Source: an uncultured Mycoplasmatota bacterium (GTDB lineage Bacteria; Bacillota_I; Bacilli_A; RF39; UBA660). From it: 64,000 bases of DNA. How positions within the stretch are numbered: position 1 is the stretch's first letter; every line of letters begins with the position of its first letter. A model generated the notes under the pieces. The model was not told the origin of the DNA, made no database searches, and saw nothing but the letters and a program-made list of their open reading frames with translations. The position numbers were made by a program, and so were the translations under genes. Below are positions 1 to 64,000 of the stretch, one piece after another. The stretch lies in NCBI GenBank assembly GCA_947365915.1, contig CANAXT010000001.1, positions 7,347-71,346 on the forward strand, given 5' to 3'.

Positions 1-507
1 TTCGTCTCCTTCTAATACAAATTTTCCATTTACTTTTCTTCCTTGGAATTTTGCTTTTTTCGTTCCACAGCAACCACATAAATTGACGAGTTCTTCTAAA
101 TTGTCTGCGATTCTCATGAGGGGCCCACTTCCTGTAAAAAAATCAGTTTTGAATGTTGTTCTAAGCCCATAACAAATGACTGGCATATCATAATATTTTG
201 CGATTCGATAAAGGTCAAAAACTTGTCTTTCACTTAAGAATTCTGCTTCATCTACTAGGACACACGCAATTCCGTGCTGCTTCCAAGTTTCTCCATACGG
301 TAATAATTCTTCGTTATCTTCTACTAAGAGGTTGACTTCTCTACTAACACCTAATCTAGAAACTACAGTATTTTCTCCTTTTGTGTCTTTTTTTGATTTA
401 ATTAAGATAATTTTTTGTCCATTTTCTTCATAATTGTGGGCTACTTGTAAAAGGGCTGTTGTTTTGCCACAATTCATAGCACCATATCTAAAATACATAC
501 TTGCCAT
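1..507 (-). CDS. tdk: thymidine kinase (partial; continues beyond window start)
   Basis: Minus-strand translation from ATG at 507 gives MASMYFRYGAMNCGKTTALLQVAHNYEENGQKIILIKSKKD... with a P-loop (GAMNCGKT) and a typical TK N-terminus. The ORF runs off the window edge. It is absent from the ORF track. Confidence 0.85.
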   Translation of the reverse strand, partial: MASMYFRYGAMNCGKTTALLQVAHNYEENGQKIILIKSKKDTKGENTVVSRLGVSREVNLLVEDNEELLPYGETWKQHGIACVLVDEAEFLSERQVFDLYRIAKYYDMPVICYGLRTTFKTDFFTGSGPLMRIADNLEELVNLCGCCGTKKAKFQGRKVNGKFVLEGDE

Positions 508-520
508 ATTACTCCTCTTT

Positions 521-1195
521 CTAAAATACTTTTTTTTCTTCTATTTTCTTTTTAAAACGGTATTGTTTTGCGGGTTTCTTTCCTTCAAATTTGGCGGTAT
601 CTCCAGTGTCTTCAATTAAGTTTAAACTGAGCATTTTTTTTCTAAAGTTTCTTCGGTCTAATTTTTTTTCTAGTATTGCTTCATAAACTTTTTGAAGCTC
701 TGGTAATGAGAATGAATCTGGGAATAATGATTTTAAAATGGTTGATCTTGTAATTTGTTTTTGTAGTTCTTTTAATGCTTCTATTAGGATTTCATTGTGA
801 TCAAATCCAAGGGGCGGGACTTTATTAATGGCAAACCAATCAGCGTTTGAGGTTCTTAGTGTTTCTCTTAAGACTGCCACTCGTTTGCTATCAATGACTC
901 CAATATAGGCAATTGCAACCATTCTCATGACAGGTGAACGATCTACTCTACCAAATACTCCAAATTGTTGGATTTCGATATTTTCTATTCCTGTTTTTTC
1001 TTTGATTTCTCGTTTGGCTCCTTCATATAAGTCTTCATTGTTATAAAGGGCTCCGCCTGTTAAAATCCAGTCTCCCATGAATGGTTCGTTTTTTCGTTTT
1101 ACTAGTAATACTTTTGTGTTTCCCTGCTCTACCGTAAAGATGGCAGTGATTACATGAATTCCTTGATTTTTATAAAGTTTATCTCTTACATTCAT
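521..1195 (-). CDS. NUDIX hydrolase with a C-terminal ~70-aa extension (possibly an NrtR-like winged helix)
   Basis: Nudix box GGALYNNEDLYEGAKREIKEKTGI (GX5EX7REUXEEXGU). The start was moved to MNVRD, which has an RBS; the longer ORF-track start overlaps the promoter. Confidence 0.6.
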   Translation of the reverse strand: MNVRDKLYKNQGIHVITAIFTVEQGNTKVLLVKRKNEPFMGDWILTGGALYNNEDLYEGAKREIKEKTGIENIEIQQFGVFGRVDRSPVMRMVAIAYIGVIDSKRVAVLRETLRTSNADWFAINKVPPLGFDHNEILIEALKELQKQITRSTILKSLFPDSFSLPELQKVYEAILEKKLDRRNFRKKMLSLNLIEDTGDTAKFEGKKPAKQYRFKKKIEEKKVF

Positions 1196-1211
1196 TCTAC
1201 CACCTATTTTC

Positions 1212-1240
1212 ATTATAAGTGTATAACAAACACTTGTCAA
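1212..1240 (-). promoter_or_regulatory. sigma-A consensus promoter (TTGACA-17nt-TATAAT) upstream of the NUDIX gene
   Basis: The reverse complement reads TTGACAagtgtttgttatacactTATAATg. It is followed by RBS GGTGG and the ATG at 1195. Confidence 0.5.
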
Positions 1241-1265
1241 TAGAAAAAATAAAAAAAATTAGATT

Positions 1266-1706
1266 TTATTTTCCTAATTTTTCTCTTACTTTTTTGCTAA
1301 CTAGGCTCATGTCCGTTTTTCCTTTTAATTTTGGTGTTAGTAATCCCATGATTTTTCCCATGTCACTTGGTGCAGCCGGTTTTAATGTGCTAAAAGCTTC
1401 ATCAATAATTTTGTTTACTTCGTCATCGCTTAGTTGTTCTGGCATATATTGTTCTAATATTTTGATTTCTTGTTCTGTTTTCTCAATTAAATCGGTTCTA
1501 TTTCCTTTTTCAAATTCTGATATGGATTCTTTTCTCGTTTTGATTTCTCTTGTGATAATGGTGATCATTTCGTCATCGGTTAATGGATGCTTTACTTTTA
1601 ATTCTTCCATTTGCATGGCCCCTTTTACCATGCGAATGACAGTTAATATTTCTTTGTCTTGGTTTTTCATTGCTTGTTTTAAGTCTTCTAAAATTTTTTC
1701 TCTCAT
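1266..1706 (-). CDS. yqeY: GatB/YqeY domain protein
   Basis: MREKILEDLKQAMKNQDKEILTVIRMVKGA... matches the YqeY family pattern. RBS AGGAA lies 8 nt upstream of the chosen ATG. It is adjacent to rpsU, as in Bacillus. Confidence 0.7.
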   Translation of the reverse strand: MREKILEDLKQAMKNQDKEILTVIRMVKGAMQMEELKVKHPLTDDEMITIITREIKTRKESISEFEKGNRTDLIEKTEQEIKILEQYMPEQLSDDEVNKIIDEAFSTLKPAAPSDMGKIMGLLTPKLKGKTDMSLVSKKVREKLGK

Positions 1707-1736
1707 TTTTGATTTCCTTTCTAAAAAAGTCATAAC

Positions 1737-1931
1737 TTAGTTATAACTTCTTTCTCTTCTGCGACTGTTACGAATTGCTTCTTTTTTTGCTTTTCTTCTT
1801 TTTACGCCTGGTTTCATGTACCCTTCTTGTCTTTCACGTACGTTTTTTAGGAGGCCATCTTTTGCGTTTTTTTGTTTCATGGTTCTTAGTGCTCCATCTA
1901 CATTCCCATTTCGAACAACCACTTTAGTCAT
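1737..1931 (-). CDS. rpsU: 30S ribosomal protein S21
   Basis: MTKVVVRNGNVDGALRTMKQKNAKDGLLKNVRERQEGYMKPGVKRRKAKKEA... is a typical S21 sequence of 64 aa. Confidence 0.85.
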   Translation of the reverse strand: MTKVVVRNGNVDGALRTMKQKNAKDGLLKNVRERQEGYMKPGVKRRKAKKEAIRNSRRRERSYN

Positions 1932-2060
1932 ATAGAATCCCTCCCTTCTTAGCTAAATGTATTATAGCACTTTCATTTCTATATTTCAACAAAAAGTGTG
2001 AGAAAATAAGCGGAAATGGTCAAAATCTGACAAGTGTTTGATGATTTTTGCGTTATACGA

Positions 2061-2095
2061 ACAAAAGAGCGTTAGAATTTCTAACGCTCTTTTTA
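2061..2095 (-). terminator. bidirectional stem-loop terminator downstream of the bacteriocin operon
   Basis: A 10-bp perfect stem AGAGCGTTAG/CTAACGCTCT flanked by A and T runs. Confidence 0.55.
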
Positions 2096-2226
2096 ATAAA
2101 CTCGAATGAGTGTTCCTACAATTCTTCCTGCTTTTAATACAATTTCTGTACATTGCGCTAGAAAAGGAATTGTGATTGGAATTGATACAATGGATATGAT
2201 TCCAAGTACAACATTTTGATATTTTT

Positions 2227-2394
2227 TTAATATGAACATAAGCTTCGATCTTTTGCTCTACGAAAGGCGGATCCTAGACTTCTTCCTAAATCCATAATAA
2301 TATCAATGCCTCTTACTAAAGAACTGATGAATGTTCCTGTAATATTAATTCCTCCGTTCACTTCATTCAATTTTTGTTTTGTTATTTCTTTCAT
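2227..2394 (-). CDS. double-glycine-leader bacteriocin-like peptide B (55 aa precursor)
   Basis: MKEITKQKLNEVNGG|INITGTFISSLVRGIDIIMDLGRSLGSAFRRAKDRSLCSY. It has a canonical GG leader with hydrophobic residues at -4, -7, -12 and -15, and an RBS AAGGGAGA 5 nt upstream. It is not in the ORF track. Confidence 0.75.
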   Translation of the reverse strand: MKEITKQKLNEVNGGINITGTFISSLVRGIDIIMDLGRSLGSAFRRAKDRSLCSY

Positions 2395-2409
2395 TTTGTT
2401 TCTCCCTTC

Positions 2410-2550
2410 TTAGTTACATCTTAGTGGTCTAAAAAAACCATCAATTACGCCGATTAGGAATACGACTCCTGCTGCTATGGCGAGTCCAATTCCTAGTTTG
2501 GCGGCTCCTCCATTAATTGTTGTTAAACGTTCTTGTTCTATTTGTTTCAT
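2410..2550 (-). CDS. double-glycine-leader bacteriocin-like peptide A (46 aa precursor)
   Basis: MKQIEQERLTTINGG|AAKLGIGLAIAAGVVFLIGVIDGFFRPLRCN. The GG leader is followed by a GxxxG-rich amphiphilic core typical of two-peptide (class IIb) bacteriocins. RBS GAAGGA is present. It is not in the ORF track. Confidence 0.8.
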   Translation of the reverse strand: MKQIEQERLTTINGGAAKLGIGLAIAAGVVFLIGVIDGFFRPLRCN

Positions 2551-2962
2551 CTTTGATTCCTTCTTTCCATTTTTGACTCAGTTCTTTCCATAGATTTACG
2601 TTTTTGATTTTCAATCTGATGGGAATAATATTGTTTTCTACTAATAATTTTTTTGAAATCGACATTACCACATACGCATATATTATATTTTCGCCAGCGA
2701 TTAATTCGGTGTCTATTTTTTGTAGTTTGATGTTGTTTTTTAATAATGCTTGTTCAAATGGTTCTAGTTGTTCTTTTGTTAGGGCGATTTTAATGGTTGC
2801 GTTTTCGGATTTCTCTACAATTCCATAAAAGGTTTGATAGATTGGATAATGGATATAAATAGTACTAAATAATAGAAGTATGGTTAAAATAAAAATCAGT
2901 ATTAAGGATCCTTTTATTCCTTTGGGATAGTTGGTATTGGTTGTCCAATTTATGTTATCCAT
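2513..2962 (-). CDS. short single-TM protein; possible truncated HlyD/LcnD-type export accessory protein or an immunity protein
   Basis: 149 aa with an N-terminal TM (LILIFILTILLLFSTIYI) followed by a coiled-coil-like region. It lies between the ABC exporter and the peptides. The 3' end overlaps the peptide A start by 38 nt. It is far shorter than the usual ~450-aa accessory proteins. Confidence 0.4.
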   Translation of the reverse strand: MDNINWTTNTNYPKGIKGSLILIFILTILLLFSTIYIHYPIYQTFYGIVEKSENATIKIALTKEQLEPFEQALLKNNIKLQKIDTELIAGENIIYAYVVMSISKKLLVENNIIPIRLKIKNVNLWKELSQKWKEGIKDETNRTRTFNNN

Positions 2963-5045
2963 TTTTTAACACATCCTTTGTTATTTTCCCATTTGATATT
3001 TCTATAAATTGATCAAATAGATCTCTATTTTCCATTCTATGTGATACCATGATTATGGTTTTGTCTGGAAATTGTTTAAATATTCGTTTTAAAATTCTCC
3101 GTTCCATATTTTCATCCATTTGACTGGTTGCTTCATCAAGTAATAGTATGTTAAATGGACGTAATAGTGTTCTAGCCAGTACGACTCTTTGTTTTTCTCC
3201 CCCTGATAAATTGGCACCATTTTCTTCTAATAGTAAGTGATGACCAAGATGATTTTTTTTGATAATTTCATCTACCTCAGTTAATTCTAATATTTCTTGA
3301 TATTGATGATCGGCTTTTTTTCCTAGTAAAATGTTTTGATCGATGGGGCCTGTAAATAGTAGTTCTTTCATGGAGATATAGATGATGTTTTGTTCTATGG
3401 TTTCCGATTTTAAGTCTACTATGTCTATGCCATCAATAAAAATCGAATTTCTCGTTGTTTCATAATATTTCATGAGTAATTTTAAAATGGTACTTTTCCC
3501 GTTTCCGCTTTTTCCAACTAATAAAATTTTGTTTCCTATGTTTGTATGAAATGTTATGTTTTTTAGTATTGGTTGGTTTGCAAAATACGAAAATGTTACA
3601 TTTTTAAATTCTATTTTTCCTTTTATGTCTTGTTCATAAAGTCCTAATTCTTTTTGTTTATAGAATAGATTGGATAGTCTTTTCCATGCTACTTTTACTT
3701 TTTTCCACTCTTCTCCTAAGCGTAATAAGTTTCTAATTGGGTCTATAAAGTAAATAAAAAGGGAATGAAATAATAGTAATGATGCAATAGATAGTTGATT
3801 TTTAGAGATCAGCCATACTCCAAGTCCTAAGGTAAATAAAATTGAAAAGTCAAACAGGCTTTGGTTTAATATTTGTGATTCGTTTTGAACATATTCTAAT
3901 TTTTTGGTTCTTTTCATGTATTTCGCATACTTTTTTTCAAATGTTTGTTCTACTATGGTTTTCAAGTGGCTTCCAAATACGCTTTCATAACCACTGATGG
4001 CTTCTACCATATATGATGTCACTTTGGCGTTTTCTTCTTCTAGTTGTTCTATTTTTTTGTGAATTCGTTTTTGGTAAATATAAAATATGGTAATATAAGT
4101 TAATAGTGTTATGATCGCAATTAGAAACAGTTTTTCATGTATTAAGTAAAGTAAGCTTCCACTGATGAAAAAGAGAGGTAAATCCATCAGTGAAGAAAGT
4201 ATCACGGTTGCAAGAAAAGAACGTATGACACCGATGTCTTGTATTCTGGCAATCATTTCTCCAGTCGTTCGATTTTTGTAATGTCGATAAGGAAGCTCTA
4301 GTATTTGATGAAATATCGTTTTCATGAATTGGAAGTCTATTTTTTGATATACGTGGAAGAACAGTTTGTTACGAATAAAACTGCTTCCATTTTTCAAAAG
4401 AATAAATCCTGCATACAAGAAAATAGAAAAGTAAAGATACAAGGTTTCATTATGTTGTTCTGTCATTGAAATAAAGTGTTGTAATAATGTGGAATAGAAA
4501 AGAGAAAAAATGGTAACTATCATTGAGAGAAGAACCATAACTATCATTGTTTTTTTCATTTGTTTTAACAAATTTAAAAAATAGTTTTTTAAAAAGGGGT
4601 CTTTGTCAATGTAAGTAATCGGGGTTTTTGGATAAAATGTCAAAATGATATGGTTCCATATTTGTTCAAAGTTTTGAAATGATATTTTTTCAATTCCTTT
4701 GGCTGGGTCTCCAATAATCATGTACCGTTTTTTCGGGTTTATTTCAAATAGGACAATATAATGATAATATGATTCGCTTAGTAGTACATGCGCAATACAA
4801 GGGAGTATGATTGTTTCTTCTGTCAGTTCTTGAAAGTCTCCTTCCATTCCTTTTGCTTCGAATCCAAGTTGTTTGGCAGTTTCTACAATCTCGCTCGCTT
4901 TCACTCCGTTTTTGTTTACATGTAGTTTGTCTTTTAGTTGTTCGTAGGGAACATGTCCATGGTAATATTCTATGATCATAGCTAGACATGCTGCTCCACA
5001 ATCTTTATAATCTTCTTGTCGTATGATTGGATATTTTTTTCTCAT
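2955..5045 (-). CDS. bacteriocin ABC transporter with N-terminal C39 peptidase domain (LagD/LcnC/ComA family)
   Basis: The N-terminus QEDYKDCGAACLAMI is the C39 Cys motif. Six TM segments follow. Walker A is GKSGNGKST, the signature is LSGGEKQR, and Walker B is LLLDEAT. RBS AAGGAGG is present. Confidence 0.9.
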   Translation of the reverse strand: MRKKYPIIRQEDYKDCGAACLAMIIEYYHGHVPYEQLKDKLHVNKNGVKASEIVETAKQLGFEAKGMEGDFQELTEETIILPCIAHVLLSESYYHYIVLFEINPKKRYMIIGDPAKGIEKISFQNFEQIWNHIILTFYPKTPITYIDKDPFLKNYFLNLLKQMKKTMIVMVLLSMIVTIFSLFYSTLLQHFISMTEQHNETLYLYFSIFLYAGFILLKNGSSFIRNKLFFHVYQKIDFQFMKTIFHQILELPYRHYKNRTTGEMIARIQDIGVIRSFLATVILSSLMDLPLFFISGSLLYLIHEKLFLIAIITLLTYITIFYIYQKRIHKKIEQLEEENAKVTSYMVEAISGYESVFGSHLKTIVEQTFEKKYAKYMKRTKKLEYVQNESQILNQSLFDFSILFTLGLGVWLISKNQLSIASLLLFHSLFIYFIDPIRNLLRLGEEWKKVKVAWKRLSNLFYKQKELGLYEQDIKGKIEFKNVTFSYFANQPILKNITFHTNIGNKILLVGKSGNGKSTILKLLMKYYETTRNSIFIDGIDIVDLKSETIEQNIIYISMKELLFTGPIDQNILLGKKADHQYQEILELTEVDEIIKKNHLGHHLLLEENGANLSGGEKQRVVLARTLLRPFNILLLDEATSQMDENMERRILKRIFKQFPDKTIIMVSHRMENRDLFDQFIEISNGKITKDVLKNG

Positions 5046-5091
5046 ACTTTTACCTCCTTACTAATATATACGACAAAAAAAGGTGTTGCAC

Positions 5092-5625
5092 CTACAACAT
5101 CTTTGAATTTTTTATAATTTTTATCATTTTTTTTCCATATTTTCGCTCTTTTAGGAGTTGAAACGGTTCTAAGGGGAAGTTTTCTTCTTCGTATTCGCAT
5201 ACAATGATGGCGTCTTTTTTTAGGAGTTTGTGCTCTAGTAAATAGTCTAATGTGGGTTTTATTAAAGAGAGATGATAAGGTGGATCTAAGAAAACAAAGT
5301 CAAATTGGGTTTGTATTTTTTGATGTATTTGAAAGGCGTCTGATTTTAAAATGGATGCGTTTGGTATTCCTTTTGCATTTTCCCTAATGGTTTTGATGGC
5401 TACTTCATTTTTGTCTACGAATAAGCAAGATTTTGCTCCGTTACTGATAGCTTCTAGTCCAAGGGAACCGCTTCCTGCGTATAAGTCTAAGCATGTTTTG
5501 TTTTTTATTTCTTGTCCAATCATTGCAAATAAGGATTCTTTGACGCGATCCATGGTGGGTCTTGTTCCATCGATATTAAATCCGTTTATTTTTTTTCCTT
5601 TGTATATGCCACTAATAATTCTCAT
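5092..5625 (-). CDS. rsmD: 16S rRNA (guanine966-N2)-methyltransferase
   Basis: DLYAGSGSLGLEAISNGA...FLDPPY are the RsmD motifs. Confidence 0.8.
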   Translation of the reverse strand: MRIISGIYKGKKINGFNIDGTRPTMDRVKESLFAMIGQEIKNKTCLDLYAGSGSLGLEAISNGAKSCLFVDKNEVAIKTIRENAKGIPNASILKSDAFQIHQKIQTQFDFVFLDPPYHLSLIKPTLDYLLEHKLLKKDAIIVCEYEEENFPLEPFQLLKERKYGKKMIKIIKNSKML

Positions 5626-5729
5626 TTTTTTTCACTTCTTCCGTATAGTATTGTTTTTTTTGGTCAATATAGTAATGTGAGCAATCACACATATTAGTAC
5701 TCCCCTTTTGAAAGAGCTTTTGGCTCTTT

Positions 5730-5951
5730 TTATTTTAATGTAGACATAATGGACTGTACCATTTCTAATGTTTCTAAGGCTTTTGAAAGACGGTCAGTGG
5801 GTCTTAGTTTATAATTGGTTTTGACTTCTTCTTCGAATACACGAAACATGTTTGGGTTACGATTTAATATTTTGTACCAATTGGAGTTTTCACGGATGTA
5901 TCTTCCTAGATAGGGGTTATTTTTGATTGCGAATTGTGTTTCTAGTGTCAT
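5730..5951 (-). CDS. ylbE: YlbE-like small protein
   Basis: The NPYLGRYIRENSNWYKILNRNP pattern matches the Bacillus YlbE family. It lies next to ylbD and rsmD, as in B. subtilis. Confidence 0.5.
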   Translation of the reverse strand: MTLETQFAIKNNPYLGRYIRENSNWYKILNRNPNMFRVFEEEVKTNYKLRPTDRLSKALETLEMVQSIMSTLK

Positions 5952-6316
5952 TAGTCTTCGAAGTGTTTGTATAGAGGTCTAGGTTTATACTCCGTCTTTG
6001 TTTCGGTTTTTGTTTCTTTTCCTGTTAGGTCTTGTACAACACTTAATACTCTTTGAATACTGCTAACTCCATTTTGGACACTATCTAAATCGACATTCTT
6101 AAGTAATCCCATTAGGTCTGCCATACTTGTAATTCCAGCGGTTGCTGCTATTGCTTCTGTTGACCCGCTTAAATATGGTTTCCATGTTTCTGTGTCTTCT
6201 CCATATAAGTCATATAATTCATAAAATTTTTGCCAGCTCATTTCCCCACTTTTTGTATATTTAATCAGTCTAGGATTTTTTTTTACAAATCCTTTGAATT
6301 CTTCTATATTTGCCAT
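5951..6316 (-). CDS. ylbD: YlbD-like protein
   Basis: EEFKGFVKKNPRLIKYTKSGEMSWQKFYELYDLYGED resembles the YlbD N-terminal signature. The start overlaps ylbE (ATGA). Confidence 0.5.
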   Translation of the reverse strand: MANIEEFKGFVKKNPRLIKYTKSGEMSWQKFYELYDLYGEDTETWKPYLSGSTEAIAATAGITSMADLMGLLKNVDLDSVQNGVSSIQRVLSVVQDLTGKETKTETKTEYKPRPLYKHFED

Positions 6317-6396
6317 ATAACCACCTATTTCATTATATGTAAGTGATTATAAAATATTTCTGTTTTTAGAAAAACTGTGAGTTTGTTCACAGTTTT

Positions 6397-6807
6397 TTAG
6401 TAACTATAATTAATTACTAGTAAAAATTGAATTATAATGATTGCAAAAGAAACAATTGATAACCATAATCCACTGGTGTTGAATCCATTTATGGTTTTTT
6501 TTCTATCCACTAGTGCGAGAACCAAAGCAATGGTAGATAATACTGTTTGTATTAATACAAATCCGATGGCAAATCCTATTCTCGTTTCTGTAGTATTGTA
6601 AATTTGTAAGGCTTCTTCTGCTACTGCTAAACCTATAAAAGCAGATAAACAATAATAAATAGCTAAAATTCCTAGTACCATACTGGCAATGCCTTTTCCT
6701 TTTGAGGTTTTTGTTCCTGGAACTTGATAGTTATTTAGTGGTCCTCCACAGTTTACACATACAACAGCGTTTTCCCCTACTTCTTTTCCACAATTGGGAC
6801 AATACAT
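6397..6807 (-). CDS. zinc-ribbon membrane protein
   Basis: The N-terminal CPNCG...CVNCG zinc ribbon is followed by 3-4 TM helices. Confidence 0.6.
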   Translation of the reverse strand: MYCPNCGKEVGENAVVCVNCGGPLNNYQVPGTKTSKGKGIASMVLGILAIYYCLSAFIGLAVAEEALQIYNTTETRIGFAIGFVLIQTVLSTIALVLALVDRKKTINGFNTSGLWLSIVSFAIIIIQFLLVINYSY

Positions 6808-6856
6808 AAAATCATACCTCCTACTACTATTAGTATATATTAATTATGGTTTAAAA

Positions 6857-7663
6857 TCAATATATTTTGTGTTTTGTCTTCCATTGATCCAATATTTCGT
6901 ATAAGTTGGTTTGAAGACAAATACGATATAGGTCATGGTCGTCTTTGATGGTACAATTATGTATTACATAATCTGATAATATGTTGGCAAGTGGATAACA
7001 CAATAGATAGTTTATTAGACCAATATGTAGGTCATAGTCTTGATTTAAAATTTGTTTTACTTTTTTTTCATCTAATTCTTTTATTTGTCCTGTTTTTCTA
7101 TAGGTTGTTTCACAGTGTAATTGATAAGCAATGTTTTTCATCATGCGCGATTCAAAATACATTCTATTTTTGTTTCTTGCTTCTATGAGTGGTTTATATA
7201 TGGGGTCTTTTAAATATTGTTCTAGCTTTTTCTCCATATAAAATGCATATACTTCACATAGAAAGTGATACTCGTCTGGAATAATTACTGATGCGCTATT
7301 TCGATCTATAAAATGTGCGAGTTCATGTACAATCATAAATACATCACAGTCATTTCCATCTAGCTTTATATAAGCTATGTTATTACTAGTATCTACAAAA
7401 GATTTTTTTGCTTGATCATCAATTATGATCTTTCCTTGTTCGATTCCCTTTAAAATCATTTGATAATATTGTTCGTTATATTGTTTATAAAATTGAAGTG
7501 CAAGTGTAATTGGATCTGTAATTGTGTTTGGATACTCTAATTTTTGATAGTTATCGCTAAAGATGGAAACCATTTGCCTGATTGCTTCTTCTTCTAAAAA
7601 TTTATGGTAAGTGGATTCTCTTTTTACTCTTGTTATAAATTCATTTATTTTGTCTTCTGACAT
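6857..7663 (-). CDS. putative HExxH zinc metallopeptidase
   Basis: It contains MIVHELAHFIDRNS...E (HExxH plus a downstream Glu) but shows no other recognisable family. Confidence 0.45.
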   Translation of the reverse strand: MSEDKINEFITRVKRESTYHKFLEEEAIRQMVSIFSDNYQKLEYPNTITDPITLALQFYKQYNEQYYQMILKGIEQGKIIIDDQAKKSFVDTSNNIAYIKLDGNDCDVFMIVHELAHFIDRNSASVIIPDEYHFLCEVYAFYMEKKLEQYLKDPIYKPLIEARNKNRMYFESRMMKNIAYQLHCETTYRKTGQIKELDEKKVKQILNQDYDLHIGLINYLLCYPLANILSDYVIHNCTIKDDHDLYRICLQTNLYEILDQWKTKHKIY

Positions 7664-7685
7664 GACTATACTCCTACTCTATCTT

Positions 7686-8273
7686 TTATTTTTTTGACGT
7701 TTGTTGGTCCAGTTTAGATATTTGTTTTTTATATTTTTTTTCTGATTGGTTTAGTTTTTCATTGATATTTCGTAAATATGTTATTCTTTTTTCTAATTTT
7801 GATGGGTTGTGGGCTAAAGCGTCGCAGTATTGGATTATGAATTTGGTATGCGCTAATGCTTTATTGTTTTTTATTTCTTGGTCTGTTATTGGTGTATCGT
7901 GTTGTTCAATTAGGTAACAAATTCTTTCTATTTCATCTTGGTTAAAATGTAATCTTTTTAGTATAGAAAGCGCTATATAAGCTGATACTTTTGGATGCCC
8001 TCTAAAGTGTCTTATTTCTTCATCTTGATAAGAATGTGGTTTCCCAATATCATGAAGTAATAATACAAGTCTTATTTCTGCATCTTTTGGGGCGTTATGA
8101 AGTGCCAGTAAAGTGTGATTCCATACATCAAGGTGATGATGAGGATGATTATGTTCAAAGCCAATCATATCTGAGAGTTCTGGAATGAAGTTTAACAAAA
8201 TATTTAAATTGTTGTGAATACTAGTAACTACATCGTCAGCCATTAAAATACTATATATCGTTTCTTTTTCCAT
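7686..8273 (-). CDS. HD-domain phosphohydrolase
   Basis: It carries the HNHPHHHLDVWNHTL...LLLHDIGKP H..HD..D motif. Confidence 0.65.
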   Translation of the reverse strand: MEKETIYSILMADDVVTSIHNNLNILLNFIPELSDMIGFEHNHPHHHLDVWNHTLLALHNAPKDAEIRLVLLLHDIGKPHSYQDEEIRHFRGHPKVSAYIALSILKRLHFNQDEIERICYLIEQHDTPITDQEIKNNKALAHTKFIIQYCDALAHNPSKLEKRITYLRNINEKLNQSEKKYKKQISKLDQQTSKK

Positions 8274-8282
8274 ATGTTTATC

Positions 8283-8918
8283 CTATTTATTTTTTGTTGA
8301 AATAGATTGTCTTTTTTCTACTTGTTCTTTTATAAAGTCTAGCAAGTTTTTTCTTGGAACTTTTGTATATATAGCTTCTTCATATCCGTGATGCATTAAT
8401 ACTCTACATAGACTTAATGGATATTCTTTGATATAGTCTTCTATCTCCATGTTTAAGTATTTTGTTCCTGCTAAAGCTTTTATTAGTTCTCCTACTTTGA
8501 TTGAATAATCATTTGCAGGATTTTTACTTTGCATTACAGATATTTCAATTAGTTCTTCCATTATAGCTTCGTTTGCTTTTGTTTGGGCTGCTAGATCACA
8601 TATTTTGTACCCTTCTGGAGAAAGATATAGTATTACTGCATTATACCATTTTGAATTTACTGATTCCATAAAATAGTAGTCTGTATCTAGTCCTTGTGAC
8701 CGAAGTAACTCAAAAACCCAACTTGACATGGTAAAACATACACCAGAGTTTAATGCTTTTAGTAGTCTTGCGTTTTTGGCAATTACTTCATGAAATGTTT
8801 GTTCATCTAATGATTTATTTCCTAGAAACTGAACAATTCCATCCTCATTATTAAAGTGTATTTTACTTGCCATTTTTCTACAGCAATATAAAAATGTTTC
8901 ATATTGTTCTTCTGTCAT
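8283..8918 (-). CDS. hypothetical protein
   Basis: The ORF has good coding periodicity. RBS AAGGAGG is 7 nt before the MTEEQ start. Confidence 0.5.
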   Translation of the reverse strand: MTEEQYETFLYCCRKMASKIHFNNEDGIVQFLGNKSLDEQTFHEVIAKNARLLKALNSGVCFTMSSWVFELLRSQGLDTDYYFMESVNSKWYNAVILYLSPEGYKICDLAAQTKANEAIMEELIEISVMQSKNPANDYSIKVGELIKALAGTKYLNMEIEDYIKEYPLSLCRVLMHHGYEEAIYTKVPRKNLLDFIKEQVEKRQSISTKNK

Positions 8919-8934
8919 GATATGACCTCCTTTT

Positions 8935-10065
8935 TTATTCTGAATATTCACTTGTGATACCTAGGTATTCTTCCAATGTAATCCAGTTTCCTCCATTATA
9001 TAGTTTTTTGGATAAATCGCCAACATATCTTAGATGCCATGGTTCGTATTGGTATCCAGTAATATTTTCTTTTCCTTTTGGGTAACGGATAATAAATCCA
9101 TATTTATAAGCATTATTTTGAAGCCACTTTCCTTCCTTTGTTTCTCCAAAGCTGAATAATAAGCTATTGACATCGATGGCAAGTCCTGTTTGATGTTCTG
9201 AGTGTCCTGGTCTTGCGGAATAGGTGTCAGCTTCTGTTTTTCCGTCTCGTGCTACATAGTTGCTATAGAGTCTATTTTGGGTGTTATAGGAACGGAACCC
9301 ACTCACAATTTTTAGTTCAATTCCGTCTTCACTTGCTTTTTGTTTTAGTGTTTCAAAAGCTGATGTTAGTTCTGGTAGTAGTCCTGGTGCATAATTACTT
9401 GGTAAAGCATAGGTTTTATTAGCAATTAAAATGTTTCCAATATAATACATTCCATTTTTTACTTCAATAGAGTAACCTTTAGAAGTTTTTTTGGTTCCTT
9501 GATTTGGTTTTTCATTTTTTGGTTCTTCTATTTTTTTTGATATTTCTTTGACAATGAGTTTAAAAGATTCAGTTTTTTTATTTCCACTTTTGTCTTTTGC
9601 TTCATAGGTAAGATTGTATTCTCCCTTTTTGTGTACATCATACTCTCCAATTACATTGATTTCGATTTTGTCATGACTATTGTCTGTTACTTTAATTTCT
9701 TTTAATAAATCGATTTCTTCATTTTCATAGATTTCAAGATTTTTTACGTTTTCTATGGTTGGTTTTATGTTGTCTGTTACGGTTAAGTTTATTGGATACG
9801 TTTTCTTATTTACAGTAAAGTTTCCTTGATAGTTTCCTGTGTGATAAATATTTTCATTTTCTAGTTTTAAGTTTTTCCATGTTATTTTTGTCGTATTTGT
9901 TTTTTTTTCTAATTGATATTCTATTTTTGTTGGTACTTTTTCTCCTATTTTTAATTTGATTTCTTTTTGGTACGTTAATTCTTTTGGTTTTTTAAAAAAA
10001 AGTATTAGTGTAGTTACTACAATAATGAAGAAAAGTACTATTAAGATTTTTTGTTTCTTTTTCAT
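8935..10065 (-). CDS. membrane-anchored VanY-type D-alanyl-D-alanine carboxypeptidase (M15B) with an Ig-like spacer
   Basis: The C-terminus SGFRSY...SARPGHSEHQTGLAIDV...GFIIRYPKGKENITGYQYEPWHLRYVG carries the VanY/M15 Zn-ligand motifs. It has an N-terminal TM. The start was set at MKKKQKILIV, which has an RBS. Confidence 0.75.
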   Translation of the reverse strand: MKKKQKILIVLFFIIVVTTLILFFKKPKELTYQKEIKLKIGEKVPTKIEYQLEKKTNTTKITWKNLKLENENIYHTGNYQGNFTVNKKTYPINLTVTDNIKPTIENVKNLEIYENEEIDLLKEIKVTDNSHDKIEINVIGEYDVHKKGEYNLTYEAKDKSGNKKTESFKLIVKEISKKIEEPKNEKPNQGTKKTSKGYSIEVKNGMYYIGNILIANKTYALPSNYAPGLLPELTSAFETLKQKASEDGIELKIVSGFRSYNTQNRLYSNYVARDGKTEADTYSARPGHSEHQTGLAIDVNSLLFSFGETKEGKWLQNNAYKYGFIIRYPKGKENITGYQYEPWHLRYVGDLSKKLYNGGNWITLEEYLGITSEYSE

Positions 10066-10149
10066 TTTTTTCCTCTTTTCTACATTTATTATAACATGTT
10101 TTTTCAAAGAAAAATAATCATTTTCCATAATCATTTATTTTTTTAGATA

Positions 10150-10300
10150 TGATCGTCTTTTTACGACACTTTTCCCCTTATTTTGGACAAATTTAAACAA
10201 AAAAATCTTAATTCAATAAGAATTTTTTTATTTCAAACTAGTGCATGAGTAAACCACATTTAGGAATTCGTATTAAAGTTAATTTCTAAACTAATCATAA
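10150..10300. repeat. direct repeat copy 1 (about 80-150 bp): partial copy of the tRNA-Arg 3' flank plus the islet end sequence
   Basis: TTTGGACAAATTTAAACAAAAAAATCTTAATTCAATAAGAATTTTTTTATTTCAAACTAGTGCATGAGTAAACCAC... aligns to 12456-12600 and to 15214-15285. Confidence 0.8.
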
Positions 10301-10400
10301 CATTTGCAATCTTTATAATCAATAAAATTACAACAAAATAATAGTAGAATCGATAGAAATATTCTTCGGAAAATAATTGTAAAAATTTATTGATTATCAT
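10260..10400 (-). CDS. candidate small hydrophobic peptide (46 aa)
   Basis: MIINKFLQLFSEEYFYRFYYYFVVILLIIKIANVMISLEINFNTNS. A strong RBS AAAGGAG lies 7 nt upstream. The 3' end reads into repeat copy 1. It is not in the ORF track. Confidence 0.3.
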   Translation of the reverse strand: MIINKFLQLFSEEYFYRFYYYFVVILLIIKIANVMISLEINFNTNS

Positions 10401-10453
10401 TCTAGATCTCCTTTAAAAATTTTTATTTTATTTGGAAACATTAATAAAAATGA

Positions 10454-10882
10454 TCAAGTTATCGATTTAAAAGTATCTTTCGTTTTTCTAAAGTCTAAAA
10501 CTAAAAAACCATCATATTTTATTTTAATTAATTCATCATTCAATTCAAAAAAAGTTTCAACTTTATTATCTTTTAATTCTTTTATTTTAAGCATTATATT
10601 GCTTTCAATTTCTGTATCTAAAAATTTTTCTGTATCAAATACTTCAAAAAATACATCGTTTTCAAAAGGAATCTCATTATAATTCTTATTCAAAAAACAA
10701 TTTATATTATTATCTTTTTCAAATCCTGCATCTAAATTTATATAACCCTTTTCTTTATTATCAATATTAATAAATGTTAATTGAATATTGATATTATAGC
10801 CTTTAGTTCCATTTTTTGCATATGTTCCAACAAATATTTTTTGTTCAAGAACCTCAATATTTTTATTATCTATATACAACAT
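10454..10882 (-). CDS. hypothetical protein (islet A cargo)
   Basis: A 142-aa ORF that is extremely AT-rich. Confidence 0.4.
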   Translation of the reverse strand: MLYIDNKNIEVLEQKIFVGTYAKNGTKGYNINIQLTFINIDNKEKGYINLDAGFEKDNNINCFLNKNYNEIPFENDVFFEVFDTEKFLDTEIESNIMLKIKELKDNKVETFFELNDELIKIKYDGFLVLDFRKTKDTFKSIT

Positions 10883-11094
10883 AGATACTCCCCTCCTTTT
10901 ATATATTTCTATTACTTAGATACCATATCATTTATTATTAATCTTATTTAATAAAACTGGTGTTAGTATAGATATATAGACACAAAAAGCAAGCTAGCAG
11001 GTGTTATAGTACGTGAATATAGCATAAGTAATGCAGTTCTTTACAGATGGGTAAAAGAATATTTTTTTACTCATTTTTATCGCCTACTTAAAAT

Positions 11095-12183
11095 TTATCT
11101 ATCTATATATTTAACAAAGAAATCATCATCTTCAGAATAATGCATATCAATATCAATATTATTCATTTGAACAAATCCTTTATTTTTGTAAAATGTGTGT
11201 GCATTTTTCAATATTTGTCCACAAGCTAAATAAATCTTGTTTATTTTAGTATTAGATTTAATATACTCAATTAGATTCTCATATAATCTTGTTCCAACAC
11301 CAATATTTTGATACTTTTCATCAACATAAAAACGTTTTAATATACCATAATTATCATTTCTATTTTCTAGTGCTATAGTTCCTATAATTTGTTTCTTTTT
11401 TATATCAATGGCTAACCAAAAGTTTCCATTATTTTTTATATAATAATCATTTATTTTAGATATATCAGGTCTTACTTTGTATTTTCTACCTATAAATTTA
11501 TACATGCTTTCATTTATAAAATAACAAACTTCATCACTATATTTATCATCATAAGTGATAATTTTGACAAGCGCATTTTTATTAATATAGTCATAAATCT
11601 GTTGCCAATTATCAAAATTTTTGATTTTATTATTTAACTTCTTACTATTTCCAATGGTGAATGCTAAAATTCCTGAACTTGATACATTAGAGCAATTGCA
11701 TATGCTATCATCTATTAGTAAATCAATATCATTTTCCAAGCATACTCTTTTTTTATTTCTGGCATTAACTATTAATTTATCATAATATATATCATTTTTC
11801 TTTAACCAAACTTCACTTTGCATATAAGGATTATCGTGAAATTCACTATCTCTAGCAGTAATTATATATATTTCATTGCCTTCATCACGCAACTTTTTTA
11901 TTACTTCTACACAATGATTTCTAGGGGTAGCATTATTTGTTATTTTCTCCTGTATTGTACCTAAAAAATACTTCAATTCATTATAAGTGAAATGAAACAG
12001 TTTTTGATATACATTTCCATCATTGTATGCATCATTAATATTTAAATCTTCATTTTCTACATATTTGTTTAACGTTTTAGCATATTCAACTGCTGCATTC
12101 ATTAATTTGTCATTTATATCAGTTAAAGTGTTATCTATATCAATTCCTATTCTCAATTTAATCACTTCCCAATGCATAATCAT
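11095..12183 (-). CDS. fusion of a HAD-family 5'(3')-deoxyribonucleotidase-like domain and a GNAT acetyltransferase (islet A cargo)
   Basis: The N-terminal RIGIDIDNTLTD is the DxDxT HAD motif, and IYIITAR follows. The C-terminal RFYVDEKYQNIGVGTRLYENL is GNAT motif A. A more likely start is the TTG at 12156 (MRIGIDID...), which has RBS GGGAAGTGA. Confidence 0.6.
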   Translation of the reverse strand: MIMHWEVIKLRIGIDIDNTLTDINDKLMNAAVEYAKTLNKYVENEDLNINDAYNDGNVYQKLFHFTYNELKYFLGTIQEKITNNATPRNHCVEVIKKLRDEGNEIYIITARDSEFHDNPYMQSEVWLKKNDIYYDKLIVNARNKKRVCLENDIDLLIDDSICNCSNVSSSGILAFTIGNSKKLNNKIKNFDNWQQIYDYINKNALVKIITYDDKYSDEVCYFINESMYKFIGRKYKVRPDISKINDYYIKNNGNFWLAIDIKKKQIIGTIALENRNDNYGILKRFYVDEKYQNIGVGTRLYENLIEYIKSNTKINKIYLACGQILKNAHTFYKNKGFVQMNNIDIDMHYSEDDDFFVKYIDR

Positions 12184-12224
12184 TTATATCAATTATACCA
12201 AGAATCTCTAATAATCGATATAAA

Positions 12225-12600
12225 TGATACGCTATTACATTAAAAATGTTAAAAATAACTAGTATTCATTTATCATATAAAGACATTCAGATTTCAAAAT
12301 GAGAATGATTTTTTCAAAGTTAATCATTTATTTTTTGAGATAGGATAATTTTTTCGCGACACTTTTAGTAAAAAAAGCTATCCTAGCATACAAAATCATA
12401 AATGCTGAAAATTATCTATGCTTGAAAATAAATATATAGGCAACCGTCTTTTACCCTTTATTTTTGGCGAATTTAAGCAAAAAAAATTCTTAATTGAATA
12501 AGAATTTTTTTATTTCAAACTGGTGCATGAGTAAACCACGTTTGGGAATTCATATTAAGGTTAATTTCTACATTAATTATAACTATATAGTTTTTGTATA
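12225..12600. repeat. direct repeat copy 2 (about 375 bp), including the palindrome and the tRNA-flank copy
   Basis: It is about 90% identical to 15005-15285 over about 300 bp, and the last 60 bp match copy 1. Confidence 0.8.
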
Positions 12601-12799
12601 TTAAAAATGTCTCAGTTTTATTATTTTCTATTGATTTTAGCCATTCTTCATAGTAACAGCTATATTCTTCTATATCTCCCATACCTGAATATTGCCACTT
12701 AAGATTTTCATCGAATTTTTTAATTTCCTCTAAAAATTTTAAAAGTTCCTCCTTGTAAGATAAATCAGGTTTAATCAACTTAAAATCATTTCTTTTCAT
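12515..12799 (-). pseudogene. truncated gene remnant whose reading frame runs into repeat copy 2
   Basis: The N-terminal 75 aa are unique. The C-terminal INVEINLNMNSQTWFTHAPV is encoded by the repeat, which parallels the small ORF at copy 1. Confidence 0.35.
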
Positions 12800-13691
12800 T
12801 ATATTCCTTCTTAATATCGTTTAATGCAATTAATTGTAAATCTTTGCTATTTAAAAGTATGTTCCTATCTATTTCTAAACAATCTGCAACGTCAAACATT
12901 AGCCATGTGCTCATATATTTACTTGAATATAACATTTCTAAAAAGAGTTGCAATCCTTTTAATTTATCAATATTATGTTTTTCTTCTAGTGTTATTATAC
13001 AGCCCCTAACAAACAAATAAGAGCTTATATAAGAGAATCTAAACGAACAAGTTTTATTAGGTAGTAGTTCTGCTACCCCAAAGCTATTTTCTTCTTCCTC
13101 ATTTAGTAATTCTTCTACTGTCAATATTTGTTTTTCATCTAAATCAATTAAAGCTTGTGTATGATTTGTATATTGTTTTTGTAAATCTAGAATATAAAGT
13201 GGTATTGTTTCAGCAACTCCTTCTCCTAAAATTGTCGAATTTCTAAAAAAGTTGCTATGAAGTATATGAGATAATTCGTGTATTTCATTTTCAAAACAAG
13301 CAATGCTTTTTTTATTTTTTTCAAAATTCTCACACAAATTATCACTAATCCCAAAAGCAGAGGAAAAACCGTCTATATCAAAACAATTTACAGGTTTACC
13401 TCCACCATTTCCTTTGTTAAATTTATCTGGATATCCTAAAAGTTCTACATACTGATCAAATGGCACAATATATAAATAATAAATTGGCTTAGCATTAGAT
13501 GGATAATTTAAATTCAACTTATATAATAATTTATAACATTCATTTGTATATTCTAAATAATCATCGTAAAAACCTTTATCATATCTAATAGCTAATTCTT
13601 TACTTAATCTTACTTTGATATTTTCATTAAAAATTCTAAGTTCTGAATTTTTTATATATTCCCTTAAGTCATCTTTTTTTAATTCATTCAT
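12786..13691 (-). CDS. putative HExxH metallopeptidase-like protein (islet B cargo)
   Basis: It contains ENEIHELSHILHSNFFRNSTILGEGVAE (HExxH...E), which is similar to the motif of the core gene at 6857-7663. Confidence 0.4.
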   Translation of the reverse strand: MNELKKDDLREYIKNSELRIFNENIKVRLSKELAIRYDKGFYDDYLEYTNECYKLLYKLNLNYPSNAKPIYYLYIVPFDQYVELLGYPDKFNKGNGGGKPVNCFDIDGFSSAFGISDNLCENFEKNKKSIACFENEIHELSHILHSNFFRNSTILGEGVAETIPLYILDLQKQYTNHTQALIDLDEKQILTVEELLNEEEENSFGVAELLPNKTCSFRFSYISSYLFVRGCIITLEEKHNIDKLKGLQLFLEMLYSSKYMSTWLMFDVADCLEIDRNILLNSKDLQLIALNDIKKEYNEKK

Positions 13692-13713
13692 AAATTTCTA
13701 CCTTCTCTCATAA

Positions 13714-14595
13714 TTAATGAAATATTTTATTTAACAATCTATTAATTAATTCTTCTGATTCCATCTCATTAATGGCAAAACATTTTTTGCCTAAATCTTT
13801 AAATGATGAGCCACAGGAATATAATTTTTTTCTATCTATAATTATGAATCTATCATGAAATATATCAGTGTTTTTAAATTCTATATTAGAATACTGATTT
13901 TTGTATTTTTTCACCAAAATGTCATCAATATTTTTGGAAATAATGACTATTTTCTTATTTACATTTTTTAAAATCTTCAATAACTCTTTTCCAGCATAAT
14001 TATCAATAATAATTATTTCTTCTTTTGCAGTGTCAAATATATTTAATAAAAGCACATAAGCGTCAAATATTTGACCTTCAAAGAATATCGTATTAATTTT
14101 TTCTTTTTCTTGCATTTTATTAAATGTATTTTCTAGCTTTAATATTCTATTTTCGTGATTTAATAGCATTTCACTATTTACTAAACTGTTAGAAACATAC
14201 CTTCTTAATTTTACAAATGCATCAATGATTTGTACATTTACTTTAACTGCTATATCACTTTTAAGTAATCCAGATAACATCATTATTCCTTGTTCTGTTA
14301 AAACATAAGGTAAATATCTTACACCACCATGATTATTTTCACTTGAGATCGCAAATTGCGACCTCAAGTTATAAAATTCAGTCTCTGTTAATTGAAAGCA
14401 AAAAGTATCAGGAAATCTTTTAATATTTCTTTTAATAACCTCATTAATTCTTCTTGTTTCTACTTGATAAAGTTTAGCAACATCTGATGATAACATTACT
14501 TGAACCCCTCTTATTTCATATATCATTTTTTCTACATTATTATTAACATTAACAATATTATTATTTTCTTTTTCTTTAACTGTAATATTTGACAT
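13714..14595 (-). CDS. ORF6N/KilA-N-like DNA-binding domain protein (mobile-element associated)
   Basis: MIYEIRGVQVMLSSDVAKLYQVETRRINEVIKRNIKRFPDTFCFQLT...GGVRYLPYVLTEQGIMMLSGLLKSDIAV is an ORF6N domain. The C-terminal half is ORF6C-like. Confidence 0.65.
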   Translation of the reverse strand: MSNITVKEKENNNIVNVNNNVEKMIYEIRGVQVMLSSDVAKLYQVETRRINEVIKRNIKRFPDTFCFQLTETEFYNLRSQFAISSENNHGGVRYLPYVLTEQGIMMLSGLLKSDIAVKVNVQIIDAFVKLRRYVSNSLVNSEMLLNHENRILKLENTFNKMQEKEKINTIFFEGQIFDAYVLLLNIFDTAKEEIIIIDNYAGKELLKILKNVNKKIVIISKNIDDILVKKYKNQYSNIEFKNTDIFHDRFIIIDRKKLYSCGSSFKDLGKKCFAINEMESEELINRLLNKIFH

Positions 14596-15004
14596 TTAAA
14601 ACCTCCTTTCAAGCAATTTGTTTTAAGAAGCACCTAAAAAATATTTAATTTAGAGCAAAATTTCAAAATAAATCTTAAAGTATTTAGGCTCACACCTAAC
14701 TGTTTCTGTTTCTTAGGTACCTTGTTCATTCACTTTTCTATTCTTGATTCACCATCATACAAATTTTTTTATTTGTTCATATTCTTTCTTTTTATCTTCT
14801 AAGTAATAATTGTAAAGTAATCGGTTGCAATCAAATATTTTATGAATCAACTCTTTCCATTCTATGTTTAGAATAAATTCTAAATTTATGGGCTTTATGA
14901 ATTATCATTTTCATCACCTTTGTATAATCGATTATATCAAGAACAAATATTCACATCAATGCTTTTTTACAAATTTTTGTATGACTTTTCTATTCTATAA
15001 AAAT

Positions 15005-15280
15005 AACTAGTGTTCATTTATCATATAAAACAATTTAGATTGTAAAACGAGAGCGATTTTCTCAAAATCAATCATTTATTTTTTGAGATAGGATAGTTTT
15101 TTCGCGACATTTTCGCGACACTTTTAGTTAAAAAAACTATCCTAATATACAAAACCATAAGCATTGAAAATCATTTATGTTTGAAAAGAAATATATAGAC
15201 AACCGTCTTTTACCCTTTATTTTGGGCGAATTTAAGCAAAAAAAAATTCTTAATTTAATAAGAATTTTTTTATTTCAAAC

Positions 15281-15285
<5 letters not shown>
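15005..15285. repeat. direct repeat copy 3, the native 3' flank of tRNA-Arg
   Basis: It is homologous to copy 2 over about 280 bp. It contains the palindrome AGGATAGTTTTTT-CGCGACATTTTCGCGACA-CTTTTAGTTAAAAAAACTATCCT. Confidence 0.8.
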
Positions 15286-15357
<72 letters not shown>

Positions 15358-15401
15358 GATTTGTTCAAATGAACAAATAAATTATACATCAAATATTTTA
15401 A

Positions 15402-16376
15402 TTATTCAATAGTTTTTATTACACTTTTATAAATTTCTTCATGATCTACTGTAAATGAGACTTGACTGACATCGTAATTGTCTCCTACTGATAGGCAAAT
15501 GGTATAAATGACTTCCTCTAATATGTTTTTTTCGTCTACATCGTTAAATATATAAGAGTTAAATTCTAGATTTAATTCTGCTCCTGCGAGTTCTGAAGAT
15601 AATAATTTTACGTTTTGGTTTAAAAAGCTCATGAGATTGCTTTGATATATGGGAGCACTTGCTAGTTCATCAATAATAATATTGATTTTTTCCCGTTTGT
15701 CATTTAAATATTTTGTCACTGGAACATAGTATGTTTCGTCATGATATTCATTGATATAATAGATGGTTACTTGATTGATTTCTTTGTTACTTTTTATATC
15801 ATATTCTTTGTTGATTCCAAAGTTCCGATCTAATGTTGCAGGAAGCGTGATTTTTGATTTTGGAAGATAGTTTACAATGTCTCCTTCCATATAAATAATG
15901 ACTTGTTTCACTTCTGGAATACTTGTCACTGTATAAACAATGGCTTCGATGATTTTTTCTTCTTCTTTGGCTTTGACTTCTTCTAATAATTCTTTTGAAA
16001 AGTTTATTTTTAATAAGTTATCTTTATAGTCTAGACTGAGTATTTTTGTGTCACTTGGTATCACGGCTTTAAATCCATTTGGAATTTTGCTTTCGCCTGC
16101 TCCATCTTTGATTAATACTTCTAGGGTTTCTTTTATATTTTCTTCGATTGATTTTTTGGAAGAAGTTGCTACTTTGGTGCGCGCTAAAAAGTCGTTGTGA
16201 TCGTATAGATAAATGGTACTTGTTACTATTTCTTTATCTACATATTCTAGTTCTGTTGCTACTTTGTCTTTTAAGCTATAGATGTTTTCTTTTGGAATTA
16301 GATATATCAAGAAGAGGGCTGTCAAGGCCGCTGTTGATACTAAAAATTTTCGAATCGTGATTTTTTTTAACATGTC
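15402..16376 (-). CDS. gerM: GerM-like germination/sporulation protein (GerMN domain, membrane anchored)
   Basis: An N-terminal TM and two GerMN-like repeats. The start was moved to MLKKITIRKF, which has RBS GGTGGAG. Confidence 0.5.
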   Translation of the reverse strand, partial: DMLKKITIRKFLVSTAALTALFLIYLIPKENIYSLKDKVATELEYVDKEIVTSTIYLYDHNDFLARTKVATSSKKSIEENIKETLEVLIKDGAGESKIPNGFKAVIPSDTKILSLDYKDNLLKINFSKELLEEVKAKEEEKIIEAIVYTVTSIPEVKQVIIYMEGDIVNYLPKSKITLPATLDRNFGINKEYDIKSNKEINQVTIYYINEYHDETYYVPVTKYLNDKREKINIIIDELASAPIYQSNLMSFLNQNVKLLSSELAGAELNLEFNSYIFNDVDEKNILEEVIYTICLSVGDNYDVSQVSFTVDHEEIYKSVIKTIE

Positions 16377-16423
16377 TCCACCTCTACCTAATAGTATGAA
16401 AAAAATTGCAAAAGAATGCAATT

Positions 16424-16630
16424 TTATAATGAAATTTCACCAAGTTTTAATAATTCTACTACCGCTCCTGCGCGTCCTTTTACGCCTAGTTTTTGCATGA
16501 CATTGGAAACGTGATTCCGAACTGTTTTTTCGCTAATTCCTAATTTGGCGGCAATTTCTAATGTATCATAATTTTTAATTAGTAATTCAAATACTTCTTT
16601 TTCCCGTCTGGTTAAAATATTCTTTTTCAT
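16424..16630 (-). CDS. LuxR/GerE-family HTH transcriptional regulator
   Basis: REKEVFELL...LEIAAKLGISEKTVRNHVSNVMQKLGV is a LuxR-type HTH. It is 68 aa, like GerE. Confidence 0.75.
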   Translation of the reverse strand: MKKNILTRREKEVFELLIKNYDTLEIAAKLGISEKTVRNHVSNVMQKLGVKGRAGAVVELLKLGEISL

Positions 16631-16721
16631 CTTTCCCTCACTTTCTAAGTTGGGTGGTTTATATTATCTCATATTATTTTATGTTCCATTTTTATTTTGG
16701 TGCAAAAGAAAAACTCCAAAT

Positions 16722-17246
16722 TTATTTTTGGAATTTTACGGATATATATTTTTTTGTTTTGTATTCTTCTTGAACGCTTCTCATAATGTTATTGGCAAGT
16801 GTTGTATCATGTTTTTCACTTGTTGCAACAACCCGAATTTGATCGTTGTCAATTTTGACAAATGTTTCTAAGTTGAATTTTTCTTTTATTTTCTTTTCTA
16901 GTTTTTCTTCTTCTCCTCTTGTCATATTTAGGAGTTTTAGTTTTTCATAGGCTTCATTTTTTTGTTCTTTAGTTGATTCTACACTTGTTAATATGAGTTG
17001 TAAGTCTTCCATGTCTTGTTTCATTTGTTCGTCTGCTTCTACTCGAAGGGCTGTTAAAATTTCACTTTCTTCTACTTCTACAGATGCTTCATTTTCTTTT
17101 TTGGATGCATTTACTTTGGCTGTTTCTTCTACTTTTTTCTTTCCCCCTGTAATTAATAATTCTGAAGGCATTGTAATGTAATATACGCTAAGTACTAATA
17201 TTAAGCTAAACAATGTTAAAAACCACAAACTTTTTTTATTAATCAT
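16722..17246 (-). CDS. spoIIIAH: SpoIIIAH-like sporulation protein
   Basis: The N-terminus KKSLWFLTLFSLILVLSVYYITMP closely resembles the B. subtilis SpoIIIAH TM region. The C-terminal ...IRVVATSEKHDTTLANNIMRSVQEE...VKF is like the YscJ/FliF ring motif. Confidence 0.55.
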   Translation of the reverse strand: MINKKSLWFLTLFSLILVLSVYYITMPSELLITGGKKKVEETAKVNASKKENEASVEVEESEILTALRVEADEQMKQDMEDLQLILTSVESTKEQKNEAYEKLKLLNMTRGEEEKLEKKIKEKFNLETFVKIDNDQIRVVATSEKHDTTLANNIMRSVQEEYKTKKYISVKFQK

Positions 17247-17330
17247 TCTTGTTCCTCCTCTAGTAACTCTAGTTAACTATATGATTAAAATAGAAAAATA
17301 TTCAAAAAAAGAAAATGGTTTTTCCATTTT

Positions 17331-18803
17331 CTAATTTATTTTTTTGTTTAACATATAAGCCCCACCAAATAATAAGATTGAGAAAAGTCCTAATAATAAA
17401 TATTGTGTAATTCCATCATAGGTATTTGGATTTTGCTCCTCCAAAATTGTTGTTTGTCCTGTTTTTTCTTCTGCTATCACATAAGTACTGAAATGATTTG
17501 TTTCAAATGTTGCATTTCCATATTCATCTAAAGTTATTTTGTGTTTCTCTAACGTATTATCGTTTTTAATATAATAAGCAACTAAGCTTTTTCCTATATA
17601 ATTTGTTCCTAATGGAATAGTAATTTTAAATAGGCCTGTCTCTAATTTTGTTATAAATTTTCCTAGAGTTTCAGAGTATAAATTAATATCAAATGCTCTA
17701 AAATTATCTGTCATGAGTACTTCTTTAATTTTATTATATTCTTGTGTATTTTTACCTACTTCACTTGCTTCTACTGTGGCATCTAATGGTACTTCTAAAC
17801 TATCAGTAGAAACTTGAATTGCGGTCTCACTACTTGTTTTTGTATATGTTGGTAGCTTCATTTCTTCTGGTTTTTTTATTACAACAAATGGATAAGTTTT
17901 TCCGTTTATTTTAATGTAATAGTAGTTTCCATCTGTTTGGGTTTGATCTACAAAAGTGTATTCATTTGGATCATTTAGGAAAGTATTTAAGTCGCCTCCA
18001 TAAGTAACTTCGATGTTTTTATTGGCAAAAGAATTTGATAATTTTTGCTTTATTGCCTCTATATATGCTTCCTTGGTAGAAACTGTATTAGCAGGAATAT
18101 ATATTACATTATTCAGTTTCACACTTGAAATTTCCCCATATCCATAAGCTGTACCTTTATAATAAACAATTGAACTACCTGTTTCATCATCTCCGATAGA
18201 TGGGTCTCTTTTCGCACTTACATTTATTTTAATAGAAATGCTATAATCTTTTGTGAAATTGATCACTTCTGGTACAAACATAATACTAGAAGTCAATGGG
18301 TTATATTCTGATCCTGTTGGAATCGTCAAATAATAATTTATCAAGTTTAAATCTTCTAGGATATAGTTTTCTAAGTTATTATTGAAATTCACCTTTTTGA
18401 TATTGTTCACAACTTGTTGGGCGTTATTTGCAATTGCCTCATTTCTAGACTGATATTTTAATTGAACAGTACGAGTTTCTATTGTTGTATAATTTCTTGA
18501 GTTCTCTGCATCTTGCTTTTCAATAGAAAGATTACATTGTTCTGGTGTTTGAAAGTCTATATTCCATCTATATCCATCATTCAATTTGAAGTTTTTTAGA
18601 TATATATCTAATATTGTGCGCTCCCAATCATTTTCATAAGAACTTTTTGTCTTATAAACTGGCTCTTTTATGGCATTTAATTCAATGATATTACTAGGTG
18701 CTGCCTTATTAAAGATTGGTGCAGTATATTCATCTGCTTTCGCACTTACAGAAAATCCTAAAAATATCAGTGCTGTAAAAAGTAAAATTTTTAAATTTTT
18801 CAT
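17331..18803 (-). CDS. surface protein, putative sortase B substrate (signal peptide; NPNTY motif + hydrophobic segment + KK tail)
   Basis: Signal peptide MKNLKILLFTALIFLGFSVSAKA. The C-terminus is ...EEQNPNTYDGITQYLLLGLFSILLFGGAYMLNKKIN. It is divergent from srtB. RBS AGGAGAG is present. Confidence 0.6.
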   Translation of the reverse strand: MKNLKILLFTALIFLGFSVSAKADEYTAPIFNKAAPSNIIELNAIKEPVYKTKSSYENDWERTILDIYLKNFKLNDGYRWNIDFQTPEQCNLSIEKQDAENSRNYTTIETRTVQLKYQSRNEAIANNAQQVVNNIKKVNFNNNLENYILEDLNLINYYLTIPTGSEYNPLTSSIMFVPEVINFTKDYSISIKINVSAKRDPSIGDDETGSSIVYYKGTAYGYGEISSVKLNNVIYIPANTVSTKEAYIEAIKQKLSNSFANKNIEVTYGGDLNTFLNDPNEYTFVDQTQTDGNYYYIKINGKTYPFVVIKKPEEMKLPTYTKTSSETAIQVSTDSLEVPLDATVEASEVGKNTQEYNKIKEVLMTDNFRAFDINLYSETLGKFITKLETGLFKITIPLGTNYIGKSLVAYYIKNDNTLEKHKITLDEYGNATFETNHFSTYVIAEEKTGQTTILEEQNPNTYDGITQYLLLGLFSILLFGGAYMLNKKIN

Positions 18804-18934
18804 AAACTCTCTCCTATCTGTTCTTAGTATATCATTTCCATAAAATTTGGTCAAGAAAAAAATTTTTTATTTTTGCCTGCCTTAAATAATTGATACTTTT
18901 AAAAAAAACGTGATATAATCAAAGCGGTGATTAC

Positions 18935-19753
18935 ATGTTCGAAAAAATAAAGAAAAAGAAAAAAACGTTTATTTTAATCATTATGATCATGAGTATGATT
19001 ACTTTACTATTTTCTATTTTTCAAATTATAAATTGGAAAAAAGATTCGAATAAAACAAAAAAGGAAACTGTTAAAATTGAAAAAATTACTGATATCAAGG
19101 AAAAAGAAGACTCTAGTAATACTGAAATTATTGGTCAAGATATTTCTAAAGATGATCCTTACTGGGATTACATCAAGATGAACTTAATGGATGTTAATTT
19201 TAAAGATTTAAAGAAAAAAAACAGTTCTGTTGCTGGATGGATCCAAGTGCTTGGAACAAATATCAATTATCCTTATGTTTGGACAACAGATAATGAGTAT
19301 TATTTGACACATTCATTTGATAAGTCTAAGAATTATGCTGGATGGGTATTTTTGGATTATCGAAATCATAAAAGTGAGTTGTCTAAAAATAATATTATTT
19401 ATGCTCATGGTAGAAAGGATCATACAATGTTTGGTTCTTTAAATAAAATTTTAACAAATGGTTGGTTCTTAAATTCTAAAAATCATGTAGTTCGTATGTC
19501 TACAGAAACAGAGAATACTTTATGGCAAGTGTTTAGTGTATATCGAATTCCAAATACTAGTGATTATATTCAAGTTAATTTTAATAATGATGATGAATTT
19601 TCAAAGTTTGGCTCGATGATATTATCAAGAAGTAAACACAATTTTAGTACTTCTATTGATGGTAATGATACGATTTTAACGCTTTCTACTTGTTATGATG
19701 ATTATGAAAAAGTAGTTTTACACGCAAAATTGATTAAAAGAGAAAAAAAATAA
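18935..19753 (+). CDS. srtB: class B sortase
   Basis: An N-terminal TM, then GWIQVLGTNINYPYV, YAHGRKDHTMFGSL (catalytic His), LTLSTCYD (TLxTC Cys) and a conserved Arg. An extended -10 TGaTATAAT promoter is present. Confidence 0.8.
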   Translation: MFEKIKKKKKTFILIIMIMSMITLLFSIFQIINWKKDSNKTKKETVKIEKITDIKEKEDSSNTEIIGQDISKDDPYWDYIKMNLMDVNFKDLKKKNSSVAGWIQVLGTNINYPYVWTTDNEYYLTHSFDKSKNYAGWVFLDYRNHKSELSKNNIIYAHGRKDHTMFGSLNKILTNGWFLNSKNHVVRMSTETENTLWQVFSVYRIPNTSDYIQVNFNNDDEFSKFGSMILSRSKHNFSTSIDGNDTILTLSTCYDDYEKVVLHAKLIKREKK

Positions 19754-19760
19754 CTTCATG

Positions 19761-21509
19761 TTATTTTTTTAATTCGATTTGTTCTTTTAGAAAAGATAAA
19801 AAGTCTTCTTTTTTTAGTATGATTGTTTCGTTGCTTCCATGTTTCCGATAACTGATGCTTCCTTCATCTCTTTCTTTGTCTCCTAAAATTAAGGTATATG
19901 GAATTTTTTTGGTTTGGCTTTCTCTCATCTTGTAGCTTAGTTTTTCATCTTTTGTGTCTAATTCTACTCGGATGTGGTTTTGTTCTAAATAGGTTTTGAT
20001 TTCTTCTGCATATGTTAAGTGGTACTCGTTATTAACTGGAATGATGTTTACTTGGGTTGGTGCTAGCCAAACTGGAAATACACCTTTGGTTTCTTCGATT
20101 AAGAATGCAATAAATCGATCTAATGATCCTAAAATGGCTCTATGAATGACTACTGGTCTTTTTTTGTTTCCTTCTTCATCAATATAAGTTAAGTCAAATC
20201 GTTCTGGAAGTTGATAGTCTAATTGAACTGTAGAAAGTGTGACATCATGACCAATTGCGCTTTTTACTTGAACATCTAGTTTTGGTCCATAAAATGCTGC
20301 TTCTCCTTCGGCTTCATAAAAGTCTGCATTTAATTCTTGTAATACTTCTCGAAGTTCGTTTTCGCTTTTTTCCCATAGTTCGTCATTTCCAAAGTATTTG
20401 TCTTTGTTTTCTTTGTCTCTTAGTGATAAGCGAAAGCGGTAATTTGTAAAGTCAAAATCTTTATATACTTCTAAAATTAAATCGACTACTGCTTTAAATT
20501 CTTCTTTGATTTGTTCTTCTGTACAAAAGATATGGGAATCATTTTGGGTAAATGCTCTTGTTCTTTCTATTCCACAAACGGCTCCACTTGCTTCATATCT
20601 AAAATCATTGGCAATTTCAGCAATACGAAGTGGTAAATCACGATAAGAATGAAGATTATTTTTAAACATCATCATGTGATGTGGGCAATTCATTGGTCTT
20701 AATACATAGGCTTCATTGTCTAGTTCCATAGCTGGAAACATGTCTTCTCTGTAATGGTCCCAATGTCCACTTGTTTTATATAAGTCAACACTTGCTAAAG
20801 ATGGTGTCATAACGTGTTTATATCCATGTTCATATTCTTTTTCAGTAATATAATCTACTAGTTTTTTACGAATTATAAATCCATTTGGAAGCCACATTGG
20901 AAGGCCTCTTCCAACAATATCTGAAAACATAAAGATGTCTAATTCTTTTCCGATTTTTCTGTGGTCTCTCATTTTTGCTTCTTCTAGCAATTTTAAATGT
21001 TCTTCTAAGTCTTCTGCTGTTTCAAAGCAGATTCCATAGATACGTTGTAACATCTTGTTTTTTGAGTCTCCTTTAAAGTAAGCGCCACTAAATTTTAGAA
21101 GTTTAAAGTGTTTTAGTTCTTTTACCGTTTCGACATGTGGTCCTCTACAAAGGTCTGTGAAGTCTCCTTGGGTATAACATGAGATATTTCCATCTTCCAT
21201 TCTAGAGATTAAATCTATTTTGTATGGATCATCATGAAACATGTCTAGTGCTTCTTTTTTAGAAATTTCATGACGAACAATTCGTTTTCCATCTTTGGCT
21301 ATTTTTTTCATTTCTTTTTCGATTTTTGGGATGTCTTCTTCTTTAATAACTTCATCTCCTAAATCGATATCATAATAAAATCCTTCTTCTATGACTGGTC
21401 CTACCCAGAATTTTGCATCTTTGTATAAGTGTTTTACAGCTTGTGCTAGAAGATGGGCACAGCTATGGTTTAATTTGTTTAATCTTTCATCATTTTTGAT
21501 ATTTTTCAT
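19761..21509 (-). CDS. thrS: threonine--tRNA ligase lacking the N-terminal TGS domain
   Basis: HSCAHLLAQAV (N2 editing-domain HxxxH), class II motifs and an anticodon-binding domain. The protein is 582 aa and begins directly at the N2 domain. Confidence 0.9.
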   Translation of the reverse strand: MKNIKNDERLNKLNHSCAHLLAQAVKHLYKDAKFWVGPVIEEGFYYDIDLGDEVIKEEDIPKIEKEMKKIAKDGKRIVRHEISKKEALDMFHDDPYKIDLISRMEDGNISCYTQGDFTDLCRGPHVETVKELKHFKLLKFSGAYFKGDSKNKMLQRIYGICFETAEDLEEHLKLLEEAKMRDHRKIGKELDIFMFSDIVGRGLPMWLPNGFIIRKKLVDYITEKEYEHGYKHVMTPSLASVDLYKTSGHWDHYREDMFPAMELDNEAYVLRPMNCPHHMMMFKNNLHSYRDLPLRIAEIANDFRYEASGAVCGIERTRAFTQNDSHIFCTEEQIKEEFKAVVDLILEVYKDFDFTNYRFRLSLRDKENKDKYFGNDELWEKSENELREVLQELNADFYEAEGEAAFYGPKLDVQVKSAIGHDVTLSTVQLDYQLPERFDLTYIDEEGNKKRPVVIHRAILGSLDRFIAFLIEETKGVFPVWLAPTQVNIIPVNNEYHLTYAEEIKTYLEQNHIRVELDTKDEKLSYKMRESQTKKIPYTLILGDKERDEGSISYRKHGSNETIILKKEDFLSFLKEQIELKK

Positions 21510-21511
21510 TT

Positions 21512-21910
21512 TTATTTCCTCTTTTCTATTATTTGGTTATCATATGGTGCTATTCTTTTACTTAATATTGTTTCGGCTTTTCCTCGAATTAAATCAAATT
21601 CTGCTTCTGTTGCTAGTCTCCATATTGCTTTAATGGGAAACAGAGCAAGTAATTCTTCTAGCGTTTCTAAATCGATTGGTCCTATATAATTTTGTAATTT
21701 TTTAGATAATGAATCACATTCATATTCTCTTAATCCTAGATCTGTTTCTTTTACTATCATTTTAGATAATTCTATGATGTCTAAATCGTATAATGTATAG
21801 GCAATTTCTGTTTTATAAGCTAGATATAATTCTTGACGTTCTTTTGTATCCATTTTTCTTGATTGTAATCTTAGCATATTAAAATTGACTCGTGGCTGAT
21901 ATTGTTTCAT
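21512..21910 (-). CDS. unknown 132-aa protein, T-box controlled and translationally coupled to thrS
   Basis: Strong RBS AAGGAGG immediately after the T-box terminator. The stop overlaps the thrS ATG (ATGA). It has no TGS-like sequence. Confidence 0.55.
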   Translation of the reverse strand: MKQYQPRVNFNMLRLQSRKMDTKERQELYLAYKTEIAYTLYDLDIIELSKMIVKETDLGLREYECDSLSKKLQNYIGPIDLETLEELLALFPIKAIWRLATEAEFDLIRGKAETILSKRIAPYDNQIIEKRK

Positions 21911-22168
21911 CTAAAGACCTCCTTATAAATGAAAAATCCCTGCATTTCTGCAAGGAGCGAATGACGCGGTACCATCCTTTTTTGTTCTTTTTTTGATAAC
22001 GGCTTTGCCGGAAATCCTTTTGGGATTCAGTTCATAGGGAGTAACTGTTTCTATTTCATGTTGGACTTCCACCATCTCCAACTCGCTTTGATGAAATTTT
22101 TTAGAAAAAGTCGTGTCCTAATCAAAACTTTTCTAGTTTTATTTTATCATTTTTTTATTTTTTGTCAA
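21911..22168 (-). promoter_or_regulatory. T-box riboswitch leader (Thr) with promoter
   Basis: T-box sequence AAGGAUGGUACCGCG, then terminator CUCCUUGCAG-AAA-UGCAGGGA followed by UUUUU. Promoter TTGACA-16-TAAAAT at 22141-22168. A possible ACA specifier sits in GAAACAG. Confidence 0.75.
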
Positions 22169-23123
22169 TCTTTTTTAAGACGCTATCTACAAAAAATTGG
22201 AATGTTTGTTTTCTCTTTTTTTTGTTTGGAATGAATGTCAAATATAAATCTGGGTCAATGAGTTCGATTTCCATGATTTGATATTCGTCTTTTATTTTGA
22301 CTGCATCAATCCGCATATATAGATGATTTTGGTATTCTTTTATGTTTCTAATTTGATGCGCTAAAGAGGATAGTTTGGGATCTATTTGTTCTAAATATGT
22401 GATGGTATTGGTTTGTGTGAAAATACTTGGATATCTAAGAACTGCATTTTTTAATTGTCCATTGATAAAAACAAGGGAATATTCTCCATTTTCAATTTCT
22501 TTGATATATGGTTGAATCATGATTCTACTGGTTACATTTTGTAATAGTGTTTCTATTTCGTCTATGGTTTTGCTGTTTTTTTTGCTTTTTCCTCCTAAAA
22601 GATAGGTATCATTTCCGCTTTCTGACATGGTTGGTTTTATTACAATACGAGAGTGTTTTTGTTTTTTTATGATTTCTTTTATGTTTTTTGGTTCTGTGAA
22701 AGTTGTTTCGATATGTTTGATGTTATATTTGTCTAAGAGTTTAAATTGTTTTTCTTTGTCCATGTTTTCTTTTATGATGTTGGCTGTGTTAAATAATGAG
22801 ATATGGTTTTTGATGATCATGTTTAACCAGTTTTCAAATTCTTTTTTGTAATGATGAAATCCCCAAATGGATTTGATAATCAGGGCATCATATTGTTTGA
22901 AGTCGATGTTTTGATCTTTCCAAGAGATGATCTCTGCTTTTATTTTAGAACGTTCAAACATGCATTTTAAGTAGACATCTTCTTTTTGTTTTCCTAGGTA
23001 TTCATCGGTTGAGACAATGGCAATTTTTTTTGTAAATTGTTTTTTATGAAGTGTTACATATAATTTGGTGTTCCATTTGAATAAATGAAATGGAATTCGT
23101 TTGATTCTTCTTTTGATATTCAT
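22155..23123 (-). CDS. ATP-grasp domain protein (RimK/YheC-like ligase)
   Basis: The pre-ATP-grasp region is KIAIVSTDEY...YDALIIKS. The central region is RIVIKPTMSESGNDTYLLG. Confidence 0.55.
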   Translation of the reverse strand: MNIKRRIKRIPFHLFKWNTKLYVTLHKKQFTKKIAIVSTDEYLGKQKEDVYLKCMFERSKIKAEIISWKDQNIDFKQYDALIIKSIWGFHHYKKEFENWLNMIIKNHISLFNTANIIKENMDKEKQFKLLDKYNIKHIETTFTEPKNIKEIIKKQKHSRIVIKPTMSESGNDTYLLGGKSKKNSKTIDEIETLLQNVTSRIMIQPYIKEIENGEYSLVFINGQLKNAVLRYPSIFTQTNTITYLEQIDPKLSSLAHQIRNIKEYQNHLYMRIDAVKIKDEYQIMEIELIDPDLYLTFIPNKKKRKQTFQFFVDSVLKKIDKK

Positions 23124-24679
23124 TTTAGATCCCTCACTGCTTGATTGATTAGAAACATGTTATGTATTAGGTCTTGTTTTTCTATGGCGAAGTTACATCG
23201 TGCTACAATTTCATCGGTTGGCCAAGACATGTTAAGACCCATTAAACAGTTAATTTTGGTTTTTTTATAAAGGTAAGTAACGAAGTCGGCATCATTTTCT
23301 ATGGTGATGTCTCCATCTGTTAATCCTTTTAATTCAGTGAAATCAATCATAGCAAAGAAACCAGATTCTGGGGTAATTTTGATTTTTGTTTTAGGAATTC
23401 CTTCTTTTAAGATTTCTAATTTTTTTGGGTCTTTGGTATATTGTTTTATGTCTTTCATAATTTTCTTTTGGTTTTCGTCTACTCCTGTTATTAATGCTTC
23501 TAACAGGTCTAATCGGTATTTATATTCTTTGATGGATTTTTTAAAGTATTTATGTGCTAGTTTATAACGCCTTTTGGTCCCATTAAAGGCTCCTGCTAGA
23601 GCTGCTGATTGTAACATCGAGATACAGTCTAGCGAGGAAGCAATTTGGTTTTCAATCCCTCTAATGATTGGAATGGGTGCAATGATGGCTCCTGCTCTTA
23701 GACTTGCTAAGCTATAGGATTTTGAAAGTCCTATAATGGTTATGGTGTTGTTAAAATATTTTGGAATTGTGGCTAAAGGCAGTGCTAGGTCATTTTGGTC
23801 AAATGTTAGGTCACGGTATACCATATCATCAATAACAAATACTCCTTTTTCTAAGCATACATCTCCCATTTTTAGTAAAATATCTTTGGTTTTATTGTTT
23901 AATACTTTCCCTGTTGGATTGTGTGGGTTAATGTTTAGGAAAGCGACTACTTTTGGGATATAGTCTAGTTTGTTTTCAAATTCTTTTTTTAGTTTTTGAT
24001 TGATTTCATCAATTCGTTTTGATAGTTGTTCTGGGTTGATATACCAGTCGTCTTCTTCTCTTAAGTTGATGATTTCGACTCTGGCATTAAATACTTCGGT
24101 TGAAACGGCAAAGATTCCATAGTTTGGTCCTGTCATTAGTATGACATCTTCTGGTCTTGCTATCGTATTTAACACTAGTGTATAGGCGTGCATGGTGGAA
24201 TATGCGAAGGCGATATTTTCAACTCCTAGTCCATCTTTTTGGTTTCGTTTGAATCCTTCTTTTTCTAGGTAATCTACGACATGTGCGCGGTAGTCTGTTT
24301 CTCCTATAATGGATGGCGGGTAGATATAAAGGTGTCTACTAAATAGGCTTCTCATCATATATTCTTTGCAAAGTGGGAATGGTTTTTTCCTTAGTGGATT
24401 CCCGTTACGGATGGAAGAATATTCATCGATTTTTGGTACTCCGTTATCGTCATATATGGATAAGTCTTTGTATAGTAGGTTATATCCATCTTCTATTTTT
24501 TTTACTTCTTCATAAAAGTTTTTTTGATCATTTCTTTTTCCTACATCACGAAATTCGGATAAGGTGGTTGGATTCCGTCTAGTATAATCTATGAGTGATG
24601 CAGAAAAGTTTTCTTTTTGGTAGTCACTATGTGTTACTGTTACGTCTGTTTTTAATATTTTTTGTATCCACTTTTTCAT
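23120..24679 (-). CDS. PLP-dependent aminotransferase, class I/II, with a ~130-aa N-terminal extension
   Basis: NPHNPTG motif and GLSKSYSLASLRAG (the PLP-binding Lys). The 5' end overlaps dnaI and the 3' end overlaps the ATP-grasp gene (ATGA). Confidence 0.75.
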   Translation of the reverse strand: MKKWIQKILKTDVTVTHSDYQKENFSASLIDYTRRNPTTLSEFRDVGKRNDQKNFYEEVKKIEDGYNLLYKDLSIYDDNGVPKIDEYSSIRNGNPLRKKPFPLCKEYMMRSLFSRHLYIYPPSIIGETDYRAHVVDYLEKEGFKRNQKDGLGVENIAFAYSTMHAYTLVLNTIARPEDVILMTGPNYGIFAVSTEVFNARVEIINLREEDDWYINPEQLSKRIDEINQKLKKEFENKLDYIPKVVAFLNINPHNPTGKVLNNKTKDILLKMGDVCLEKGVFVIDDMVYRDLTFDQNDLALPLATIPKYFNNTITIIGLSKSYSLASLRAGAIIAPIPIIRGIENQIASSLDCISMLQSAALAGAFNGTKRRYKLAHKYFKKSIKEYKYRLDLLEALITGVDENQKKIMKDIKQYTKDPKKLEILKEGIPKTKIKITPESGFFAMIDFTELKGLTDGDITIENDADFVTYLYKKTKINCLMGLNMSWPTDEIVARCNFAIEKQDLIHNMFLINQAVRDLK

Positions 24680-24691
24680 GTTCTCTCCCCT

Positions 24692-25603
24692 TTATTTTCT
24701 CCTGTTTGTACTAATCATTTCGATTTGATCTGTGAGTTGGATAATTCTAGATATAATTCGTTTGGCTTTTAGTTCATTAATTCCGTGTTTACTAAGACTG
24801 AAATGTTCTTCTAATAGTTTTAAGTCTAAGTTGGAAGTAAAAAAGGTTGGTAGTTTTTCATCCATTCTATATTGAATGAGTGGACAAAAGATTTCATCTC
24901 TCCCCCATTCTGTTGTGGCTTCAGCTCCGATGTCGTCAATGAGTAAGAGTGGTGCGGTTTTGACAATTTCATATTTTTCTTTAAAGTCATGTCCGAATGA
25001 TGCTTTTAGGTCTTTTAAAAATTCTGGCCAAAAGATGATGGCGCTTTTTATGTTTTGCCGTGCGAGTTCAGAAAACATGGCAACAATTAAATAGCTTTTC
25101 CCGGCTCCAAAGTTTCCATGTAGGTATAATCCTTTTTGATGTGGATTTTTTTTATAGTTTTTAATGAAATTTTGAATCCATTTAATGGTTGGATATCTTG
25201 ATGAATCTTTGGTGTCTATTTCTTTCATAGAGGCGTTTTTTAGTTCTTCTCCAATTTCAAAGAGTTCCATGTTTTTTTGGTAGCTTTTTGTTTTTTGTAG
25301 TTGTTTTTGGTATTTACAGGCTTGATATTCAAAGTTTAGATGATTTTCTGTTACAGATGGTAGATAGGCATATCCAGTGATGCTGTTTCTGCATTCTAAT
25401 AGATTTTTACAGTTTTTACAGTGTTCATATTCTGTTGCGCATTCTTCTAATGTGGAGGTATATTTGATTAGTTCTTTTTTGGAAAGTGGTAAAACGGTTA
25501 CTAGGTCATAGAATGTTTGATTTTTTAATGCTTGTTCATAAGATTCTGTTAATGTTTCTTCTATGTTTTTGGTCTTGGATAGTGTATCTGCTATTTTTTG
25601 CAT
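24692..25603 (-). CDS. dnaI: primosomal helicase loader DnaI
   Basis: An N-terminal Cys-rich zinc module (CKNCKNLLEC), the AAA+ Walker A GNFGAGKSY and Walker B LLIDDIG. Confidence 0.85.
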   Translation of the reverse strand: MQKIADTLSKTKNIEETLTESYEQALKNQTFYDLVTVLPLSKKELIKYTSTLEECATEYEHCKNCKNLLECRNSITGYAYLPSVTENHLNFEYQACKYQKQLQKTKSYQKNMELFEIGEELKNASMKEIDTKDSSRYPTIKWIQNFIKNYKKNPHQKGLYLHGNFGAGKSYLIVAMFSELARQNIKSAIIFWPEFLKDLKASFGHDFKEKYEIVKTAPLLLIDDIGAEATTEWGRDEIFCPLIQYRMDEKLPTFFTSNLDLKLLEEHFSLSKHGINELKAKRIISRIIQLTDQIEMISTNRRK

Positions 25604-26886
25604 TATGATACCTCCTTATATTCTTTTAATAATTCTTCGATTTCGGCTTGTTCTTCTTTGGAAGCTGTTTTGGCTTGGTATTCTTCTTTTAACCAGTTTG
25701 GATTAGTAGTTACTTTTTTGTTTTCTTTGTATGCTTTGCTTTTTCGGTATTCAGTTCCTGCTATTTTCATGGCTTCTTCGACTGTTTCTATGTTGCTTTT
25801 TTTCCACTGACTGGCTATTTTTTCGATGAATGGTTTTAATAGTTTGTTGTTATTGATTCTAAGTACATAATCAATTAGGACATTTACTACCCCTGGGTTT
25901 AAGTTGAAGTCTAAAAGTAAGTATTCTAATATGAGTAAGTCACTTTTGCTTGGGGCGGTATCTTTATATTTGCTGGCTAGAAAGTCATATGGTGAGGTTG
26001 TTTCGAATGTATAGATGATTTTGGCTCTATTTGAAGTATCTCCTGTTGGTTTTCTTAGGTATTCTGGTTGGGTTCGATATATTAGGTTTGGTAGTTTCCC
26101 ATGATGGTCAAATTGATAGAATTTACGGGCATTCATTCGTAATAGTTCTTTATCTATGGTATGTTTTTCGTTAATGGAGTTACGGATAATTTCGATTAGT
26201 AGTTCTTCTGTAAAGTCATAAATAAAGGATAATTGATAGATTAGTTTTTTTGTTGTTTTTGTAATACTTCGTTTGTTTAATAGTTCGTCTGGTATCATTT
26301 CTAAGACGGTGGATAGTTCAAATTTTGGTTCGATATTCATGCCTAGTTGATTTTTGTCTCTAACGTTGATTGGGTTTAAGTTTATGCCGTTTGGGGTGGT
26401 TGTATATATATCGTTAAAGTGGCACGTGATTTCTTCATAGTTGTTTAAGTTTAGTTTTGGGATTTTAAAGTATTCTACAATTTTATCGAATTCTCTTTTT
26501 CCTATGGTAGTATATAAGGCTGTTGATAGAACTGGGTTTCCAAAGAATTCTTTGGCTGAGATTGGAGAATATAGTTCATATAAGTAGGTATTCATGTGGT
26601 CTTTTTTGAGAAATGTTTTTAATAGTCCAATTGCTTCTAGTTTTTGTCTAGCTTCTACAATTTCTGATAAACTAATTCCCATATTTGTCATTAGGTGATG
26701 ATGTGTCCATTCAAGTGATAATAGTTCATTTTTGTCTAGGTATGAACAGAGAGTAAAATAAAAACTAATTGCCTGATAGCCAACGATTGGTTGGTATAAG
26801 GTAATTAATAGTTTTCGGTCATAATCATTTAAAATTGTTTTATTAATTACGATATATATGTCTGCTGGTAACAATCCTTTTTCCAT
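25603..26886 (-). CDS. dnaB: replication initiation and membrane attachment protein DnaB (Bacillus type)
   Basis: MEKGLLPADIYIVINKTILNDYDRKLLITLYQPIVG aligns to the B. subtilis DnaB N-terminus. The start was set at MEKGLL, which has RBS AGGTGGA. Confidence 0.75.
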   Translation of the reverse strand: MEKGLLPADIYIVINKTILNDYDRKLLITLYQPIVGYQAISFYFTLCSYLDKNELLSLEWTHHHLMTNMGISLSEIVEARQKLEAIGLLKTFLKKDHMNTYLYELYSPISAKEFFGNPVLSTALYTTIGKREFDKIVEYFKIPKLNLNNYEEITCHFNDIYTTTPNGINLNPINVRDKNQLGMNIEPKFELSTVLEMIPDELLNKRSITKTTKKLIYQLSFIYDFTEELLIEIIRNSINEKHTIDKELLRMNARKFYQFDHHGKLPNLIYRTQPEYLRKPTGDTSNRAKIIYTFETTSPYDFLASKYKDTAPSKSDLLILEYLLLDFNLNPGVVNVLIDYVLRINNNKLLKPFIEKIASQWKKSNIETVEEAMKIAGTEYRKSKAYKENKKVTTNPNWLKEEYQAKTASKEEQAEIEELLKEYKEVS

Positions 26887-26945
26887 AATTTCCACCTTCA
26901 TAGAAATAGTGTATCACAAAAAAAATTAGAAAAAAAGGAAATATC

Positions 26946-27161
26946 CTAAATTTCCTTATTTTTTTCCACATAATCGTCATAAAAAATTTCATCCGGTTTT
27001 GATTTAAAAATAGCTGCTATTTTAATCGCCATTTGATATGATAGTCTTCTAGTTCTGTTTTCTAATTGACAGTAAAATGGCTTACTAATTCCAAGCTTTT
27101 CACTCATTACTTTGGTTGTATATTTTTCACGATATCGTAATTCTTTTAAGCGATTTGACAT
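26946..27161 (-). CDS. XRE-family HTH regulator (71 aa)
   Basis: MSNRLKELRYREKYTTKVMSEKLGISKPFYCQLENRTRRLSYQMAIKIA. RBS GGAGG is 6 nt upstream. The longer ORF-track start lacks an RBS. Confidence 0.65.
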   Translation of the reverse strand: MSNRLKELRYREKYTTKVMSEKLGISKPFYCQLENRTRRLSYQMAIKIAAIFKSKPDEIFYDDYVEKNKEI

Positions 27162-27292
27162 GTTCATCCTCCTACCAACCTCATTATACCACAAAAGTAC
27201 ACTTGTAGTGCACTGTTTTTCGATTTCTTTTATGAGAAAATAGTAGTGATTGGAAATTTTTTCCATTTTTGTAGCATGTTGGAGGCGGTAGT

Positions 27293-27532
27293 ATGATTCG
27301 GAATCGAGACTTGAATCTTGAATATTCAAATTTTAGTAATAATGTTAGATACTATCGCAGACTCCATCAGTTAACACAAGAGGAGTTAGCTGAAAAGGCT
27401 GATCTTAGTACTTCTTATGTAAAACAAATTGAGTCTAATCATGAGTATAAGAATATTTCATTAACTACTATATTAAAGATTTCAAAGGCTTTGGATGTTG
27501 GTGTTAATGAGTTATTTTATCATCAGAAATAG
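27293..27532 (+). CDS. XRE-family HTH regulator (79 aa), divergent partner
   Basis: LHQLTQEELAEKADLSTSYVKQIESNHEYKNISLTTILKISKALDVGVNEL is an XRE-type HTH. Confidence 0.7.
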   Translation: MIRNRDLNLEYSNFSNNVRYYRRLHQLTQEELAEKADLSTSYVKQIESNHEYKNISLTTILKISKALDVGVNELFYHQK

Positions 27533-27535
27533 CAC

Positions 27536-27568
27536 TACTTCTACATTATAATGTAGAAGTATTTTTTT
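27536..27568 (+). terminator. rho-independent terminator
   Basis: An 11-bp perfect stem TACTTCTACAT/ATGTAGAAGTA with loop TATA, followed by TTTTTTT. Confidence 0.8.
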
Positions 27569-27688
27569 GTCAAGTTTTATTTTTAAGGACACCTCTATTC
27601 CAAAAAAACTGTCCATTTCCACTTTTTAGGGAATGAACAGTTGATCGTTTTGTCTTTGATATGATATTTAAAGAAAGTTCAATATCAT

Positions 27689-29059
27689 TTAAAATTCTAT
27701 TTTTTTATTGATATAATCTATTACTTCTTCTAATGGAAGGGTGATTTGTTCCATGGTATCTCTATCTCTTAGTGTTACTGTGTTGTTGTTTAAGGTTTCG
27801 TCATCTATGGTGATACAGATTGGTGTTCCAATTGCATCTTGTCTACGGTAACGTTTTCCAATGTTTCCAGCCTCGTCGTATGTTACGGAAAACTGTTTGG
27901 ATAGTGTTTTATATATTTCTATTGCTTTTTCTGAGTGATATTTTTTAATTAATGGAAGTATTGCAGCTTTATATGGTGCTAAAGCGGGAATAAAGCTTAA
28001 TACTTCTCTTGTTTCTTCGTTTTCTAGTTTGTCTACACGGTAAGCGTCACAAAGAAGGGCTAAAGTAAGACGATCGGCTCCGCATGATGATTCAATGACA
28101 TATGGAATATATTTTTCATTTGTTTCTGGGTCTAGGTATTCCATTGATTTTTTAGAATAGTTTTGATGTTGTGATAAGTCATAGTCTGTTCTATTATGGT
28201 TTCCGTAAATTTCTCCCCAACCGAATGGAAATTTGTATTCTACATCACATGCTTCTTTGGCATAGTGTGCGAGTTTTTCATGGTCTTTGAATCGTAGGTT
28301 TTGTTTTTTGATTCCTAAATCGGTAAAGAATGTTTTGGCAAATTCTTTGTAGTATTGGTAATATTCACTATCGGTTCCTTCTTTACAGAAAAATTGATGT
28401 TCCATTTGTTCAAATTCGATGGTCCTAAAAGTAAAGTTTCCTGGTGTGATTTCGTTTCTGAATGCTTTTCCAATTTGTCCAATTCCAAATGGTATTTTTG
28501 GTCTCATGGTTCTATATACGTTTAAGAAGTTTACGAATTCTCCTTGGGCTGTTTCTGGTCTTAGGTATACTAGGGAGGTGTTATCTGTAACCACTCCTCT
28601 ATTGGTTTTGAACATAAGGTTAAATTCTCTAATGTCTGTATAGTTTGTTTTGCCACAGTTTGGACATGGAACGTTATGTTCTTTGATATAAGTTACCATC
28701 TCTTCTTCTGTCATGGTATCTGCGTTTATGTTTTCGTCAAAATTTTCGATTAGTTTGTCTGCTCGATGTCTTGTTTTGCATTCTTTACAGTCTAATAATG
28801 GATCGGTAAAGCTTCCTACGTGACCACTTGCTTCCCATACTTTTGGGTTCATAAATATGGCAGCGTCTACTCCGTAACTGTTTGAACTTTCTTGAACAAA
28901 TCGTTTCCACCATAGCTTTTTTACGTTGTTTTTGAGTTCTACTCCAAGTGGACCGTAGTCCCAGGTATTGGCAAGTCCGTCATATATTTCGCTTCCTTGA
29001 AAGATAAATCCATATTGTTTGCATAAGTTTACTAATTTTTCCATTGTTAATGTTTCCAT
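27689..29059 (-). CDS. glyQS: glycine--tRNA ligase (alpha2-type)
   Basis: METLTMEKLVNLCKQYGFIFQGSEIYDGLANTWDYGPLGVELKNNVKKLWW... is the typical GlyRS N-terminus. The protein is 456 aa. Confidence 0.9.
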   Translation of the reverse strand: METLTMEKLVNLCKQYGFIFQGSEIYDGLANTWDYGPLGVELKNNVKKLWWKRFVQESSNSYGVDAAIFMNPKVWEASGHVGSFTDPLLDCKECKTRHRADKLIENFDENINADTMTEEEMVTYIKEHNVPCPNCGKTNYTDIREFNLMFKTNRGVVTDNTSLVYLRPETAQGEFVNFLNVYRTMRPKIPFGIGQIGKAFRNEITPGNFTFRTIEFEQMEHQFFCKEGTDSEYYQYYKEFAKTFFTDLGIKKQNLRFKDHEKLAHYAKEACDVEYKFPFGWGEIYGNHNRTDYDLSQHQNYSKKSMEYLDPETNEKYIPYVIESSCGADRLTLALLCDAYRVDKLENEETREVLSFIPALAPYKAAILPLIKKYHSEKAIEIYKTLSKQFSVTYDEAGNIGKRYRRQDAIGTPICITIDDETLNNNTVTLRDRDTMEQITLPLEEVIDYINKKIEF

Positions 29060-29250
29060 GTTTTTTCCTCTTTTCTATTTTGGATCATGCAAATAAAAAG
29101 ATTCTTCTAGAAGTTGTAAGGACGAGTTTTACCCGCGGTTCCACCTTACTTATTCTAAAAGAATCGGCTTTTTTTATATTGCTCTAGGTTTCCAAGCCTG
29201 TCATCGCATTGATCTATATTTATTTTACGTGATTATTTTGATTTCGTCAA
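29060..29250 (-). promoter_or_regulatory. T-box riboswitch leader (Gly) with promoter
   Basis: T-box GUAAGGUGGAACCGCGGG. A GNUGA motif and a GGC specifier sit in GCGAUGACAGGCU. Promoter TTGACG-17-TAAAAT at 29222-29250. Confidence 0.7.
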
Positions 29251-29292
29251 TGATTTTTATCAAATATGTCTTGATTCATACTTAAATTCATT

Positions 29293-29502
29293 CTATTTAA
29301 TTTGTCTAATTTGCTTTTTTGTTAAATTTGTTGCTTTCATAATTACATTGAGGTCGATTCCTTGTTCTAATAAATTACGAGTTGTTTCTAAGTTAGCTTC
29401 TTCTCGTCCTTGCTTTCTTCCTCCTTCATTTTTTGAACATTTTGCCTCCTTGCAAAAGGAATGAATTATCTTCGTTATACAAAAGTATACAAATTTTGTC
29501 AA
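29293..29502 (-). pseudogene. C-terminal fragment of an Rpn/YhgA-family (PD-(D/E)XK) nuclease/transposase
   Basis: The C-terminus TTRNLLEQGIDLNVIMKATNLTKKQIRQIK matches the Rpn C-terminal motif seen in the full-length copy at 43122-44003. No nuclease domain is present. Confidence 0.45.
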
Positions 29503-29669
29503 TGAGATATTACCTCCTCACTAATAATATACCACATAAGTATGGTAGACACCTTCTGGGAGAGCTCAAAAAAAGGAAATTTTTTTAAATTTCCTAATTT
29601 ACAAAAGATTCAAATACTATGATTTCTTAATGAACTCAAATTTTATGCTGTACTCGTTCATATAGATTT

Positions 29670-31628
29670 TTATTGATTGATTTTAATTCTATATGAAGTG
29701 GCTGCACTTAAATTGGTTGTTTCTGATCCTGATATTGAAAACATATAAGTAAGTGGTGAATCAGTGTCTACTTCATTGTCTAGAACAGCATTTCCAATTA
29801 CTTTCCCAGTACTGTCGTACAATTCAAAGTTTCCTTTCATTGTTCTTGTACTTGTTCCTTTATTGGTAATTTGTAATGTAATCATCATCGTTTGTTGATC
29901 ATCATATATTGTAGCATTTATAAATTTCACATTCCAATTATTATAGTTTACTTCACTATTTCCTGTTTTACTTTGTAATGAAATTTCTTTTTCTTTTGGT
30001 ACTTCAATCTCTTTTTTCTCTCCATCACAAGTGTATCCTTCGTTTAAGTAATATCCTTTTGCTTCATCTATTGTTGCATACCAAGTATTATCTTTTTCTT
30101 CTTCTTTTGCTTTTCTGTGATCTCTTTCTTCTATTACTGTGTACGAGAATACAGCATCTTGGAAGTTATAGGTTTGACTTTTTCCATCTGTATTTTTATT
30201 CGTTTGTGATAATGATTGTAATAATTGTTTCATTTGGTTATAATCGTTCACATTTTCAAATGTTGCTTTTCCTTCTAAGCGTTCTGTTAAAATATTATGT
30301 GTTTTTTTATTATAAGTGATCGTTACAGTGGTATCTGTTAATGATCCTTGATTTTTATCCGAGAATGTACAAACCATCTTTTCGTTTACCGCTGTTGCTG
30401 GTTTATTTGTTTTCTTTGGTGTTTTGTTTAAGTTTGGTTCTATTACAAATAGGTATAATGAAATAATTCCAGCTATTAATAATATAATAACCATGATTAT
30501 AATTATTATTTTTGAACCTTTTCCTTTTTTTGGTTTCTTCATAGGAACTGGTGGAATAGGTTCTAAATTGGTTAGTTTTGAACTCATTTGTTCTTCTTTA
30601 TTCTGAATTGGTTCTATTGGGGTTCCTATACTTGTTTCTGGTTGTACTTCTTTATTTGTCTCTTCCACTATTTCTTTGTTTTCTTCTAATGGTGCAATTG
30701 GGGTTTCTATGTTTGTTTCTGGTTGTATTTCTTTATTTGTTTCTTCTACTATTTCTTTATTTTCTTCTGGTGAAACAATTGGAGTTTCTATGTTTGTTTC
30801 TGGCTGTATATTGTTATTGTTTTCCCCAATAATTTCTCCGCTTGTTTCTAATGGAATGATTGGAATTTCTATGTCTATATCTAATATTTCTTTATCTTCT
30901 TGTTTTTCGCCAATGATTTCTCCACTTGTTTCTAAAGGTATGATTGGAATTTCTATATCTTCTGCCATCTTATTTTCTATTTGTGCTTCACTATTTGTCT
31001 CGTTTATAACCTCTTTATTCTCTTCTGATGAGATGATTTGTGGTTCTAAATTTGCTGGTGATTGATCTATTTGTATTTCTTGTTTTGTCTCTTCTACCGT
31101 TTTTTCATTTTGCATGATTGAAGTTTCTACTTTTGGTTCAGGAATCGGTGCGTTATGTTCTAATGATGCTTGTGGTGTTACAATTTCAGTCTCTTCTACA
31201 GGTTTCTTTTTCATGAAAAAGTTAGAAAAATTCAGATTTGCATCAATTTCTTCTTTTTCTGGCAATGTGAAAAGGTTTGGGTATGCTTCTTGTTTTTCTG
31301 GAAATTCATTAAAACTAACAATACTAATACGATCAATGGTGCTATAATCAATTAATTCAATCTCGCTATTTTCTTTTTCTGAAAATACATCTTTAAATAA
31401 TGAAAATACTTGTTGTTTTTCTGAATCTGTTTCACATTTAAATATTAAGTATTGATCTCTTACATGAGATAATTTTCCGATATAGATTTCTAAGCGAATG
31501 TCTCTTTTTTTCTTTGGTTTTTCTATAAATGCGAGATATTGATTTTGATTATAAATAATTTTTAATCCTGCTACGACTTCTATAAAGTGATCTTCTTTTG
31601 TTGTGTCTTTTACTAATTTCTTTTCCAT
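29670..31628 (-). CDS. repeat-rich single-pass membrane protein, unknown function
   Basis: 652 aa. The N-terminal domain is cytoplasmic. There are tandem acidic repeats (IEIPIIPLETSGEIIGE x2 and ETNKEIQPETNIETPI x3), one TM helix (IIIIIMVIILLIAGIISLYLFVI) and a C-terminal extracytoplasmic domain. Confidence 0.6.
   Translation of the reverse strand: MEKKLVKDTTKEDHFIEVVAGLKIIYNQNQYLAFIEKPKKKRDIRLEIYIGKLSHVRDQYLIFKCETDSEKQQVFSLFKDVFSEKENSEIELIDYSTIDRISIVSFNEFPEKQEAYPNLFTLPEKEEIDANLNFSNFFMKKKPVEETEIVTPQASLEHNAPIPEPKVETSIMQNEKTVEETKQEIQIDQSPANLEPQIISSEENKEVINETNSEAQIENKMAEDIEIPIIPLETSGEIIGEKQEDKEILDIDIEIPIIPLETSGEIIGENNNNIQPETNIETPIVSPEENKEIVEETNKEIQPETNIETPIAPLEENKEIVEETNKEVQPETSIGTPIEPIQNKEEQMSSKLTNLEPIPPVPMKKPKKGKGSKIIIIIMVIILLIAGIISLYLFVIEPNLNKTPKKTNKPATAVNEKMVCTFSDKNQGSLTDTTVTITYNKKTHNILTERLEGKATFENVNDYNQMKQLLQSLSQTNKNTDGKSQTYNFQDAVFSYTVIEERDHRKAKEEEKDNTWYATIDEAKGYYLNEGYTCDGEKKEIEVPKEKEISLQSKTGNSEVNYNNWNVKFINATIYDDQQTMMITLQITNKGTSTRTMKGNFELYDSTGKVIGNAVLDNEVDTDSPLTYMFSISGSETTNLSAATSYRIKINQ
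30600..30970. repeat. intragenic tandem DNA repeats (about 54-nt units x3 and about 51-nt units x2)
   Basis: Near-identical tandem units are visible in the nucleotide sequence. They encode the acidic repeats. Confidence 0.7.
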
Positions 31629-31784
31629 ATCATCATCTACTTTCCTATTTTATAGTTTAACATTCTATGAAATAAAAGTCAAAATAAAAATTAAAAATCG
31701 TAAAAAAAAGTAAATCAATTATCAAGTATGTGTTAGAATTCCAATCATCTCCTTATTTTATTAATATTTTTCTAAACTCACTAC

Positions 31785-31945
31785 TTGAAAAAAATAAAAT
31801 TTTATAGTACAATGTATATGGATGAAGGAAACTTCATAAAATAAAAAGAGACATGTATAACTTTTGTACGTTAAGCGTTGTCTCTATTAGATTTTGTTGA
31901 TAAAGAAAACGCTTTGGACATTGTTGCCAAGCGTTTTCTTTTTAG
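31785..31945 (+). ncRNA. candidate small RNA (orphan promoter-to-terminator unit)
   Basis: TTGAAA-17-TACAAT promoter. The predicted ~130-nt transcript has a GAAA-tetraloop hairpin (AUGAAG-GAAA-CUUCAU), an AGAGACA...UGUCUCU stem, and a strong terminator GAAAACGCUUUGG...CCAAGCGUUUUC followed by UUUUU. No downstream plus-strand gene exists. Confidence 0.3.
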
Positions 31946-32130
31946 TCTTTGTTTTTTGGAGTTCGGTCTAGAAGTAAAATTAAGATAACTAAGATTACTA
32001 AATATTCCATAATACCCTTTCCACATAAGACATCACCTCACTTTCATGAGGAACGCTTAACAGTTGATACATATCTCTTTATTCATTGTACCACATTTTA
32101 ATGTAGTGGTAAACACTTGTTCGTTATTTT

Positions 32131-32160
32131 TCAAAATAAAAGTAAGTGTTCACTTACTTT
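32131..32160 (-). terminator. terminator downstream of recO
   Basis: Perfect 9-bp palindrome AAGTAAGTG-TT-CACTTACTT with a U-run on the minus strand. Confidence 0.65.
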
Positions 32161-32170
32161 CAAATAATGA

Positions 32171-32911
32171 TTATGTTAATGTTACTTTACTAATATTCTT
32201 TAGAAAGTCCTTACTTTTTAAATATAGTCCTGTATATTGATCATAATAAGCATCTAAAAAACTGTTGATTTCTCTTTTGCTAATTTCTTTTACATCTAAT
32301 TTTGTTATTTTTGATATATCTACATAATAGAACATGCGAATTAATTTAATTGTGTTACTGCTCACAATGGTTTCATTTTTTAAACAGTTTCTACAGATGT
32401 ATCCTCCTCTTACACTAGAAAGGGTCGCTATTGAGGTTTTATTTCCACATATGCTACAAGCATCAATGATTGGCATAACCCCTAAAAAGTAAAGGTATTT
32501 TAATTCTAGTATGTTGGTAATGACTAAGGGATCATATCCCTCTTCTATTTTTTTTAATGATGCCAATAATAAATCATAAATCGTTTCATCATTGTTTTGC
32601 TTGTATACTTGTTCAGATAGTTCTAATAAAAAACTAGCATAGCTAATTTTTACGATGTCTGTTTTCAAGTTTCTAAATGGTTCAATGATATCGACACTGG
32701 TTAAATTAGATAGTTTGTTTTCGCGATAATAAATATAAAAAAAGCCATAAGTTAGTTTGTCTGTTACGCTTCGTAGTTCACTTTTTAAACTTCTGGCTCC
32801 TTTTGCCATAAATCCAATAATTCCATGTTCTTTGGTTAAGACATTGACTATTTTACTGGTTTCTCCGTAGTTTCTAACATTTAGTATGATTCCTTCTACT
32901 TTTTCAACCAT
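32171..32911 (-). CDS. recO: DNA repair protein RecO
   Basis: MVEKVEGIILNVRNYGETSKIVNVLTKEHGIIGFMAKGARS... and a C-terminal Cys cluster (CSICG...CRNC). Confidence 0.85.
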   Translation of the reverse strand: MVEKVEGIILNVRNYGETSKIVNVLTKEHGIIGFMAKGARSLKSELRSVTDKLTYGFFYIYYRENKLSNLTSVDIIEPFRNLKTDIVKISYASFLLELSEQVYKQNNDETIYDLLLASLKKIEEGYDPLVITNILELKYLYFLGVMPIIDACSICGNKTSIATLSSVRGGYICRNCLKNETIVSSNTIKLIRMFYYVDISKITKLDVKEISKREINSFLDAYYDQYTGLYLKSKDFLKNISKVTLT

Positions 32912-32913
32912 AG

Positions 32914-33138
32914 TTATTCTCCAATGTATTCGAAGCGGTAAACTTGTTTTACATCTGGATATTTTTGATGGTCTACTTCTGATGTAAATAAGTCATATGG
33001 TCTTGCCCAAATTTCTCCTGAATCTTCATGGGTGTATATTACCATTTGTTCTAATGTTTCTGAATGTTTTGCGATTGCGATTACTTTGTGTAATGTTCCT
33101 TTAAAATGTTTATATGTTCCTCCTACTTTTACTTCCAT
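32914..33138 (-). CDS. small conserved hypothetical protein
   Basis: 74 aa. It lies between era and recO, as in many Firmicutes. Confidence 0.5.
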   Translation of the reverse strand: MEVKVGGTYKHFKGTLHKVIAIAKHSETLEQMVIYTHEDSGEIWARPYDLFTSEVDHQKYPDVKQVYRFEYIGE

Positions 33139-33261
33139 TTTGTTCCTCCTTCTTCCATTCTAAATAATACTCTATTTTTCCTGTATTTGCAAATAATTTC
33201 CATAATAATTCTTGTTTCATGTGACTCACCTCATTATTATAGTGAGATGTATTTTTAAAAT

Positions 33262-34149
33262 TTATTCCATAAAGTCTCTAAATCCGAATTCCGTCAGATA
33301 CTTTTCTTTGTCTCTCCATTTTTTAATGGTTTTTACAAAGAGTTCTAGATATACTTTTTTTCCTAGTAAGGTTTCTATATCTAGTCTGGCAAGTCTACCA
33401 ATTTCTTTAATCATTGAACCATTTTTTCCAATAATGATTCGTTTTAGGGAATCTCTTTCTACAATAATTGCAACATGAATATGGACACTATTTTTGCTTT
33501 TTTCCATTTGTTCTGTTACACATGTAATGGAATGTGGTACTTCTTCTTCTGTCAAATTAAATACTTTTTCTCTTACGATTTCGGATATTAAAAATTGTAT
33601 AGATCTATTGGTAACTGTATTCGTATCATAATATATGGTATCATCTTTTAAATATTTTTTTAATGTTTTGATTACTTCTTTTGTGTTATTATTTTTTAAG
33701 GCTGATACTGGTATGATTTCTTTAAAGTCATAAAGGTCTTTATATTCTATGATTTTTTCTAAGATTTGTTCTTTTGATATTTTATCAATTTTGTTTAATA
33801 TCAATAATACTGGCTTGTCCACTTCTTTTAGTTTTTCTAATATATATTTGTCGCCTGGTCCTAAGGTGTCGCTTGCATCTACTAGAAATAAAATGGCATC
33901 TACATCATCGATGCTGTAATAGGCTTGTTTGTTTAATATTTTTCCTAGTTTGTTTGATGGTTTATGAATTCCTGGGGTATCTACAAATACGATTTGTGAT
34001 TCTGTATCGTTGTAAATTCCTTGGATGATATTTCTGGTTGTTTGTGGTTTTGATGATGTGATTGCTACTTTAGATCCTATCATTTCGTTTAATAAGGTGG
34101 ATTTCCCTACGTTTGGTCTTCCAATTAAGCTTACAAATCCACTTTTCAT
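33262..34149 (-). CDS. era: GTPase Era
   Basis: G1 GRPNVGKST, DTPG, NKID and a KH domain. Confidence 0.9.
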   Translation of the reverse strand: MKSGFVSLIGRPNVGKSTLLNEMIGSKVAITSSKPQTTRNIIQGIYNDTESQIVFVDTPGIHKPSNKLGKILNKQAYYSIDDVDAILFLVDASDTLGPGDKYILEKLKEVDKPVLLILNKIDKISKEQILEKIIEYKDLYDFKEIIPVSALKNNNTKEVIKTLKKYLKDDTIYYDTNTVTNRSIQFLISEIVREKVFNLTEEEVPHSITCVTEQMEKSKNSVHIHVAIIVERDSLKRIIIGKNGSMIKEIGRLARLDIETLLGKKVYLELFVKTIKKWRDKEKYLTEFGFRDFME

Positions 34150-34535
34150 ATGTTTAAATCCTCTTCATCAAAGGGATGGGGACATAGTTCTCCTACTGTA
34201 AATCTTTGTTCTTCTCCTTTTTGATTCATGCAGATAATGGTTTTATCTGGCTCCATCATTTCGGTTATTACTTGTCTACATAAAAAGCAACAAGTACTCA
34301 CTTTTGGGCTATCTACCATGATATATAATTCTTCAAAGTCATTTGGGCGATATCCATCACTAATGGCTCTTGTAAAAGCGCTTCTTTCCGCACATATGGT
34401 CGCTCCATAAGAGGCGTTTTCTACGTTTACTCCTTCAAATTCGGTTCCATTTTTTGCTACTAATATGGCTGCTACTTTAAAGTCTGAGTAAGGGCTATAG
34501 GAATTCGCTAATAGTTTTTGTAATTTTTCTTTCAT
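34146..34535 (-). CDS. cdd: cytidine deaminase
   Basis: CAERSA...CRQ zinc-binding motifs. 129 aa. Confidence 0.85.
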   Translation of the reverse strand: MKEKLQKLLANSYSPYSDFKVAAILVAKNGTEFEGVNVENASYGATICAERSAFTRAISDGYRPNDFEELYIMVDSPKVSTCCFLCRQVITEMMEPDKTIICMNQKGEEQRFTVGELCPHPFDEEDLNI

Positions 34536-34548
34536 TTTTGTTCTCCTT

Positions 34549-34941
34549 TTATCTTAACATTTCTATGATTTTTGGTAGGAATATGATTGCTCCTGATAGG
34601 GCTGCAAAAAAAGCTACTATCATGACGGCTCCTGCTGCTGCATCTTTGGCTATTTTCGCTAAGGGATGTTTTTCTGGACTTACTAAGTCAACTACGGCTT
34701 CTAGTGCTGTATTCATTAATTCTGCGGACATTACTAGTCCCATAAATAGAAAACATATGAGCCATTCTAATGTACTGATTTCAAAAAAACAACCTGCAAT
34801 GATTACAAATAAAGATATCATTAAATGTACTAGCATGTTTTGTTCATTTTTTAAAGTATATTTAATTCCTTCCCATGCATAACCAAAACTATGAATGAGT
34901 CTTTTGGATCCTAATTTTTTACCGTTTGATTCCAAAGCCAT
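34549..34941 (-). CDS. dgkA: diacylglycerol/undecaprenol kinase
   Basis: A 3-TM DgkA fold. NMLVHL, EL(M)NTALE. Confidence 0.8.
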
Positions 34942-35362
34942 CTAAAATCAACTCCTGACGTTTAAACATAATGGTTTCTTCTTCTTTTGTCATATGATCA
35001 TAACCTAGAAGGTGCAAGAAGCCATGAATGGTTAGAAAGCAAAGTTCTCTTTTTCGTGAATGTCCATAGTTTTGGGCTTGTTCTTCTGCTTTTTCTATTG
35101 AGATATAAATATCTCCTAAGACTCTGAAATCAGTTTTTATATCCATTCCTTCTTCTAGTGCAAATGAAATGACATCGGTTGGAGTATCTTTTCCTCTATA
35201 ATCTCTATTGATTTCTCTAATTCTTTCGTTATCAATAATAATGACGTTAAAAATAGCGTTTTCTACATTTTCTTCTTTAGCTGCGTATTCTAATAGTTGA
35301 TACATTGTATCTATTTCTTCTATTTTTTTTTCAGTTTCATTAAATATTTCAATTTGATTCAT
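34919..35362 (-). CDS. ybeY: rRNA maturation RNase YbeY
   Basis: [11 protein letters not shown] metal-binding motif. The start was set at MNQIEIF, which has RBS AGGAG. Confidence 0.85.
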
Positions 35363-35970
35363 ACGACTCCTACTTTCCAATTACATAAGTACAATATGGC
35401 AACAGCAATTACAATTATGATTAGTATATTATAAATGGTCTGTTTTTTCAAGACTTCTGGCAGTCGATCTTTTACTTTCATGACAATATAATAGATCAAA
35501 AATCCAAGTAGTGATCCTATAATGTTGAGTAAAATGTCATCTACATCAAATACTCTTCCGATTTTTAGTTGTGTGAATTCAATTGTAAATGAAGTTAAAA
35601 CAGAGAGTAAAAAAATTGATAATGGTTTTTCTAGTTTTAAAAAGTAAGATACAAAGAATCCATATGGCATAAACATAATCATGTTGCCTAGTACATTTTT
35701 GAAAAATGGGGCTGATCCAATTTTATATCGAAACATTTCCTGAAATGGGATAAAGTTTGAGGTTGACCAGCTGACATCTTGGAATGTTACAACATAAAAT
35801 AGACACATAATGTAGATGATAAAACAGAGAGATAATATTTCTTTATAAAAAATTACATTTTTTTTCTCTTTTAAAATCCAGACAATTCTCATTGATACTA
35901 TGATGACAGAGCAGATGAAAATCATGGGCCAGGTTTCATTTAAAATTGTTAAAAAGGTTGAGCGAAACAT
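35359..35970 (-). CDS. VanZ-like family membrane protein
   Basis: [20 protein letters not shown]anZ signature and 5 TM helices. Confidence 0.7.
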
Positions 35971-35978
35971 GAAATCAC

Positions 35979-37142
35979 CTACTCACTTTCTATTTTTTCT
36001 TCTACGATTTCTTGATAACTGGTAATATCTTCTAATACAGTAAAAAATACTTCTAGTTCTATTTTACTCTTTTTTACTTCAACTTTCAAATTTTTCGCAC
36101 TAATTATTTTTTCTTTGTCAGTCAGTTGACTCTCCATTTTCTTTTTGGCTAAGTTTTCTGCTTTTGATATGGCTTCATCTTCGGTATTGATTTCATCAAT
36201 TTCGATTGTTTCTTGTTGTTTTTCTTTGTAGAATGTGATGGGCAAAAAAGGATGTGATAGTAATTTTGTTTTTTTTGCTTTTTTGGTGTGAAATTGATTC
36301 CAAGGGTAAAACTGAATGTCATGGTTTAGTAGTTTTAAGGTATAGGCGGTTTGTTCTTTTCCAGTAAGGGTCGTTTCTTGATAGGCAAATGGATAAGAAA
36401 CGGTTACTTTATACCATACTTCTCCATAGATTTTACCTTCTGCTGAAACGGTATTTTTGATTTCTTCGTTTAGTTTTAAGTCCCCACTAATGACAACATC
36501 TCCAGTTTTCACATAATCATTCGTATTTTTGATGATTTCTCCTTTGGAAGCTTCGACTAGTTTTAATATGGCATTTTTTTTGGCGACTACGTTTCTTTTT
36601 GCGTTTGGTTGTTCTATTTTTTCAAGTTTTCTCATTTCAACACGAACCACATATTTGGTTCCGATTGCTTCAATGGATAGCCATTCTATTTTGTCTCGAT
36701 TTTTTTCTGTGATGTCTTGTTTGATTTGTTCTAGTTGTTTGAAGTTTTTTTTGATACTGAGTTCATGAATTCCTCTTTCTTCTAGTTCTCTAGTTAGTAA
36801 TGCTCTTAATTCTTTATTGGTATGCACAATTTCGATTTTGAATATCACGTTGGATAGGAAATAAAGAATTCCAAATCCAATGAAAAGGGCAATCAATAAG
36901 AGTCTACTCTTTTTTATTTTTCGTTTTATTTTTATGATACCTGCGGTTCCTATTGGGTTTATTTCATAGATTGTTTTTATGTCCATCACGGTCTTTAGGT
37001 CTTTTTCGTAAATGGTTATGATCACTGTTTTATAGTTGGGATAGGAAAGTTTTAATATTTCGATTTTGTGTTTGTATAGTTTTTGAATGAATCGTTCTAT
37101 GTTTTTCCCAGTTACCTTTAGAATCACTTTACTTTGAAACAT
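35979..37142 (-). CDS. yqfD: sporulation protein YqfD
   Basis: N-terminal KVILKVTGKNIERFI, a central TM, and size and position next to yqfC. Confidence 0.7.
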   Translation of the reverse strand: MFQSKVILKVTGKNIERFIQKLYKHKIEILKLSYPNYKTVIITIYEKDLKTVMDIKTIYEINPIGTAGIIKIKRKIKKSRLLLIALFIGFGILYFLSNVIFKIEIVHTNKELRALLTRELEERGIHELSIKKNFKQLEQIKQDITEKNRDKIEWLSIEAIGTKYVVRVEMRKLEKIEQPNAKRNVVAKKNAILKLVEASKGEIIKNTNDYVKTGDVVISGDLKLNEEIKNTVSAEGKIYGEVWYKVTVSYPFAYQETTLTGKEQTAYTLKLLNHDIQFYPWNQFHTKKAKKTKLLSHPFLPITFYKEKQQETIEIDEINTEDEAISKAENLAKKKMESQLTDKEKIISAKNLKVEVKKSKIELEVFFTVLEDITSYQEIVEEKIESE

Positions 37143-37146
37143 GTTA

Positions 37147-37386
37147 TCACCTAAATTCTACTGTTTTTATGGTTCCTGAAATCAATATTTCTTCTTGCAT
37201 TAGTTTCGAAACAACGAGTTGTTCTCCATGGATGATTATCTCCCCTTGGTTATAATAGATACTTACTTTTTTAGAGTCAAAATGTCCAATTGATTGATAG
37301 TTTACAACACTGACTTTGTTTTGATAGATATGGATGGAAAATTCTGATTCTAAAATAAAACTACGGACTTCATCAAATAGTTTCAT
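37147..37386 (-). CDS. yqfC: sporulation protein YqfC
   Basis: 79 aa. ...IHGEQLVVSKLMQEEILISGTIKTVEF matches the YqfC family pattern. Confidence 0.65.
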   Translation of the reverse strand: MKLFDEVRSFILESEFSIHIYQNKVSVVNYQSIGHFDSKKVSIYYNQGEIIIHGEQLVVSKLMQEEILISGTIKTVEFR

Positions 37387-37471
37387 CTGACCACCTATTA
37401 CTACTATATGAAAAAAGGAACCAGTCTATGATCCCCTTATTAATATTATACTCGATAAGTTTTCAAATTCC

Positions 37472-37711
37472 TTACTCTATGACGTTTAAATTTCCACCGA
37501 ATTTGATGTCATAATCATCTAATATGTCGTAAAATGTGATTTTGTCTAGTGAAACGACTTCTTTTACATCGATCATGATATCCATGATTCCATATTCGTT
37601 TAGAATATAATAGAGCTTGCGTTTAAGCTCTATTAGGTTTTTATGGTTGGCATTTCCTCTTATTTTTACGTAGAGGATATTTTTACTAAATTCAATTTCG
37701 GTCTTAAACAT
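37472..37711 (-). CDS. small hypothetical protein (79 aa)
   Basis: RBS AGGAG is 9 nt upstream of the MFKTEIEF start. The longer track ORF (254 aa) overlaps the murT start and is treated as an artefact. Confidence 0.4.
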   Translation of the reverse strand: MFKTEIEFSKNILYVKIRGNANHKNLIELKRKLYYILNEYGIMDIMIDVKEVVSLDKITFYDILDDYDIKFGGNLNVIE

Positions 37712-37841
37712 AATTATCAGCTCCTGCTTTACTATATCATTTTTGTTTTTTTCTAGGAACCGATTCGACAAAACTAGAAAAAACTTGTCTTTTATTTGTT
37801 CTTTGTGATAAAATAGTAATACGTTTTTATTGAGGTGAATC

Positions 37842-39164
37842 ATGAAAAAATTTCTACTTATTTTATTAGGCAAATGTGTTATTGTGTTGGGTCGTGTTAT
37901 TCGTAGGGGAAGTTCTCTTCCTGGGGAACTTATTTTAAAGATAGATTCTAATTTTATGAGAAAAATAGAGTTACCAAAAACCGTAATTGCGGTTACAGGG
38001 AGTTCTGGTAAGGGTTCTGTTTCTAGTATGATTCGAAAGGTATATGAGCAAAATGGATATACGGTTGCACATAATTCTAAGGGATCTAATTTGAGTGCGG
38101 GAATTATGACTTTATTATTAGAAAATTCAACGTTGTTTGGGAGAATAAAAAAAGATGTTTTGGTTTTTGAGATTGATGAGCGATATTTAAAGTTTGTGTT
38201 TCCTGTTTTATCTCCTAGCTTTGTAGTGATTACCAATTTAACACGTGATCAACCTCCTAGACAGGGACATTTTGATCTTGTGTTTGAGGAGATGGAAAAA
38301 GCAATTACCAATGATATGCATTTGATTTTAAATGGTGATGATGCTTATCTACATAAGTTTGCTTTTCGTCATAATGGTCCAATTACTTATTATGGTATTT
38401 CTAAGAATAAGTATTCTTATTCTAAAAATAAGTTTCAAAATCTTAATTTGAATTATTGTCCAAAGTGTCATAAAAAATTAGAGTATGATTTTTATCAGTT
38501 TGAGAATTTAGGAAGTTATCATTGTAGTAAGTGTAGTTTTAAAAGACCTAGTATTGATTTTGAGGTTACTCGTTTAAATTTTGAAAATAAAGAAATGGTG
38601 ATTAATGGTTTGTATACGATCCCTATTTCTTCCGAGGTTTTATATGAGGTCTATAATTTGTTAGCGGTTTTTAGTACTGTTGTTACGGTTGGTTTAGATC
38701 CTACTTTGGTCTCTAATAGTATTGGTTTGCTTCCAAAAAAGGTATGTGATGAGTATCAATATGAAGGTAGAATTGTTCATGTTTTAAGTAATAAGAATGA
38801 AAATAGTACAACTTTTAATCAGTCTTTGTTGTTTTTGGAACGCTTTCGTGATTTAAAGACAGTTGTTATTGGTTGGAAAGAAATTAGTAGGCGTTATCAG
38901 TTTGATGATTTATCTTGGTTATATGATATCGATTTTGAGTTGTTGAAAAAGCATGATATTGATAAGATTGTTTGTGTTGGAATTCATCGTTATGATATTG
39001 CAACCAGGATGAAGTATGCTGGTATATCAGAGAAAAAAATTGTTGTTTTTGATGATTTAAGAGAAGCTACTCATGAAATTAAGTTAAAGACAAAGGGAAA
39101 TATATACGCTGTTTTGAATTTTGATTATGTGGAACCATTTAATCGCTATATGAAGGAGAGCTGA
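37842..39164 (+). CDS. murT: lipid II isoglutaminyl synthase subunit MurT (Mur ligase family)
   Basis: VTGSSGKGS P-loop, a Mur-ligase middle domain, and a C4 zinc ribbon CPKCHKK...CSKCSF. Confidence 0.85.
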   Translation: MKKFLLILLGKCVIVLGRVIRRGSSLPGELILKIDSNFMRKIELPKTVIAVTGSSGKGSVSSMIRKVYEQNGYTVAHNSKGSNLSAGIMTLLLENSTLFGRIKKDVLVFEIDERYLKFVFPVLSPSFVVITNLTRDQPPRQGHFDLVFEEMEKAITNDMHLILNGDDAYLHKFAFRHNGPITYYGISKNKYSYSKNKFQNLNLNYCPKCHKKLEYDFYQFENLGSYHCSKCSFKRPSIDFEVTRLNFENKEMVINGLYTIPISSEVLYEVYNLLAVFSTVVTVGLDPTLVSNSIGLLPKKVCDEYQYEGRIVHVLSNKNENSTTFNQSLLFLERFRDLKTVVIGWKEISRRYQFDDLSWLYDIDFELLKKHDIDKIVCVGIHRYDIATRMKYAGISEKKIVVFDDLREATHEIKLKTKGNIYAVLNFDYVEPFNRYMKES

Positions 39165-39169
39165 GATTC

Positions 39170-39919
39170 ATGAATATTACAATTGCCCATTTTTATTATG
39201 ATTTGTTAAATTTGTATGGGGAAAGTGGTAATGTGAAGGCATTACAATATCAGTTAGAAAATCAAGGAATTCGTGTAAAAATACAGTTTGTTACAATTGG
39301 AGATACGCCTGATTTTAGTAAGTATGATTTTATTTATATGGGGGCTGGAACGGAAGCGAATCAAAAGCTTGCTTTAAAGCATTTGATGAAGTATAAGGAT
39401 GAAGTGAAAAATGCGATTCATCAAGGAAAGTTTTTTTTGGTTACTGGGAATTCGTTGGAATTATTTGGAAAATGTATTATTAATAAGAATGAGAAAAAGG
39501 TTCGTGCGCTTCATGTTTTTGATTTTTATACAAAAGAGGAAAATTTTAGGATGGTCGATGAGGCTTTGGTAAAATCTAAGTTTATGAAGCCCTATCTGAT
39601 TGGGTTTCAAAATCAAAGCAGTGTGATTAAGGGCAATGATAATTTTATGTTTGAAGTTATTAAAGGGATTGGTAGTTTTCCAAATAGTAAGATTGAAGGA
39701 GTTCAATCAAATAATTTCTATGGTACTTATTTGATTGGTCCCATTTTGGTTCGTAATCCTGAGTTTTTAAAGTATATGGTGAAAAAGTTAGTGACAAGTA
39801 AAAATGAGAATTTTAAGTTTCAGCGCTTTAATTTGACTTTGGAAAATAAGGCCTATCAAGAGTTTATGAAAAATTATTATAAAGAATATGTGAGTATACA
39901 AAAAAGTGGTCAATTGTGA
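39170..39919 (+). CDS. gatD: lipid II isoglutaminyl synthase glutaminase subunit GatD (CobQ-type GATase)
   Basis: GATase1-like. It lies immediately downstream of murT. Confidence 0.8.
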   Translation: MNITIAHFYYDLLNLYGESGNVKALQYQLENQGIRVKIQFVTIGDTPDFSKYDFIYMGAGTEANQKLALKHLMKYKDEVKNAIHQGKFFLVTGNSLELFGKCIINKNEKKVRALHVFDFYTKEENFRMVDEALVKSKFMKPYLIGFQNQSSVIKGNDNFMFEVIKGIGSFPNSKIEGVQSNNFYGTYLIGPILVRNPEFLKYMVKKLVTSKNENFKFQRFNLTLENKAYQEFMKNYYKEYVSIQKSGQL

Positions 39920-39932
39920 TCACTCTTTTTTG

Positions 39933-42776
39933 TTAGTCTAATAGGACTACTCGGAAGGAGAAATTAGTAACTGCAAGACCACTATAATGATCAAAAGTGA
40001 AAATTCCTGCAAGAGTCTTATTTTCGTATCTACCACCACGAATGAACCATGGAGCCTTGACAGAGAAAATAATAGTACTATCAAAATACCATCCGCTCGT
40101 CTCACTTAGGGCATGCCCATAACATATTCCTCCGTTACATGCTGTTTCTATTGAATTGCTCGCATAATTATCATAATATTTATTTGCTGGTAAACTATTA
40201 AACCCTGCATTTCCTATTGTACTATTATATACCCCCATTACGTATTCATATGCTCCTCCGCTCATGTCATATACTCCGTATATTGTTCCTGTTGTACTTG
40301 CTCCTGTTCCCGCTAGACTGATATTATATTTATTTATGCAAGTTGTTGTTTCTTTACCATTTGGTGTCCCTGCACTACAGCCTGTTATACAATTACTATT
40401 ATTGTTGATATATACTTCTTTATTTACTCCTGTGTAATTACTGTTCCCATATTTTCCATATTTACTCTGACTTAAGTACGCTACTGCTCCCCATTCACTG
40501 TTCTTCATCATATGCGAATCCGCACTCGTACTTATTCCGTAACTATTTCCTGATGCACTAAATTTTTGTGCTGTTGTAAACTGCGTACTTACATCCTGAT
40601 TTGTTATCGAACTTGAATTTGGTTTTATCATTGGTGTTGTCGCATTTCCCGTTGTTTCAAATTTTCCTACCCATATTCCTGCTAATTCTTGATTTCCAAA
40701 ATTAAACGCTGGATGTATCTTGTAATTATTACTTGGACTTGTCTTACTTGTTGTTATAAAGTTTATATTTATCTGGCCTGGAGTTGATTCACTTCCTCCT
40801 GCATAATTCACTATATTTACATAATCATATTCATATCTTGGGATCCATACAAAATATGCATTTATCGCACTCTCCGGTATAGAATCACCTACTGCTGCAT
40901 TCCGATAACTACTTGTTACTGCTGCTGCATTTGCCCACATCTGAGTATTATAATCATACCATTGATTTGCTCCGCTTCCATTATTCTCATCTGCTCTTAT
41001 CCATGTACTTCCATTCCATTTAATTGGGATAAGTCCATTTGACAATGTTGGCTTATTCGCTCCTGTCGTATCTACATTTGGCACTTTTACAACAATTGTT
41101 TTATTTGCTGATTTTTTTAATCCAGTATTTCCTGTTGCTGTACATGTTATTGTATGAGTTCCGACTGCTAAGCTACTTGTATTTGTTACTGTAGTTGATC
41201 CATTCTTACAAACTATACTTCCTGTTCCACTTATTCCCCATATTGGTGTATTAAAGTAACTTGTAATTACATTACTTGCTCCTTCTAAAATCGTTACTGG
41301 ATCAGTAGATTTTACTGTATATGTTGGTTCTGTCACATCAATTTTATATTGATCACTTGTATCTTCATTTGTATTACCATGGATGTCACTTCCTGTTAAT
41401 TTAATAATATAAATTCCACTCTCATTTAACTCTATATCTACTTCTGTACTTTTCCCACTTACACTTACATTTTGGATTCCCTTTGATACTCCATCTTTGA
41501 TCACTTCATATGTAAATGTCTTTAAATTACTGTTGTCAGTTGCTGTTACTGTAATTGTTTGACTCTGCGTCCATAATTCACTCCCCCGATTACTAAAGTT
41601 TAGTATTGGTCCTTCCGCTTCTACTACTGTAAACTTCCTTACAACACTTTCTTCATTTCCTGCTTCATCTATTACCTTATATGTTACAGTCTGTTCTCCT
41701 AATACAGCTGATAATCCACCAATCGTTTCTACTGTTGGATTTTGATCTACATTGTCACTAACTATAACTCCAGTCATTAAGTCATAACTTGTTACTTCTG
41801 TAATCTTAATATTTGTATTTTCTGGAACTGTAATACTTGGTTTTGTTTGATCTATTTTATAGATTTTACTTAATGTATTTGTATGACTGTTGTCATCTGT
41901 TACTGTAACTACTATTTCATAAAGTCCTGTTTCATTTAATGTTAAAGTCTTAGTTAATCCTGATACCGTTTCAGTTTTGATACTCGTTCCATCTTTTTTA
42001 ATCTCATATATAAAACCTTCTACTTTATTTGGTCTTATTCCACTTACACTAATTAAAACCTCCTTTTCTTTTACATAAGTTTCATTACTCTCTGTCATTG
42101 TAATTACTGGTGTCATAGAAAGTACTACTACAGTTCTAGTAATAGTTGCTACTTTATCATTACTACTTGTACTATAAATAACCTTATATGTTCCTTCTAC
42201 TGAAGTATCTATATTACTTATAACTTCATCATTCTTCTTTATTTCACTTGTATATTCAAGAACATCTCCACCTCTAGTTTGAGCTGCTGCTCCTAATTCT
42301 TCATATGTTCCATCAATTTCTACATACACTGTTGCATCCCCATTTAATGTAATTACAGGATCTTTTTCATTTTCAGACAACATACATTTTCCTTTTTCAT
42401 ATTTAGAAAGTGTTACTTCACTATCTAAAAATCCTTTGATTGCACACCATTCATTGTTATGAATCGCTACACTAATTTCTCCATTTGGAGTTATAGTTAG
42501 CATTCCACCTTTTGGACTAGATCCACTATACTCTAATCCAACTGGTTTTCCACTATCAAAAGAAAATGTTTTTTCTTCCGATAATCCTCCATCTAAAATA
42601 CTTTCCGCATATAATAATTTCGCACTTTCTATTAATCCATAAGTACTATCTTTAAAAGCGCTTTTCTTAGATTTCTCTACAATATTTAATATAATTGGTA
42701 CCGCAATTAACGCAATAATTGCAAGTATTACAATTACTGCTAGTAACTCAATTAAAGTAAAACCTTTCTTCTTCAT
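39933..42776 (-). CDS. 947-aa protein with a prepilin-type N-terminal leader, multiple Ig-like domains and a C-terminal FGE-sulfatase (SUMF1)-like domain
   Basis: The N-terminus MKKKGFTLIELLAVIVILAIIALIAVPII is a class III (type IV pilin/ComGC-like) signal. The C-terminus ...WFIRGGRYENKTLAGIFTFDHYSGLAVTNFSFRVV has the FGE RGGxW...GFR motifs. Local GC is visibly higher than the surroundings. Confidence 0.65.
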   Translation of the reverse strand: MKKKGFTLIELLAVIVILAIIALIAVPIILNIVEKSKKSAFKDSTYGLIESAKLLYAESILDGGLSEEKTFSFDSGKPVGLEYSGSSPKGGMLTITPNGEISVAIHNNEWCAIKGFLDSEVTLSKYEKGKCMLSENEKDPVITLNGDATVYVEIDGTYEELGAAAQTRGGDVLEYTSEIKKNDEVISNIDTSVEGTYKVIYSTSSNDKVATITRTVVVLSMTPVITMTESNETYVKEKEVLISVSGIRPNKVEGFIYEIKKDGTSIKTETVSGLTKTLTLNETGLYEIVVTVTDDNSHTNTLSKIYKIDQTKPSITVPENTNIKITEVTSYDLMTGVIVSDNVDQNPTVETIGGLSAVLGEQTVTYKVIDEAGNEESVVRKFTVVEAEGPILNFSNRGSELWTQSQTITVTATDNSNLKTFTYEVIKDGVSKGIQNVSVSGKSTEVDIELNESGIYIIKLTGSDIHGNTNEDTSDQYKIDVTEPTYTVKSTDPVTILEGASNVITSYFNTPIWGISGTGSIVCKNGSTTVTNTSSLAVGTHTITCTATGNTGLKKSANKTIVVKVPNVDTTGANKPTLSNGLIPIKWNGSTWIRADENNGSGANQWYDYNTQMWANAAAVTSSYRNAAVGDSIPESAINAYFVWIPRYEYDYVNIVNYAGGSESTPGQININFITTSKTSPSNNYKIHPAFNFGNQELAGIWVGKFETTGNATTPMIKPNSSSITNQDVSTQFTTAQKFSASGNSYGISTSADSHMMKNSEWGAVAYLSQSKYGKYGNSNYTGVNKEVYINNNSNCITGCSAGTPNGKETTTCINKYNISLAGTGASTTGTIYGVYDMSGGAYEYVMGVYNSTIGNAGFNSLPANKYYDNYASNSIETACNGGICYGHALSETSGWYFDSTIIFSVKAPWFIRGGRYENKTLAGIFTFDHYSGLAVTNFSFRVVLLD

Positions 42777-43121
42777 TTAGCCATCTCCATTCTAAATATA
42801 TTATAGTCTAGTATAGGCTATAAATCAAGTTTTTGTTTTCTATTCCTTATTATGAATAACAAATGAAAAACTATACCTTTTCCTTCTATTACGTTATACT
42901 AGAGCATTTAAAAATTGTCAAAAAAACTTTAATATCTTCTTAAAGTTTCTATTTTTCATCATGTTTTTAATTTATTTTTTCATATAATTTAGAATATAAA
43001 ATAAACGGTTCGTGCCAATTTTCATAATATCTCATAATAGCATCTCTAGAAGAAATCCTAATTCTACCAATTTTTTTAGGAAGTTGGAACTGTTTTTTTC
43101 TAAAATAGATACAAAAAAATC

Positions 43122-44003
43122 CTAGTTTTCACTAAGACCTTTCTCTATTTGTTCCACATGTTCTTTTGATAATTCTGTAATTTCCATAATCGTTTCCATA
43201 TCAAATCCTTTATGAAACATATTTTTTACAGTTTCGCTTTTTCCTTGTTCAACTCCTTTTAGTCTGGCCTCTTCTATGTAAGTATTTTGTTCCAGTACTT
43301 TTTTAGGTAGTTCCATAAATAATCCTACGATTTCTTCATCTTTGCTGTATTTGTCTATTTCGTCCACTAATTTTTCATTTGATTCTCTACTCATTAAATC
43401 ATCCCCAATCGCTTCCTTTAGTTCTTTTTCAGTTGTTGACGTGAATACTTTACACCATTTCATAATCCTCTCATCTTTACTAGTATACCACAGTTTTGAT
43501 CCTAGTACCATATCTATGATATCGATTTGAAATTTTTTTGATAGAATCTCTCCTTTTTCATTGGTTAGAAAATATGATTCTTTGATGTCTTTTTCATTAC
43601 ACCTAAAGTTATTTAATTGAATTTGTAGGGTTCTTTCAATATGGGTGTAATCATTGTCACCATATTTGAGTCGTCTTCCATGGATACTACAAGCAGATAC
43701 TAAATTTCTTTCAGTGATATATTCAGAACCTCGATTGGATAGCTCAATGTTGATTTTTTCTTGTCCAAAACGGATGACTAAATCGACTTGGATATTTTTG
43801 TCTTTTTTGTGCTCAAGTTTTAAATCTCTAGGTTGTATGGTTACATTTCCTTTGATTTTATTATATGGGATTTTTAGATAATCTGATAGAAAGTACTCTA
43901 TTAAGTCAATATTGTCTGGATTATTAAATATGGCAGCAAATACGTAATCAAATGAGAGTGGAACGATTTCTCCTGGAGCTAATGTTTGCTTTCTTTTGTT
44001 CAT
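43122..44003 (-). CDS. Rpn/YhgA-family recombination-promoting nuclease / putative transposase (PD-(D/E)XK)
   Basis: N-terminus LSFDYVFAAIFNNP. C-terminus GVEQGKSETVKNMFHKGFDMETIMEITELSKEHVEQI, which resembles the E. coli RpnA C-terminal repeats. Confidence 0.65.
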   Translation of the reverse strand: MNKRKQTLAPGEIVPLSFDYVFAAIFNNPDNIDLIEYFLSDYLKIPYNKIKGNVTIQPRDLKLEHKKDKNIQVDLVIRFGQEKINIELSNRGSEYITERNLVSACSIHGRRLKYGDNDYTHIERTLQIQLNNFRCNEKDIKESYFLTNEKGEILSKKFQIDIIDMVLGSKLWYTSKDERIMKWCKVFTSTTEKELKEAIGDDLMSRESNEKLVDEIDKYSKDEEIVGLFMELPKKVLEQNTYIEEARLKGVEQGKSETVKNMFHKGFDMETIMEITELSKEHVEQIEKGLSEN

Positions 44004-44159
44004 AGTGCTCCTCCTTTCGAATATCAGATTATCATTTAGGAGTCAGTAACACAAATGATATTTTTTCAAAATCTGTTTTGTTTTATTATGTAATTTTTTT
44101 AATTTTGTTTATCAAATTTCTTTTAATTGATTATAAAAATTTTACAAAAAAATAAAGTT

Positions 44160-44188
44160 TAAAAAAAGATGAAAAATTTTATTCATCT
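44160..44188 (-). terminator. terminator downstream of pheT
   Basis: Stem AGATGAA/TTCATCT overlaps the stop codon. UUUUUUU follows on the minus strand. Confidence 0.5.
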
Positions 44189-46568
44189 ATTTGTTTCTAA
44201 GTACTGCATTTAAATTTGTTGTCACATCTTTAATGATTTGTTCAAATATATCAGTTACTTCTTCATCATTTAATGTTCTATTTGGATCACTAAAGGTAAG
44301 AGCATACGCAATCGATTTTTCATCTTGCCCTACATTTTCACCAACATACACATCAAATACATCAATATTAGTTAATAATCTTCCTCCAGATTTTTTTATA
44401 ATCTCTTCTATTTCTTTTGAATTAACTTTTTGATTTACAATGAAAGCTACATCTTTTTTGACACTTGGAAATTTAGGAATTTCTTTAAATTTAATTGACT
44501 TTATTTTCAATTCTAATATTTTTTGTAGGTTTAGTTCAAAAACATATACTTCTTTTTTACAAATACTAGGATGTACTCTTCCTATAAAGCCAATTGGATT
44601 TTTATCGATTACAATTCTTGCACTCATTCCAGGATGCAATTCTGCAACTAAATTTTCAATATCAAATTGGTAACGATTTTGAAACCCTAAATATATAAGT
44701 AAGTTTTCTATGATTCCTTTTACCAAATAAAAATCTATTTTTAAGTTTCTATTTTGCCATGTATTTTCTTCGTAAATCCCACTCATTAATCCTGATAACA
44801 TCATATCTTCTTTGTATTTTTCTTGTTCTAAATAATAAACAGAACCTGTTTCAAAAATGGATATATCATGTATGTTTCTGGCTATATTATACTCATATAC
44901 ATGAATTAATGATGGAATTAATGATTGTCTCATCATTTTACGATCTTCACTCATTGGTGATTCTAATACAACTGGTTTTTGTTTTTGATGAAACAGTGGT
45001 ATTTCTTTTTCGCTTACTAAAGAATAGGTAATCACTTGCTTTAGTCCTAAAGCACATAATCGGTTTCTGATGTCTCGTTCTAATTTCCTTTTTTTTGAAT
45101 ATGTTCCTTTTTTGATTGGTGTTGTTGGAAGGGTTCCTACTACTTTGTTATATCCATATATTTTTCCAATTTCCGCAATCAAGTCTTCTTTTATGTTTAC
45201 ATCGAGCCTTCTTGTTGGTACGGATACTTCAAACGTGTTATCTTTTATTTGGTGTTCAAATCCAAGACGATTTAAAATATCACTTACCTCTTCTTTTGTT
45301 ATGTTCATACCTAGTACGCTATTGATTTTTTCTAAAGAAAGTTCTATTTTTTTGTCTTGTTTGTTTGTTTTATCATATTCTAATACTCCAGAGCAAACTT
45401 CTCCATTGGCATATTGTTCTAATAATTCACAGGCACGGTTTAAAGCAAGTAAAGTTCTAGATGGATCAATTCCTTTTTCATATCTACTACTTGCTTCACT
45501 TCTTAAAATTGATTTTGAAGTATAACGAATATGAATTGGATCAAAAATAGCAGCTTCAATAAAAATATTTTTGGTGTCTTTTTCTATTTCTGTTTCTAAT
45601 CCTCCCATGACTCCTGCCAGTGCTACTGCCTTTTTGGAATCTGTAATGACTATGTCTGAAGTTTTTAGTGTCCTTTCTTTTCCATCTAACGTTGTTAATG
45701 TTTCTGATTCTTTTGCCATTCTTACTTCTATTTTGTCTCCTAATCGATCTTTGTCAAAGAAATGAAGTGGTTGACCATATTCTAGCATCACGTAATTACT
45801 AATATCGACTACATTATTAATTGGTCTTATTCCGCTCGCCATTAATCGATTTTTAATAAATTTTGGGCTTTCTTTGATTTCAACATTTTTTACGATTTTT
45901 CCAAGATAAATAGAACAGTTTTCGGTATTTACTTCTAATTTCATGATGTCATTCATGTTTTCTTTTGTTTCATGAAGTGTTATTGTAGGTAATTTTACTT
46001 TGCGGTTGTAGATGGCTCCTATTTCATAAGCCATTCCAATAATGCTTAATAAATCGGCTCTATCCGCAGTTAGTTCGAAATCAATAATTTCATCATCAAA
46101 TCCAAGATAATGTAGTGCATCTTCTCCAATTTTGGCATCTTCTCCAAGAATGTGAATGCCTTTTGTATCTTCTTCTGTTAAGTATTTTGATTCTAGTCCT
46201 AATTCTGCTATGGAACAAATCATTCCATTGGATTCCATTCCTGCTAGTTTGGCTTTTTTAATGGTTCCTCCTGGTAAGGTGGCTCCTACTGGAGCAACTA
46301 TTACTTTTTGTTTTGCTTTTATGTTTGGAGCTCCACATAAGATTTGAACGGTTTTATTTCCTAGGTTTACTTTACAAATATGTAAGTGATCTGAATTTTC
46401 ATGTTTCGTACATTCTTCTACATATCCTACGATTAATCCTTTTGCTTTACAAAGGGGTTCTATGCTTTCATATTCGTTTCCTGCAAATACCATTTTGTCT
46501 GCTACTTCTTGATAAGAAATATCAGATAGGTCAATATAGTCTTTTATAAAGTCTTTGCTTAGTCTCAT
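44187..46568 (-). CDS. pheT: phenylalanine--tRNA ligase beta subunit
   Basis: 793 aa with tRNA-binding, B3/B4 and B5 domains. [14 protein letters not shown]... is the typical N-terminus. Confidence 0.9.
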
Positions 46569-47617
46569 TTTTCTTCACTCCCTTCTACTCGATTAAAGTT
46601 TTCTAAAAAGCGTAAGTCATTTGTGTAAAAATGACGGATATCGTTGATTCCATATTTTAACATGGCTACTCTTTCTGGTCCAATTCCAAAGGCAAAGCCT
46701 GTATATTTTTCTGGATCATAGCCACATCCTCTTAATACGTTTGGATGAACCATTCCAGATCCTAGTATTTCGATCCAACCAGTTCCTTTACAAATAGAGC
46801 ATCCAACGCCTCCACATTTAAAGCAGCTTACATCTACTTCTAGGCTTGGTTCTGTAAATGGAAAAAAGCTTGGTCTAAAACGAACTTCACGATCACTTCC
46901 GAATAGTTTTTTGGCTATTTCTTCTAAGGTTCCTTTTAAGTGAGATAGATTGATATTTTCTCCTACTACCAGTCCTTCTATTTGGGTAAATTGATGAGAA
47001 TGGGTTGCATCATCGTCATCTCTTCTGTATACTTTACCAGGACAAATCACTCGGATTGGTGTTTTTTCTAAGTTGGCATCCATCGTTCTTGCTTGAACTG
47101 GTGATGTTTGGGTACGTAGTAACATTTCTTCTGTGATATAAAAGCTATCTTGGGCATCTCTTGCTGGATGTCCTTTTGGAAGATTTAGTTTTTCAAAGTT
47201 ATATAAGTCTTCTTCTATTTCTGGTCCTTCTACGACATCATATCCCATAGAAATAAACAAATCTTCTATTTCTTCTATGACTTTGGTAAGGGGATGGATT
47301 CCTCCTATGTGAAGTTTTGTACTTGGAAGGGTAATGTCAATTTTTTCAGTTTCTAGTTTTTTATTCAATTCTTGTTCTTCTAGAGTTTTACGTGTTTGTT
47401 CAAATAAGGTATTTGTTTCATTTTTGAGTTCGTTTAAGATTTTTCCAAATTCTTTTTTTTCTTCTATTGATAGTTCTTTCATCATAGAAGTTAGTTCATT
47501 TATTGGTCCTTTTTTTCCTAAGTATTTCACTTTTAGGTCATTTAATTCTTTTACTGAAGCTACTGATTTTAAGCTTTCTTTTATTTCTTGTTTTAAAGCT
47601 TCTACTTTTTCTTTCAT
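46565..47617 (-). CDS. pheS: phenylalanine--tRNA ligase alpha subunit
   Basis: Class II aaRS motifs. The start was set at the [13 protein letters not shown], which has an RBS. The track start is a TTG inside the RBS. Confidence 0.9.
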
Positions 47618-47639
47618 TTTATCAATTCCTTTCAAAAAA

Positions 47640-47850
47640 AATCACAATCCTATAAGGACGTGATTTGACGTGGTACCACCTTAATTTGTAGAGATCTCTA
47701 CCTTGAAACTGTAACGCGTTACCGTTATATGTTTGGCATATAAAACTCCAAGCTGAATTCATAAATGGATATGATCTATTTCCACCAACCATAGACTCTC
47801 TTTTCATATCTCTATTTATTACTACTTCTCTTCTTTGTTTTTCAAATTTA
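47640..47850 (-). promoter_or_regulatory. T-box riboswitch leader (Phe) with promoter
   Basis: T-box AAUUAAGGUGGUACCACG. Terminator AAUCACGUCCU-UAU-AGGAUUGUGAUU followed by U8. Specifier UUC-A. Promoter TTGTAA-17-TACAAT. Confidence 0.8.
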
Positions 47851-47891
47851 CAAATTTATTGTAACACAATTTTTTTATACTTACAATAGTT

Positions 47892-48329
47892 TTAATGTCT
47901 TCTATGACCTTTTCCTGGTCTTCTATTTTTGGTTCCGTTTTTCTTTGTTAAGACTTTTGTCTTTGGTGTTTCTGTTTTTTCTAGTTCTACATCTATTGCA
48001 TATAATTTTTTTGCTTGTTCTGTTAATCCATCTTTTTCTAGTTCATAGAGGCCAGCGATTGCAGAAGTGGCTCCTTCTGCTCTTTCCATTTGTGTTAACG
48101 CGTAATTTCCTTCTAGCCAAGTTAAAGCGTGATTTGCCATTCTACCTAATACTCGAATATCATTAGAAACCATGGCTGATTCTTCAAAGTGTAAACAGCC
48201 CATATGTGTAAGTTCAAAATAAGCCATTGTCTCTTGATTTCTTGCAAACCAATCTGTTAGTGGTTCTGATAATAAAATAATACTTTCTATTTTTGGATTA
48301 AAGTTCTGGTTTAAAAACATAGTATTCAC
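47892..48329 (-). CDS. hypothetical protein
   Basis: 145 aa with a basic C-terminal tail (NRRPGKGHRRH). No family recognised. Confidence 0.45.
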   Translation of the reverse strand: MNTMFLNQNFNPKIESIILLSEPLTDWFARNQETMAYFELTHMGCLHFEESAMVSNDIRVLGRMANHALTWLEGNYALTQMERAEGATSAIAGLYELEKDGLTEQAKKLYAIDVELEKTETPKTKVLTKKNGTKNRRPGKGHRRH

Positions 48330-48360
48330 CCTCCTAATAAATTGTTTCTATATTAGCATT

Positions 48361-49122
48361 TTATCTAAAATATGTCAAATTTTTATATGCAACCATTAAG
48401 GAGAGTGCAGATAGAAATAGTGAGATTTCGATCCACATTGGATTTGGATAAATGATTGTACTAAATAAAACACTTCCTGCATTCGCACTTATATGTGTTA
48501 TAATGGATGCCTTTAATTGATATTTTTCATGTGCAAAAATTAGCATAAAGTTAAAGATAAAAGCATAAATCATTTGAAATATATTTTGATGAAAAAGCGC
48601 GAAAATAAGTCCTGTTAATAGTATTGATTTCATTACTGGATAATATTTTTGTAGTCTATGATACGTGATTCCTCGAAATAAGTATTCTTCTAATATGGGG
48701 CCAATCAGTATTGTTCCGATTATTGATGAAAGATATATTTTTCCATTAAATAGGTCTGTTATTGGAATGATATGGTTGATACTACCTAAGATGGAATTAT
48801 AGACAAAGCTAAAGGAAAGTCCTAACAGGATAAAATATAACATGTGAATAAAAGGAATTTTTATTTTTGTTTCTTTTACTTCTTCATGGTATTTTTTATA
48901 TAACAGTGGTAAGAAAATACAAAATAATATGAGTAGGCATATAATGCCATATTTTGATAAGTATTCTGATAATTCTATGGTGTAATTTTCACTTCCAATC
49001 CAGTTTTCTACATTGTGCTGATTCCTTGTTATTATAAAGATTATCGTTACAATAATGGTCATAAAAAATTGGCTAACTACAAATAACAGTGGAAAGCCAA
49101 TAATATTTAATAATTTTTTCAT
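48361..49122 (-). CDS. CPBP-family intramembrane metalloprotease (CAAX protease/Abi)
   Basis: EEYLFRG and FALFH motifs. Multi-TM. Confidence 0.7.
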   Translation of the reverse strand: MKKLLNIIGFPLLFVVSQFFMTIIVTIIFIITRNQHNVENWIGSENYTIELSEYLSKYGIICLLILFCIFLPLLYKKYHEEVKETKIKIPFIHMLYFILLGLSFSFVYNSILGSINHIIPITDLFNGKIYLSSIIGTILIGPILEEYLFRGITYHRLQKYYPVMKSILLTGLIFALFHQNIFQMIYAFIFNFMLIFAHEKYQLKASIITHISANAGSVLFSTIIYPNPMWIEISLFLSALSLMVAYKNLTYFR

Positions 49123-50003
49123 TATTTTTTTAACATCTCTGAAATGGTTGTTCCAATGGTTGCTATATTTTGTAATTCTGATGGAACAATAATTTTCGTA
49201 GATTGACCGTTTGCAACGTTTTCTAATGCTTCAAAGCTTTTTAAGGTAAGTACTGAAGAATCTGCTTTTGCTTCTTTTAAGAGTCTAATTCCTTCGGCTT
49301 CAGCACTTTTTAGTTTAATGATTGCTTCTGCTTCTCCTTCGGCTTTTTTGATTTTTGATTGTTTGTCAGCTTCAGCTCTTAAAATCGCACTTTCTTTTTC
49401 TCCTTCAGCAATTAAAACGCTTGATTTTTTTTCTCCTTCGGCTTGAAGGATTTTTTCTCTTCTTTCACGTTCTGCACGCATTTGTTTTTCCATTGCTTCT
49501 TGAATATCTCTTGGTGGCAAAATGTTTTTTACTTCCACACGGTTTACTTTAATTCCCCATGGATCCGTTGCTTCGTCTAAAATAGAACGCATTTTGGAAT
49601 TGATAATGTCTCTTGAAGTTAATGTTTGGTCTAATTCTAGTTCTCCTATAATATTACGAAGTGTGGTTGCTGTTAAGTTTTCAATAGCATTGATTGGATT
49701 TTCTACTCCATAGGTGTATAATTTTGCATCTGTGATTTGAAAATAAACTACTGTATCAATTTGCATTGTTACGTTGTCTTTGGTAATTACTGGTTGTGGA
49801 TCAAAGTCTTTTACAATTTCTTTTAAAATGACTTGATTAGCAACACGATCTAAAAATGGAATTTTAAAATGAAGTCCATTTTTCCATGTTGTATAATAAG
49901 ATCCTACTCTTTCAATTACATAGCTTTTTGCTTGTGGGACAATTTTGACATTTGGTACAATTAGTACAATTGCAAGTACCAAGATAATGAAAAATACTTC
50001 CAT
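49122..50003 (-). CDS. SPFH/band-7 (stomatin/HflK-like) protein
   Basis: An N-terminal TM, an SPFH domain, and a charged coiled-coil with AEGE repeats. Confidence 0.75.
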   Translation of the reverse strand: MEVFFIILVLAIVLIVPNVKIVPQAKSYVIERVGSYYTTWKNGLHFKIPFLDRVANQVILKEIVKDFDPQPVITKDNVTMQIDTVVYFQITDAKLYTYGVENPINAIENLTATTLRNIIGELELDQTLTSRDIINSKMRSILDEATDPWGIKVNRVEVKNILPPRDIQEAMEKQMRAERERREKILQAEGEKKSSVLIAEGEKESAILRAEADKQSKIKKAEGEAEAIIKLKSAEAEGIRLLKEAKADSSVLTLKSFEALENVANGQSTKIIVPSELQNIATIGTTISEMLKK

Positions 50004-50006
50004 ACT

Positions 50007-50435
50007 CTACTCCTCTACTTTCTCTACTTTTAGTTTGGCACCATCAATTTCTAATATTTTGACGATGCTATCTTTGGTAATTTTTTTGTCACTGTAAGCA
50101 CTCCATTTTTTCCCATCTACTTTGACTTCTCCAATGGTATTTTTGGATATTGCTTCAGTTACAATCCCCTCCATTCCAATGATTCTGTCAAAGTTTGTTT
50201 TTTCTTCTTTTGTTTTTAGGAATTTTAACAATAGTGGTCTTGTCGTAATTAGTAAAATTACTCCTAGTATTACAAAGATACCAAATTGTAATACAAAGTT
50301 ATCAATGATTAATGATACTAATAGTGCGACTAATGCACTAATGACAAACCAAATTGTTGTAAGTCCTACTGTCATACATTCTGCTAAAGTAAGCAATATG
50401 ACAACTCCTAACCATATATAAGACATGTACATCAC
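50007..50435 (-). CDS. NfeD-family membrane protein
   Basis: Three TM helices and a C-terminal OB-fold beta domain. It is paired with the SPFH gene. Confidence 0.7.
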   Translation of the reverse strand: MMYMSYIWLGVVILLTLAECMTVGLTTIWFVISALVALLVSLIIDNFVLQFGIFVILGVILLITTRPLLLKFLKTKEEKTNFDRIIGMEGIVTEAISKNTIGEVKVDGKKWSAYSDKKITKDSIVKILEIDGAKLKVEKVEE

Positions 50436-50522
50436 CTAATTTCATTATACACTAATCTATGCGGAATTTCAAACTAAAAATATCTATTTTTATTATATTT
50501 TTGAAAATGAAAAAAAGAACCT

Positions 50523-50978
50523 TTATCTGTTCTGAATTCGTTTTTGAAATGTATCAATTTCTTCTTTTGATCCGCATACTTCTATGGTTTTTATTTTTAT
50601 TCCATAAAAATAGATTTTTTCTATTTCTTTTTGCTGTCCTAGTTGCTTTAATCTTTTTGTTATGTATGCTTCCATTTTTTGCAGTCCTTTTTCTGGAGAT
50701 TCAGTTTCAAAATGATATATATTTAGCCCCGAAAATTTAGATTGATACAATTTTGGTAGTTCATATTCTACTTTAATCAGGGATAATTCTTCTAAAAATG
50801 AGGTGATATTTTTAGAGGTGATGAAGTCTTCTGAAACATCAAGTCTCACGATTTCAAAACTATTTTTGTCTATTTTGTTTAAATAGTTTTCTTGAAATAC
50901 AGGTTCTAATTTTTCATTTTGTTTCCATAATGTTGTTATGAAACAACATAATAGCAATACAACAAACCACTTTTTCAT
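50523..50978 (-). CDS. hypothetical secreted or lipoprotein-like protein
   Basis: The N-terminal hydrophobic signal is MKKWFVVLLLCCF. Confidence 0.4.
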   Translation of the reverse strand: MKKWFVVLLLCCFITTLWKQNEKLEPVFQENYLNKIDKNSFEIVRLDVSEDFITSKNITSFLEELSLIKVEYELPKLYQSKFSGLNIYHFETESPEKGLQKMEAYITKRLKQLGQQKEIEKIYFYGIKIKTIEVCGSKEEIDTFQKRIQNR

Positions 50979-51046
50979 GCTTCACCTCATTATTAGAATG
51001 GATGAATTTTGGAAAAATATGAAAAAAAATATGAAATTTCATATTT

Positions 51047-52696
51047 TTAAAATAACCCTGTAATGGTTCCATTGGTTACATCAATTTGTTCATAGTTTGG
51101 CTTTTTTGGAAATCCTGGCATTGTCATGATATCTTTTAGTAATATGGTAATGAATTCGGCTCCTGCATAAAGGGTCACATCGTTTACATGAAGTTCATAT
51201 TCTCTTGGGTCACCTAGTTTTTTTGGGTCATCGGATAATGAGTATTGGGTTTTGGCAACACAAATCGGATAGTTTTTATATTTCGATTTTGAAAGTTGCT
51301 CTATTTTTTTCTGGGCTTTTTCTGAGTAAGTGATGGTTTTGGCATGATAAATATGAAATGCTAGTTTTTCTATTTTTTCTGTTAGTGTGTCTTCTAATTC
51401 GTATTGGTATTCAATTTTGTTGTCTTGCTCTGATAGAGAGATTACGGTTTGTGCTAATGAAATAGCGCCTAATCCGCCTTCTTGATAGGTTCTACTTTCT
51501 TCTAATGGGACTTCTAATTCGGTACATATTTCTTTTATGGTTTTTATTTCTAAGTCGGTATCTTCTTGGTAACGATTTAAACAAACAACGATTGGTATTT
51601 TAAATTTTTTTAGATTTTCAATATGGGCTTTTAAGTTTTGTGAGCCTTGTTTAATGGCTTTTACGTTTTCTTCTAGGATTTCTTCTTTTGGAATCCCAGC
51701 ATTATATTTTAATGATTTTAATGTTGTTACTAAGACAACCACGGATGGACGTAAGTTCCCGATTCTACATTTGATGTCTAAAAACTTTTCAGCTCCTAGG
51801 TCTGATCCAAAGCCAGCTTCTGTGACTACAAAGTCAGATAATTTTAAAGCGAGCTTGGTGGCAATTAAGCTATTGCATCCATGGGCGATATTGGCAAATG
51901 GGCCTCCATGAACAAGGGCTGGGTTGCCTTCTAATGTTTGTACTAGGTTTGGTTTGATGGCGTCTTTTAATAGTGTCATGATACTTCCTGTGATTTTTAA
52001 TTGTTGCGCTAATACTTCTTTTCCTTCATATGTATATCCGATTACAATTTGATTGATTCTTCTTTTTAGGTCTTCTTCGTTAGAAGCTAGACAGAAAATA
52101 GTCATCATTTCACTGGCTGCTGTTATGTTAAAGTGTTCTTCTCTTTTGATTTCTTTTTCCATGGATAAACCTATTTGAATGGTTCTTAAAGCTCGATCAT
52201 TCATGTCCATACATCTTCTACAAGTAATGGTTTCAGGATCAATATTCAATTCATTTCCAAAGTATAAGTGGTTGTCAATGGCTGCACATAGTAAGTTGTT
52301 GGCAGTTGTAATGGCATGAAAGTCTCCTGTAAAGTGTAAGTTGATGTCTTCCATTGGTATGATTTGAGAGTAACCTCCTCCTGTTGCTCCACCTTTCATT
52401 CCGAATACTGGTCCTAAGGATGGTTCTCTTAAAGCTAATATGGCATTTTTTCCGATCCTACATAAGGCGTCATTTAGACCAATACTTACGGTTGTTTTTC
52501 CTTCTCCATATGGGGTTGGAGAAATGGCTGTTACTAAAATAAGTTTTCCTTGTTTTTTGGAGTTTATTTTTTCTGGATCTATTTTGGCTTTATTGTTTCC
52601 ATAAAGTTCTAAGTCTTCTTTTTTTAGGTTTATTTTTTGCGCAATTGTTTCAATCTTTTGAATTGTTGTTTGGTGCGCGATTTCAATATCTGTCAT
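51047..52696 (-). CDS. fhs: formate--tetrahydrofolate ligase
   Basis: PTPYGEGKTT motif. It is about 550 aa. The start was set at MTDIEIAHQ, which has RBS AGAGGTGA. Confidence 0.9.
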   Translation of the reverse strand: MTDIEIAHQTTIQKIETIAQKINLKKEDLELYGNNKAKIDPEKINSKKQGKLILVTAISPTPYGEGKTTVSIGLNDALCRIGKNAILALREPSLGPVFGMKGGATGGGYSQIIPMEDINLHFTGDFHAITTANNLLCAAIDNHLYFGNELNIDPETITCRRCMDMNDRALRTIQIGLSMEKEIKREEHFNITAASEMMTIFCLASNEEDLKRRINQIVIGYTYEGKEVLAQQLKITGSIMTLLKDAIKPNLVQTLEGNPALVHGGPFANIAHGCNSLIATKLALKLSDFVVTEAGFGSDLGAEKFLDIKCRIGNLRPSVVVLVTTLKSLKYNAGIPKEEILEENVKAIKQGSQNLKAHIENLKKFKIPIVVCLNRYQEDTDLEIKTIKEICTELEVPLEESRTYQEGGLGAISLAQTVISLSEQDNKIEYQYELEDTLTEKIEKLAFHIYHAKTITYSEKAQKKIEQLSKSKYKNYPICVAKTQYSLSDDPKKLGDPREYELHVNDVTLYAGAEFITILLKDIMTMPGFPKKPNYEQIDVTNGTITGLF

Positions 52697-52744
52697 ATTT
52701 TCACCTCTCATAAATTATACTAAAAAGTCGAAAAAAAAGAAAGT

Positions 52745-53980
52745 TTACTTTCGTTTCTTTCGTATTTTCTTTTTGATACGCTTTTTTTTATGATGGATAT
52801 AAATTAGTAAGGTTATGATGATGGTACTAATGATGATAATTTCTATATGTGCTTTTATATATTTAAGTAATGAAAATGGAATTTTTTCTTCTAATATGAT
52901 GTCTTGTTTGTATACGGTTGTTCCTTGATATGATATTGTTAGAGTTCCTAGTTTGGTTCCTATTTTCATGTCTGGAGTTATGTTTTGTTCTCCTTCATAT
53001 TGTTTTTTTAAGTCTTTTGAGTTAAAGTCATTGGATAGGTATTTTTGGACGGTTTTGTCTGCTGTCCATTTTGTTTGTTCTTGTTTGGAATATTTTGTTT
53101 TTAGTTCTAATAAGGTTTCCCCTTTTTCTACAATGGTTTTGTTTCCATAATGTTCCATAAAGTGGTCATAAATTGTCTCTGCATCATAAAAGTTTAGTGG
53201 TTCTTTGTCATAAGGGGCACGTGCTGTTACAAGCATATAGGAAACACCATCTTTTTTGGCGATACTAGCAAGACACAAACCTGCGTCATAGGTGGTCCCT
53301 GTTTTTCCACCTTCTAAGTAATCTAATTTTAAGTTGTATCTTTTTTTATTTCTTTCTAGTGTGCTGTAAACGACAAATGATTTGTCACTCATTGTATAGG
53401 AGGAACTGGTGATTATTTCTTTAAAGTCTTTGTTTTTTAGAGCATATTCGAATATATTTGCTACTTCTTTTACGGTGGAATAATGGTCTTCTTCGTCTAG
53501 TCCTGTTTCATTCATGAAATGAGTGTTTTTTAGTTTTAATTCTTTTGCTTTTTGGTTCATTAATTTGATAAATTCTGTTTTGTTTCCTGCTACATTTCTG
53601 GTAAGTGCTTTGGCTGCATCTGCTCCTGATGGAAGTAAAAGACCATATAGTAAATCTCTATAGGTAACTTTCTGTCCTATTTTAAATCCTGCAACGGAAG
53701 CGTTTGCTTCTTCTAATCCTTGAAAGTCAGAAGAAGTTAGTGTAATTTTCTGATCTAGGTCGTCTATGTGTTCTAATGCAATTATGGCTGTCATGATTTT
53801 GGTCATAGAAGCGATCGAGATTTGTTTATCTGCGTTTTTTTCATATAGTATTTTATGTTCATCTAGGTTATATAAGATGATGTTTTCTGAGTTTGTTTGT
53901 AATTCGATTGCTTTTACATTTCCGATCTGTAGTATTATTACTGTTATGATAAGATATAAATATTTTCCCATATGTTTCAC
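52745..53980 (-). CDS. serine-type D-Ala-D-Ala carboxypeptidase (S11, DacA/DacF-like)
   Basis: Signal peptide. SxxK motif in ASMTKIMTAIIALE, SGN-like and KTG motifs. It ends in a C-terminal TM and a basic tail. Confidence 0.8.
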   Translation of the reverse strand: MKHMGKYLYLIITVIILQIGNVKAIELQTNSENIILYNLDEHKILYEKNADKQISIASMTKIMTAIIALEHIDDLDQKITLTSSDFQGLEEANASVAGFKIGQKVTYRDLLYGLLLPSGADAAKALTRNVAGNKTEFIKLMNQKAKELKLKNTHFMNETGLDEEDHYSTVKEVANIFEYALKNKDFKEIITSSSYTMSDKSFVVYSTLERNKKRYNLKLDYLEGGKTGTTYDAGLCLASIAKKDGVSYMLVTARAPYDKEPLNFYDAETIYDHFMEHYGNKTIVEKGETLLELKTKYSKQEQTKWTADKTVQKYLSNDFNSKDLKKQYEGEQNITPDMKIGTKLGTLTISYQGTTVYKQDIILEEKIPFSLLKYIKAHIEIIIISTIIITLLIYIHHKKKRIKKKIRKKRK

Positions 53981-54118
53981 CTATATTAGTATAATATAAA
54001 TTTCAGAAAAATAAAAGAAAAAAAGTTTTGTCTGCTTTTCGTTTATGGTAAAATTTTTATTTACTTTTTTTGATAATTATTATATGATAATGTAAATGTT
54101 TTTGAGGGGGAAATAAAT

Positions 54119-55162
54119 ATGGACTTGAATTTGCAAATTCCAGATAATGAACATAGGAGCTTAACTGATAGAAGAGTTAAAAAATTAAGCAATATAAAAA
54201 CTAATCTATCCTATTTGAGATCAAATCATAATAATATGCTTACTAATTTGTCTAATAAACATTTGGAAAAATTACGTACTGTTCTTTTTGAAATTATGGA
54301 TGCTATAATAAAATGCGATCGTGAAAAAATTAATATTGATTTTTCTTTTTTAGATAGTGTATGTGCTGATTCATTGGTAGCTGATATAAATTTAACTAGT
54401 CTAAATCAAATGCTTGAAGAATATCTAAAATTTTTAAAAGGTAAAAATTTGTCAAATGAGATTATTATGGCAAAAAGAGCAGAATTATCTGATTGCCTTC
54501 CAGAAACTTTAAAACCATTTACTAATCAACTTTTTCCTTATTATTGTTATTATAAAATTGATTTTTTTTCTGATAAAATAAGATTTTATCTTAATTATCG
54601 AATTGAATTATTTGATTTTGAGGGAGCTCTTAGAACAACAAATTTAAATTTTACTAATGTAGATTATGAAATAGACGCTATTCCTTTTGCGTATGCTCAT
54701 ATTGGTGGCATAATTCCTCGCATACCAATTGATGATAAAAACAAAATAAAACTATTAATCATTAATGGAGGTAAAGCAAGAATACATCCTATGTCTAATT
54801 ATAGTGATATGAACCAATTTGGTTATATTACAACTATTGAATATAATAATTACAGTAGTTATTTTGATAATGAAGGAATTGAAATGTTTTATTCTACTGA
54901 AGATAATCAAAATAAAAAACTAAATTGGGCATTTAGTCCTCGTGCTATTATATCTAAAGATATTAGAAATTCTACATTTTACTATAATCTTTTAAAAAAT
55001 CTATCCTCACAAATAACTCTTAATTTATTACATCAATATACTGAAATATTAGAAGAAATCAAAAGACAAATTTCATTAGCAACTGATGAAAACACAGGAG
55101 AAAAATCAAAACAAAAGGTCAAAAGCGTTAATGAAAGTAAACTTAATGGAGAAAAAGAATAG
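54119..55162 (+). CDS. hypothetical protein (lone plus-strand, very AT-rich gene)
   Basis: 347-aa ORF with an extended -10 promoter (TGgTAAAAT) and RBS GAGGGGGAA. No recognised domain. Confidence 0.45.
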   Translation: MDLNLQIPDNEHRSLTDRRVKKLSNIKTNLSYLRSNHNNMLTNLSNKHLEKLRTVLFEIMDAIIKCDREKINIDFSFLDSVCADSLVADINLTSLNQMLEEYLKFLKGKNLSNEIIMAKRAELSDCLPETLKPFTNQLFPYYCYYKIDFFSDKIRFYLNYRIELFDFEGALRTTNLNFTNVDYEIDAIPFAYAHIGGIIPRIPIDDKNKIKLLIINGGKARIHPMSNYSDMNQFGYITTIEYNNYSSYFDNEGIEMFYSTEDNQNKKLNWAFSPRAIISKDIRNSTFYYNLLKNLSSQITLNLLHQYTEILEEIKRQISLATDENTGEKSKQKVKSVNESKLNGEKE

Positions 55163-55235
55163 ATGATATCAATTGTAAAATAAGTGATAAAGATATTTAA
55201 AATGAGAAAGTCGTTATACAAAACCATATGAAGTT

Positions 55236-56522
55236 TTATCCTTCTTCATATGGTTTTGTTTCTCTTACAAAGGTAAATGTTTTTCCAAGGTCATTTGATG
55301 TATAAAGTGCTTCTAAGTTCCCATAGTCTCCATCTGCTCCTTGTCCTACAATCAGATATATTTTAGAATTTTCTAAAATTGGGAGCATTGGGGTATCATA
55401 GATTTCTTTAAATGAAAACATGGGTTTTGTGTTTAATAATGATTCATCAAAGGTTCCGCTTGGTAAGTCTACTTCTTGGAATGTTTTTCCTCCATCTTCG
55501 CTTCGATATAATACTCCATTATTTCCTCCATTTTTGGTATCTGTAATAAAGATTATGTTTTCATTTATGATATTATATTCTGAAGATTGATGAATAGTTT
55601 CTAAGTTATGTTCTATATTTTCGAATGTTTTTCCTCCATCTGTTGTTTTTAAGATGCGTATTCCGATTACTCCTCCTAAGGCATTTCCAGACATAGTAAA
55701 TACGTAACCTGTTTCTTGTGTTAAAAATTTGACATACAAAATTGATTCTTCTACGGGGAGTTTTAATTGTTGGAAGGTCCCATCTTGAGTATTTGAATAA
55801 TAGAGTTGATTATGATCGGCCAGTAGTGTAAAGTCTTTTGTAATTTGGTACATTCCATCATTTAGTTGATATGGTTTTTCTAAGTTTAATGAAGTTGTTA
55901 ACTTCGCTTTTTTGTAGTTTTTTCCTTTGTCATAAGTTAGATAGATTTCTCCATTTTCTATTTTGTAAAAATATTTGTTTTGATTGGCTTGTTTTTTTAA
56001 TTCTTCTATATCTTGATAGTATTGTTTTTCATATTCAAATCTTCCACTTTTGTTTCCTTCTTCTAAGTCTAGTTGGACAAGTGGCATTTTATTCTTGACT
56101 GCATAAAGGGTTTGATCTTCTATTTCTTTGGTTTCAAATTGTAGAGCCCAAATGTACATGACGGATTGATCTAATTCATCCATCACTCCAAAATGGTTTT
56201 TGTCAAAGAAGTGTTTATATCTTGGATATAATTTAGTGTTTACTTGCACTACTTTGTTTTCTTCATCATAGACATCGATATTGATTAGACTTTGCTTTTC
56301 TAAGGCAATGTTCCACCATACATGTTTTTCTTGGTATTGGTCTAAATAGGCGTATGTCCATAAAATGGCTGCTTCTTTTAGAGTGGTTTCTTTTGGTACT
56401 TGTATGGTAAAGTCTTTCCAATCTAATGTTTTTTTATTGTAATATGGTTTTAGGAAGAAGTAAATGGATATTCCAATCATACATAGTATAAGTAAAATGA
56501 TCGCTATAATTTTTTGTTTCAT
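55236..56522 (-). CDS. membrane-anchored BNR/Asp-box repeat protein
   Basis: An N-terminal TM. C-terminal repeated S/TxDxGKTF motifs (TTDGGKTF, SEDGGKTF, SNDLGKTF). Confidence 0.55.
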   Translation of the reverse strand: MKQKIIAIILLILCMIGISIYFFLKPYYNKKTLDWKDFTIQVPKETTLKEAAILWTYAYLDQYQEKHVWWNIALEKQSLINIDVYDEENKVVQVNTKLYPRYKHFFDKNHFGVMDELDQSVMYIWALQFETKEIEDQTLYAVKNKMPLVQLDLEEGNKSGRFEYEKQYYQDIEELKKQANQNKYFYKIENGEIYLTYDKGKNYKKAKLTTSLNLEKPYQLNDGMYQITKDFTLLADHNQLYYSNTQDGTFQQLKLPVEESILYVKFLTQETGYVFTMSGNALGGVIGIRILKTTDGGKTFENIEHNLETIHQSSEYNIINENIIFITDTKNGGNNGVLYRSEDGGKTFQEVDLPSGTFDESLLNTKPMFSFKEIYDTPMLPILENSKIYLIVGQGADGDYGNLEALYTSNDLGKTFTFVRETKPYEEG

Positions 56523-56567
56523 AATATCACCTATTTCTAATATAACAGAAGAAACGCGAAAAAGAAA

Positions 56568-58550
56568 CTATTTCGTTTCTTTTATCATTTGTTCAATCAA
56601 TTCTGATGTTTTTTCGGCACCAAACAAGTCTACGTTTAAACATAGGTCATAATGGCTGGCATCTTTCCATTTCATGTTGGTATAGTGTTCGTAATGACGT
56701 TCTCTTGCTTTGTCGATTTTTTGTATTTCTTTGTTTGCTTTTGTTTTTGAAATTCCATAATATTTGGTTGCTCTTTCTATTTTATGTTTGGAATCACTAT
56801 ATAGAAATATTTTAAAGACATTTTTGTGTTCTTTTAGTACATAGTCTGCACATCTTCCGATAATGATACAAGATCCTTTTTTGGCAATGTTTTGTATGGC
56901 TTTCGTTTCTGCTAGAAAAAGGGTGTCATCATTGCTTAAGTTTTGAAAGTAATTTAGGTTTAGATCTGATAATAGATTTAAGTTTCTATTTTGTTCTTTT
57001 TCTTCAATATAAGAAGCGGATAAGCCACTTTCATCTGAGACAATTCCAATTAGGTTTTTATCATATAAGGGAATTCCCAATTTTTCTGAAAGAAGTTTTC
57101 CAACATATCGTCCACCAGATCCATATTCACGGTTGATGGTGATAATTGGGCCTTTTTTTGTTTTTTCTACTTTTTCTGGTTGTTGTAATTCGATTTGCGG
57201 TTCTGCTTTTAGTTGTTTTGCTTCTAAATATAATAAAACTGCGGAAATGATGAATGCTAAAAGGTCTGCGACTGGTCCTGCATAAAGAAGTCCCATAACT
57301 CCAAATAGGTATGAAAGTAAGAAGGCTGCTGGAATAAAGATCAAGATTTGTCTAGAAAGACTTAACAAAGCTGATTTTCCTGATTTTCCAATTGCTTGAA
57401 AGAAAATTCCTGAAGCAATTTGTATTCCATTTAATATGGTCAACAATAAAAATATCCGGAATGTAAGGCAGGCAAATTCGTTATACAATTGATCTCCTGA
57501 TCCAAATAGTCCAATCAGTCTTTCTGGTATGGTTTGGAATAAAATAAAGGCGATTGTGGAAATACAAATACTTAATGATAATACTATTTTTAATGTTTTT
57601 CCTACTCTATCATATTTTTTGGCTCCATAATTGAATCCTACAATGGGAGAACTTCCTGCTGCGATTCCGATGATGATGCTTGTTAAAATTTGGTTAATTT
57701 TCATAACAATTCCAAGTACTGTAATTGGAATTTCACTTCCATATTTGCTCATTGCTCCATATTTGCTTAATAGATTGTTTTGAACTGCAATGATTACTAC
57801 AATTGACATTTGTGTGATAAACGAAGAGATTCCTAGTAATGATACTTTTTTGGCGCTTTCTATTGAGAATGTCATTGTTTGTTTGTTCATTTCAATTGAT
57901 TTGAATTTTCGGATATATAAAATATTCATAAGAAAGGTTACAAATTGACTGATAATGGTGGCAAGGGCTGCTCCTTTGACTCCAAGATTCAATACGAAAA
58001 TGGCGATTGGATCTAGTATAACATTTAATAGGGCGCCAACTACCATAGAAGCCATAGCGTATTTTGGGGAACCGTCGGCCCGAATAATTGAGTTAAAGGT
58101 TGTTCCAATCATCATAAATGGAATTCCCATAGCGATAATGTATCCATAGTCTTGGGCGAATGTTTGAAGTGTTTTTGTACAACCAAATAAGTTTAATAGA
58201 TTGGGCAAAAAAAGAAGGGCGAAGATGCAAAATAAAATGGAAATAACAATGGATGAAAAGATTCCACTCCATACTCCTTTTTCTGCTTCTCGGTGTTTTT
58301 TTTCACCTAGTTTTAAACTTAGATAGGCTGCTGTTCCGTCTCCAAACATAAGGGCAAATGCGAGACAGATTACTGTAATTGGAAAGACAACGTTTGTTGC
58401 TCCGTTTCCTAAATATCCTACTCCCCATCCGATAAAGATTTGGTCTACAATGTTATATAGGGCATTTACGACTAATGATATGATACATGGGATTGAAAAT
58501 GCTTTTAGTAGTTTACTAATGTTTTCTGTTCCTAAGTCCAGTTTTTTCAT
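56568..58550 (-). CDS. MATE efflux transporter fused to a C-terminal cytidylate-kinase-like domain
   Basis: The first ~450 aa form 12 TM helices (MATE: ...VNALYNIVDQIFIG...). The last ~200 aa are ITINREYGSGGRYVGKLLSEKLGIPLYDKNLI, a Cytidylate_kin2-like P-loop. RBS AAGGAGG is before MKKLDLG. Confidence 0.65.
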   Translation of the reverse strand: MKKLDLGTENISKLLKAFSIPCIISLVVNALYNIVDQIFIGWGVGYLGNGATNVVFPITVICLAFALMFGDGTAAYLSLKLGEKKHREAEKGVWSGIFSSIVISILFCIFALLFLPNLLNLFGCTKTLQTFAQDYGYIIAMGIPFMMIGTTFNSIIRADGSPKYAMASMVVGALLNVILDPIAIFVLNLGVKGAALATIISQFVTFLMNILYIRKFKSIEMNKQTMTFSIESAKKVSLLGISSFITQMSIVVIIAVQNNLLSKYGAMSKYGSEIPITVLGIVMKINQILTSIIIGIAAGSSPIVGFNYGAKKYDRVGKTLKIVLSLSICISTIAFILFQTIPERLIGLFGSGDQLYNEFACLTFRIFLLLTILNGIQIASGIFFQAIGKSGKSALLSLSRQILIFIPAAFLLSYLFGVMGLLYAGPVADLLAFIISAVLLYLEAKQLKAEPQIELQQPEKVEKTKKGPIITINREYGSGGRYVGKLLSEKLGIPLYDKNLIGIVSDESGLSASYIEEKEQNRNLNLLSDLNLNYFQNLSNDDTLFLAETKAIQNIAKKGSCIIIGRCADYVLKEHKNVFKIFLYSDSKHKIERATKYYGISKTKANKEIQKIDKARERHYEHYTNMKWKDASHYDLCLNVDLFGAEKTSELIEQMIKETK

Positions 58551-58604
58551 AATATACCTCCTTTTCCAAAGAAAAAACACAGTTTTTGCATGTGTTGTTC
58601 GTTA

Positions 58605-58640
58605 GTCATTATCTATTGATAATGTACGTTTCCAATATTT
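58605..58640 (-). terminator. terminator downstream of the DUF362 gene
   Basis: Stem AACACA/TGTGTT with a U-run on the minus strand. Confidence 0.4.
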
Positions 58641-58691
58641 TACCAATGCTTTTTCATTTTAGCACATAATATTTTTAATTTCAATGTTTTT

Positions 58692-59564
58692 TTAATCGAT
58701 TGTGATTCGTTCATATTGTCTGCTGCCTACTTGTTGTTTTTCGGCGCTTTCTATGGTTAATAATCCGTTACGAGATTCAATTCTTTCGATCAGTTTGTCT
58801 TTTCCTGGATCGTTTGATTGATATACTAAGTCAATGCAAGCTTGGTCTAAAGCCACTGGGTCTTTTGAAGCTAATATGCCAATGTCTTTCATGCAAGGGT
58901 CTTCTGCTACTTTACAGCAGTCACAGTCTACTGACATGTCACACATAACATTGATATAAGCAATGTTATTTTGATAGTAGTCTGTAATGGTTTTGGCTGC
59001 ATCTGCCATGGATTTTAGGAAAATGTCTTGGTCTGTTTTAAACATATCTTCGTAAGTTGCGTTTTCTCTGCCTCCAGTATGGATGTATCTTTTTCCTTTG
59101 CTTGATGCAAGTCCAATTGATATGTTTTTGATGGCTCCTCCAAATCCTCCCATTGGATGTCCTTTGAAGTGAGATAATACTAGCATGAAATCATATTGTT
59201 CTAGATTTTTTCCTACTATGTTTTTTTTGATCATTTCTCCGTTTTTATTTTCTAAGGTCATTTCTTCGGTTGCATCTAAAATGTCTACTTTGAAGTATTT
59301 ACTCCAACCATGTTTGTTCATTAGTTCTATGTGTTTTTCTGTGGTATCTCTTGCACCATCATATGCTGTATTGCATTCAACAACGGTTCCTTTTACATGT
59401 TCAATCAATGGTTTTACGAAGTCTGGTTTCAAGTAGTTTTGGTTTCCTTCTTCTCCGGAGTGTAGTTTGACTGCTATGTTTCTTTTTTGTGGGATTTCTA
59501 GTTGGTCATATATTTTTATTAAGTTTTCTGGGGTAATATTTTTTATAAACCATACTTTTTCCAT
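58692..59564 (-). CDS. DUF362-like protein with a C-terminal Cys cluster
   Basis: MEKVWFIKNI... It contains CDMSVDCDCCKVAEDPC. Confidence 0.45.
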   Translation of the reverse strand: MEKVWFIKNITPENLIKIYDQLEIPQKRNIAVKLHSGEEGNQNYLKPDFVKPLIEHVKGTVVECNTAYDGARDTTEKHIELMNKHGWSKYFKVDILDATEEMTLENKNGEMIKKNIVGKNLEQYDFMLVLSHFKGHPMGGFGGAIKNISIGLASSKGKRYIHTGGRENATYEDMFKTDQDIFLKSMADAAKTITDYYQNNIAYINVMCDMSVDCDCCKVAEDPCMKDIGILASKDPVALDQACIDLVYQSNDPGKDKLIERIESRNGLLTIESAEKQQVGSRQYERITID

Positions 59565-59578
59565 TCGATTCCTCTTTT

Positions 59579-60112
59579 CTATTCATTCGCTTCATACAAG
59601 TTATAGCTTCCGTGATAAATTTCATGAAAGTCTTGTTGGTCAAAGTCTTTTGGCACTACCATGCAAACGTTTTTATTAAATTCGCATATGTTTGCTTGTT
59701 CTAATACTGAAGCAACAAAATAGCTACATACGTATTTATTTTTGATTTGAATTGGTATTCCAAAATATCTCAGTATGACTCCTACAAAGTCATATTTGTA
59801 TTGTTGTTTATAATCATGCATATGTTGGAGTATTTTTGTTACGGTTTGATATTGTTCTTCTGTAATTTCTAGTTCATATATTTTACATTTTGTTTTGTTG
59901 AAGTTATTGAAAAATTCTCCATTTTTTGATTCAATTGTAAATCCACAATTAATTACTGAGTGAAGTGTTTTTCTGCCAAAGCTATAAATTTTATCACAGT
60001 TTTTTTCGAGAGATATCCCTACATGACTAAATTCATAACGTGTGAAAAAACGAATTAGTTTTGATGGAACGGTATTGGTATGCATTAACAGTATATATAT
60101 TTTTTTAGTCAT
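59579..60112 (-). CDS. hypothetical protein (possibly a permuted papain-like YiiX-type)
   Basis: 177 aa with an EFSHVGI motif. Weak support only. Confidence 0.35.
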   Translation of the reverse strand: MTKKIYILLMHTNTVPSKLIRFFTRYEFSHVGISLEKNCDKIYSFGRKTLHSVINCGFTIESKNGEFFNNFNKTKCKIYELEITEEQYQTVTKILQHMHDYKQQYKYDFVGVILRYFGIPIQIKNKYVCSYFVASVLEQANICEFNKNVCMVVPKDFDQQDFHEIYHGSYNLYEANE

Positions 60113-60228
60113 TTATCGTCTTTTTATTATTCTGTTTTCGTTTTGCTATTATTTTCATACCTCTACCTCAATCTCCATCATTATATTTCTATTATAACAA
60201 AATTGTAATATTTTTGAAATATAGTTTT

Positions 60229-60657
60229 TCATTTTTTTAATATTTTTTCTAATTTTTGAATTGTGTTTTTATCAGAAATTTTGATTTCTTTATGGTTATA
60301 ATAAAGGGAATAGTAGATTTCACGATTCGTATTATATTGTTGTTGATTGTTTATTATGTTTTTTATTATATTCTTTAGTTGTTTTATTTCTCGATGGCTC
60401 AGCTTTTTTTGATACAGTATTTTATCTTTATATTGTATTCCTTCAAAACCTTTATAGTAGTCTTCTTTTTTGGTGATTGTTTTTTTGGAAAAGTCTATGG
60501 TGTATTTTCGGTCATAGTGTGTTCCTCCATCATCCTGTAATGTCAGAAATCGATCATATGTAATTAGGTCATATTTCTGTGTTGTTTGGCTATAATATAG
60601 TGGGATTATACAAAGTATAGTCATCAATATGATTGGGATAGTGTATCTTATTTTCAT
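60229..60657 (-). CDS. hypothetical secreted protein
   Basis: N-terminal signal/TM MKIRYTIPIILMTILCIIPLYYS. Confidence 0.4.
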   Translation of the reverse strand: MKIRYTIPIILMTILCIIPLYYSQTTQKYDLITYDRFLTLQDDGGTHYDRKYTIDFSKKTITKKEDYYKGFEGIQYKDKILYQKKLSHREIKQLKNIIKNIINNQQQYNTNREIYYSLYYNHKEIKISDKNTIQKLEKILKK

Positions 60658-60705
60658 GATTTTCTCCTTTCAAACACAAAAAAAGCAATTTTTGTGTTTG
60701 CTTCG

Positions 60706-61206
60706 TTATTTTTGTAGCATATTTAATAAGTTAATTTTGAACATGTCTTTTTCTGAATGTTTTTTAGAGACCATAACGCCTTTGAAGGTTTCTAATTCAG
60801 ATTGATGCCCTTCTGATAATATATCTTCTGGAGTTATTGTATTTAACATTATAATTGATTCTTTTTCATAAACGATGTAGTGCAGTTTGATATCGCCATG
60901 AACTTTTGAAAACATTGCATCTGTTGGTAGTTTTAATTCATATGATTTGGTTCCTTTTGTTTTATTCGTAGATACGATTTCACCTAGAAAGTTTCCTTCT
61001 TTTAATGCTGGATAGTATTCAAAGTATAGTTTTTTGTAAGCTAACATATTGTATTTTTTTAAAGAACGTTCTAGTTTTTTAAATTCATTTTCATTCACAT
61101 ATTCAAAAATCCAAGATTCTTTCATACAACTAACTCCTCCTCTCTTAATTATAATATGGTCACTATTAGCTTCTATTATTGTACCAAAAATTAGAAATGA
61201 AGTCAA
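60706..61206 (-). CDS. hypothetical protein
   Basis: 166-aa ORF. Weak RelE/ParE-like motif (HYIVYEKESIIMLNT). Confidence 0.35.
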   Translation of the reverse strand: MTSFLIFGTIIEANSDHIIIKRGGVSCMKESWIFEYVNENEFKKLERSLKKYNMLAYKKLYFEYYPALKEGNFLGEIVSTNKTKGTKSYELKLPTDAMFSKVHGDIKLHYIVYEKESIIMLNTITPEDILSEGHQSELETFKGVMVSKKHSEKDMFKINLLNMLQK

Positions 61207-61297
61207 TCGTAGCTCAAGATACTATGTCAAAAGTAGTAAACAAATGACAAGTGGATTTTCTAAGTTCACAAATTTTGTAAAAATTTCAAAAAAGTAT

Positions 61298-61327
61298 TGA
61301 CTTCTATTTTGAAACGAGTATAATTAA
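61298..61327 (+). promoter_or_regulatory. consensus promoter for tRNA-Gly (TTGACT-16-TATAAT)
   Basis: TTGACTtctattttgaaacgagTATAAT lies about 15 nt upstream of the tRNA 5' end. Confidence 0.65.
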
Positions 61328-61344
61328 AAGTGCCTACTTGATTT

Positions 61345-61418
61345 GCAGGTGTAGTTCAATGGTAGAACCCCAGCCTTCCAAGCTGGCTACGTGGGTCCGA
61401 TTCCCATCACCTGCTCCA
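61345..61418 (+). tRNA. tRNA-Gly (anticodon TCC), CCA encoded
   Basis: Acceptor GCAGGTG/CACCTGC, D-arm GTTC-AATGGTA-GAAC, anticodon stem CCAGC/GCTGG with loop CTTCCAA, and T-arm GTGGG-TCCGATT-CCCAT. Confidence 0.9.
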
Positions 61419-61427
61419 TATTGAATT

Positions 61428-61457
61428 TTAAAGAACCATAATAAGTTCTTTTTTTAT
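61428..61457 (+). terminator. rho-independent terminator after tRNA-Gly
   Basis: AAAGAAC-CATAATAA-GTTCTTT followed by TTTTT. Confidence 0.75.
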
Positions 61458-61507
61458 ATTTTGTTCCACGTAGCCTGCTTGGAAACAAAATGTTTCTATA
61501 CAGCTAT

Positions 61508-62275
61508 TCACGATCTATTATTCATCACTTCTATAATATCATCTGAAATATTATACCATTTGGCTTGTATGTAATGTCTATCTTTTTCATATCGAGGATT
61601 TTTATTTAGGCATCTTGCCATTGGTTGTAATGATAAATGACTAATATGTAATCCTGATGAATATTCATCTTTTTTATTCAAAAGAATTTGTATAACTTCT
61701 TCTTTTGTAATCCATATAAAGTCCTCCATAATTCCATAGATAATACAATCTATTGATTTATCGCCTTGATTTCCTTTTAAAACTAACTTATCGATTGCCT
61801 TTCTAATAAAGTCCGCTTGATTCATAACTTTGTTTATTTGATTTATTTCATCTTGATACTTTTCTTTATATTGTGCTACTGAAAATCTTTCCGCTCCTGT
61901 TCCATCTGTCGTTCCATCAGCATAATGATATTTCAAAATATTTACAATAGTCTTTTGATCAAATCCATTGTTAGTTAAAAACTTCAAAAACATTGAAATT
62001 GGTTCTGCATGTACAGAGTTCTTTACTCCTTTTTTTATACTAATTCTTTTTATAATATTGTTAATTTTAATGAAAATATCTGCTTTTTCTAGTTGATCAT
62101 TTTTCCACGCCCATATTATATCATCATCATGGATCTTTCCAAAAATAGATTCTAAGAAATCATAAAACATTGGATTTACTTGACATACTTTCTTTTTATT
62201 TAAATACTGTACAAATTCGTCTTCATTCTTATAACCACTAATGTTTTTATTAAATGGTTTTACTTCTTGCTCCAT
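61508..62275 (-). CDS. hypothetical protein (possibly a PD-(D/E)XK-type nuclease)
   Basis: 255 aa, adjacent to tRNA-Gly. It contains an EKADIFIKINN...RISIKKG pattern but has no confident family. Confidence 0.35.
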   Translation of the reverse strand: MEQEVKPFNKNISGYKNEDEFVQYLNKKKVCQVNPMFYDFLESIFGKIHDDDIIWAWKNDQLEKADIFIKINNIIKRISIKKGVKNSVHAEPISMFLKFLTNNGFDQKTIVNILKYHYADGTTDGTGAERFSVAQYKEKYQDEINQINKVMNQADFIRKAIDKLVLKGNQGDKSIDCIIYGIMEDFIWITKEEVIQILLNKKDEYSSGLHISHLSLQPMARCLNKNPRYEKDRHYIQAKWYNISDDIIEVMNNRS

Positions 62276-62392
62276 TTAATACTCCTCCCTTCTCTTTTTT
62301 CCCCTCATATATATTATTCCACGTTTATATGTCAAAATCCTCATCATTACGATATATTTTTTTATTATATTTCAAATATAATAACTATATCA

Positions 62393-62432
62393 AAAAAACA
62401 ATTCAAGACTACAAGCTGAATTGTTTTTTCTT
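62393..62432 (-). terminator. bidirectional terminator downstream of tyrS
   Basis: ACAATTCA-N11-TGAATTGT stem flanked by A7 and T7 runs. Confidence 0.65.
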
Positions 62433-63669
62433 ATTCAAAATCTACTTTTAAAAATACTTTTTTTCCTTTTTTTAAAATTAATGAATTTTCGTTTAAATCT
62501 TTAGTTGTAACTAATTGTTCAGTAGATTTTACCTTTTCTTGATTTAAAGAAAGACCATTTTGTTCAATCAATCTTCTTGCTTCTGATTTAGAAGATACTA
62601 GATTTGTTTCAATAAGTAAATCAACAATATTGATATCTAATAAATCTTTTGAAATTGTAATTGATGGCATATTTTCTGAAATGCTTTTATTACTAAATAA
62701 TTCTTGTGCTGTTTGTTTCGCTTTCATCGCTTCATCTTCACCATGAACTAATTTAGTAACTTCAAATGCAAGTAATTTTTTTGCTTCTCTAATATCTTTT
62801 TGACATAGCTTTTTAATGTCAGACACTTCCATTCTAGTAAAGAAAGATAAACTTCTTTCAACATCTTCATCAAACGAATTTATCCATGCTTGGAAAAAAT
62901 CAAAAGGAGTAGTTTTATCCCTCGATACCCATAATGTACCTGAAGCAGTTTTTCCCATCTTTTCTCCATCTGCTTTTATAAGTAATGGACAAGTAAATCC
63001 AAATAATGGATCAATTTTCTTTCCTTCACTAAAGCCAATTTTACGAGAAAGGTCTGCTCCCGCTAAAATGTTTCCCCATTGATCTGAGCCACCAATTTGC
63101 AACCTACAGCCAAATTCTTTATTTAAGTAAACAAAGTCAAATGCTTGCATTAACATGTATCCCATTTCAAGAAATGTTAATCCACCATTTTCTAATCTTT
63201 TCTTATAACAATCAGCAGATAACATATTATTAACATTAAAATGGACTCCAATGTCTCTCATAAAATTTACATAAGTCTTATCACAAATCCAATCTGCATT
63301 ATCAACAATAATAGCCGGGTTTTCTCCATCAACTTTTACAAATCTTTTAACTAGCTCTTTTACCTCTGCCTTATTATGAGCAACTTCTTCCTTAGATAAC
63401 ATTTTTCTCATATCACTTTTACCCGTTGGGTCACCAATCAAAGCAGTAGCTCCACCAATTAATATAATTCCATGATGTCCGAAATCTTGTAACCATCTAA
63501 ACATAGTAAGTGCGAAAAAATGTCCTATATGAAGACTATCAGCAGTAGGATCAATTCCTAAGTAGAAAGTCATAGGCTTTCCATTGACTAAATCAATGAT
63601 TTCACTTTCGTGTGTTAAATCTTTTACATATCCTCTTTCTTTGAGAATATCAAATAATTTCTTTTCCAT
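62431..63669 (-). CDS. tyrS: tyrosine--tRNA ligase
   Basis: HIGH motif in DPTADSLHIGHF, KMGKT (KMSKS-like), and a C-terminal S4 domain. Confidence 0.9.
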   Translation of the reverse strand: MEKKLFDILKERGYVKDLTHESEIIDLVNGKPMTFYLGIDPTADSLHIGHFFALTMFRWLQDFGHHGIILIGGATALIGDPTGKSDMRKMLSKEEVAHNKAEVKELVKRFVKVDGENPAIIVDNADWICDKTYVNFMRDIGVHFNVNNMLSADCYKKRLENGGLTFLEMGYMLMQAFDFVYLNKEFGCRLQIGGSDQWGNILAGADLSRKIGFSEGKKIDPLFGFTCPLLIKADGEKMGKTASGTLWVSRDKTTPFDFFQAWINSFDEDVERSLSFFTRMEVSDIKKLCQKDIREAKKLLAFEVTKLVHGEDEAMKAKQTAQELFSNKSISENMPSITISKDLLDINIVDLLIETNLVSSKSEARRLIEQNGLSLNQEKVKSTEQLVTTKDLNENSLILKKGKKVFLKVDFE

Positions 63670-63751
63670 ATTTTTTTATTCCTCCTTGGTATTTTGTATA
63701 GTTAATTAAATTACAATCATCAAAGTAATAATAGTAATAGTCACTATCCAT
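63650..63751 (-). CDS. tyrosine-codon-rich upstream ORF (33 aa) overlapping the tyrS start
   Basis: MDSDYYYYYFDDCNLINYTKYQGGIKKYGKEII, with 8 Tyr including five consecutive. RBS AAGGAGG is 8 nt upstream. The ORF runs through the tyrS SD and ATG in the +2 frame. It stops at UGA 17 nt inside tyrS. It is not in the ORF track. Confidence 0.5.
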   Translation of the reverse strand: MDSDYYYYYFDDCNLINYTKYQGGIKKYGKEII

Positions 63752-63754
63752 ACA

Positions 63755-64000
63755 AACCACCTCCTTGAAATAAAAAAAGAGCAAAACATCCAAAAAGGAC
63801 GAATTGCTCGTGGTACCACCTTTATTTGTAATAATAGTTTATTACCTCTTATTGATAACGGATACTATCCGATTTAAAATCATCATTTGTAATTCATTAT
63901 TTTAATTTTGCTTATTTTCACCAGCCATAAGCTCTCTACAAATTATTTTAAAATAATTACTTTGAATGAATCACTTTTTAATTAACTGACTAGATTATAC
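63755..64000 (-). promoter_or_regulatory. T-box riboswitch leader (Tyr); the promoter -10 sits at the window edge
   Basis: Stem I AGAGAG. Specifier UAC-A in AAUUACAAAUG. T-box AAAGGUGGUACCACG. Terminator GAGCAA...UUGCUC followed by U7. A TATAAT lies at 63994-63999. Confidence 0.8.

What the first reader, a model, noticed from the sequence alone, without database searches (positions are those of the whole stretch)
39933..44003. GC-shifted module: a 947-aa prepilin-leader protein with Ig-like domains and an FGE-sulfatase-like C-terminal domain, with no pilus machinery nearby
The N-terminus (KGFTLIELLAVIVILAIIALIAVP) is a type IV pilin or ComG-pseudopilin class III signal. The body is Thr and Val-rich with Ig-like repeats. 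The last ~300 aa carry FGE/SUMF1 signatures (WFIRGGRYEN...NFSFRVV). No prepilin peptidase, ATPase or platform genes are in the window. The gene is visibly GC-richer than its neighbours and is flanked by an Rpn nuclease gene. It may be a pilin-anchored surface adhesin or enzyme displayed via the competence or type IV pilus pathway.
Basis: partly seen in the sequence, partly recalled or inferred. Interest (0 to 1): 0.6.

Follow-up and report, generated by a model that had tools for sequence, protein, structure and literature searches.

The report
Type IV pilin with hypervariable lectin head
This gene encodes a giant pilus subunit: a type IV pilin anchor, a stalk of five Ig-like domains, and a binding head of the kind that bacteria and phages hypermutate with retroelements. 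It points to a large, unstudied repertoire of variable pilus adhesins in uncultured gut Firmicutes.

Summary
The 947-aa ORF (39933-42776, minus strand) is real. It has three parts:
- a canonical type IV pilin module (leader MKKKG|FTLIE, 54-residue α1 helix, β-sheet);
- about five Ig-like β-sandwich domains;
- a 380-aa C-terminal domain with the FGE-type C-type-lectin fold.

The last ~45 residues are hypervariable: 33-42% identity among homologues that are 76-91% identical elsewhere. They are adenine-poor and enriched in NNY codons. In relatives, family members sit beside complete DGR cassettes (TR–Msl–Avd–RT); in one, 11 of 11 mismatches fall at template adenines. One family member lies beside pilB/pilC/pilD and pilin genes.

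The window holds no TR, RT, Avd or pilus machinery, so this copy is either a remote DGR target or a retired one.

The claimed GC shift is not supported (z = 0.9, GC3 below average). The Rpn neighbour is incidental.

Verdict: a modular type IV pilin adhesin with a DGR-type variable head, a new variant combining two known kinds.

The parts
42800..42828 (-). σ70-like promoter TTGATT-17-TATAAT, about 24 nt upstream of the ATG
   Evidence: Consensus scan, 10 of 12 matches; sequence read. A consensus match only; not shown to be functional.
42785..42788 (-). Ribosome-binding site GGAG, 8 nt upstream of the ATG
   Evidence: Sequence read directly.
42762..42776 (-). Class III (prepilin) leader peptide MKKKG, aa 1-5. 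Predicted cleavage is after Gly5.
   Evidence: PF07963 and TIGR02532 above their cut-offs. The G|FTLIE motif is nearly invariant in the family alignment.
42372..42761 (-). Type IV pilin module, aa 6-135: hydrophobic α1N with Phe1, Glu5 and Pro22; α1 helix spanning aa 8-61; β-sheet aa 69-125; Cys111 and Cys131.
   Evidence: The family profile hits S. sanguinis PilE1 8pfb at E = 7e-10, plus MshA and PilA. AlphaFold secondary structure. phmmer gives 83 bits to the 138-144-aa tandem pilins of L013.
41082..42371 (-). Stalk of about five Ig-like β-sandwich domains, aa 136-565
   Evidence: PF16403 x2, HYR, and PKD-like hits. The AlphaFold model has β-sandwich blocks at roughly 138-220, 222-308, 312-386, 389-480 and 483-565, pLDDT 80-90. 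The short 520-560-aa paralogues lack this region.
39936..41081 (-). C-terminal head, aa 566-947: FGE-subclass C-type-lectin fold of the DGR variable-protein (TaqVP) type
39957..40091 (-). VR-like hypervariable tail, aa 896-940 (…FDSTIIFSVKAPWFIRGGRYENKTLAGIFTFDHYSGLAVTNF), followed by the conserved SFRVVLLD end
   Evidence: Identity to P0002-P0005 is 0.33-0.42 here against 0.76-0.91 upstream and about 1.0 in the last 7 aa. NNY codons are 18 of 24 against a background of 0.41; adenine is 0.24 against 0.42. It is collinear with the VR/TR of L042, L116 and L120.
39905..39924 (.). Hairpin (8-bp stem, 4-nt loop) flanked by A and T runs: a bidirectional terminator shared with the convergent gatD
   Evidence: Terminator scan; sequence downstream of the stop codon.
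43122..44003 (-). Rpn-family PD-(D/E)XK nuclease / putative transposase gene. It is a neighbour, not part of the system.
   Evidence: PF12784 E = 5e-18, TIGR01784 61.2 bits. It is not a recurrent neighbour of family members.

Best explanation
The gene encodes a modular type IV pilin that works as a long-reach, variable-specificity adhesin.

Shown by sequence and structure prediction:
- a class III signal peptide and a complete pilin module;
- a stalk of about five Ig-like domains;
- a C-terminal C-type-lectin head of the same subtype as DGR variable proteins;
- a C-terminal ~45 residues that are hypervariable among close homologues and have a VR-like composition.

Inferred mechanism: a prepilin peptidase cleaves after Gly5 and methylates Phe1. 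The hydrophobic α1 helix then docks the protein into a type IV filament built from short major pilins, most likely at the tip or as a minor subunit. The stalk holds the lectin head away from the filament, and the head's variable surface binds a ligand (glycan or protein) on host, mucus or other microbes.

In this protein family the variable surface is rewritten by DGRs. An RT with Avd and an Msl (MutS-like) accessory copies a template repeat with adenine-specific errors into the 3' end of the gene.

The window copy is a monocistronic, dispersed paralogue without its own TR, RT or Avd. It is therefore either a remote target of a DGR elsewhere in the genome or a former target now drifting. I put current DGR activity on this copy at about 35%.
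For: Pilin module:
- PF07963 and TIGR02532 score above their cut-offs.
- The family profile hits solved type IV pilins: PilE1 at 7e-10, MshA, PilA.
- The model has an α1 helix at aa 8-61 plus a β-sheet.
- It is homologous to three tandem 138-144-aa pilins in a related MAG.

Head domain:
- Phage tail-fibre heads match in BFVD.

Variable tail:
- Identity to homologues drops to 0.33-0.42 in aa 896-940.
- 18 of 24 codons are NNY and adenine is 0.24 against 0.42.

DGR linkage in the family:
- L042 has a prepilin–CLec gene, an Asn-rich TR (29 of 43 mismatches at TR adenines), Msl, bAvd (1.9e-14) and RVT_1 (2.5e-17).
- L116 has 11 of 11 mismatches at TR adenines, with Msl, an Avd-sized ORF and an RT.
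- L120 has 17 of 20 and L097 has 16 of 28.
- In six dispersed paralogues of MAG MGBC102946, adenine makes up 2 of 59 invariant VR columns against 61 of 154 in the control region, Fisher p = 1e-8.

Filament machinery linkage:
- L076 has a family gene followed by T2SSF (3.9e-46), Peptidase_A24, T2SSE (5.6e-123) and pilin genes.
- L160 and L146 have Peptidase_A24 nearby.
- L069 has three minor-pilin-like genes directly upstream of two CLec genes.

Known framework: modular pilins, including the catalogued architecture IPR012902–IPR005532 in 8 proteins (PMC8179133).
Against: - No TR exists in the 64-kb window (best off-target match 49 of 90), and there is no Asn-rich frame.
- The window has no RT, Avd, Msl, T2SSE, T2SSF or A24 gene.
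- The window tail has genome-like GC (0.38, against 0.54-0.60 in apparently live VRs). It has three non-NNY codons (AGA, GAA, AAG) and synonymous differences at scaffold positions. This fits drift after DGR activity ceased.
- L042's own VR also carries 14 non-adenine mismatches and an indel.
- The presence of pilus machinery in the window's genome could not be tested.
- Cleavage, methylation, filament incorporation and ligand binding are all inferred, not shown.
- A 947-aa subunit may be too bulky for anywhere but the filament tip.
Confidence: 0.7

Rival explanations
1. The pilin-like N-terminus is used only as a secretion or anchoring device. After cleavage by the prepilin peptidase the protein stays tethered in the membrane by its α1 helix, or forms short pseudopilus-like stubs. 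This would resemble the class III-signal sugar-binding proteins of archaea. The lectin head would then sit on the cell surface, not on an extended pilus.
For: The gene is monocistronic and far from any pilus genes. The same CLec head is fused in other family members to non-pilin signals: SipW/TasA-like, Sec-like and 'KGFAIS' types. This suggests that generic surface display is what matters. Most paralogues are dispersed, not in pilus operons.
Against: The protein has a complete globular pilin module homologous to short, major-pilin-like genes, not merely a leader. Glu5 and Pro22, residues I recall as typical of assembling pilins, are conserved. L076 places a family member next to pilC-pilD-pilB and pilins. 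By analogy, the S. sanguinis modular pilins PilB and PilC are incorporated into filaments (PMC8179133).
Confidence: 0.2
2. The hypervariable tail of the window gene is not, or no longer, made by a DGR. It diverges by ordinary mutation, positive selection and recombination among paralogues. The resemblance to DGR variable proteins is inherited ancestry only.
For: No TR, RT or Avd in 64 kb. Tail GC is 0.38 with the codons AGA, GAA and AAG, which AAY-to-NNY mutagenesis cannot produce. Scaffold codons differ synonymously from the conserved scaffold of the GC-rich paralogues. The tails of homologues P0002 and P0003 also contain E, Q and K.
Against: Divergence is sharply confined to exactly the VR-homologous 45 residues, with the last 7 aa invariant. 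NNY enrichment and adenine depletion persist. Dispersed paralogues in a sister genome show the adenine-specific signature without a local RT, so remote targeting does occur in this lineage.
Confidence: 0.45
3. The C-terminal domain is a catalytically active FGE/SUMF1-type oxidase, or a related enzyme, displayed on a pilus.
Confidence: 0.03
4. The gene is part of a horizontally acquired, Rpn-mobilised, GC-shifted island.
For: The adjacent gene is an Rpn/PDDEXK_2 putative transposase. Close homologues sit in unrelated genomic contexts.
Against: The GC z-score is 0.89 and GC3 is below the window mean. The flanks are core genes, murT/gatD and pheST. Rpn is not a recurrent neighbour. No repeats bound the region.
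Confidence: 0.07

Closest known systems
Modular type IV pilins (S. sanguinis PilB with a vWA module and PilC with a lectin module; Raynaud et al. 2021, PMC8179133)
   Same: An N-terminal class III signal and a small pilin module carry a bulky functional module for display by the filament. The paper's Dataset S1 already lists the architectures IPR012902–IPR005532 (FGE-sulfatase domain, 8 proteins) and IPR012902–IPR032179. The pilin module's best solved match is S. sanguinis PilE1.
   Different: Here a stalk of five Ig-like domains is inserted, and the effector module is a DGR-type hypervariable C-type lectin rather than a fixed vWA or ConA-like lectin. The gene is one of many dispersed paralogues, not part of the pil operon. 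No member has been studied experimentally.
DGR variable proteins with the FGE-type C-type-lectin fold: Thermus aquaticus TaqVP (5VF4), Treponema denticola TvpA (2Y3C), Bordetella phage Mtd (1YU0)
   Different: From what I recall, none of those three has a pilin leader: TaqVP and Mtd are prophage or phage proteins and TvpA is a lipoprotein. The window gene has no cognate TR, RT or Avd within 64 kb, and its tail shows signs of drift.
DGR-diversified type V pilus tip adhesins of gut Bacteroides (bioRxiv 10.1101/2024.11.15.621889)
   Same: The logic is the same: a pilus subunit whose distal C-Lec head is rewritten by a DGR, in a gut commensal. The accessory set is also the same, Avd plus Msl (MutS-like); small MutS_I ORFs occur in L042 and L116.
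   Different: The pilus system is unrelated. Type V pili use lipoprotein export and strand exchange in Bacteroidota. Here it is a type IV filament with a class III signal in monoderm Bacilli. The preprint does not mention type IV pili or Firmicutes.
Formylglycine-generating enzyme (FGE/SUMF1, Pfam PF03781)
   Same: It shares the general FGE-subclass CLec fold and several motifs.
   Different: The profile score is below threshold, the catalytic Cys pair is absent, and the equivalent segment is hypervariable.

Membership tests
Type IV pilin (class III signal peptide protein) | Short basic leader ending in Gly, then Phe+1 and Glu+5 and a hydrophobic stretch of about 20 residues | tested here: met
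   MKKKG|FTLIELLAVIVILAIIALIAVP. PF07963 30.8 bits (cut-off 21.2), TIGR02532 32.1 bits (cut-off 16.3).
Type IV pilin (class III signal peptide protein) | Globular pilin fold: a long α1 helix packed on an antiparallel β-sheet | tested here: met
   AlphaFold gives a helix at aa 8-61 and strands at 69-125. The profile matches PilE1, MshA and PilA over up to about 100 residues.
Type IV pilin (class III signal peptide protein) | Processing by a prepilin peptidase and assembly by PilB/PilC-type machinery encoded in the same genome | not testable with these tools
   None of these genes is in the 64-kb window, and the rest of the genome is not available. In relative L076 a family member is adjacent to T2SSF, Peptidase_A24, T2SSE and pilins.
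Modular pilin (sensu Raynaud et al. 2021) | A pilin module fused to an additional functional module that is not specific to pilus biology | tested here: met
   Pilin module aa 1-135, Ig-like stalk, CLec head. Short paralogues have the pilin module fused directly to the head.
DGR variable protein (target of a diversity-generating retroelement) | C-type-lectin fold with the variable region at the C-terminus | tested here: met
DGR variable protein (target of a diversity-generating retroelement) | A cognate template repeat that differs from the VR only, or mainly, at TR adenines | tested here: not met
   No TR in the window: ungapped scan best 49 of 90; no adenine-biased repeat pairs by self-BLAST; no Asn-rich frame. 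A remote TR elsewhere in the genome cannot be excluded. The feature is met in relatives: L116 11 of 11, L120 17 of 20, L042 29 of 43, L097 16 of 28.
DGR variable protein (target of a diversity-generating retroelement) | DGR-type reverse transcriptase and Avd encoded nearby | tested here: not met
   No RVT_1, bAvd or MutS_I gene in the window. Present in L042 and L116.
DGR variable protein (target of a diversity-generating retroelement) | VR composition: adenine-depleted, with variable codons of NNY form | tested here: inconclusive
   18 of 24 codons are NNY against a background of 0.41, and adenine is 0.24 against 0.42. But GC is only 0.38 and the codons AGA, GAA and AAG are present.
Formylglycine-generating enzyme (PF03781) | Profile match above the curated threshold | tested here: not met
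   16.4 bits against a cut-off of 23.3; only profile positions 141-214 of 255 are aligned.
Formylglycine-generating enzyme (PF03781) | Pair of catalytic, Cu-binding cysteines C-terminal to the RGG motif | tested here: not met
   The sequence after RGG is RYENKTLAGIFTFDHYSGLAVTNFSFRVVLLD, with no Cys. The position of the Cys pair in FGE is from my own knowledge of human SUMF1.
Horizontally acquired genomic island | Composition deviating from the host genome, with mobility genes that travel with the cargo | tested here: not met
   GC z = 0.89 and GC3 below the mean. Rpn is not a recurrent neighbour.

The most novel reading that the evidence does not exclude
Uncultured, small-genome gut Bacilli maintain a repertoire of a dozen or more type IV pilus tip adhesins per genome. 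The genes are dispersed around the chromosome, and a single trans-acting Msl–Avd–RT retroelement continually rewrites their lectin heads. This would be a Gram-positive, type IV pilus counterpart of an adaptive receptor repertoire. The window gene would be one live remote target of that system.
Probability: 0.3. Interest if true: 0.8.

Novelty: new variant of a known kind. Interest (0 to 1): 0.6.

Why it matters
Type IV pili and DGRs are each well studied, but I found no paper in the searchable library that connects them. The nearest is one survey remark about rare VR-bearing targets with a 'GspG-type pilin' domain (PMC11661182). The published pilus–DGR link concerns the unrelated type V pili of Bacteroides.

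This family is large. It has 3,752 cluster representatives at E ≤ 1e-3, and at least 12 distinct copies occur in one mouse-gut MAG. Hypervariable, pilus-displayed lectins may therefore be a major colonisation device of uncultured gut Bacilli.

The family also offers a natural scaffold (pilin anchor, Ig stalk, mutable head) for engineered display. It gives concrete targets for studying how DGRs act on many remote genes. For annotation, these proteins should not be called sulfatase-modifying enzymes.

Tried and rejected
- Template repeat in the window. I tried an ungapped scan with the last 90, 120 and 150 nt, self-BLAST of every locus for adenine-biased repeat pairs (it also missed the real L042 pair because of my thresholds), and a six-frame search for Asn-rich RGG…FR frames. 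The window was negative in all three.
- RT motif scan: the window was negative and L042 was positive.
- A strict Walker A regex for the PilB-type ATPase found nothing and turned out to be too strict. The L076 T2SSE was found only through the neighbouring A24 motif and Pfam.
- The look-up of encoding contigs for P0001, P0002, P0003 and P0005 returned 'not on record'. I therefore could not obtain DNA of the closest orthologues or the rest of the window's contig.
- The listing of cluster members gave no names or accessions.
- A codon-position variability test across nine paralogues was uninformative because they are too diverged. I replaced it with the invariant-column adenine test on six paralogues.
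- Aligning the window tail to heterologous TRs showed no adenine bias (19 of 51). This is expected for distant templates and is not evidence either way.
- I considered and rejected three readings: an FGE enzyme, a GC-shifted island, and an Rpn-linked mobile module.
- Paul et al. 2017 (PMC5436926) could not be read.


Full report
**What is there**

The window carries a 947-aa ORF on the minus strand at 39933-42776. It has its own σ70-like promoter (TTGATT-17-TATAAT at 42828-42800), a GGAG ribosome-binding site, and a hairpin terminator at 39905-39924 shared with the convergent gatD. The flanks are core genes: murT/gatD downstream, and upstream an Rpn-family PD-(D/E)XK gene (43122-44003) followed by pheT/pheS.

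I ran Pfam on 55 of the 57 called window genes. The window is ordinary chromosome of a low-GC, spore-forming Firmicute, with YqfD, YlbD, SpoIIIAH, Germane, thrS, recO, era, ybeY, tyrS and others. It has no T2SSE, T2SSF, Peptidase_A24, reverse transcriptase or Avd. phmmer probes taken from relatives, run against every window ORF of at least 100 aa, were also negative. Only one prepilin-type N-terminus occurs in the window.

The prepilin leader is real. PF07963 and TIGR02532 both score above their curated cut-offs. The sequence MKKKG|FTLIELLAVIVILAIIALIAVP has Gly-1, Phe+1, Glu+5 and Pro+22. The Ig-like domains are real too (PF16403 x2, HYR borderline).

The 'FGE' signature is only a sub-threshold hit: 16.4 bits against a cut-off of 23.3, covering a third of the profile.

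The 'GC shift' is not real in any meaningful sense.
- Gene GC is 0.330 against 0.301 ± 0.033 for 57 window genes (z = 0.89).
- GC3 is below average (0.170 vs 0.227).
- The excess lies at codon position 2, reflecting a Thr/Ser/Gly/Ala-rich protein.

Rpn genes are not recurrent neighbours of family members.

**Anatomy**

A full-length AlphaFold model (pLDDT 78) shows four regions:
- a 54-residue N-terminal helix (aa 8-61);
- a small β-sheet (aa 69-125), which with the helix makes the pilin module;
- five β-sandwich domains (aa ~138-565);
- a large C-terminal domain.

The family profile hits solved type IV pilins, best S. sanguinis PilE1 (E = 7e-10). In a related mouse-gut MAG (locus L013), three tandem 138-144-aa pilin genes share the same α1 helix. 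They are homologous to the window protein's first 140 residues (83 bits). A 525-aa paralogue in the same locus has this pilin module fused directly to the C-terminal domain. The protein is therefore a 'modular pilin' in the sense of Raynaud et al. 2021. Their Dataset S1 already lists the bare architecture N-methyl motif + FGE-sulfatase domain for 8 proteins, without further study (PMC8179133).

**The head domain**

I modelled aa 565-947 with a 54-sequence family alignment and obtained pLDDT 92.6 and pTM 0.94. Its closest solved relative is not an FGE but TaqVP, the variable protein of a Thermus aquaticus DGR.
- phmmer: 5VF4 at E = 2e-4.
- Foldseek: 5VF4 at E = 9e-11.
- Viral structures: the best matches are phage tail-fibre heads.

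After the RGG motif the sequence contains no cysteine, so the Cys pair that I recall FGE using for catalysis is absent.

**A variable region**

Against four homologues that are 69-84% identical overall, identity is 0.76-0.91 over aa 1-895. It falls to 0.33-0.42 over aa 896-940 and returns to about 1.0 in the last seven residues. This segment is collinear with the variable regions of DGR targets.

In the window gene the segment is enriched in NNY codons (18 of 24, against 41% elsewhere) and depleted in adenine (0.24 vs 0.42). But its GC is only 0.38, it contains AGA, GAA and AAG, and its scaffold codons differ synonymously from those of apparently live paralogues.

**Evidence from relatives that this family is a DGR target**

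- L042 (rabbit-gut Bacilli MAG). A prepilin–CLec gene is followed by a non-coding template repeat that encodes …RGGNYNNTSNAGVFNFNNNGNSNNNNSFRVVL. Of 43 substitutions, 29 fall at TR adenines, while adenine is 30% of the TR. Next come a small MutS-domain-I ORF, bAvd (E = 1.9e-14) and an RVT_1 reverse transcriptase with the IGNYTSQ and YMDD motifs.
- L116. It has the same cassette order (TR, a MutS_I ORF, an Avd-sized ORF, RT), with 11 of 11 VR/TR differences at TR adenines. Its target has a Sec-like N-terminus rather than a prepilin leader.
- L120 has 17 of 20 differences at TR adenines, and L097 has 16 of 28.
- MAG MGBC102946. It has at least 12 distinct family C-termini on separate contigs. 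Six GC-rich tails (GC 0.54-0.60 in a ~30% GC genome) share a scaffold. Across them adenine makes up 2 of 59 invariant columns, against 61 of 154 in the adjacent control region (Fisher p = 1e-8). No RT lies within 10 kb of any of them. This is the pattern expected for several remote targets of one DGR.

The MutS-like accessory matches the 'Msl' factor described for Bacteroides DGRs that diversify type V pilus tips (bioRxiv 10.1101/2024.11.15.621889).

**Evidence from relatives for a type IV filament connection**

- L076. A family member (7959-9626) is followed by a T2SSF platform gene (E = 3.9e-46), a prepilin peptidase (A24_N_bact + Peptidase_A24), a T2SSE ATPase (E = 5.6e-123) and pilin genes.
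- L160 and L146 have Peptidase_A24 genes next to family members.
- L069 has three minor-pilin-like genes directly upstream of two CLec genes.

Most copies, however, are dispersed among housekeeping genes.

**Size and spread of the family**

The head domain has 3,752 representatives of 50%-identity clusters at E ≤ 1e-3, and 1,173 at E ≤ 1e-30. Of the 120 closest homologues, 93 carry the prepilin motif. Remoter members use other display signals or are giant proteins with six to nine tandem heads. Genomic hits are almost all uncultured gut Bacilli or 'Tenericutes' MAGs from mouse, rabbit, chicken and human.

**Interpretation**

The best-supported reading is a modular type IV pilin that presents, on a five-domain stalk, a lectin-type binding head whose ligand-contacting C-terminus is a DGR-style variable region. 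The architecture, the fold relationships and the localised hypervariability are shown. Processing, filament incorporation, ligand binding and the current DGR status of this copy are inferred.

Because the window has no TR, RT or Avd, and the tail shows drift, I rate ongoing diversification of this copy at about one in three. It may be a retired target.

The enzyme reading and the horizontal-transfer reading are rejected. A membrane-tethered, non-filament display remains a reasonable rival.

**Literature**

Full-text searches found no paper combining DGRs with 'prepilin' or 'type IV pilin'. The nearest is a survey note that rare VR-bearing targets carry a 'GspG-type pilin' domain (PMC11661182), together with the Bacteroides type V pilus work. 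I therefore class the finding as a new variant that combines two known kinds, not a categorically new system.

Noticed in passing
window 10001-15400: A stretch of about 5 kb has markedly low GC (0.21-0.24 against about 0.30) and strong negative GC skew. It contains an ORF6N-domain gene (13714-14595), a GNAT-domain gene (11095-12183) and several ORFs with no Pfam hit. A tRNA gene (15284-15357, minus strand) lies at its edge. It looks like an integrated element at a tRNA. This region, not the pilin gene, is the real compositional anomaly of the window.
   Followed up: partly
L042 2260-2622; L116 5134-5598: Small ORFs (120 and 154 aa) with a MutS domain I hit sit between the TR and Avd in both DGR cassettes. 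They match the 'Msl (MutS-like)' accessory so far described for Bacteroides pilus-targeting DGRs, here in Bacilli-type contigs.
   Followed up: partly
proteins P0121 (3713 aa), P0122 (4516 aa), P0230 (4340 aa): These giant proteins carry six to nine tandem copies of the same CLec head domain, with a transmembrane or signal-like N-terminus rather than a pilin leader.
   Followed up: no
L069 9395-13134; proteins P0131, P0139, P0141 and others: Many family members replace the prepilin leader with a TasA/camelysin-like (SipW-type) signal ('…GGTLAYFTW'). In L069 two such genes lie immediately downstream of three minor-pilin-like genes. This is an unexplained pairing of two different display signals.
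   Followed up: partly
window 2955-5045: A Peptidase_C39 + ABC transporter (bacteriocin-type exporter), with a small unannotated ORF (2513-2962) just downstream. It may be a bacteriocin or quorum-peptide export locus.
   Followed up: no
window 8935-10134 and 18935-19753: A VanY D-Ala-D-Ala carboxypeptidase carries the same 'bacterial surface Ig-like' domain (PF16403) as the pilin stalk. A sortase gene sits on the opposite strand next to a 507-aa ORF with no Pfam hit (17331-18854).
   Followed up: no
window 47651-47844 and 63792-63983: T-box leaders lie upstream of pheS and tyrS. The ORFs listed at 47622-47807 and 47334-47663 overlap the pheS leader region and are probably spurious.
   Followed up: yes
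L076 6794-9626; L080/L081 7090-11698: In two unrelated relatives the short pilin–CLec gene sits directly downstream of ftsA/ftsZ. This is recurrent synteny with the division cluster, of unknown meaning.
   Followed up: no
window 37472-37720: The 254-aa ORF listed at 37472-38236 overlaps murT on the opposite strand. Only its C-terminal ~80 aa (MFKTEIEF…NLNVIE) look like a real small gene, lying between yqfC and murT. I did not annotate it.
   Followed up: no

What the first reader, a model, noticed from the sequence alone, without database searches (positions are those of the whole stretch)
63650..63751. Tyrosine-codon-rich uORF between the tyrS T-box terminator and tyrS, overlapping the tyrS ribosome-binding site and start
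Immediately after the T-box terminator lies AAGGAGG, then 8 nt, then AUG GAU AGU GAC UAU UAC UAU UAU UAC UUU... The uORF encodes MDSDYYYYYFDDCNLINYTKYQGGIKKYGKEII, with 8 Tyr in 33 codons and five consecutive. It reads through the tyrS Shine-Dalgarno (translated as QGG) and the tyrS AUG in the +2 frame. It ends at UGA 17 nt inside tyrS. This is a classic leader-peptide codon bias (compare pheL and hisL), here stacked on top of a T-box. Ribosome stalling on Tyr codons when Tyr-tRNA is scarce would alter tyrS SD occupancy or coupling. That would give a second, translational layer of tyrosine sensing. Five consecutive Tyr codons are improbable by chance even in AT-rich DNA; a rough estimate is on the order of one in a million per position.
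Basis: seen in the sequence. Interest (0 to 1): 0.75.

Follow-up and report, generated by a model that had tools for sequence, protein, structure and literature searches.

The report
Tyrosine-codon leader ORF after tyrS T-box
Between the tyrosine-sensing T-box riboswitch and the tyrosyl-tRNA synthetase gene lies a strongly conserved mini-gene with a run of tyrosine codons, folded into a conserved RNA hairpin; it most likely acts as a second, ribosome-based sensor of charged tyrosine tRNA, a design known so far from one Bacillus subtilis tryptophan operon.

Summary
A Tyr-specifier T-box and its terminator are followed by an extended Shine-Dalgarno (AAGGAGGUG), then AUG 8 nt later. The ORF has 33 codons, 8 of them Tyr and 5 consecutive. 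It runs over the tyrS SD and AUG and stops 17 nt inside tyrS.

It is not chance. A 5-Tyr run is expected 0.02-0.03 times per 64-kb window. The uORF is present in 36 of 80 TyrRS-anchored loci from uncultured gut Bacilli. It also precedes a 33%-identical TyrRS and, as a short form, a tryptophanase/TPL-family lyase behind another Tyr T-box.

That hairpin is as conserved as the T-box (8% versus 10% pairwise difference) and far more than tyrS third positions (38%).

The closest known system is B. subtilis rtpLP-rtpA: a Trp T-box plus a Trp-codon leader peptide whose complete translation blocks rtpA translation.

My best reading (about 0.55) is a Tyr analogue of that tandem sensor, with an added hairpin of unknown role. 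It is a new variant of a known kind, and no experiment supports it yet.

The parts
63994..63999 (-). Candidate -10 box (TATAAT) of the tyrS leader promoter; the window ends before a -35 box could be seen.
   Evidence: Read directly from the sequence. Not confirmed by the promoter scan, because the -35 region lies outside the window.
63792..63983 (-). T-box leader (stem I, specifier loop, stem III, antiterminator/T-box sequence).
   Evidence: Rfam RF00230, 97 bits against a gathering score of 93, E = 2.7e-21, full model 1-219.
63889..63891 (-). Specifier codon UAC (Tyr) in the context GAA-U-UAC-A.
   Evidence: Alignment to the RF00230 consensus GAAauuca. The same context is conserved in all related leaders.
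63772..63809 (-). T-box intrinsic terminator: stem GAGCAA..UUGCUC (63809-63779) plus a 7-U tract (63778-63772).
   Evidence: MFE fold. The terminator scan finds the inner stem plus the T-run, and nothing else in 63400-64000.
63758..63766 (-). Extended Shine-Dalgarno of the uORF, AAGGAGGUG. Relatives have AAGGAGGUGAU, fully complementary to the usual Firmicute 16S 3' end.
   Evidence: AGGAGGTG is invariant in 64 distinct leaders. 8 nt separate AAGGAGG from the AUG.
63650..63751 (-). Leader ORF (uORF), 33 codons plus UGA: MDSDYYYYYFDDCNLINYTKYQGGIKKYGKEII.
   Evidence: Conserved in 36 of 80 TyrRS-anchored loci and in about 90 of 108 metagenome pattern hits.
63725..63739 (-). Run of five Tyr codons (UAU UAC UAU UAU UAC), the proposed stall site.
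   Evidence: Only run of 5 or more in the window. 0.02-0.03 expected per window. Run length is 2-6 in relatives.
63688..63761 (-). Conserved imperfect hairpin. The 5' arm (63761-63726) holds part of SD1, the uORF AUG and the Tyr run. The loop is CUU. The 3' arm is 63722-63688.
   Evidence: Fold z-score -5.2. RNAalifold consensus. 93% of cells paired against 39-58% in slid controls, with 8 pairs changed on both sides. P(unpaired) of AUG1 is about 0.
63767..63778 (-). Outer helix, 5' strand: terminator U-tract UUUUUUUAUUUC. It pairs with 63671-63682.
   Evidence: The A:U pair shifts register in step on both strands (columns 12/116 and 13/115).
63671..63682 (-). Outer helix, 3' strand: GGAAUAAAAAAA, which is the last two G of the tyrS SD plus the SD-AUG spacer.
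   Evidence: The spacer is 0.01-0.3 unpaired in partition-function folds.
63681..63687 (-). tyrS Shine-Dalgarno, AAGGAGG. The uORF reads it as Q-G-G. It lies just 3' of the hairpin.
   Evidence: The core is 0.6-0.9 unpaired in folds.
62431..63669 (-). tyrS, tyrosine--tRNA ligase, 412 aa.
   Evidence: ORF. NCBIfam TIGR00234 tyrS equivalog, 410 bits.

Best explanation
The element is a translated leader ORF. Together with the upstream Tyr T-box it forms a two-layer sensor of tRNA(Tyr) charging, a tyrosine analogue of the B. subtilis rtpLP-rtpA arrangement.

Step 1 (shown by homology to the T-box family): uncharged tRNA(Tyr) lets RNA polymerase read through the T-box terminator.

Step 2 (inferred from anatomy and conservation): ribosomes load on the very strong SD 8 nt upstream of the uORF AUG, directly after the terminator.

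Step 3 (inferred): when Tyr-tRNA(Tyr) is plentiful, they translate the whole uORF. The uORF runs across the tyrS SD and AUG and ends 17 nt inside tyrS, so elongating and terminating ribosomes occlude the tyrS start and damp TyrRS synthesis from leaky or left-over transcripts.

Step 4 (inferred): when Tyr-tRNA(Tyr) is scarce, they stall on the Tyr run at codons 5-9. That is at least 17 nt upstream of the tyrS SD in all architectures (37 nt here). The tyrS RBS then stays free and the 5' arm of the hairpin is held open.

The stalled ribosome may additionally stabilise the mRNA, as stalled ribosomes do on ermC.

The conserved hairpin is a clade-specific addition of unsettled role. It buries the uORF AUG, which the extended SD could invade. 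It may gate uORF loading or protect or expose the AU-rich leader to RNases.
For: Anatomy:
- Tyr specifier UAC, terminator, extended SD, AUG and 5 consecutive Tyr codons; the ORF crosses the tyrS SD and AUG.
- The run is improbable: 0.02-0.03 expected per window.

Unbiased conservation:
- 36 of 80 TyrRS-anchored loci carry the uORF (L001-L033, L036, L044, L050; TyrRS identity down to 66%).
- In every one the uORF stays open through the tyrS SD. It ends between -6 and +77 of the tyrS start, 27 of 37 (36 loci plus the window) at +20, or is fused in frame.

Deep conservation has a coding pattern, M-D-x-D-Y-Y-Y:
- Codon 3 is free (AGU, CCU, GUU, GAU, GAG, AUU, AAU).
- Codon 4 switches GAC/GAU, and Tyr codons switch UAU/UAC between lineages.
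- The 37-nt SD-to-YYY head is 81-97% identical between lineages whose T-boxes are only 61-77% identical.

Modularity:
- The same leader precedes a TyrRS only 33% identical to this one.
- A short form follows a Tyr-specifier T-box in front of a tryptophanase/TPL-family lyase in a higher-GC organism.
- The pheS T-box in the same window has no uORF, so this is Tyr-specific rather than a property of all T-box leaders here.

Frame and precedent:
- Net length differences inside the uORF are all multiples of 3: -9, -6, -3, +3.
- The other two frames are full of stops (sequence).
- Precedent: rtpA has a Trp T-box plus the leader peptide RtpLP with three Trp codons, and complete translation of RtpLP prevents RtpA translation (PMC2311275; PMC10327191; Chen & Yanofsky 2003 and 2004, from my own knowledge).
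Against: - Within the window's clade there is no coding-type substitution pattern. By my own hand count from the alignments, changes fall about equally on codon positions 1, 2 and 3 (roughly 9/12/9). Synonymous sites are nearly frozen although tyrS synonymous codons differ at 35%.
- Tyr->Cys (UAC->UGC) occurs inside the run in about a third of leaders. One leader has only 2 Tyr in a row, and L005 has Y-C-Y-Y-C.
- The uORF AUG is fully paired in the predicted hairpin, which would hinder initiation.
- Folding with a 'stalled ribosome' constraint does not change the predicted accessibility of the tyrS SD, so there is no erm-type switch.
- In the short forms (L044, L050, L105/154/173, L157) the uORF is in frame with the main gene with no stop, so the 'terminating ribosome blocks the SD' logic does not apply there.
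- One leader (L145) has an in-frame stop after codon 17.
- Close relatives (L043, L048) lack the uORF, so it is dispensable.
- There is no expression, ribosome-profiling or genetic evidence; the organisms are uncultured.
Confidence: 0.55

Rival explanations
1. Structured-RNA element only. The conserved unit is the hairpin (plus the U-tract:spacer helix), acting as RNA: for example an RNase III or decay gate, a 5' stabiliser, or a protein-binding site. The open reading frame and its Tyr codons would be by-products of an AU-rich stem in which UAY pairs with RUA. On this view there is no Tyr sensing by ribosomes.
For: - Fold z-score -5.2.
- 93% of cells paired against 39-58% in slid controls; 8 pairs changed on both sides; G-C -> G-U -> A-U at columns 31/97.
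- G-U pairs make the structure strand-specific.
- Nucleotide conservation (8.4% pairwise difference) equals or exceeds that of the T-box (10%). It far exceeds tyrS third positions (38%) and even second positions (13%).
- Most substitutions are non-synonymous but wobble-compatible: UAC->UGC, GAU->GGU/AAU, UAU->UGU.
Against: - The short-form leaders (L032, L044, L050, L105, L157) lack the long hairpin yet keep SD-AUG-MDxDYYY, with synonymous variation.
- The invariant extended SD at ideal spacing from an invariant AUG has no explanation in an RNA-only model.
- The ORF stays open through the tyrS SD in every architecture, while the other frames are full of stops.
- The association is exclusively with Tyr-specifier T-boxes.
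- Covariation support is modest, and the tested structure was derived from one of the aligned sequences (caveat).
Confidence: 0.2
2. The uORF is translated, but the Tyr codons are not a sensor. The strong SD and uORF would serve as a ribosome-loading, standby or coupling device, or as a STAB-SD-like 5' stabiliser. That would boost tyrS translation or mRNA half-life after T-box read-through, independently of Tyr-tRNA level.
For: - Extended, invariant SD directly after the terminator hairpin.
- The uORF end lies next to or overlaps the tyrS start, the usual geometry for translational coupling.
- The SD-AUG spacer of tyrS is predicted to pair with the U-tract and is partly opened when a ribosome sits on the uORF start.
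- The in-frame short forms make product from both starts.
Against: - It does not explain why Tyr codons in particular are kept, in runs of 3-6, in all lineages and only behind Tyr T-boxes, including the higher-GC L157.
- It does not explain why the pheS T-box leader of the same genome lacks any such device.
Confidence: 0.15
3. Evolutionary remnant. The uORF would be the decayed N-terminal extension of an ancestral TyrRS that started at the upstream AUG, as in the in-frame short forms. Alternatively it would be an inserted palindromic element flanked by duplicated AAGGAGG. Either way it has no present function.
For: - In-frame, stop-free versions exist (L044, L050, L105, L157).
- The hairpin is flanked by two AAGGAGG copies.
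Against: - Conservation is far above neutral: flanks differ by 30-34% and tyrS third positions by 38%, against 6-8% for the SD and uORF.
- There is no other copy of the element in the window.
- It is retained when the TyrRS catalytic domain was replaced.
Confidence: 0.04

Closest known systems
B. subtilis at (anti-TRAP) operon: Trp T-box followed by the leader peptide rtpLP upstream of rtpA (Chen & Yanofsky, Science 2003; Mol Cell 2004)
   Same: - A T-box with its terminator is followed by a short ORF with its own SD.
- That ORF carries consecutive codons for the same amino acid as the T-box specifier.
- The leader ORF reaches the RBS of the structural gene, so complete translation blocks it and stalling frees it (PMC2311275; PMC10327191).
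- Both sit in Firmicutes, where this works after transcription.
   Different: - The amino acid is Tyr, not Trp.
- The target is the cognate aminoacyl-tRNA synthetase (also a second TyrRS type and a lyase), not a regulator.
- The ORF has 23-49 codons in the stop-terminated leaders (33 in the window) rather than 10, with 2-6 Tyr codons.
- It usually ends inside the structural gene rather than at its SD.
- A long conserved hairpin buries the uORF start.
- Some relatives have the uORF in frame with the gene.
- There is no sequence homology to rtpLP, and nothing here has been tested experimentally.
Leader-peptide transcription attenuators (trpL, hisL, pheL; pheM-pheST of E. coli, which controls an aminoacyl-tRNA synthetase; His-leaders and yfmH in Firmicutes, PMC9413887, PMC7491331)
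   Same: A short leader ORF with a run of regulatory codons lying in the 5' arm of a hairpin. pheM shows that an aaRS operon can be controlled by codons for its own amino acid.
   Different: Those systems switch between antiterminator and terminator hairpins and need an intrinsic terminator after the leader ORF. Here the only terminator lies upstream of the uORF, and no U-run follows the hairpin.
Translational attenuation of ermC/ermA and cat/cmlA
   Same: A ribosome stalled in a leader ORF within the 5' arm of a hairpin. This is a post-transcriptional mechanism used in Firmicutes. Stall-induced mRNA stabilisation is known for ermC (my own knowledge).
   Different: In erm and cat the downstream SD and AUG are sequestered in the hairpin and released by the stall. 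Here the tyrS SD lies outside the hairpin and is predicted to be largely accessible. The stall signal would be tRNA charging, not an antibiotic.
T-box riboswitch family (RF00230), including translational T-boxes of Actinobacteria
   Same: The upstream 190 nt are a bona fide Tyr T-box with a terminator.
   Different: The uORF and hairpin lie wholly outside the T-box model, which ends at 63792. Translational T-boxes sequester the SD in place of a terminator and have no leader ORF.

Membership tests
Tandem T-box + cognate-codon leader peptide (rtpLP-rtpA type) | A T-box leader with an intrinsic terminator lies upstream. | tested here: met
   RF00230 at 97 bits, model positions 1-219. Terminator plus U-tract.
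Tandem T-box + cognate-codon leader peptide (rtpLP-rtpA type) | The leader ORF carries consecutive codons for the amino acid named by the T-box specifier. | tested here: met
   Specifier UAC. Five consecutive Tyr codons at 63739-63725. Runs of 2-6 in relatives. The L157 specifier is also UAC.
Tandem T-box + cognate-codon leader peptide (rtpLP-rtpA type) | A short ORF with its own SD lies between the T-box terminator and the structural gene. | tested here: met
   AAGGAGGUG, 8 nt after AAGGAGG, then AUG, starting 12 nt after the U-tract. The SD core AGGAGGTG and the AUG are invariant in 64 distinct leaders.
Tandem T-box + cognate-codon leader peptide (rtpLP-rtpA type) | The leader ORF ends at or over the RBS of the structural gene, so a ribosome that completes it occludes initiation. 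| tested here: inconclusive
   The geometry is met in the window (stop 17 nt inside tyrS) and in most relatives (ends between -6 and +77 of the tyrS start). In the short forms the uORF is in frame with no stop, and L145 stops early.
Tandem T-box + cognate-codon leader peptide (rtpLP-rtpA type) | The stall site leaves the downstream SD uncovered. | tested here: met
   Measured from the sequences, the distance from the last Tyr codon to the SD2 core is 37 nt in the window, about 20 nt in L050/L105 and about 37 nt in L157. That is more than the roughly 12-15 nt a ribosome protects 3' of the A site (my own knowledge).
Tandem T-box + cognate-codon leader peptide (rtpLP-rtpA type) | The leader ORF is translated, and expression of the structural gene responds to charged-tRNA level through it. 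| not testable with these tools
   The organisms are uncultured and there are no expression data.
Leader-peptide transcription attenuator (trpL/hisL/pheL/pheM type) | An intrinsic terminator lies downstream of or overlapping the leader ORF, with an alternative antiterminator. | tested here: not met
   The only terminator-like site in 63400-64000 is the T-box terminator upstream of the uORF. The hairpin is followed by AAGGAGGAAUAAAAAAA, with no U-run.
erm/cat-type translational attenuator | The SD and AUG of the regulated gene are sequestered in a hairpin that the stalled ribosome opens. | tested here: not met
   The tyrS SD lies 3' of the hairpin. The SD core is 0.6-0.9 unpaired and the AUG 0.7-0.9 unpaired in most long-type leaders. 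These values do not change under a stalled-ribosome constraint.
T-box riboswitch RF00230 | The covariance model covers the element. | tested here: not met
   The match ends at 63792. The uORF and hairpin (63766-63650) are outside it, and no other Rfam family matches them even at E <= 1.

The most novel reading that the evidence does not exclude
The uORF and hairpin form a portable, ribosome-actuated RNA switch, a 'charged-tRNA(Tyr) cassette'. It has been kept or moved in front of non-homologous Tyr-related genes: two TyrRS types and a tryptophanase/TPL-family lyase.

Its output would not be simple RBS blocking. A ribosome stalled on the Tyr run would hold the conserved hairpin open, switching the mRNA between a protected, translatable state and an inactivated one (for example RNase III or RNase J sensitive). 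One leader would then read both uncharged tRNA (through the T-box) and charged tRNA (through the ribosome).

A still more speculative variant rests on codon content. Thirteen of the first 21 codons are NAY codons (Asp, Tyr, Asn), so the leader might report the queuosine status of tRNAs rather than tyrosine alone.
Probability: 0.15. Interest if true: 0.8.

Novelty: new variant of a known kind. Interest (0 to 1): 0.6.

Why it matters
Tandem sensing of uncharged tRNA by a T-box and of charged tRNA by a leader-peptide ribosome is known from a single studied case, the B. subtilis anti-TRAP operon.

If this reading is right, the design is not a one-off:
- A tyrosine version guards the cognate synthetase gene across a broad clade of uncultured gut Bacilli.
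- It survives replacement of the synthetase's catalytic domain.
- It reappears in front of a tyrosine- or tryptophan-degrading lyase.

It would be the first such layer on an aminoacyl-tRNA synthetase controlled by a T-box. It comes with an extra conserved hairpin whose function is unknown.

It also yields a testable rule for genome annotation. Short ORFs rich in the specifier's amino acid, placed between a T-box terminator and its gene, should be looked for systematically. At present these ORFs are called 'hypothetical' or are missed.

Tried and rejected
- Multi-copy palindromic or MITE-like insertion flanked by duplicated AAGGAGG: no second copy in the window with up to 3 mismatches, and conservation is far above neutral. 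Rejected as the main explanation.
- Known RNA family covering the hairpin: none in Rfam at E <= 1.
- Known protein family for the peptide: no Pfam hit. Database copies are unnamed or 'unknown', with no domains.
- Second transcription attenuator: no terminator after the uORF.
- erm-type release of the tyrS SD: not supported by partition-function folds with ribosome constraints. These folds ignore sterics.
- General property of T-box leaders in this genome: the pheS T-box (47651-47844, minus strand) runs straight into pheS.
- TyrRS operator or tRNA(Tyr) mimic: no GUA-containing loop in the hairpin, and no tRNA-Tyr gene in the window to compare with. Not pursued.
The in-frame short forms do suggest a historical link to an N-terminal extension.
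- Literature searches for a T-box plus a Tyr leader peptide on tyrS found nothing. The rtpLP precedent surfaced through.
- The metagenome pattern search required D/Y codons at uORF positions 4-6. Its hits therefore cannot count as independent evidence for those codons, only for context (T-box, downstream gene, ORF length).
Full report
**Observation**

- A full-length T-box (RF00230, 97 bits, 63983-63792) has the specifier UAC (63891-63889, context GAA-U-UAC-A).
- It ends in a terminator: stem 63809-63779, then seven U at 63778-63772.
- Twelve nt later comes AAGGAGGUG (63766-63758); the AUG at 63751 lies 8 nt after its AAGGAGG core.
- The ORF reads MDSDYYYYYFDDCNLINYTKYQGGIKKYGKEII. It has 8 Tyr in 33 codons, five of them consecutive (63739-63725).
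- It translates the tyrS SD (63687-63681) as QGG and crosses the tyrS AUG (63669) in the +2 frame. It stops at UGA 63652-63650.
- UGA is a genuine stop in this genome.
- This is the only run of 5 or more Tyr codons in any frame of the window. Markov simulations give 0.02-0.03 such runs per 64 kb.

**Conservation, sampled without reference to the uORF**

I anchored on the TyrRS protein, which returned 80 loci from 80 species-level genomes. Nearly all are uncultured gut 'Bacilli/Tenericutes' MAGs, including Clostridium sp. CAG:1000 and Firmicutes bacterium CAG:582.
- All 34 loci with the closest TyrRS (L001-L033 and L036; 71-94% identity) carry the uORF. So do L044 and L050 (66%), giving 36 of 80.
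- About 25 further loci have a T-box that runs straight into tyrS, with 58-84 nt from the T-box motif to the start, against about 150 nt where the uORF is present. Some of these are close relatives of uORF-bearing loci (L043, L048).
- The element is therefore clade-restricted and dispensable, as expected of a fine-tuning layer.
- In every carrier the ORF stays open through the tyrS SD.
  - It ends at +20 in 27 of 37 (36 loci plus the window).
  - Otherwise it ends at -6, +28, +46 or +77, or is fused in frame.
  - The C-terminal tail is therefore not conserved as peptide, but crossing the RBS is.

**Metagenome scan**

I searched for the pattern SD-N5-7-AUG GAU NNN KAY UAY KAY. It gave 108 stretches, about 90 of them T-box-linked leaders. 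Because the pattern fixes codons 4-6, I use these hits only for context. Three contexts are informative.
1. In many contigs the nearly identical leader precedes a TyrRS that is only 33% identical overall. Its last ~60 residues, however, are about 65% identical. This points to in-situ replacement of the catalytic part while the leader was kept.
2. In L157, a higher-GC organism, a UAC-specifier T-box (107 bits) is followed by GGAGGUGGUUUU-AUG GAU CCU GAC UAU UAU UAC.... This runs into a tryptophanase/tyrosine-phenol-lyase-family gene (NF009709, 610 bits).
3. Short forms (L044, L050, L105/154/173) read MDSDYYY plus about 11 codons, and are in frame with tyrS.

Across these lineages the 37-nt SD-to-YYY head is 81-97% identical, while the T-boxes are only 61-77% identical. 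At this depth the pattern looks coding:
- Asp2, Asp/Tyr4 and the Tyr codons are kept.
- GAC/GAU and UAU/UAC alternate.
- Codon 3 is free.

The pheS T-box in the same window has no uORF.

The region folds with a z-score of -5.2.
- The 5' arm runs from GGUG of the SD through the uORF AUG and the Tyr run (63761-63726).
- It pairs with the 3' arm at 63722-63688.
- The terminator U-tract (63778-63767) pairs with the tyrS SD-AUG spacer (63682-63671).
- This leaves the two AAGGA motifs in a symmetrical internal loop.

On 64 distinct leaders, 93% of cells are paired against 39-58% when the partner is slid. Eight pairs change on both sides, for example G-C -> G-U -> A-U in the stem that holds the AUG, and a register shift of the A:U pair in the outer helix. 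The caveat is that the tested structure came from one member, and the sequences are closely related.

Within the window's clade, mean pairwise differences are as follows:

| Region | Pairwise difference |
|---|---|
| SD-AUG | 5.6% |
| uORF/hairpin | 8.4% |
| T-box | 10% |
| Flanks | 30-34% |
| tyrS codon position 1 | 19% |
| tyrS codon position 2 | 13% |
| tyrS codon position 3 | 38% |

- By my hand count from the alignments, substitutions in the uORF fall roughly equally on the three codon positions.
- Most are wobble-compatible: UAC->UGC (Tyr->Cys), GAU->GGU/AAU, UAU->UGU.
- Locally, then, selection acts on the RNA.
- Partition-function folds put the uORF AUG at about 0 unpaired, the tyrS SD core at 0.6-0.9 and the spacer at 0.01-0.3.
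- A stalled-ribosome constraint does not change tyrS SD accessibility.
- The hairpin is therefore not an erm/cat-type sequestrator of the tyrS RBS.
- The short forms lack the long hairpin.

**Interpretation**

Two layers of constraint coexist.
- The deep, gene-independent core is SD-AUG-MDxD-YYY followed by an ORF that reaches the next RBS, always behind a Tyr T-box.
- The long hairpin is a clade-specific elaboration.

The core is what the B. subtilis at operon has for tryptophan. There a Trp T-box is followed by the 10-codon rtpLP with three Trp codons. Complete translation of rtpLP prevents rtpA translation, and stalling relieves it (Chen & Yanofsky 2003 and 2004, from my own knowledge; summarised in PMC2311275, and PMC10327191).

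I therefore read the element as a tyrosine version of tandem transcription-translation sensing.
- The T-box reports uncharged tRNA(Tyr).
- The uORF ribosome reports charged tRNA(Tyr).
- A completed uORF occludes the tyrS start. A stall on the Tyr run, at least 17 nt from the SD, leaves the start free and may stabilise the mRNA.

The anatomy and its conservation are shown. Translation of the uORF, stalling and the sign of the effect are inferred. Confidence is about 0.55.

**Rivals**

- RNA-only hairpin element (0.20). It explains the frozen synonymous sites. It does not explain the invariant extended SD and AUG, the open frame in all architectures, or the hairpin-less short forms.
- Translated but not Tyr-sensing loader, coupler or stabiliser (0.15). 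It does not explain the Tyr codons or the exclusive link to Tyr T-boxes.
- Remnant or insertion without function (0.04). The conservation contradicts it.
- Chance: excluded.

**Open problems**

- The role of the hairpin.
- The in-frame short forms, where SD blocking by a terminating ribosome cannot apply.
- The conserved Asp codons before the run.
- The frequent Tyr->Cys changes.

**Novelty**

Literature searches found no T-box-plus-leader-peptide description for tyrS or any other synthetase gene. Database copies of the peptide are unnamed. The kind of system is known from rtpLP. This is a new variant, differing in several ways:
- a different amino acid
- an aaRS target
- a longer overlapping ORF
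- an added conserved hairpin
- a modular spread to other genes

Noticed in passing
L111 (minus strand; T-box motif at about 3166 of the reversed locus) and L162: 638-800: A second T-box, upstream of a valS-like gene (MLDKKY...). After its terminator comes a conserved 12-codon uORF with its own SD (MKYKIWGDHGRV* / MKFIFKGDYVRV*), ending 45-60 nt before the valS SD. It has only 1-2 Val codons, the last sense codon being GUC. Post-terminator uORFs may be a recurring feature of T-box leaders in this clade.
   Followed up: no
L090: 900-2084 (also L086, L088, L092, L102, L109, L122, L140, L150, L188): The same T-box, uORF and hairpin leader precedes a 395-aa TyrRS only 33% identical to the window's TyrRS. 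The last ~60 residues (the S4-like C-terminus) are about 65% identical. This looks like a mosaic gene in which the catalytic part was replaced in place. Here the uORF stops 8 nt into the gene.
   Followed up: partly
L157: 3399-5237: A Tyr-specifier (UAC) T-box plus an MDPDYYY leader, in frame with a tryptophanase/tyrosine-phenol-lyase-family gene (NF009709, 610 bits) in a higher-GC organism. A degradative or reversible lyase under a starvation-induced T-box is unusual in itself.
   Followed up: partly
L084: 2279-2610: The T-box and the uORF 5' arm are joined, exactly at the hairpin loop, to the middle of another ORF. I think that ORF (..DILFYKRAQLLTSDILH..) may be queuosine-salvage-like, but this is from memory only; the family scan failed. 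The junction is probably a chimeric assembly or a hairpin-mediated rearrangement.
   Followed up: no
window 63751-63689 (-): Thirteen of the first 21 uORF codons are NAY codons (Asp, Tyr, Asn), the set decoded by queuosine-modified tRNAs. This could be AT-richness combined with hairpin constraints.
   Followed up: no
window 63836-63827 (-) versus 63740-63725 (-): The 3' strand of T-box stem III (CUAUUAUUAC) has the same sequence as part of the Tyr run. Its partner GUAAUAA resembles the GUAAU of the hairpin's 3' arm. Alternative pairing between the T-box and the uORF hairpin is conceivable but was not tested.
   Followed up: no
window 47651-47844 (-): A second T-box (116 bits) upstream of pheS-pheT. 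Its terminator runs directly into the pheS RBS with no leader ORF. It served as an internal control.
   Followed up: yes
L145 and L159: L145 has an in-frame TAA after uORF codon 17, and the same change disrupts the lower stem. In L159 the leader is followed by an unrelated 311-aa ORF instead of tyrS.
   Followed up: no
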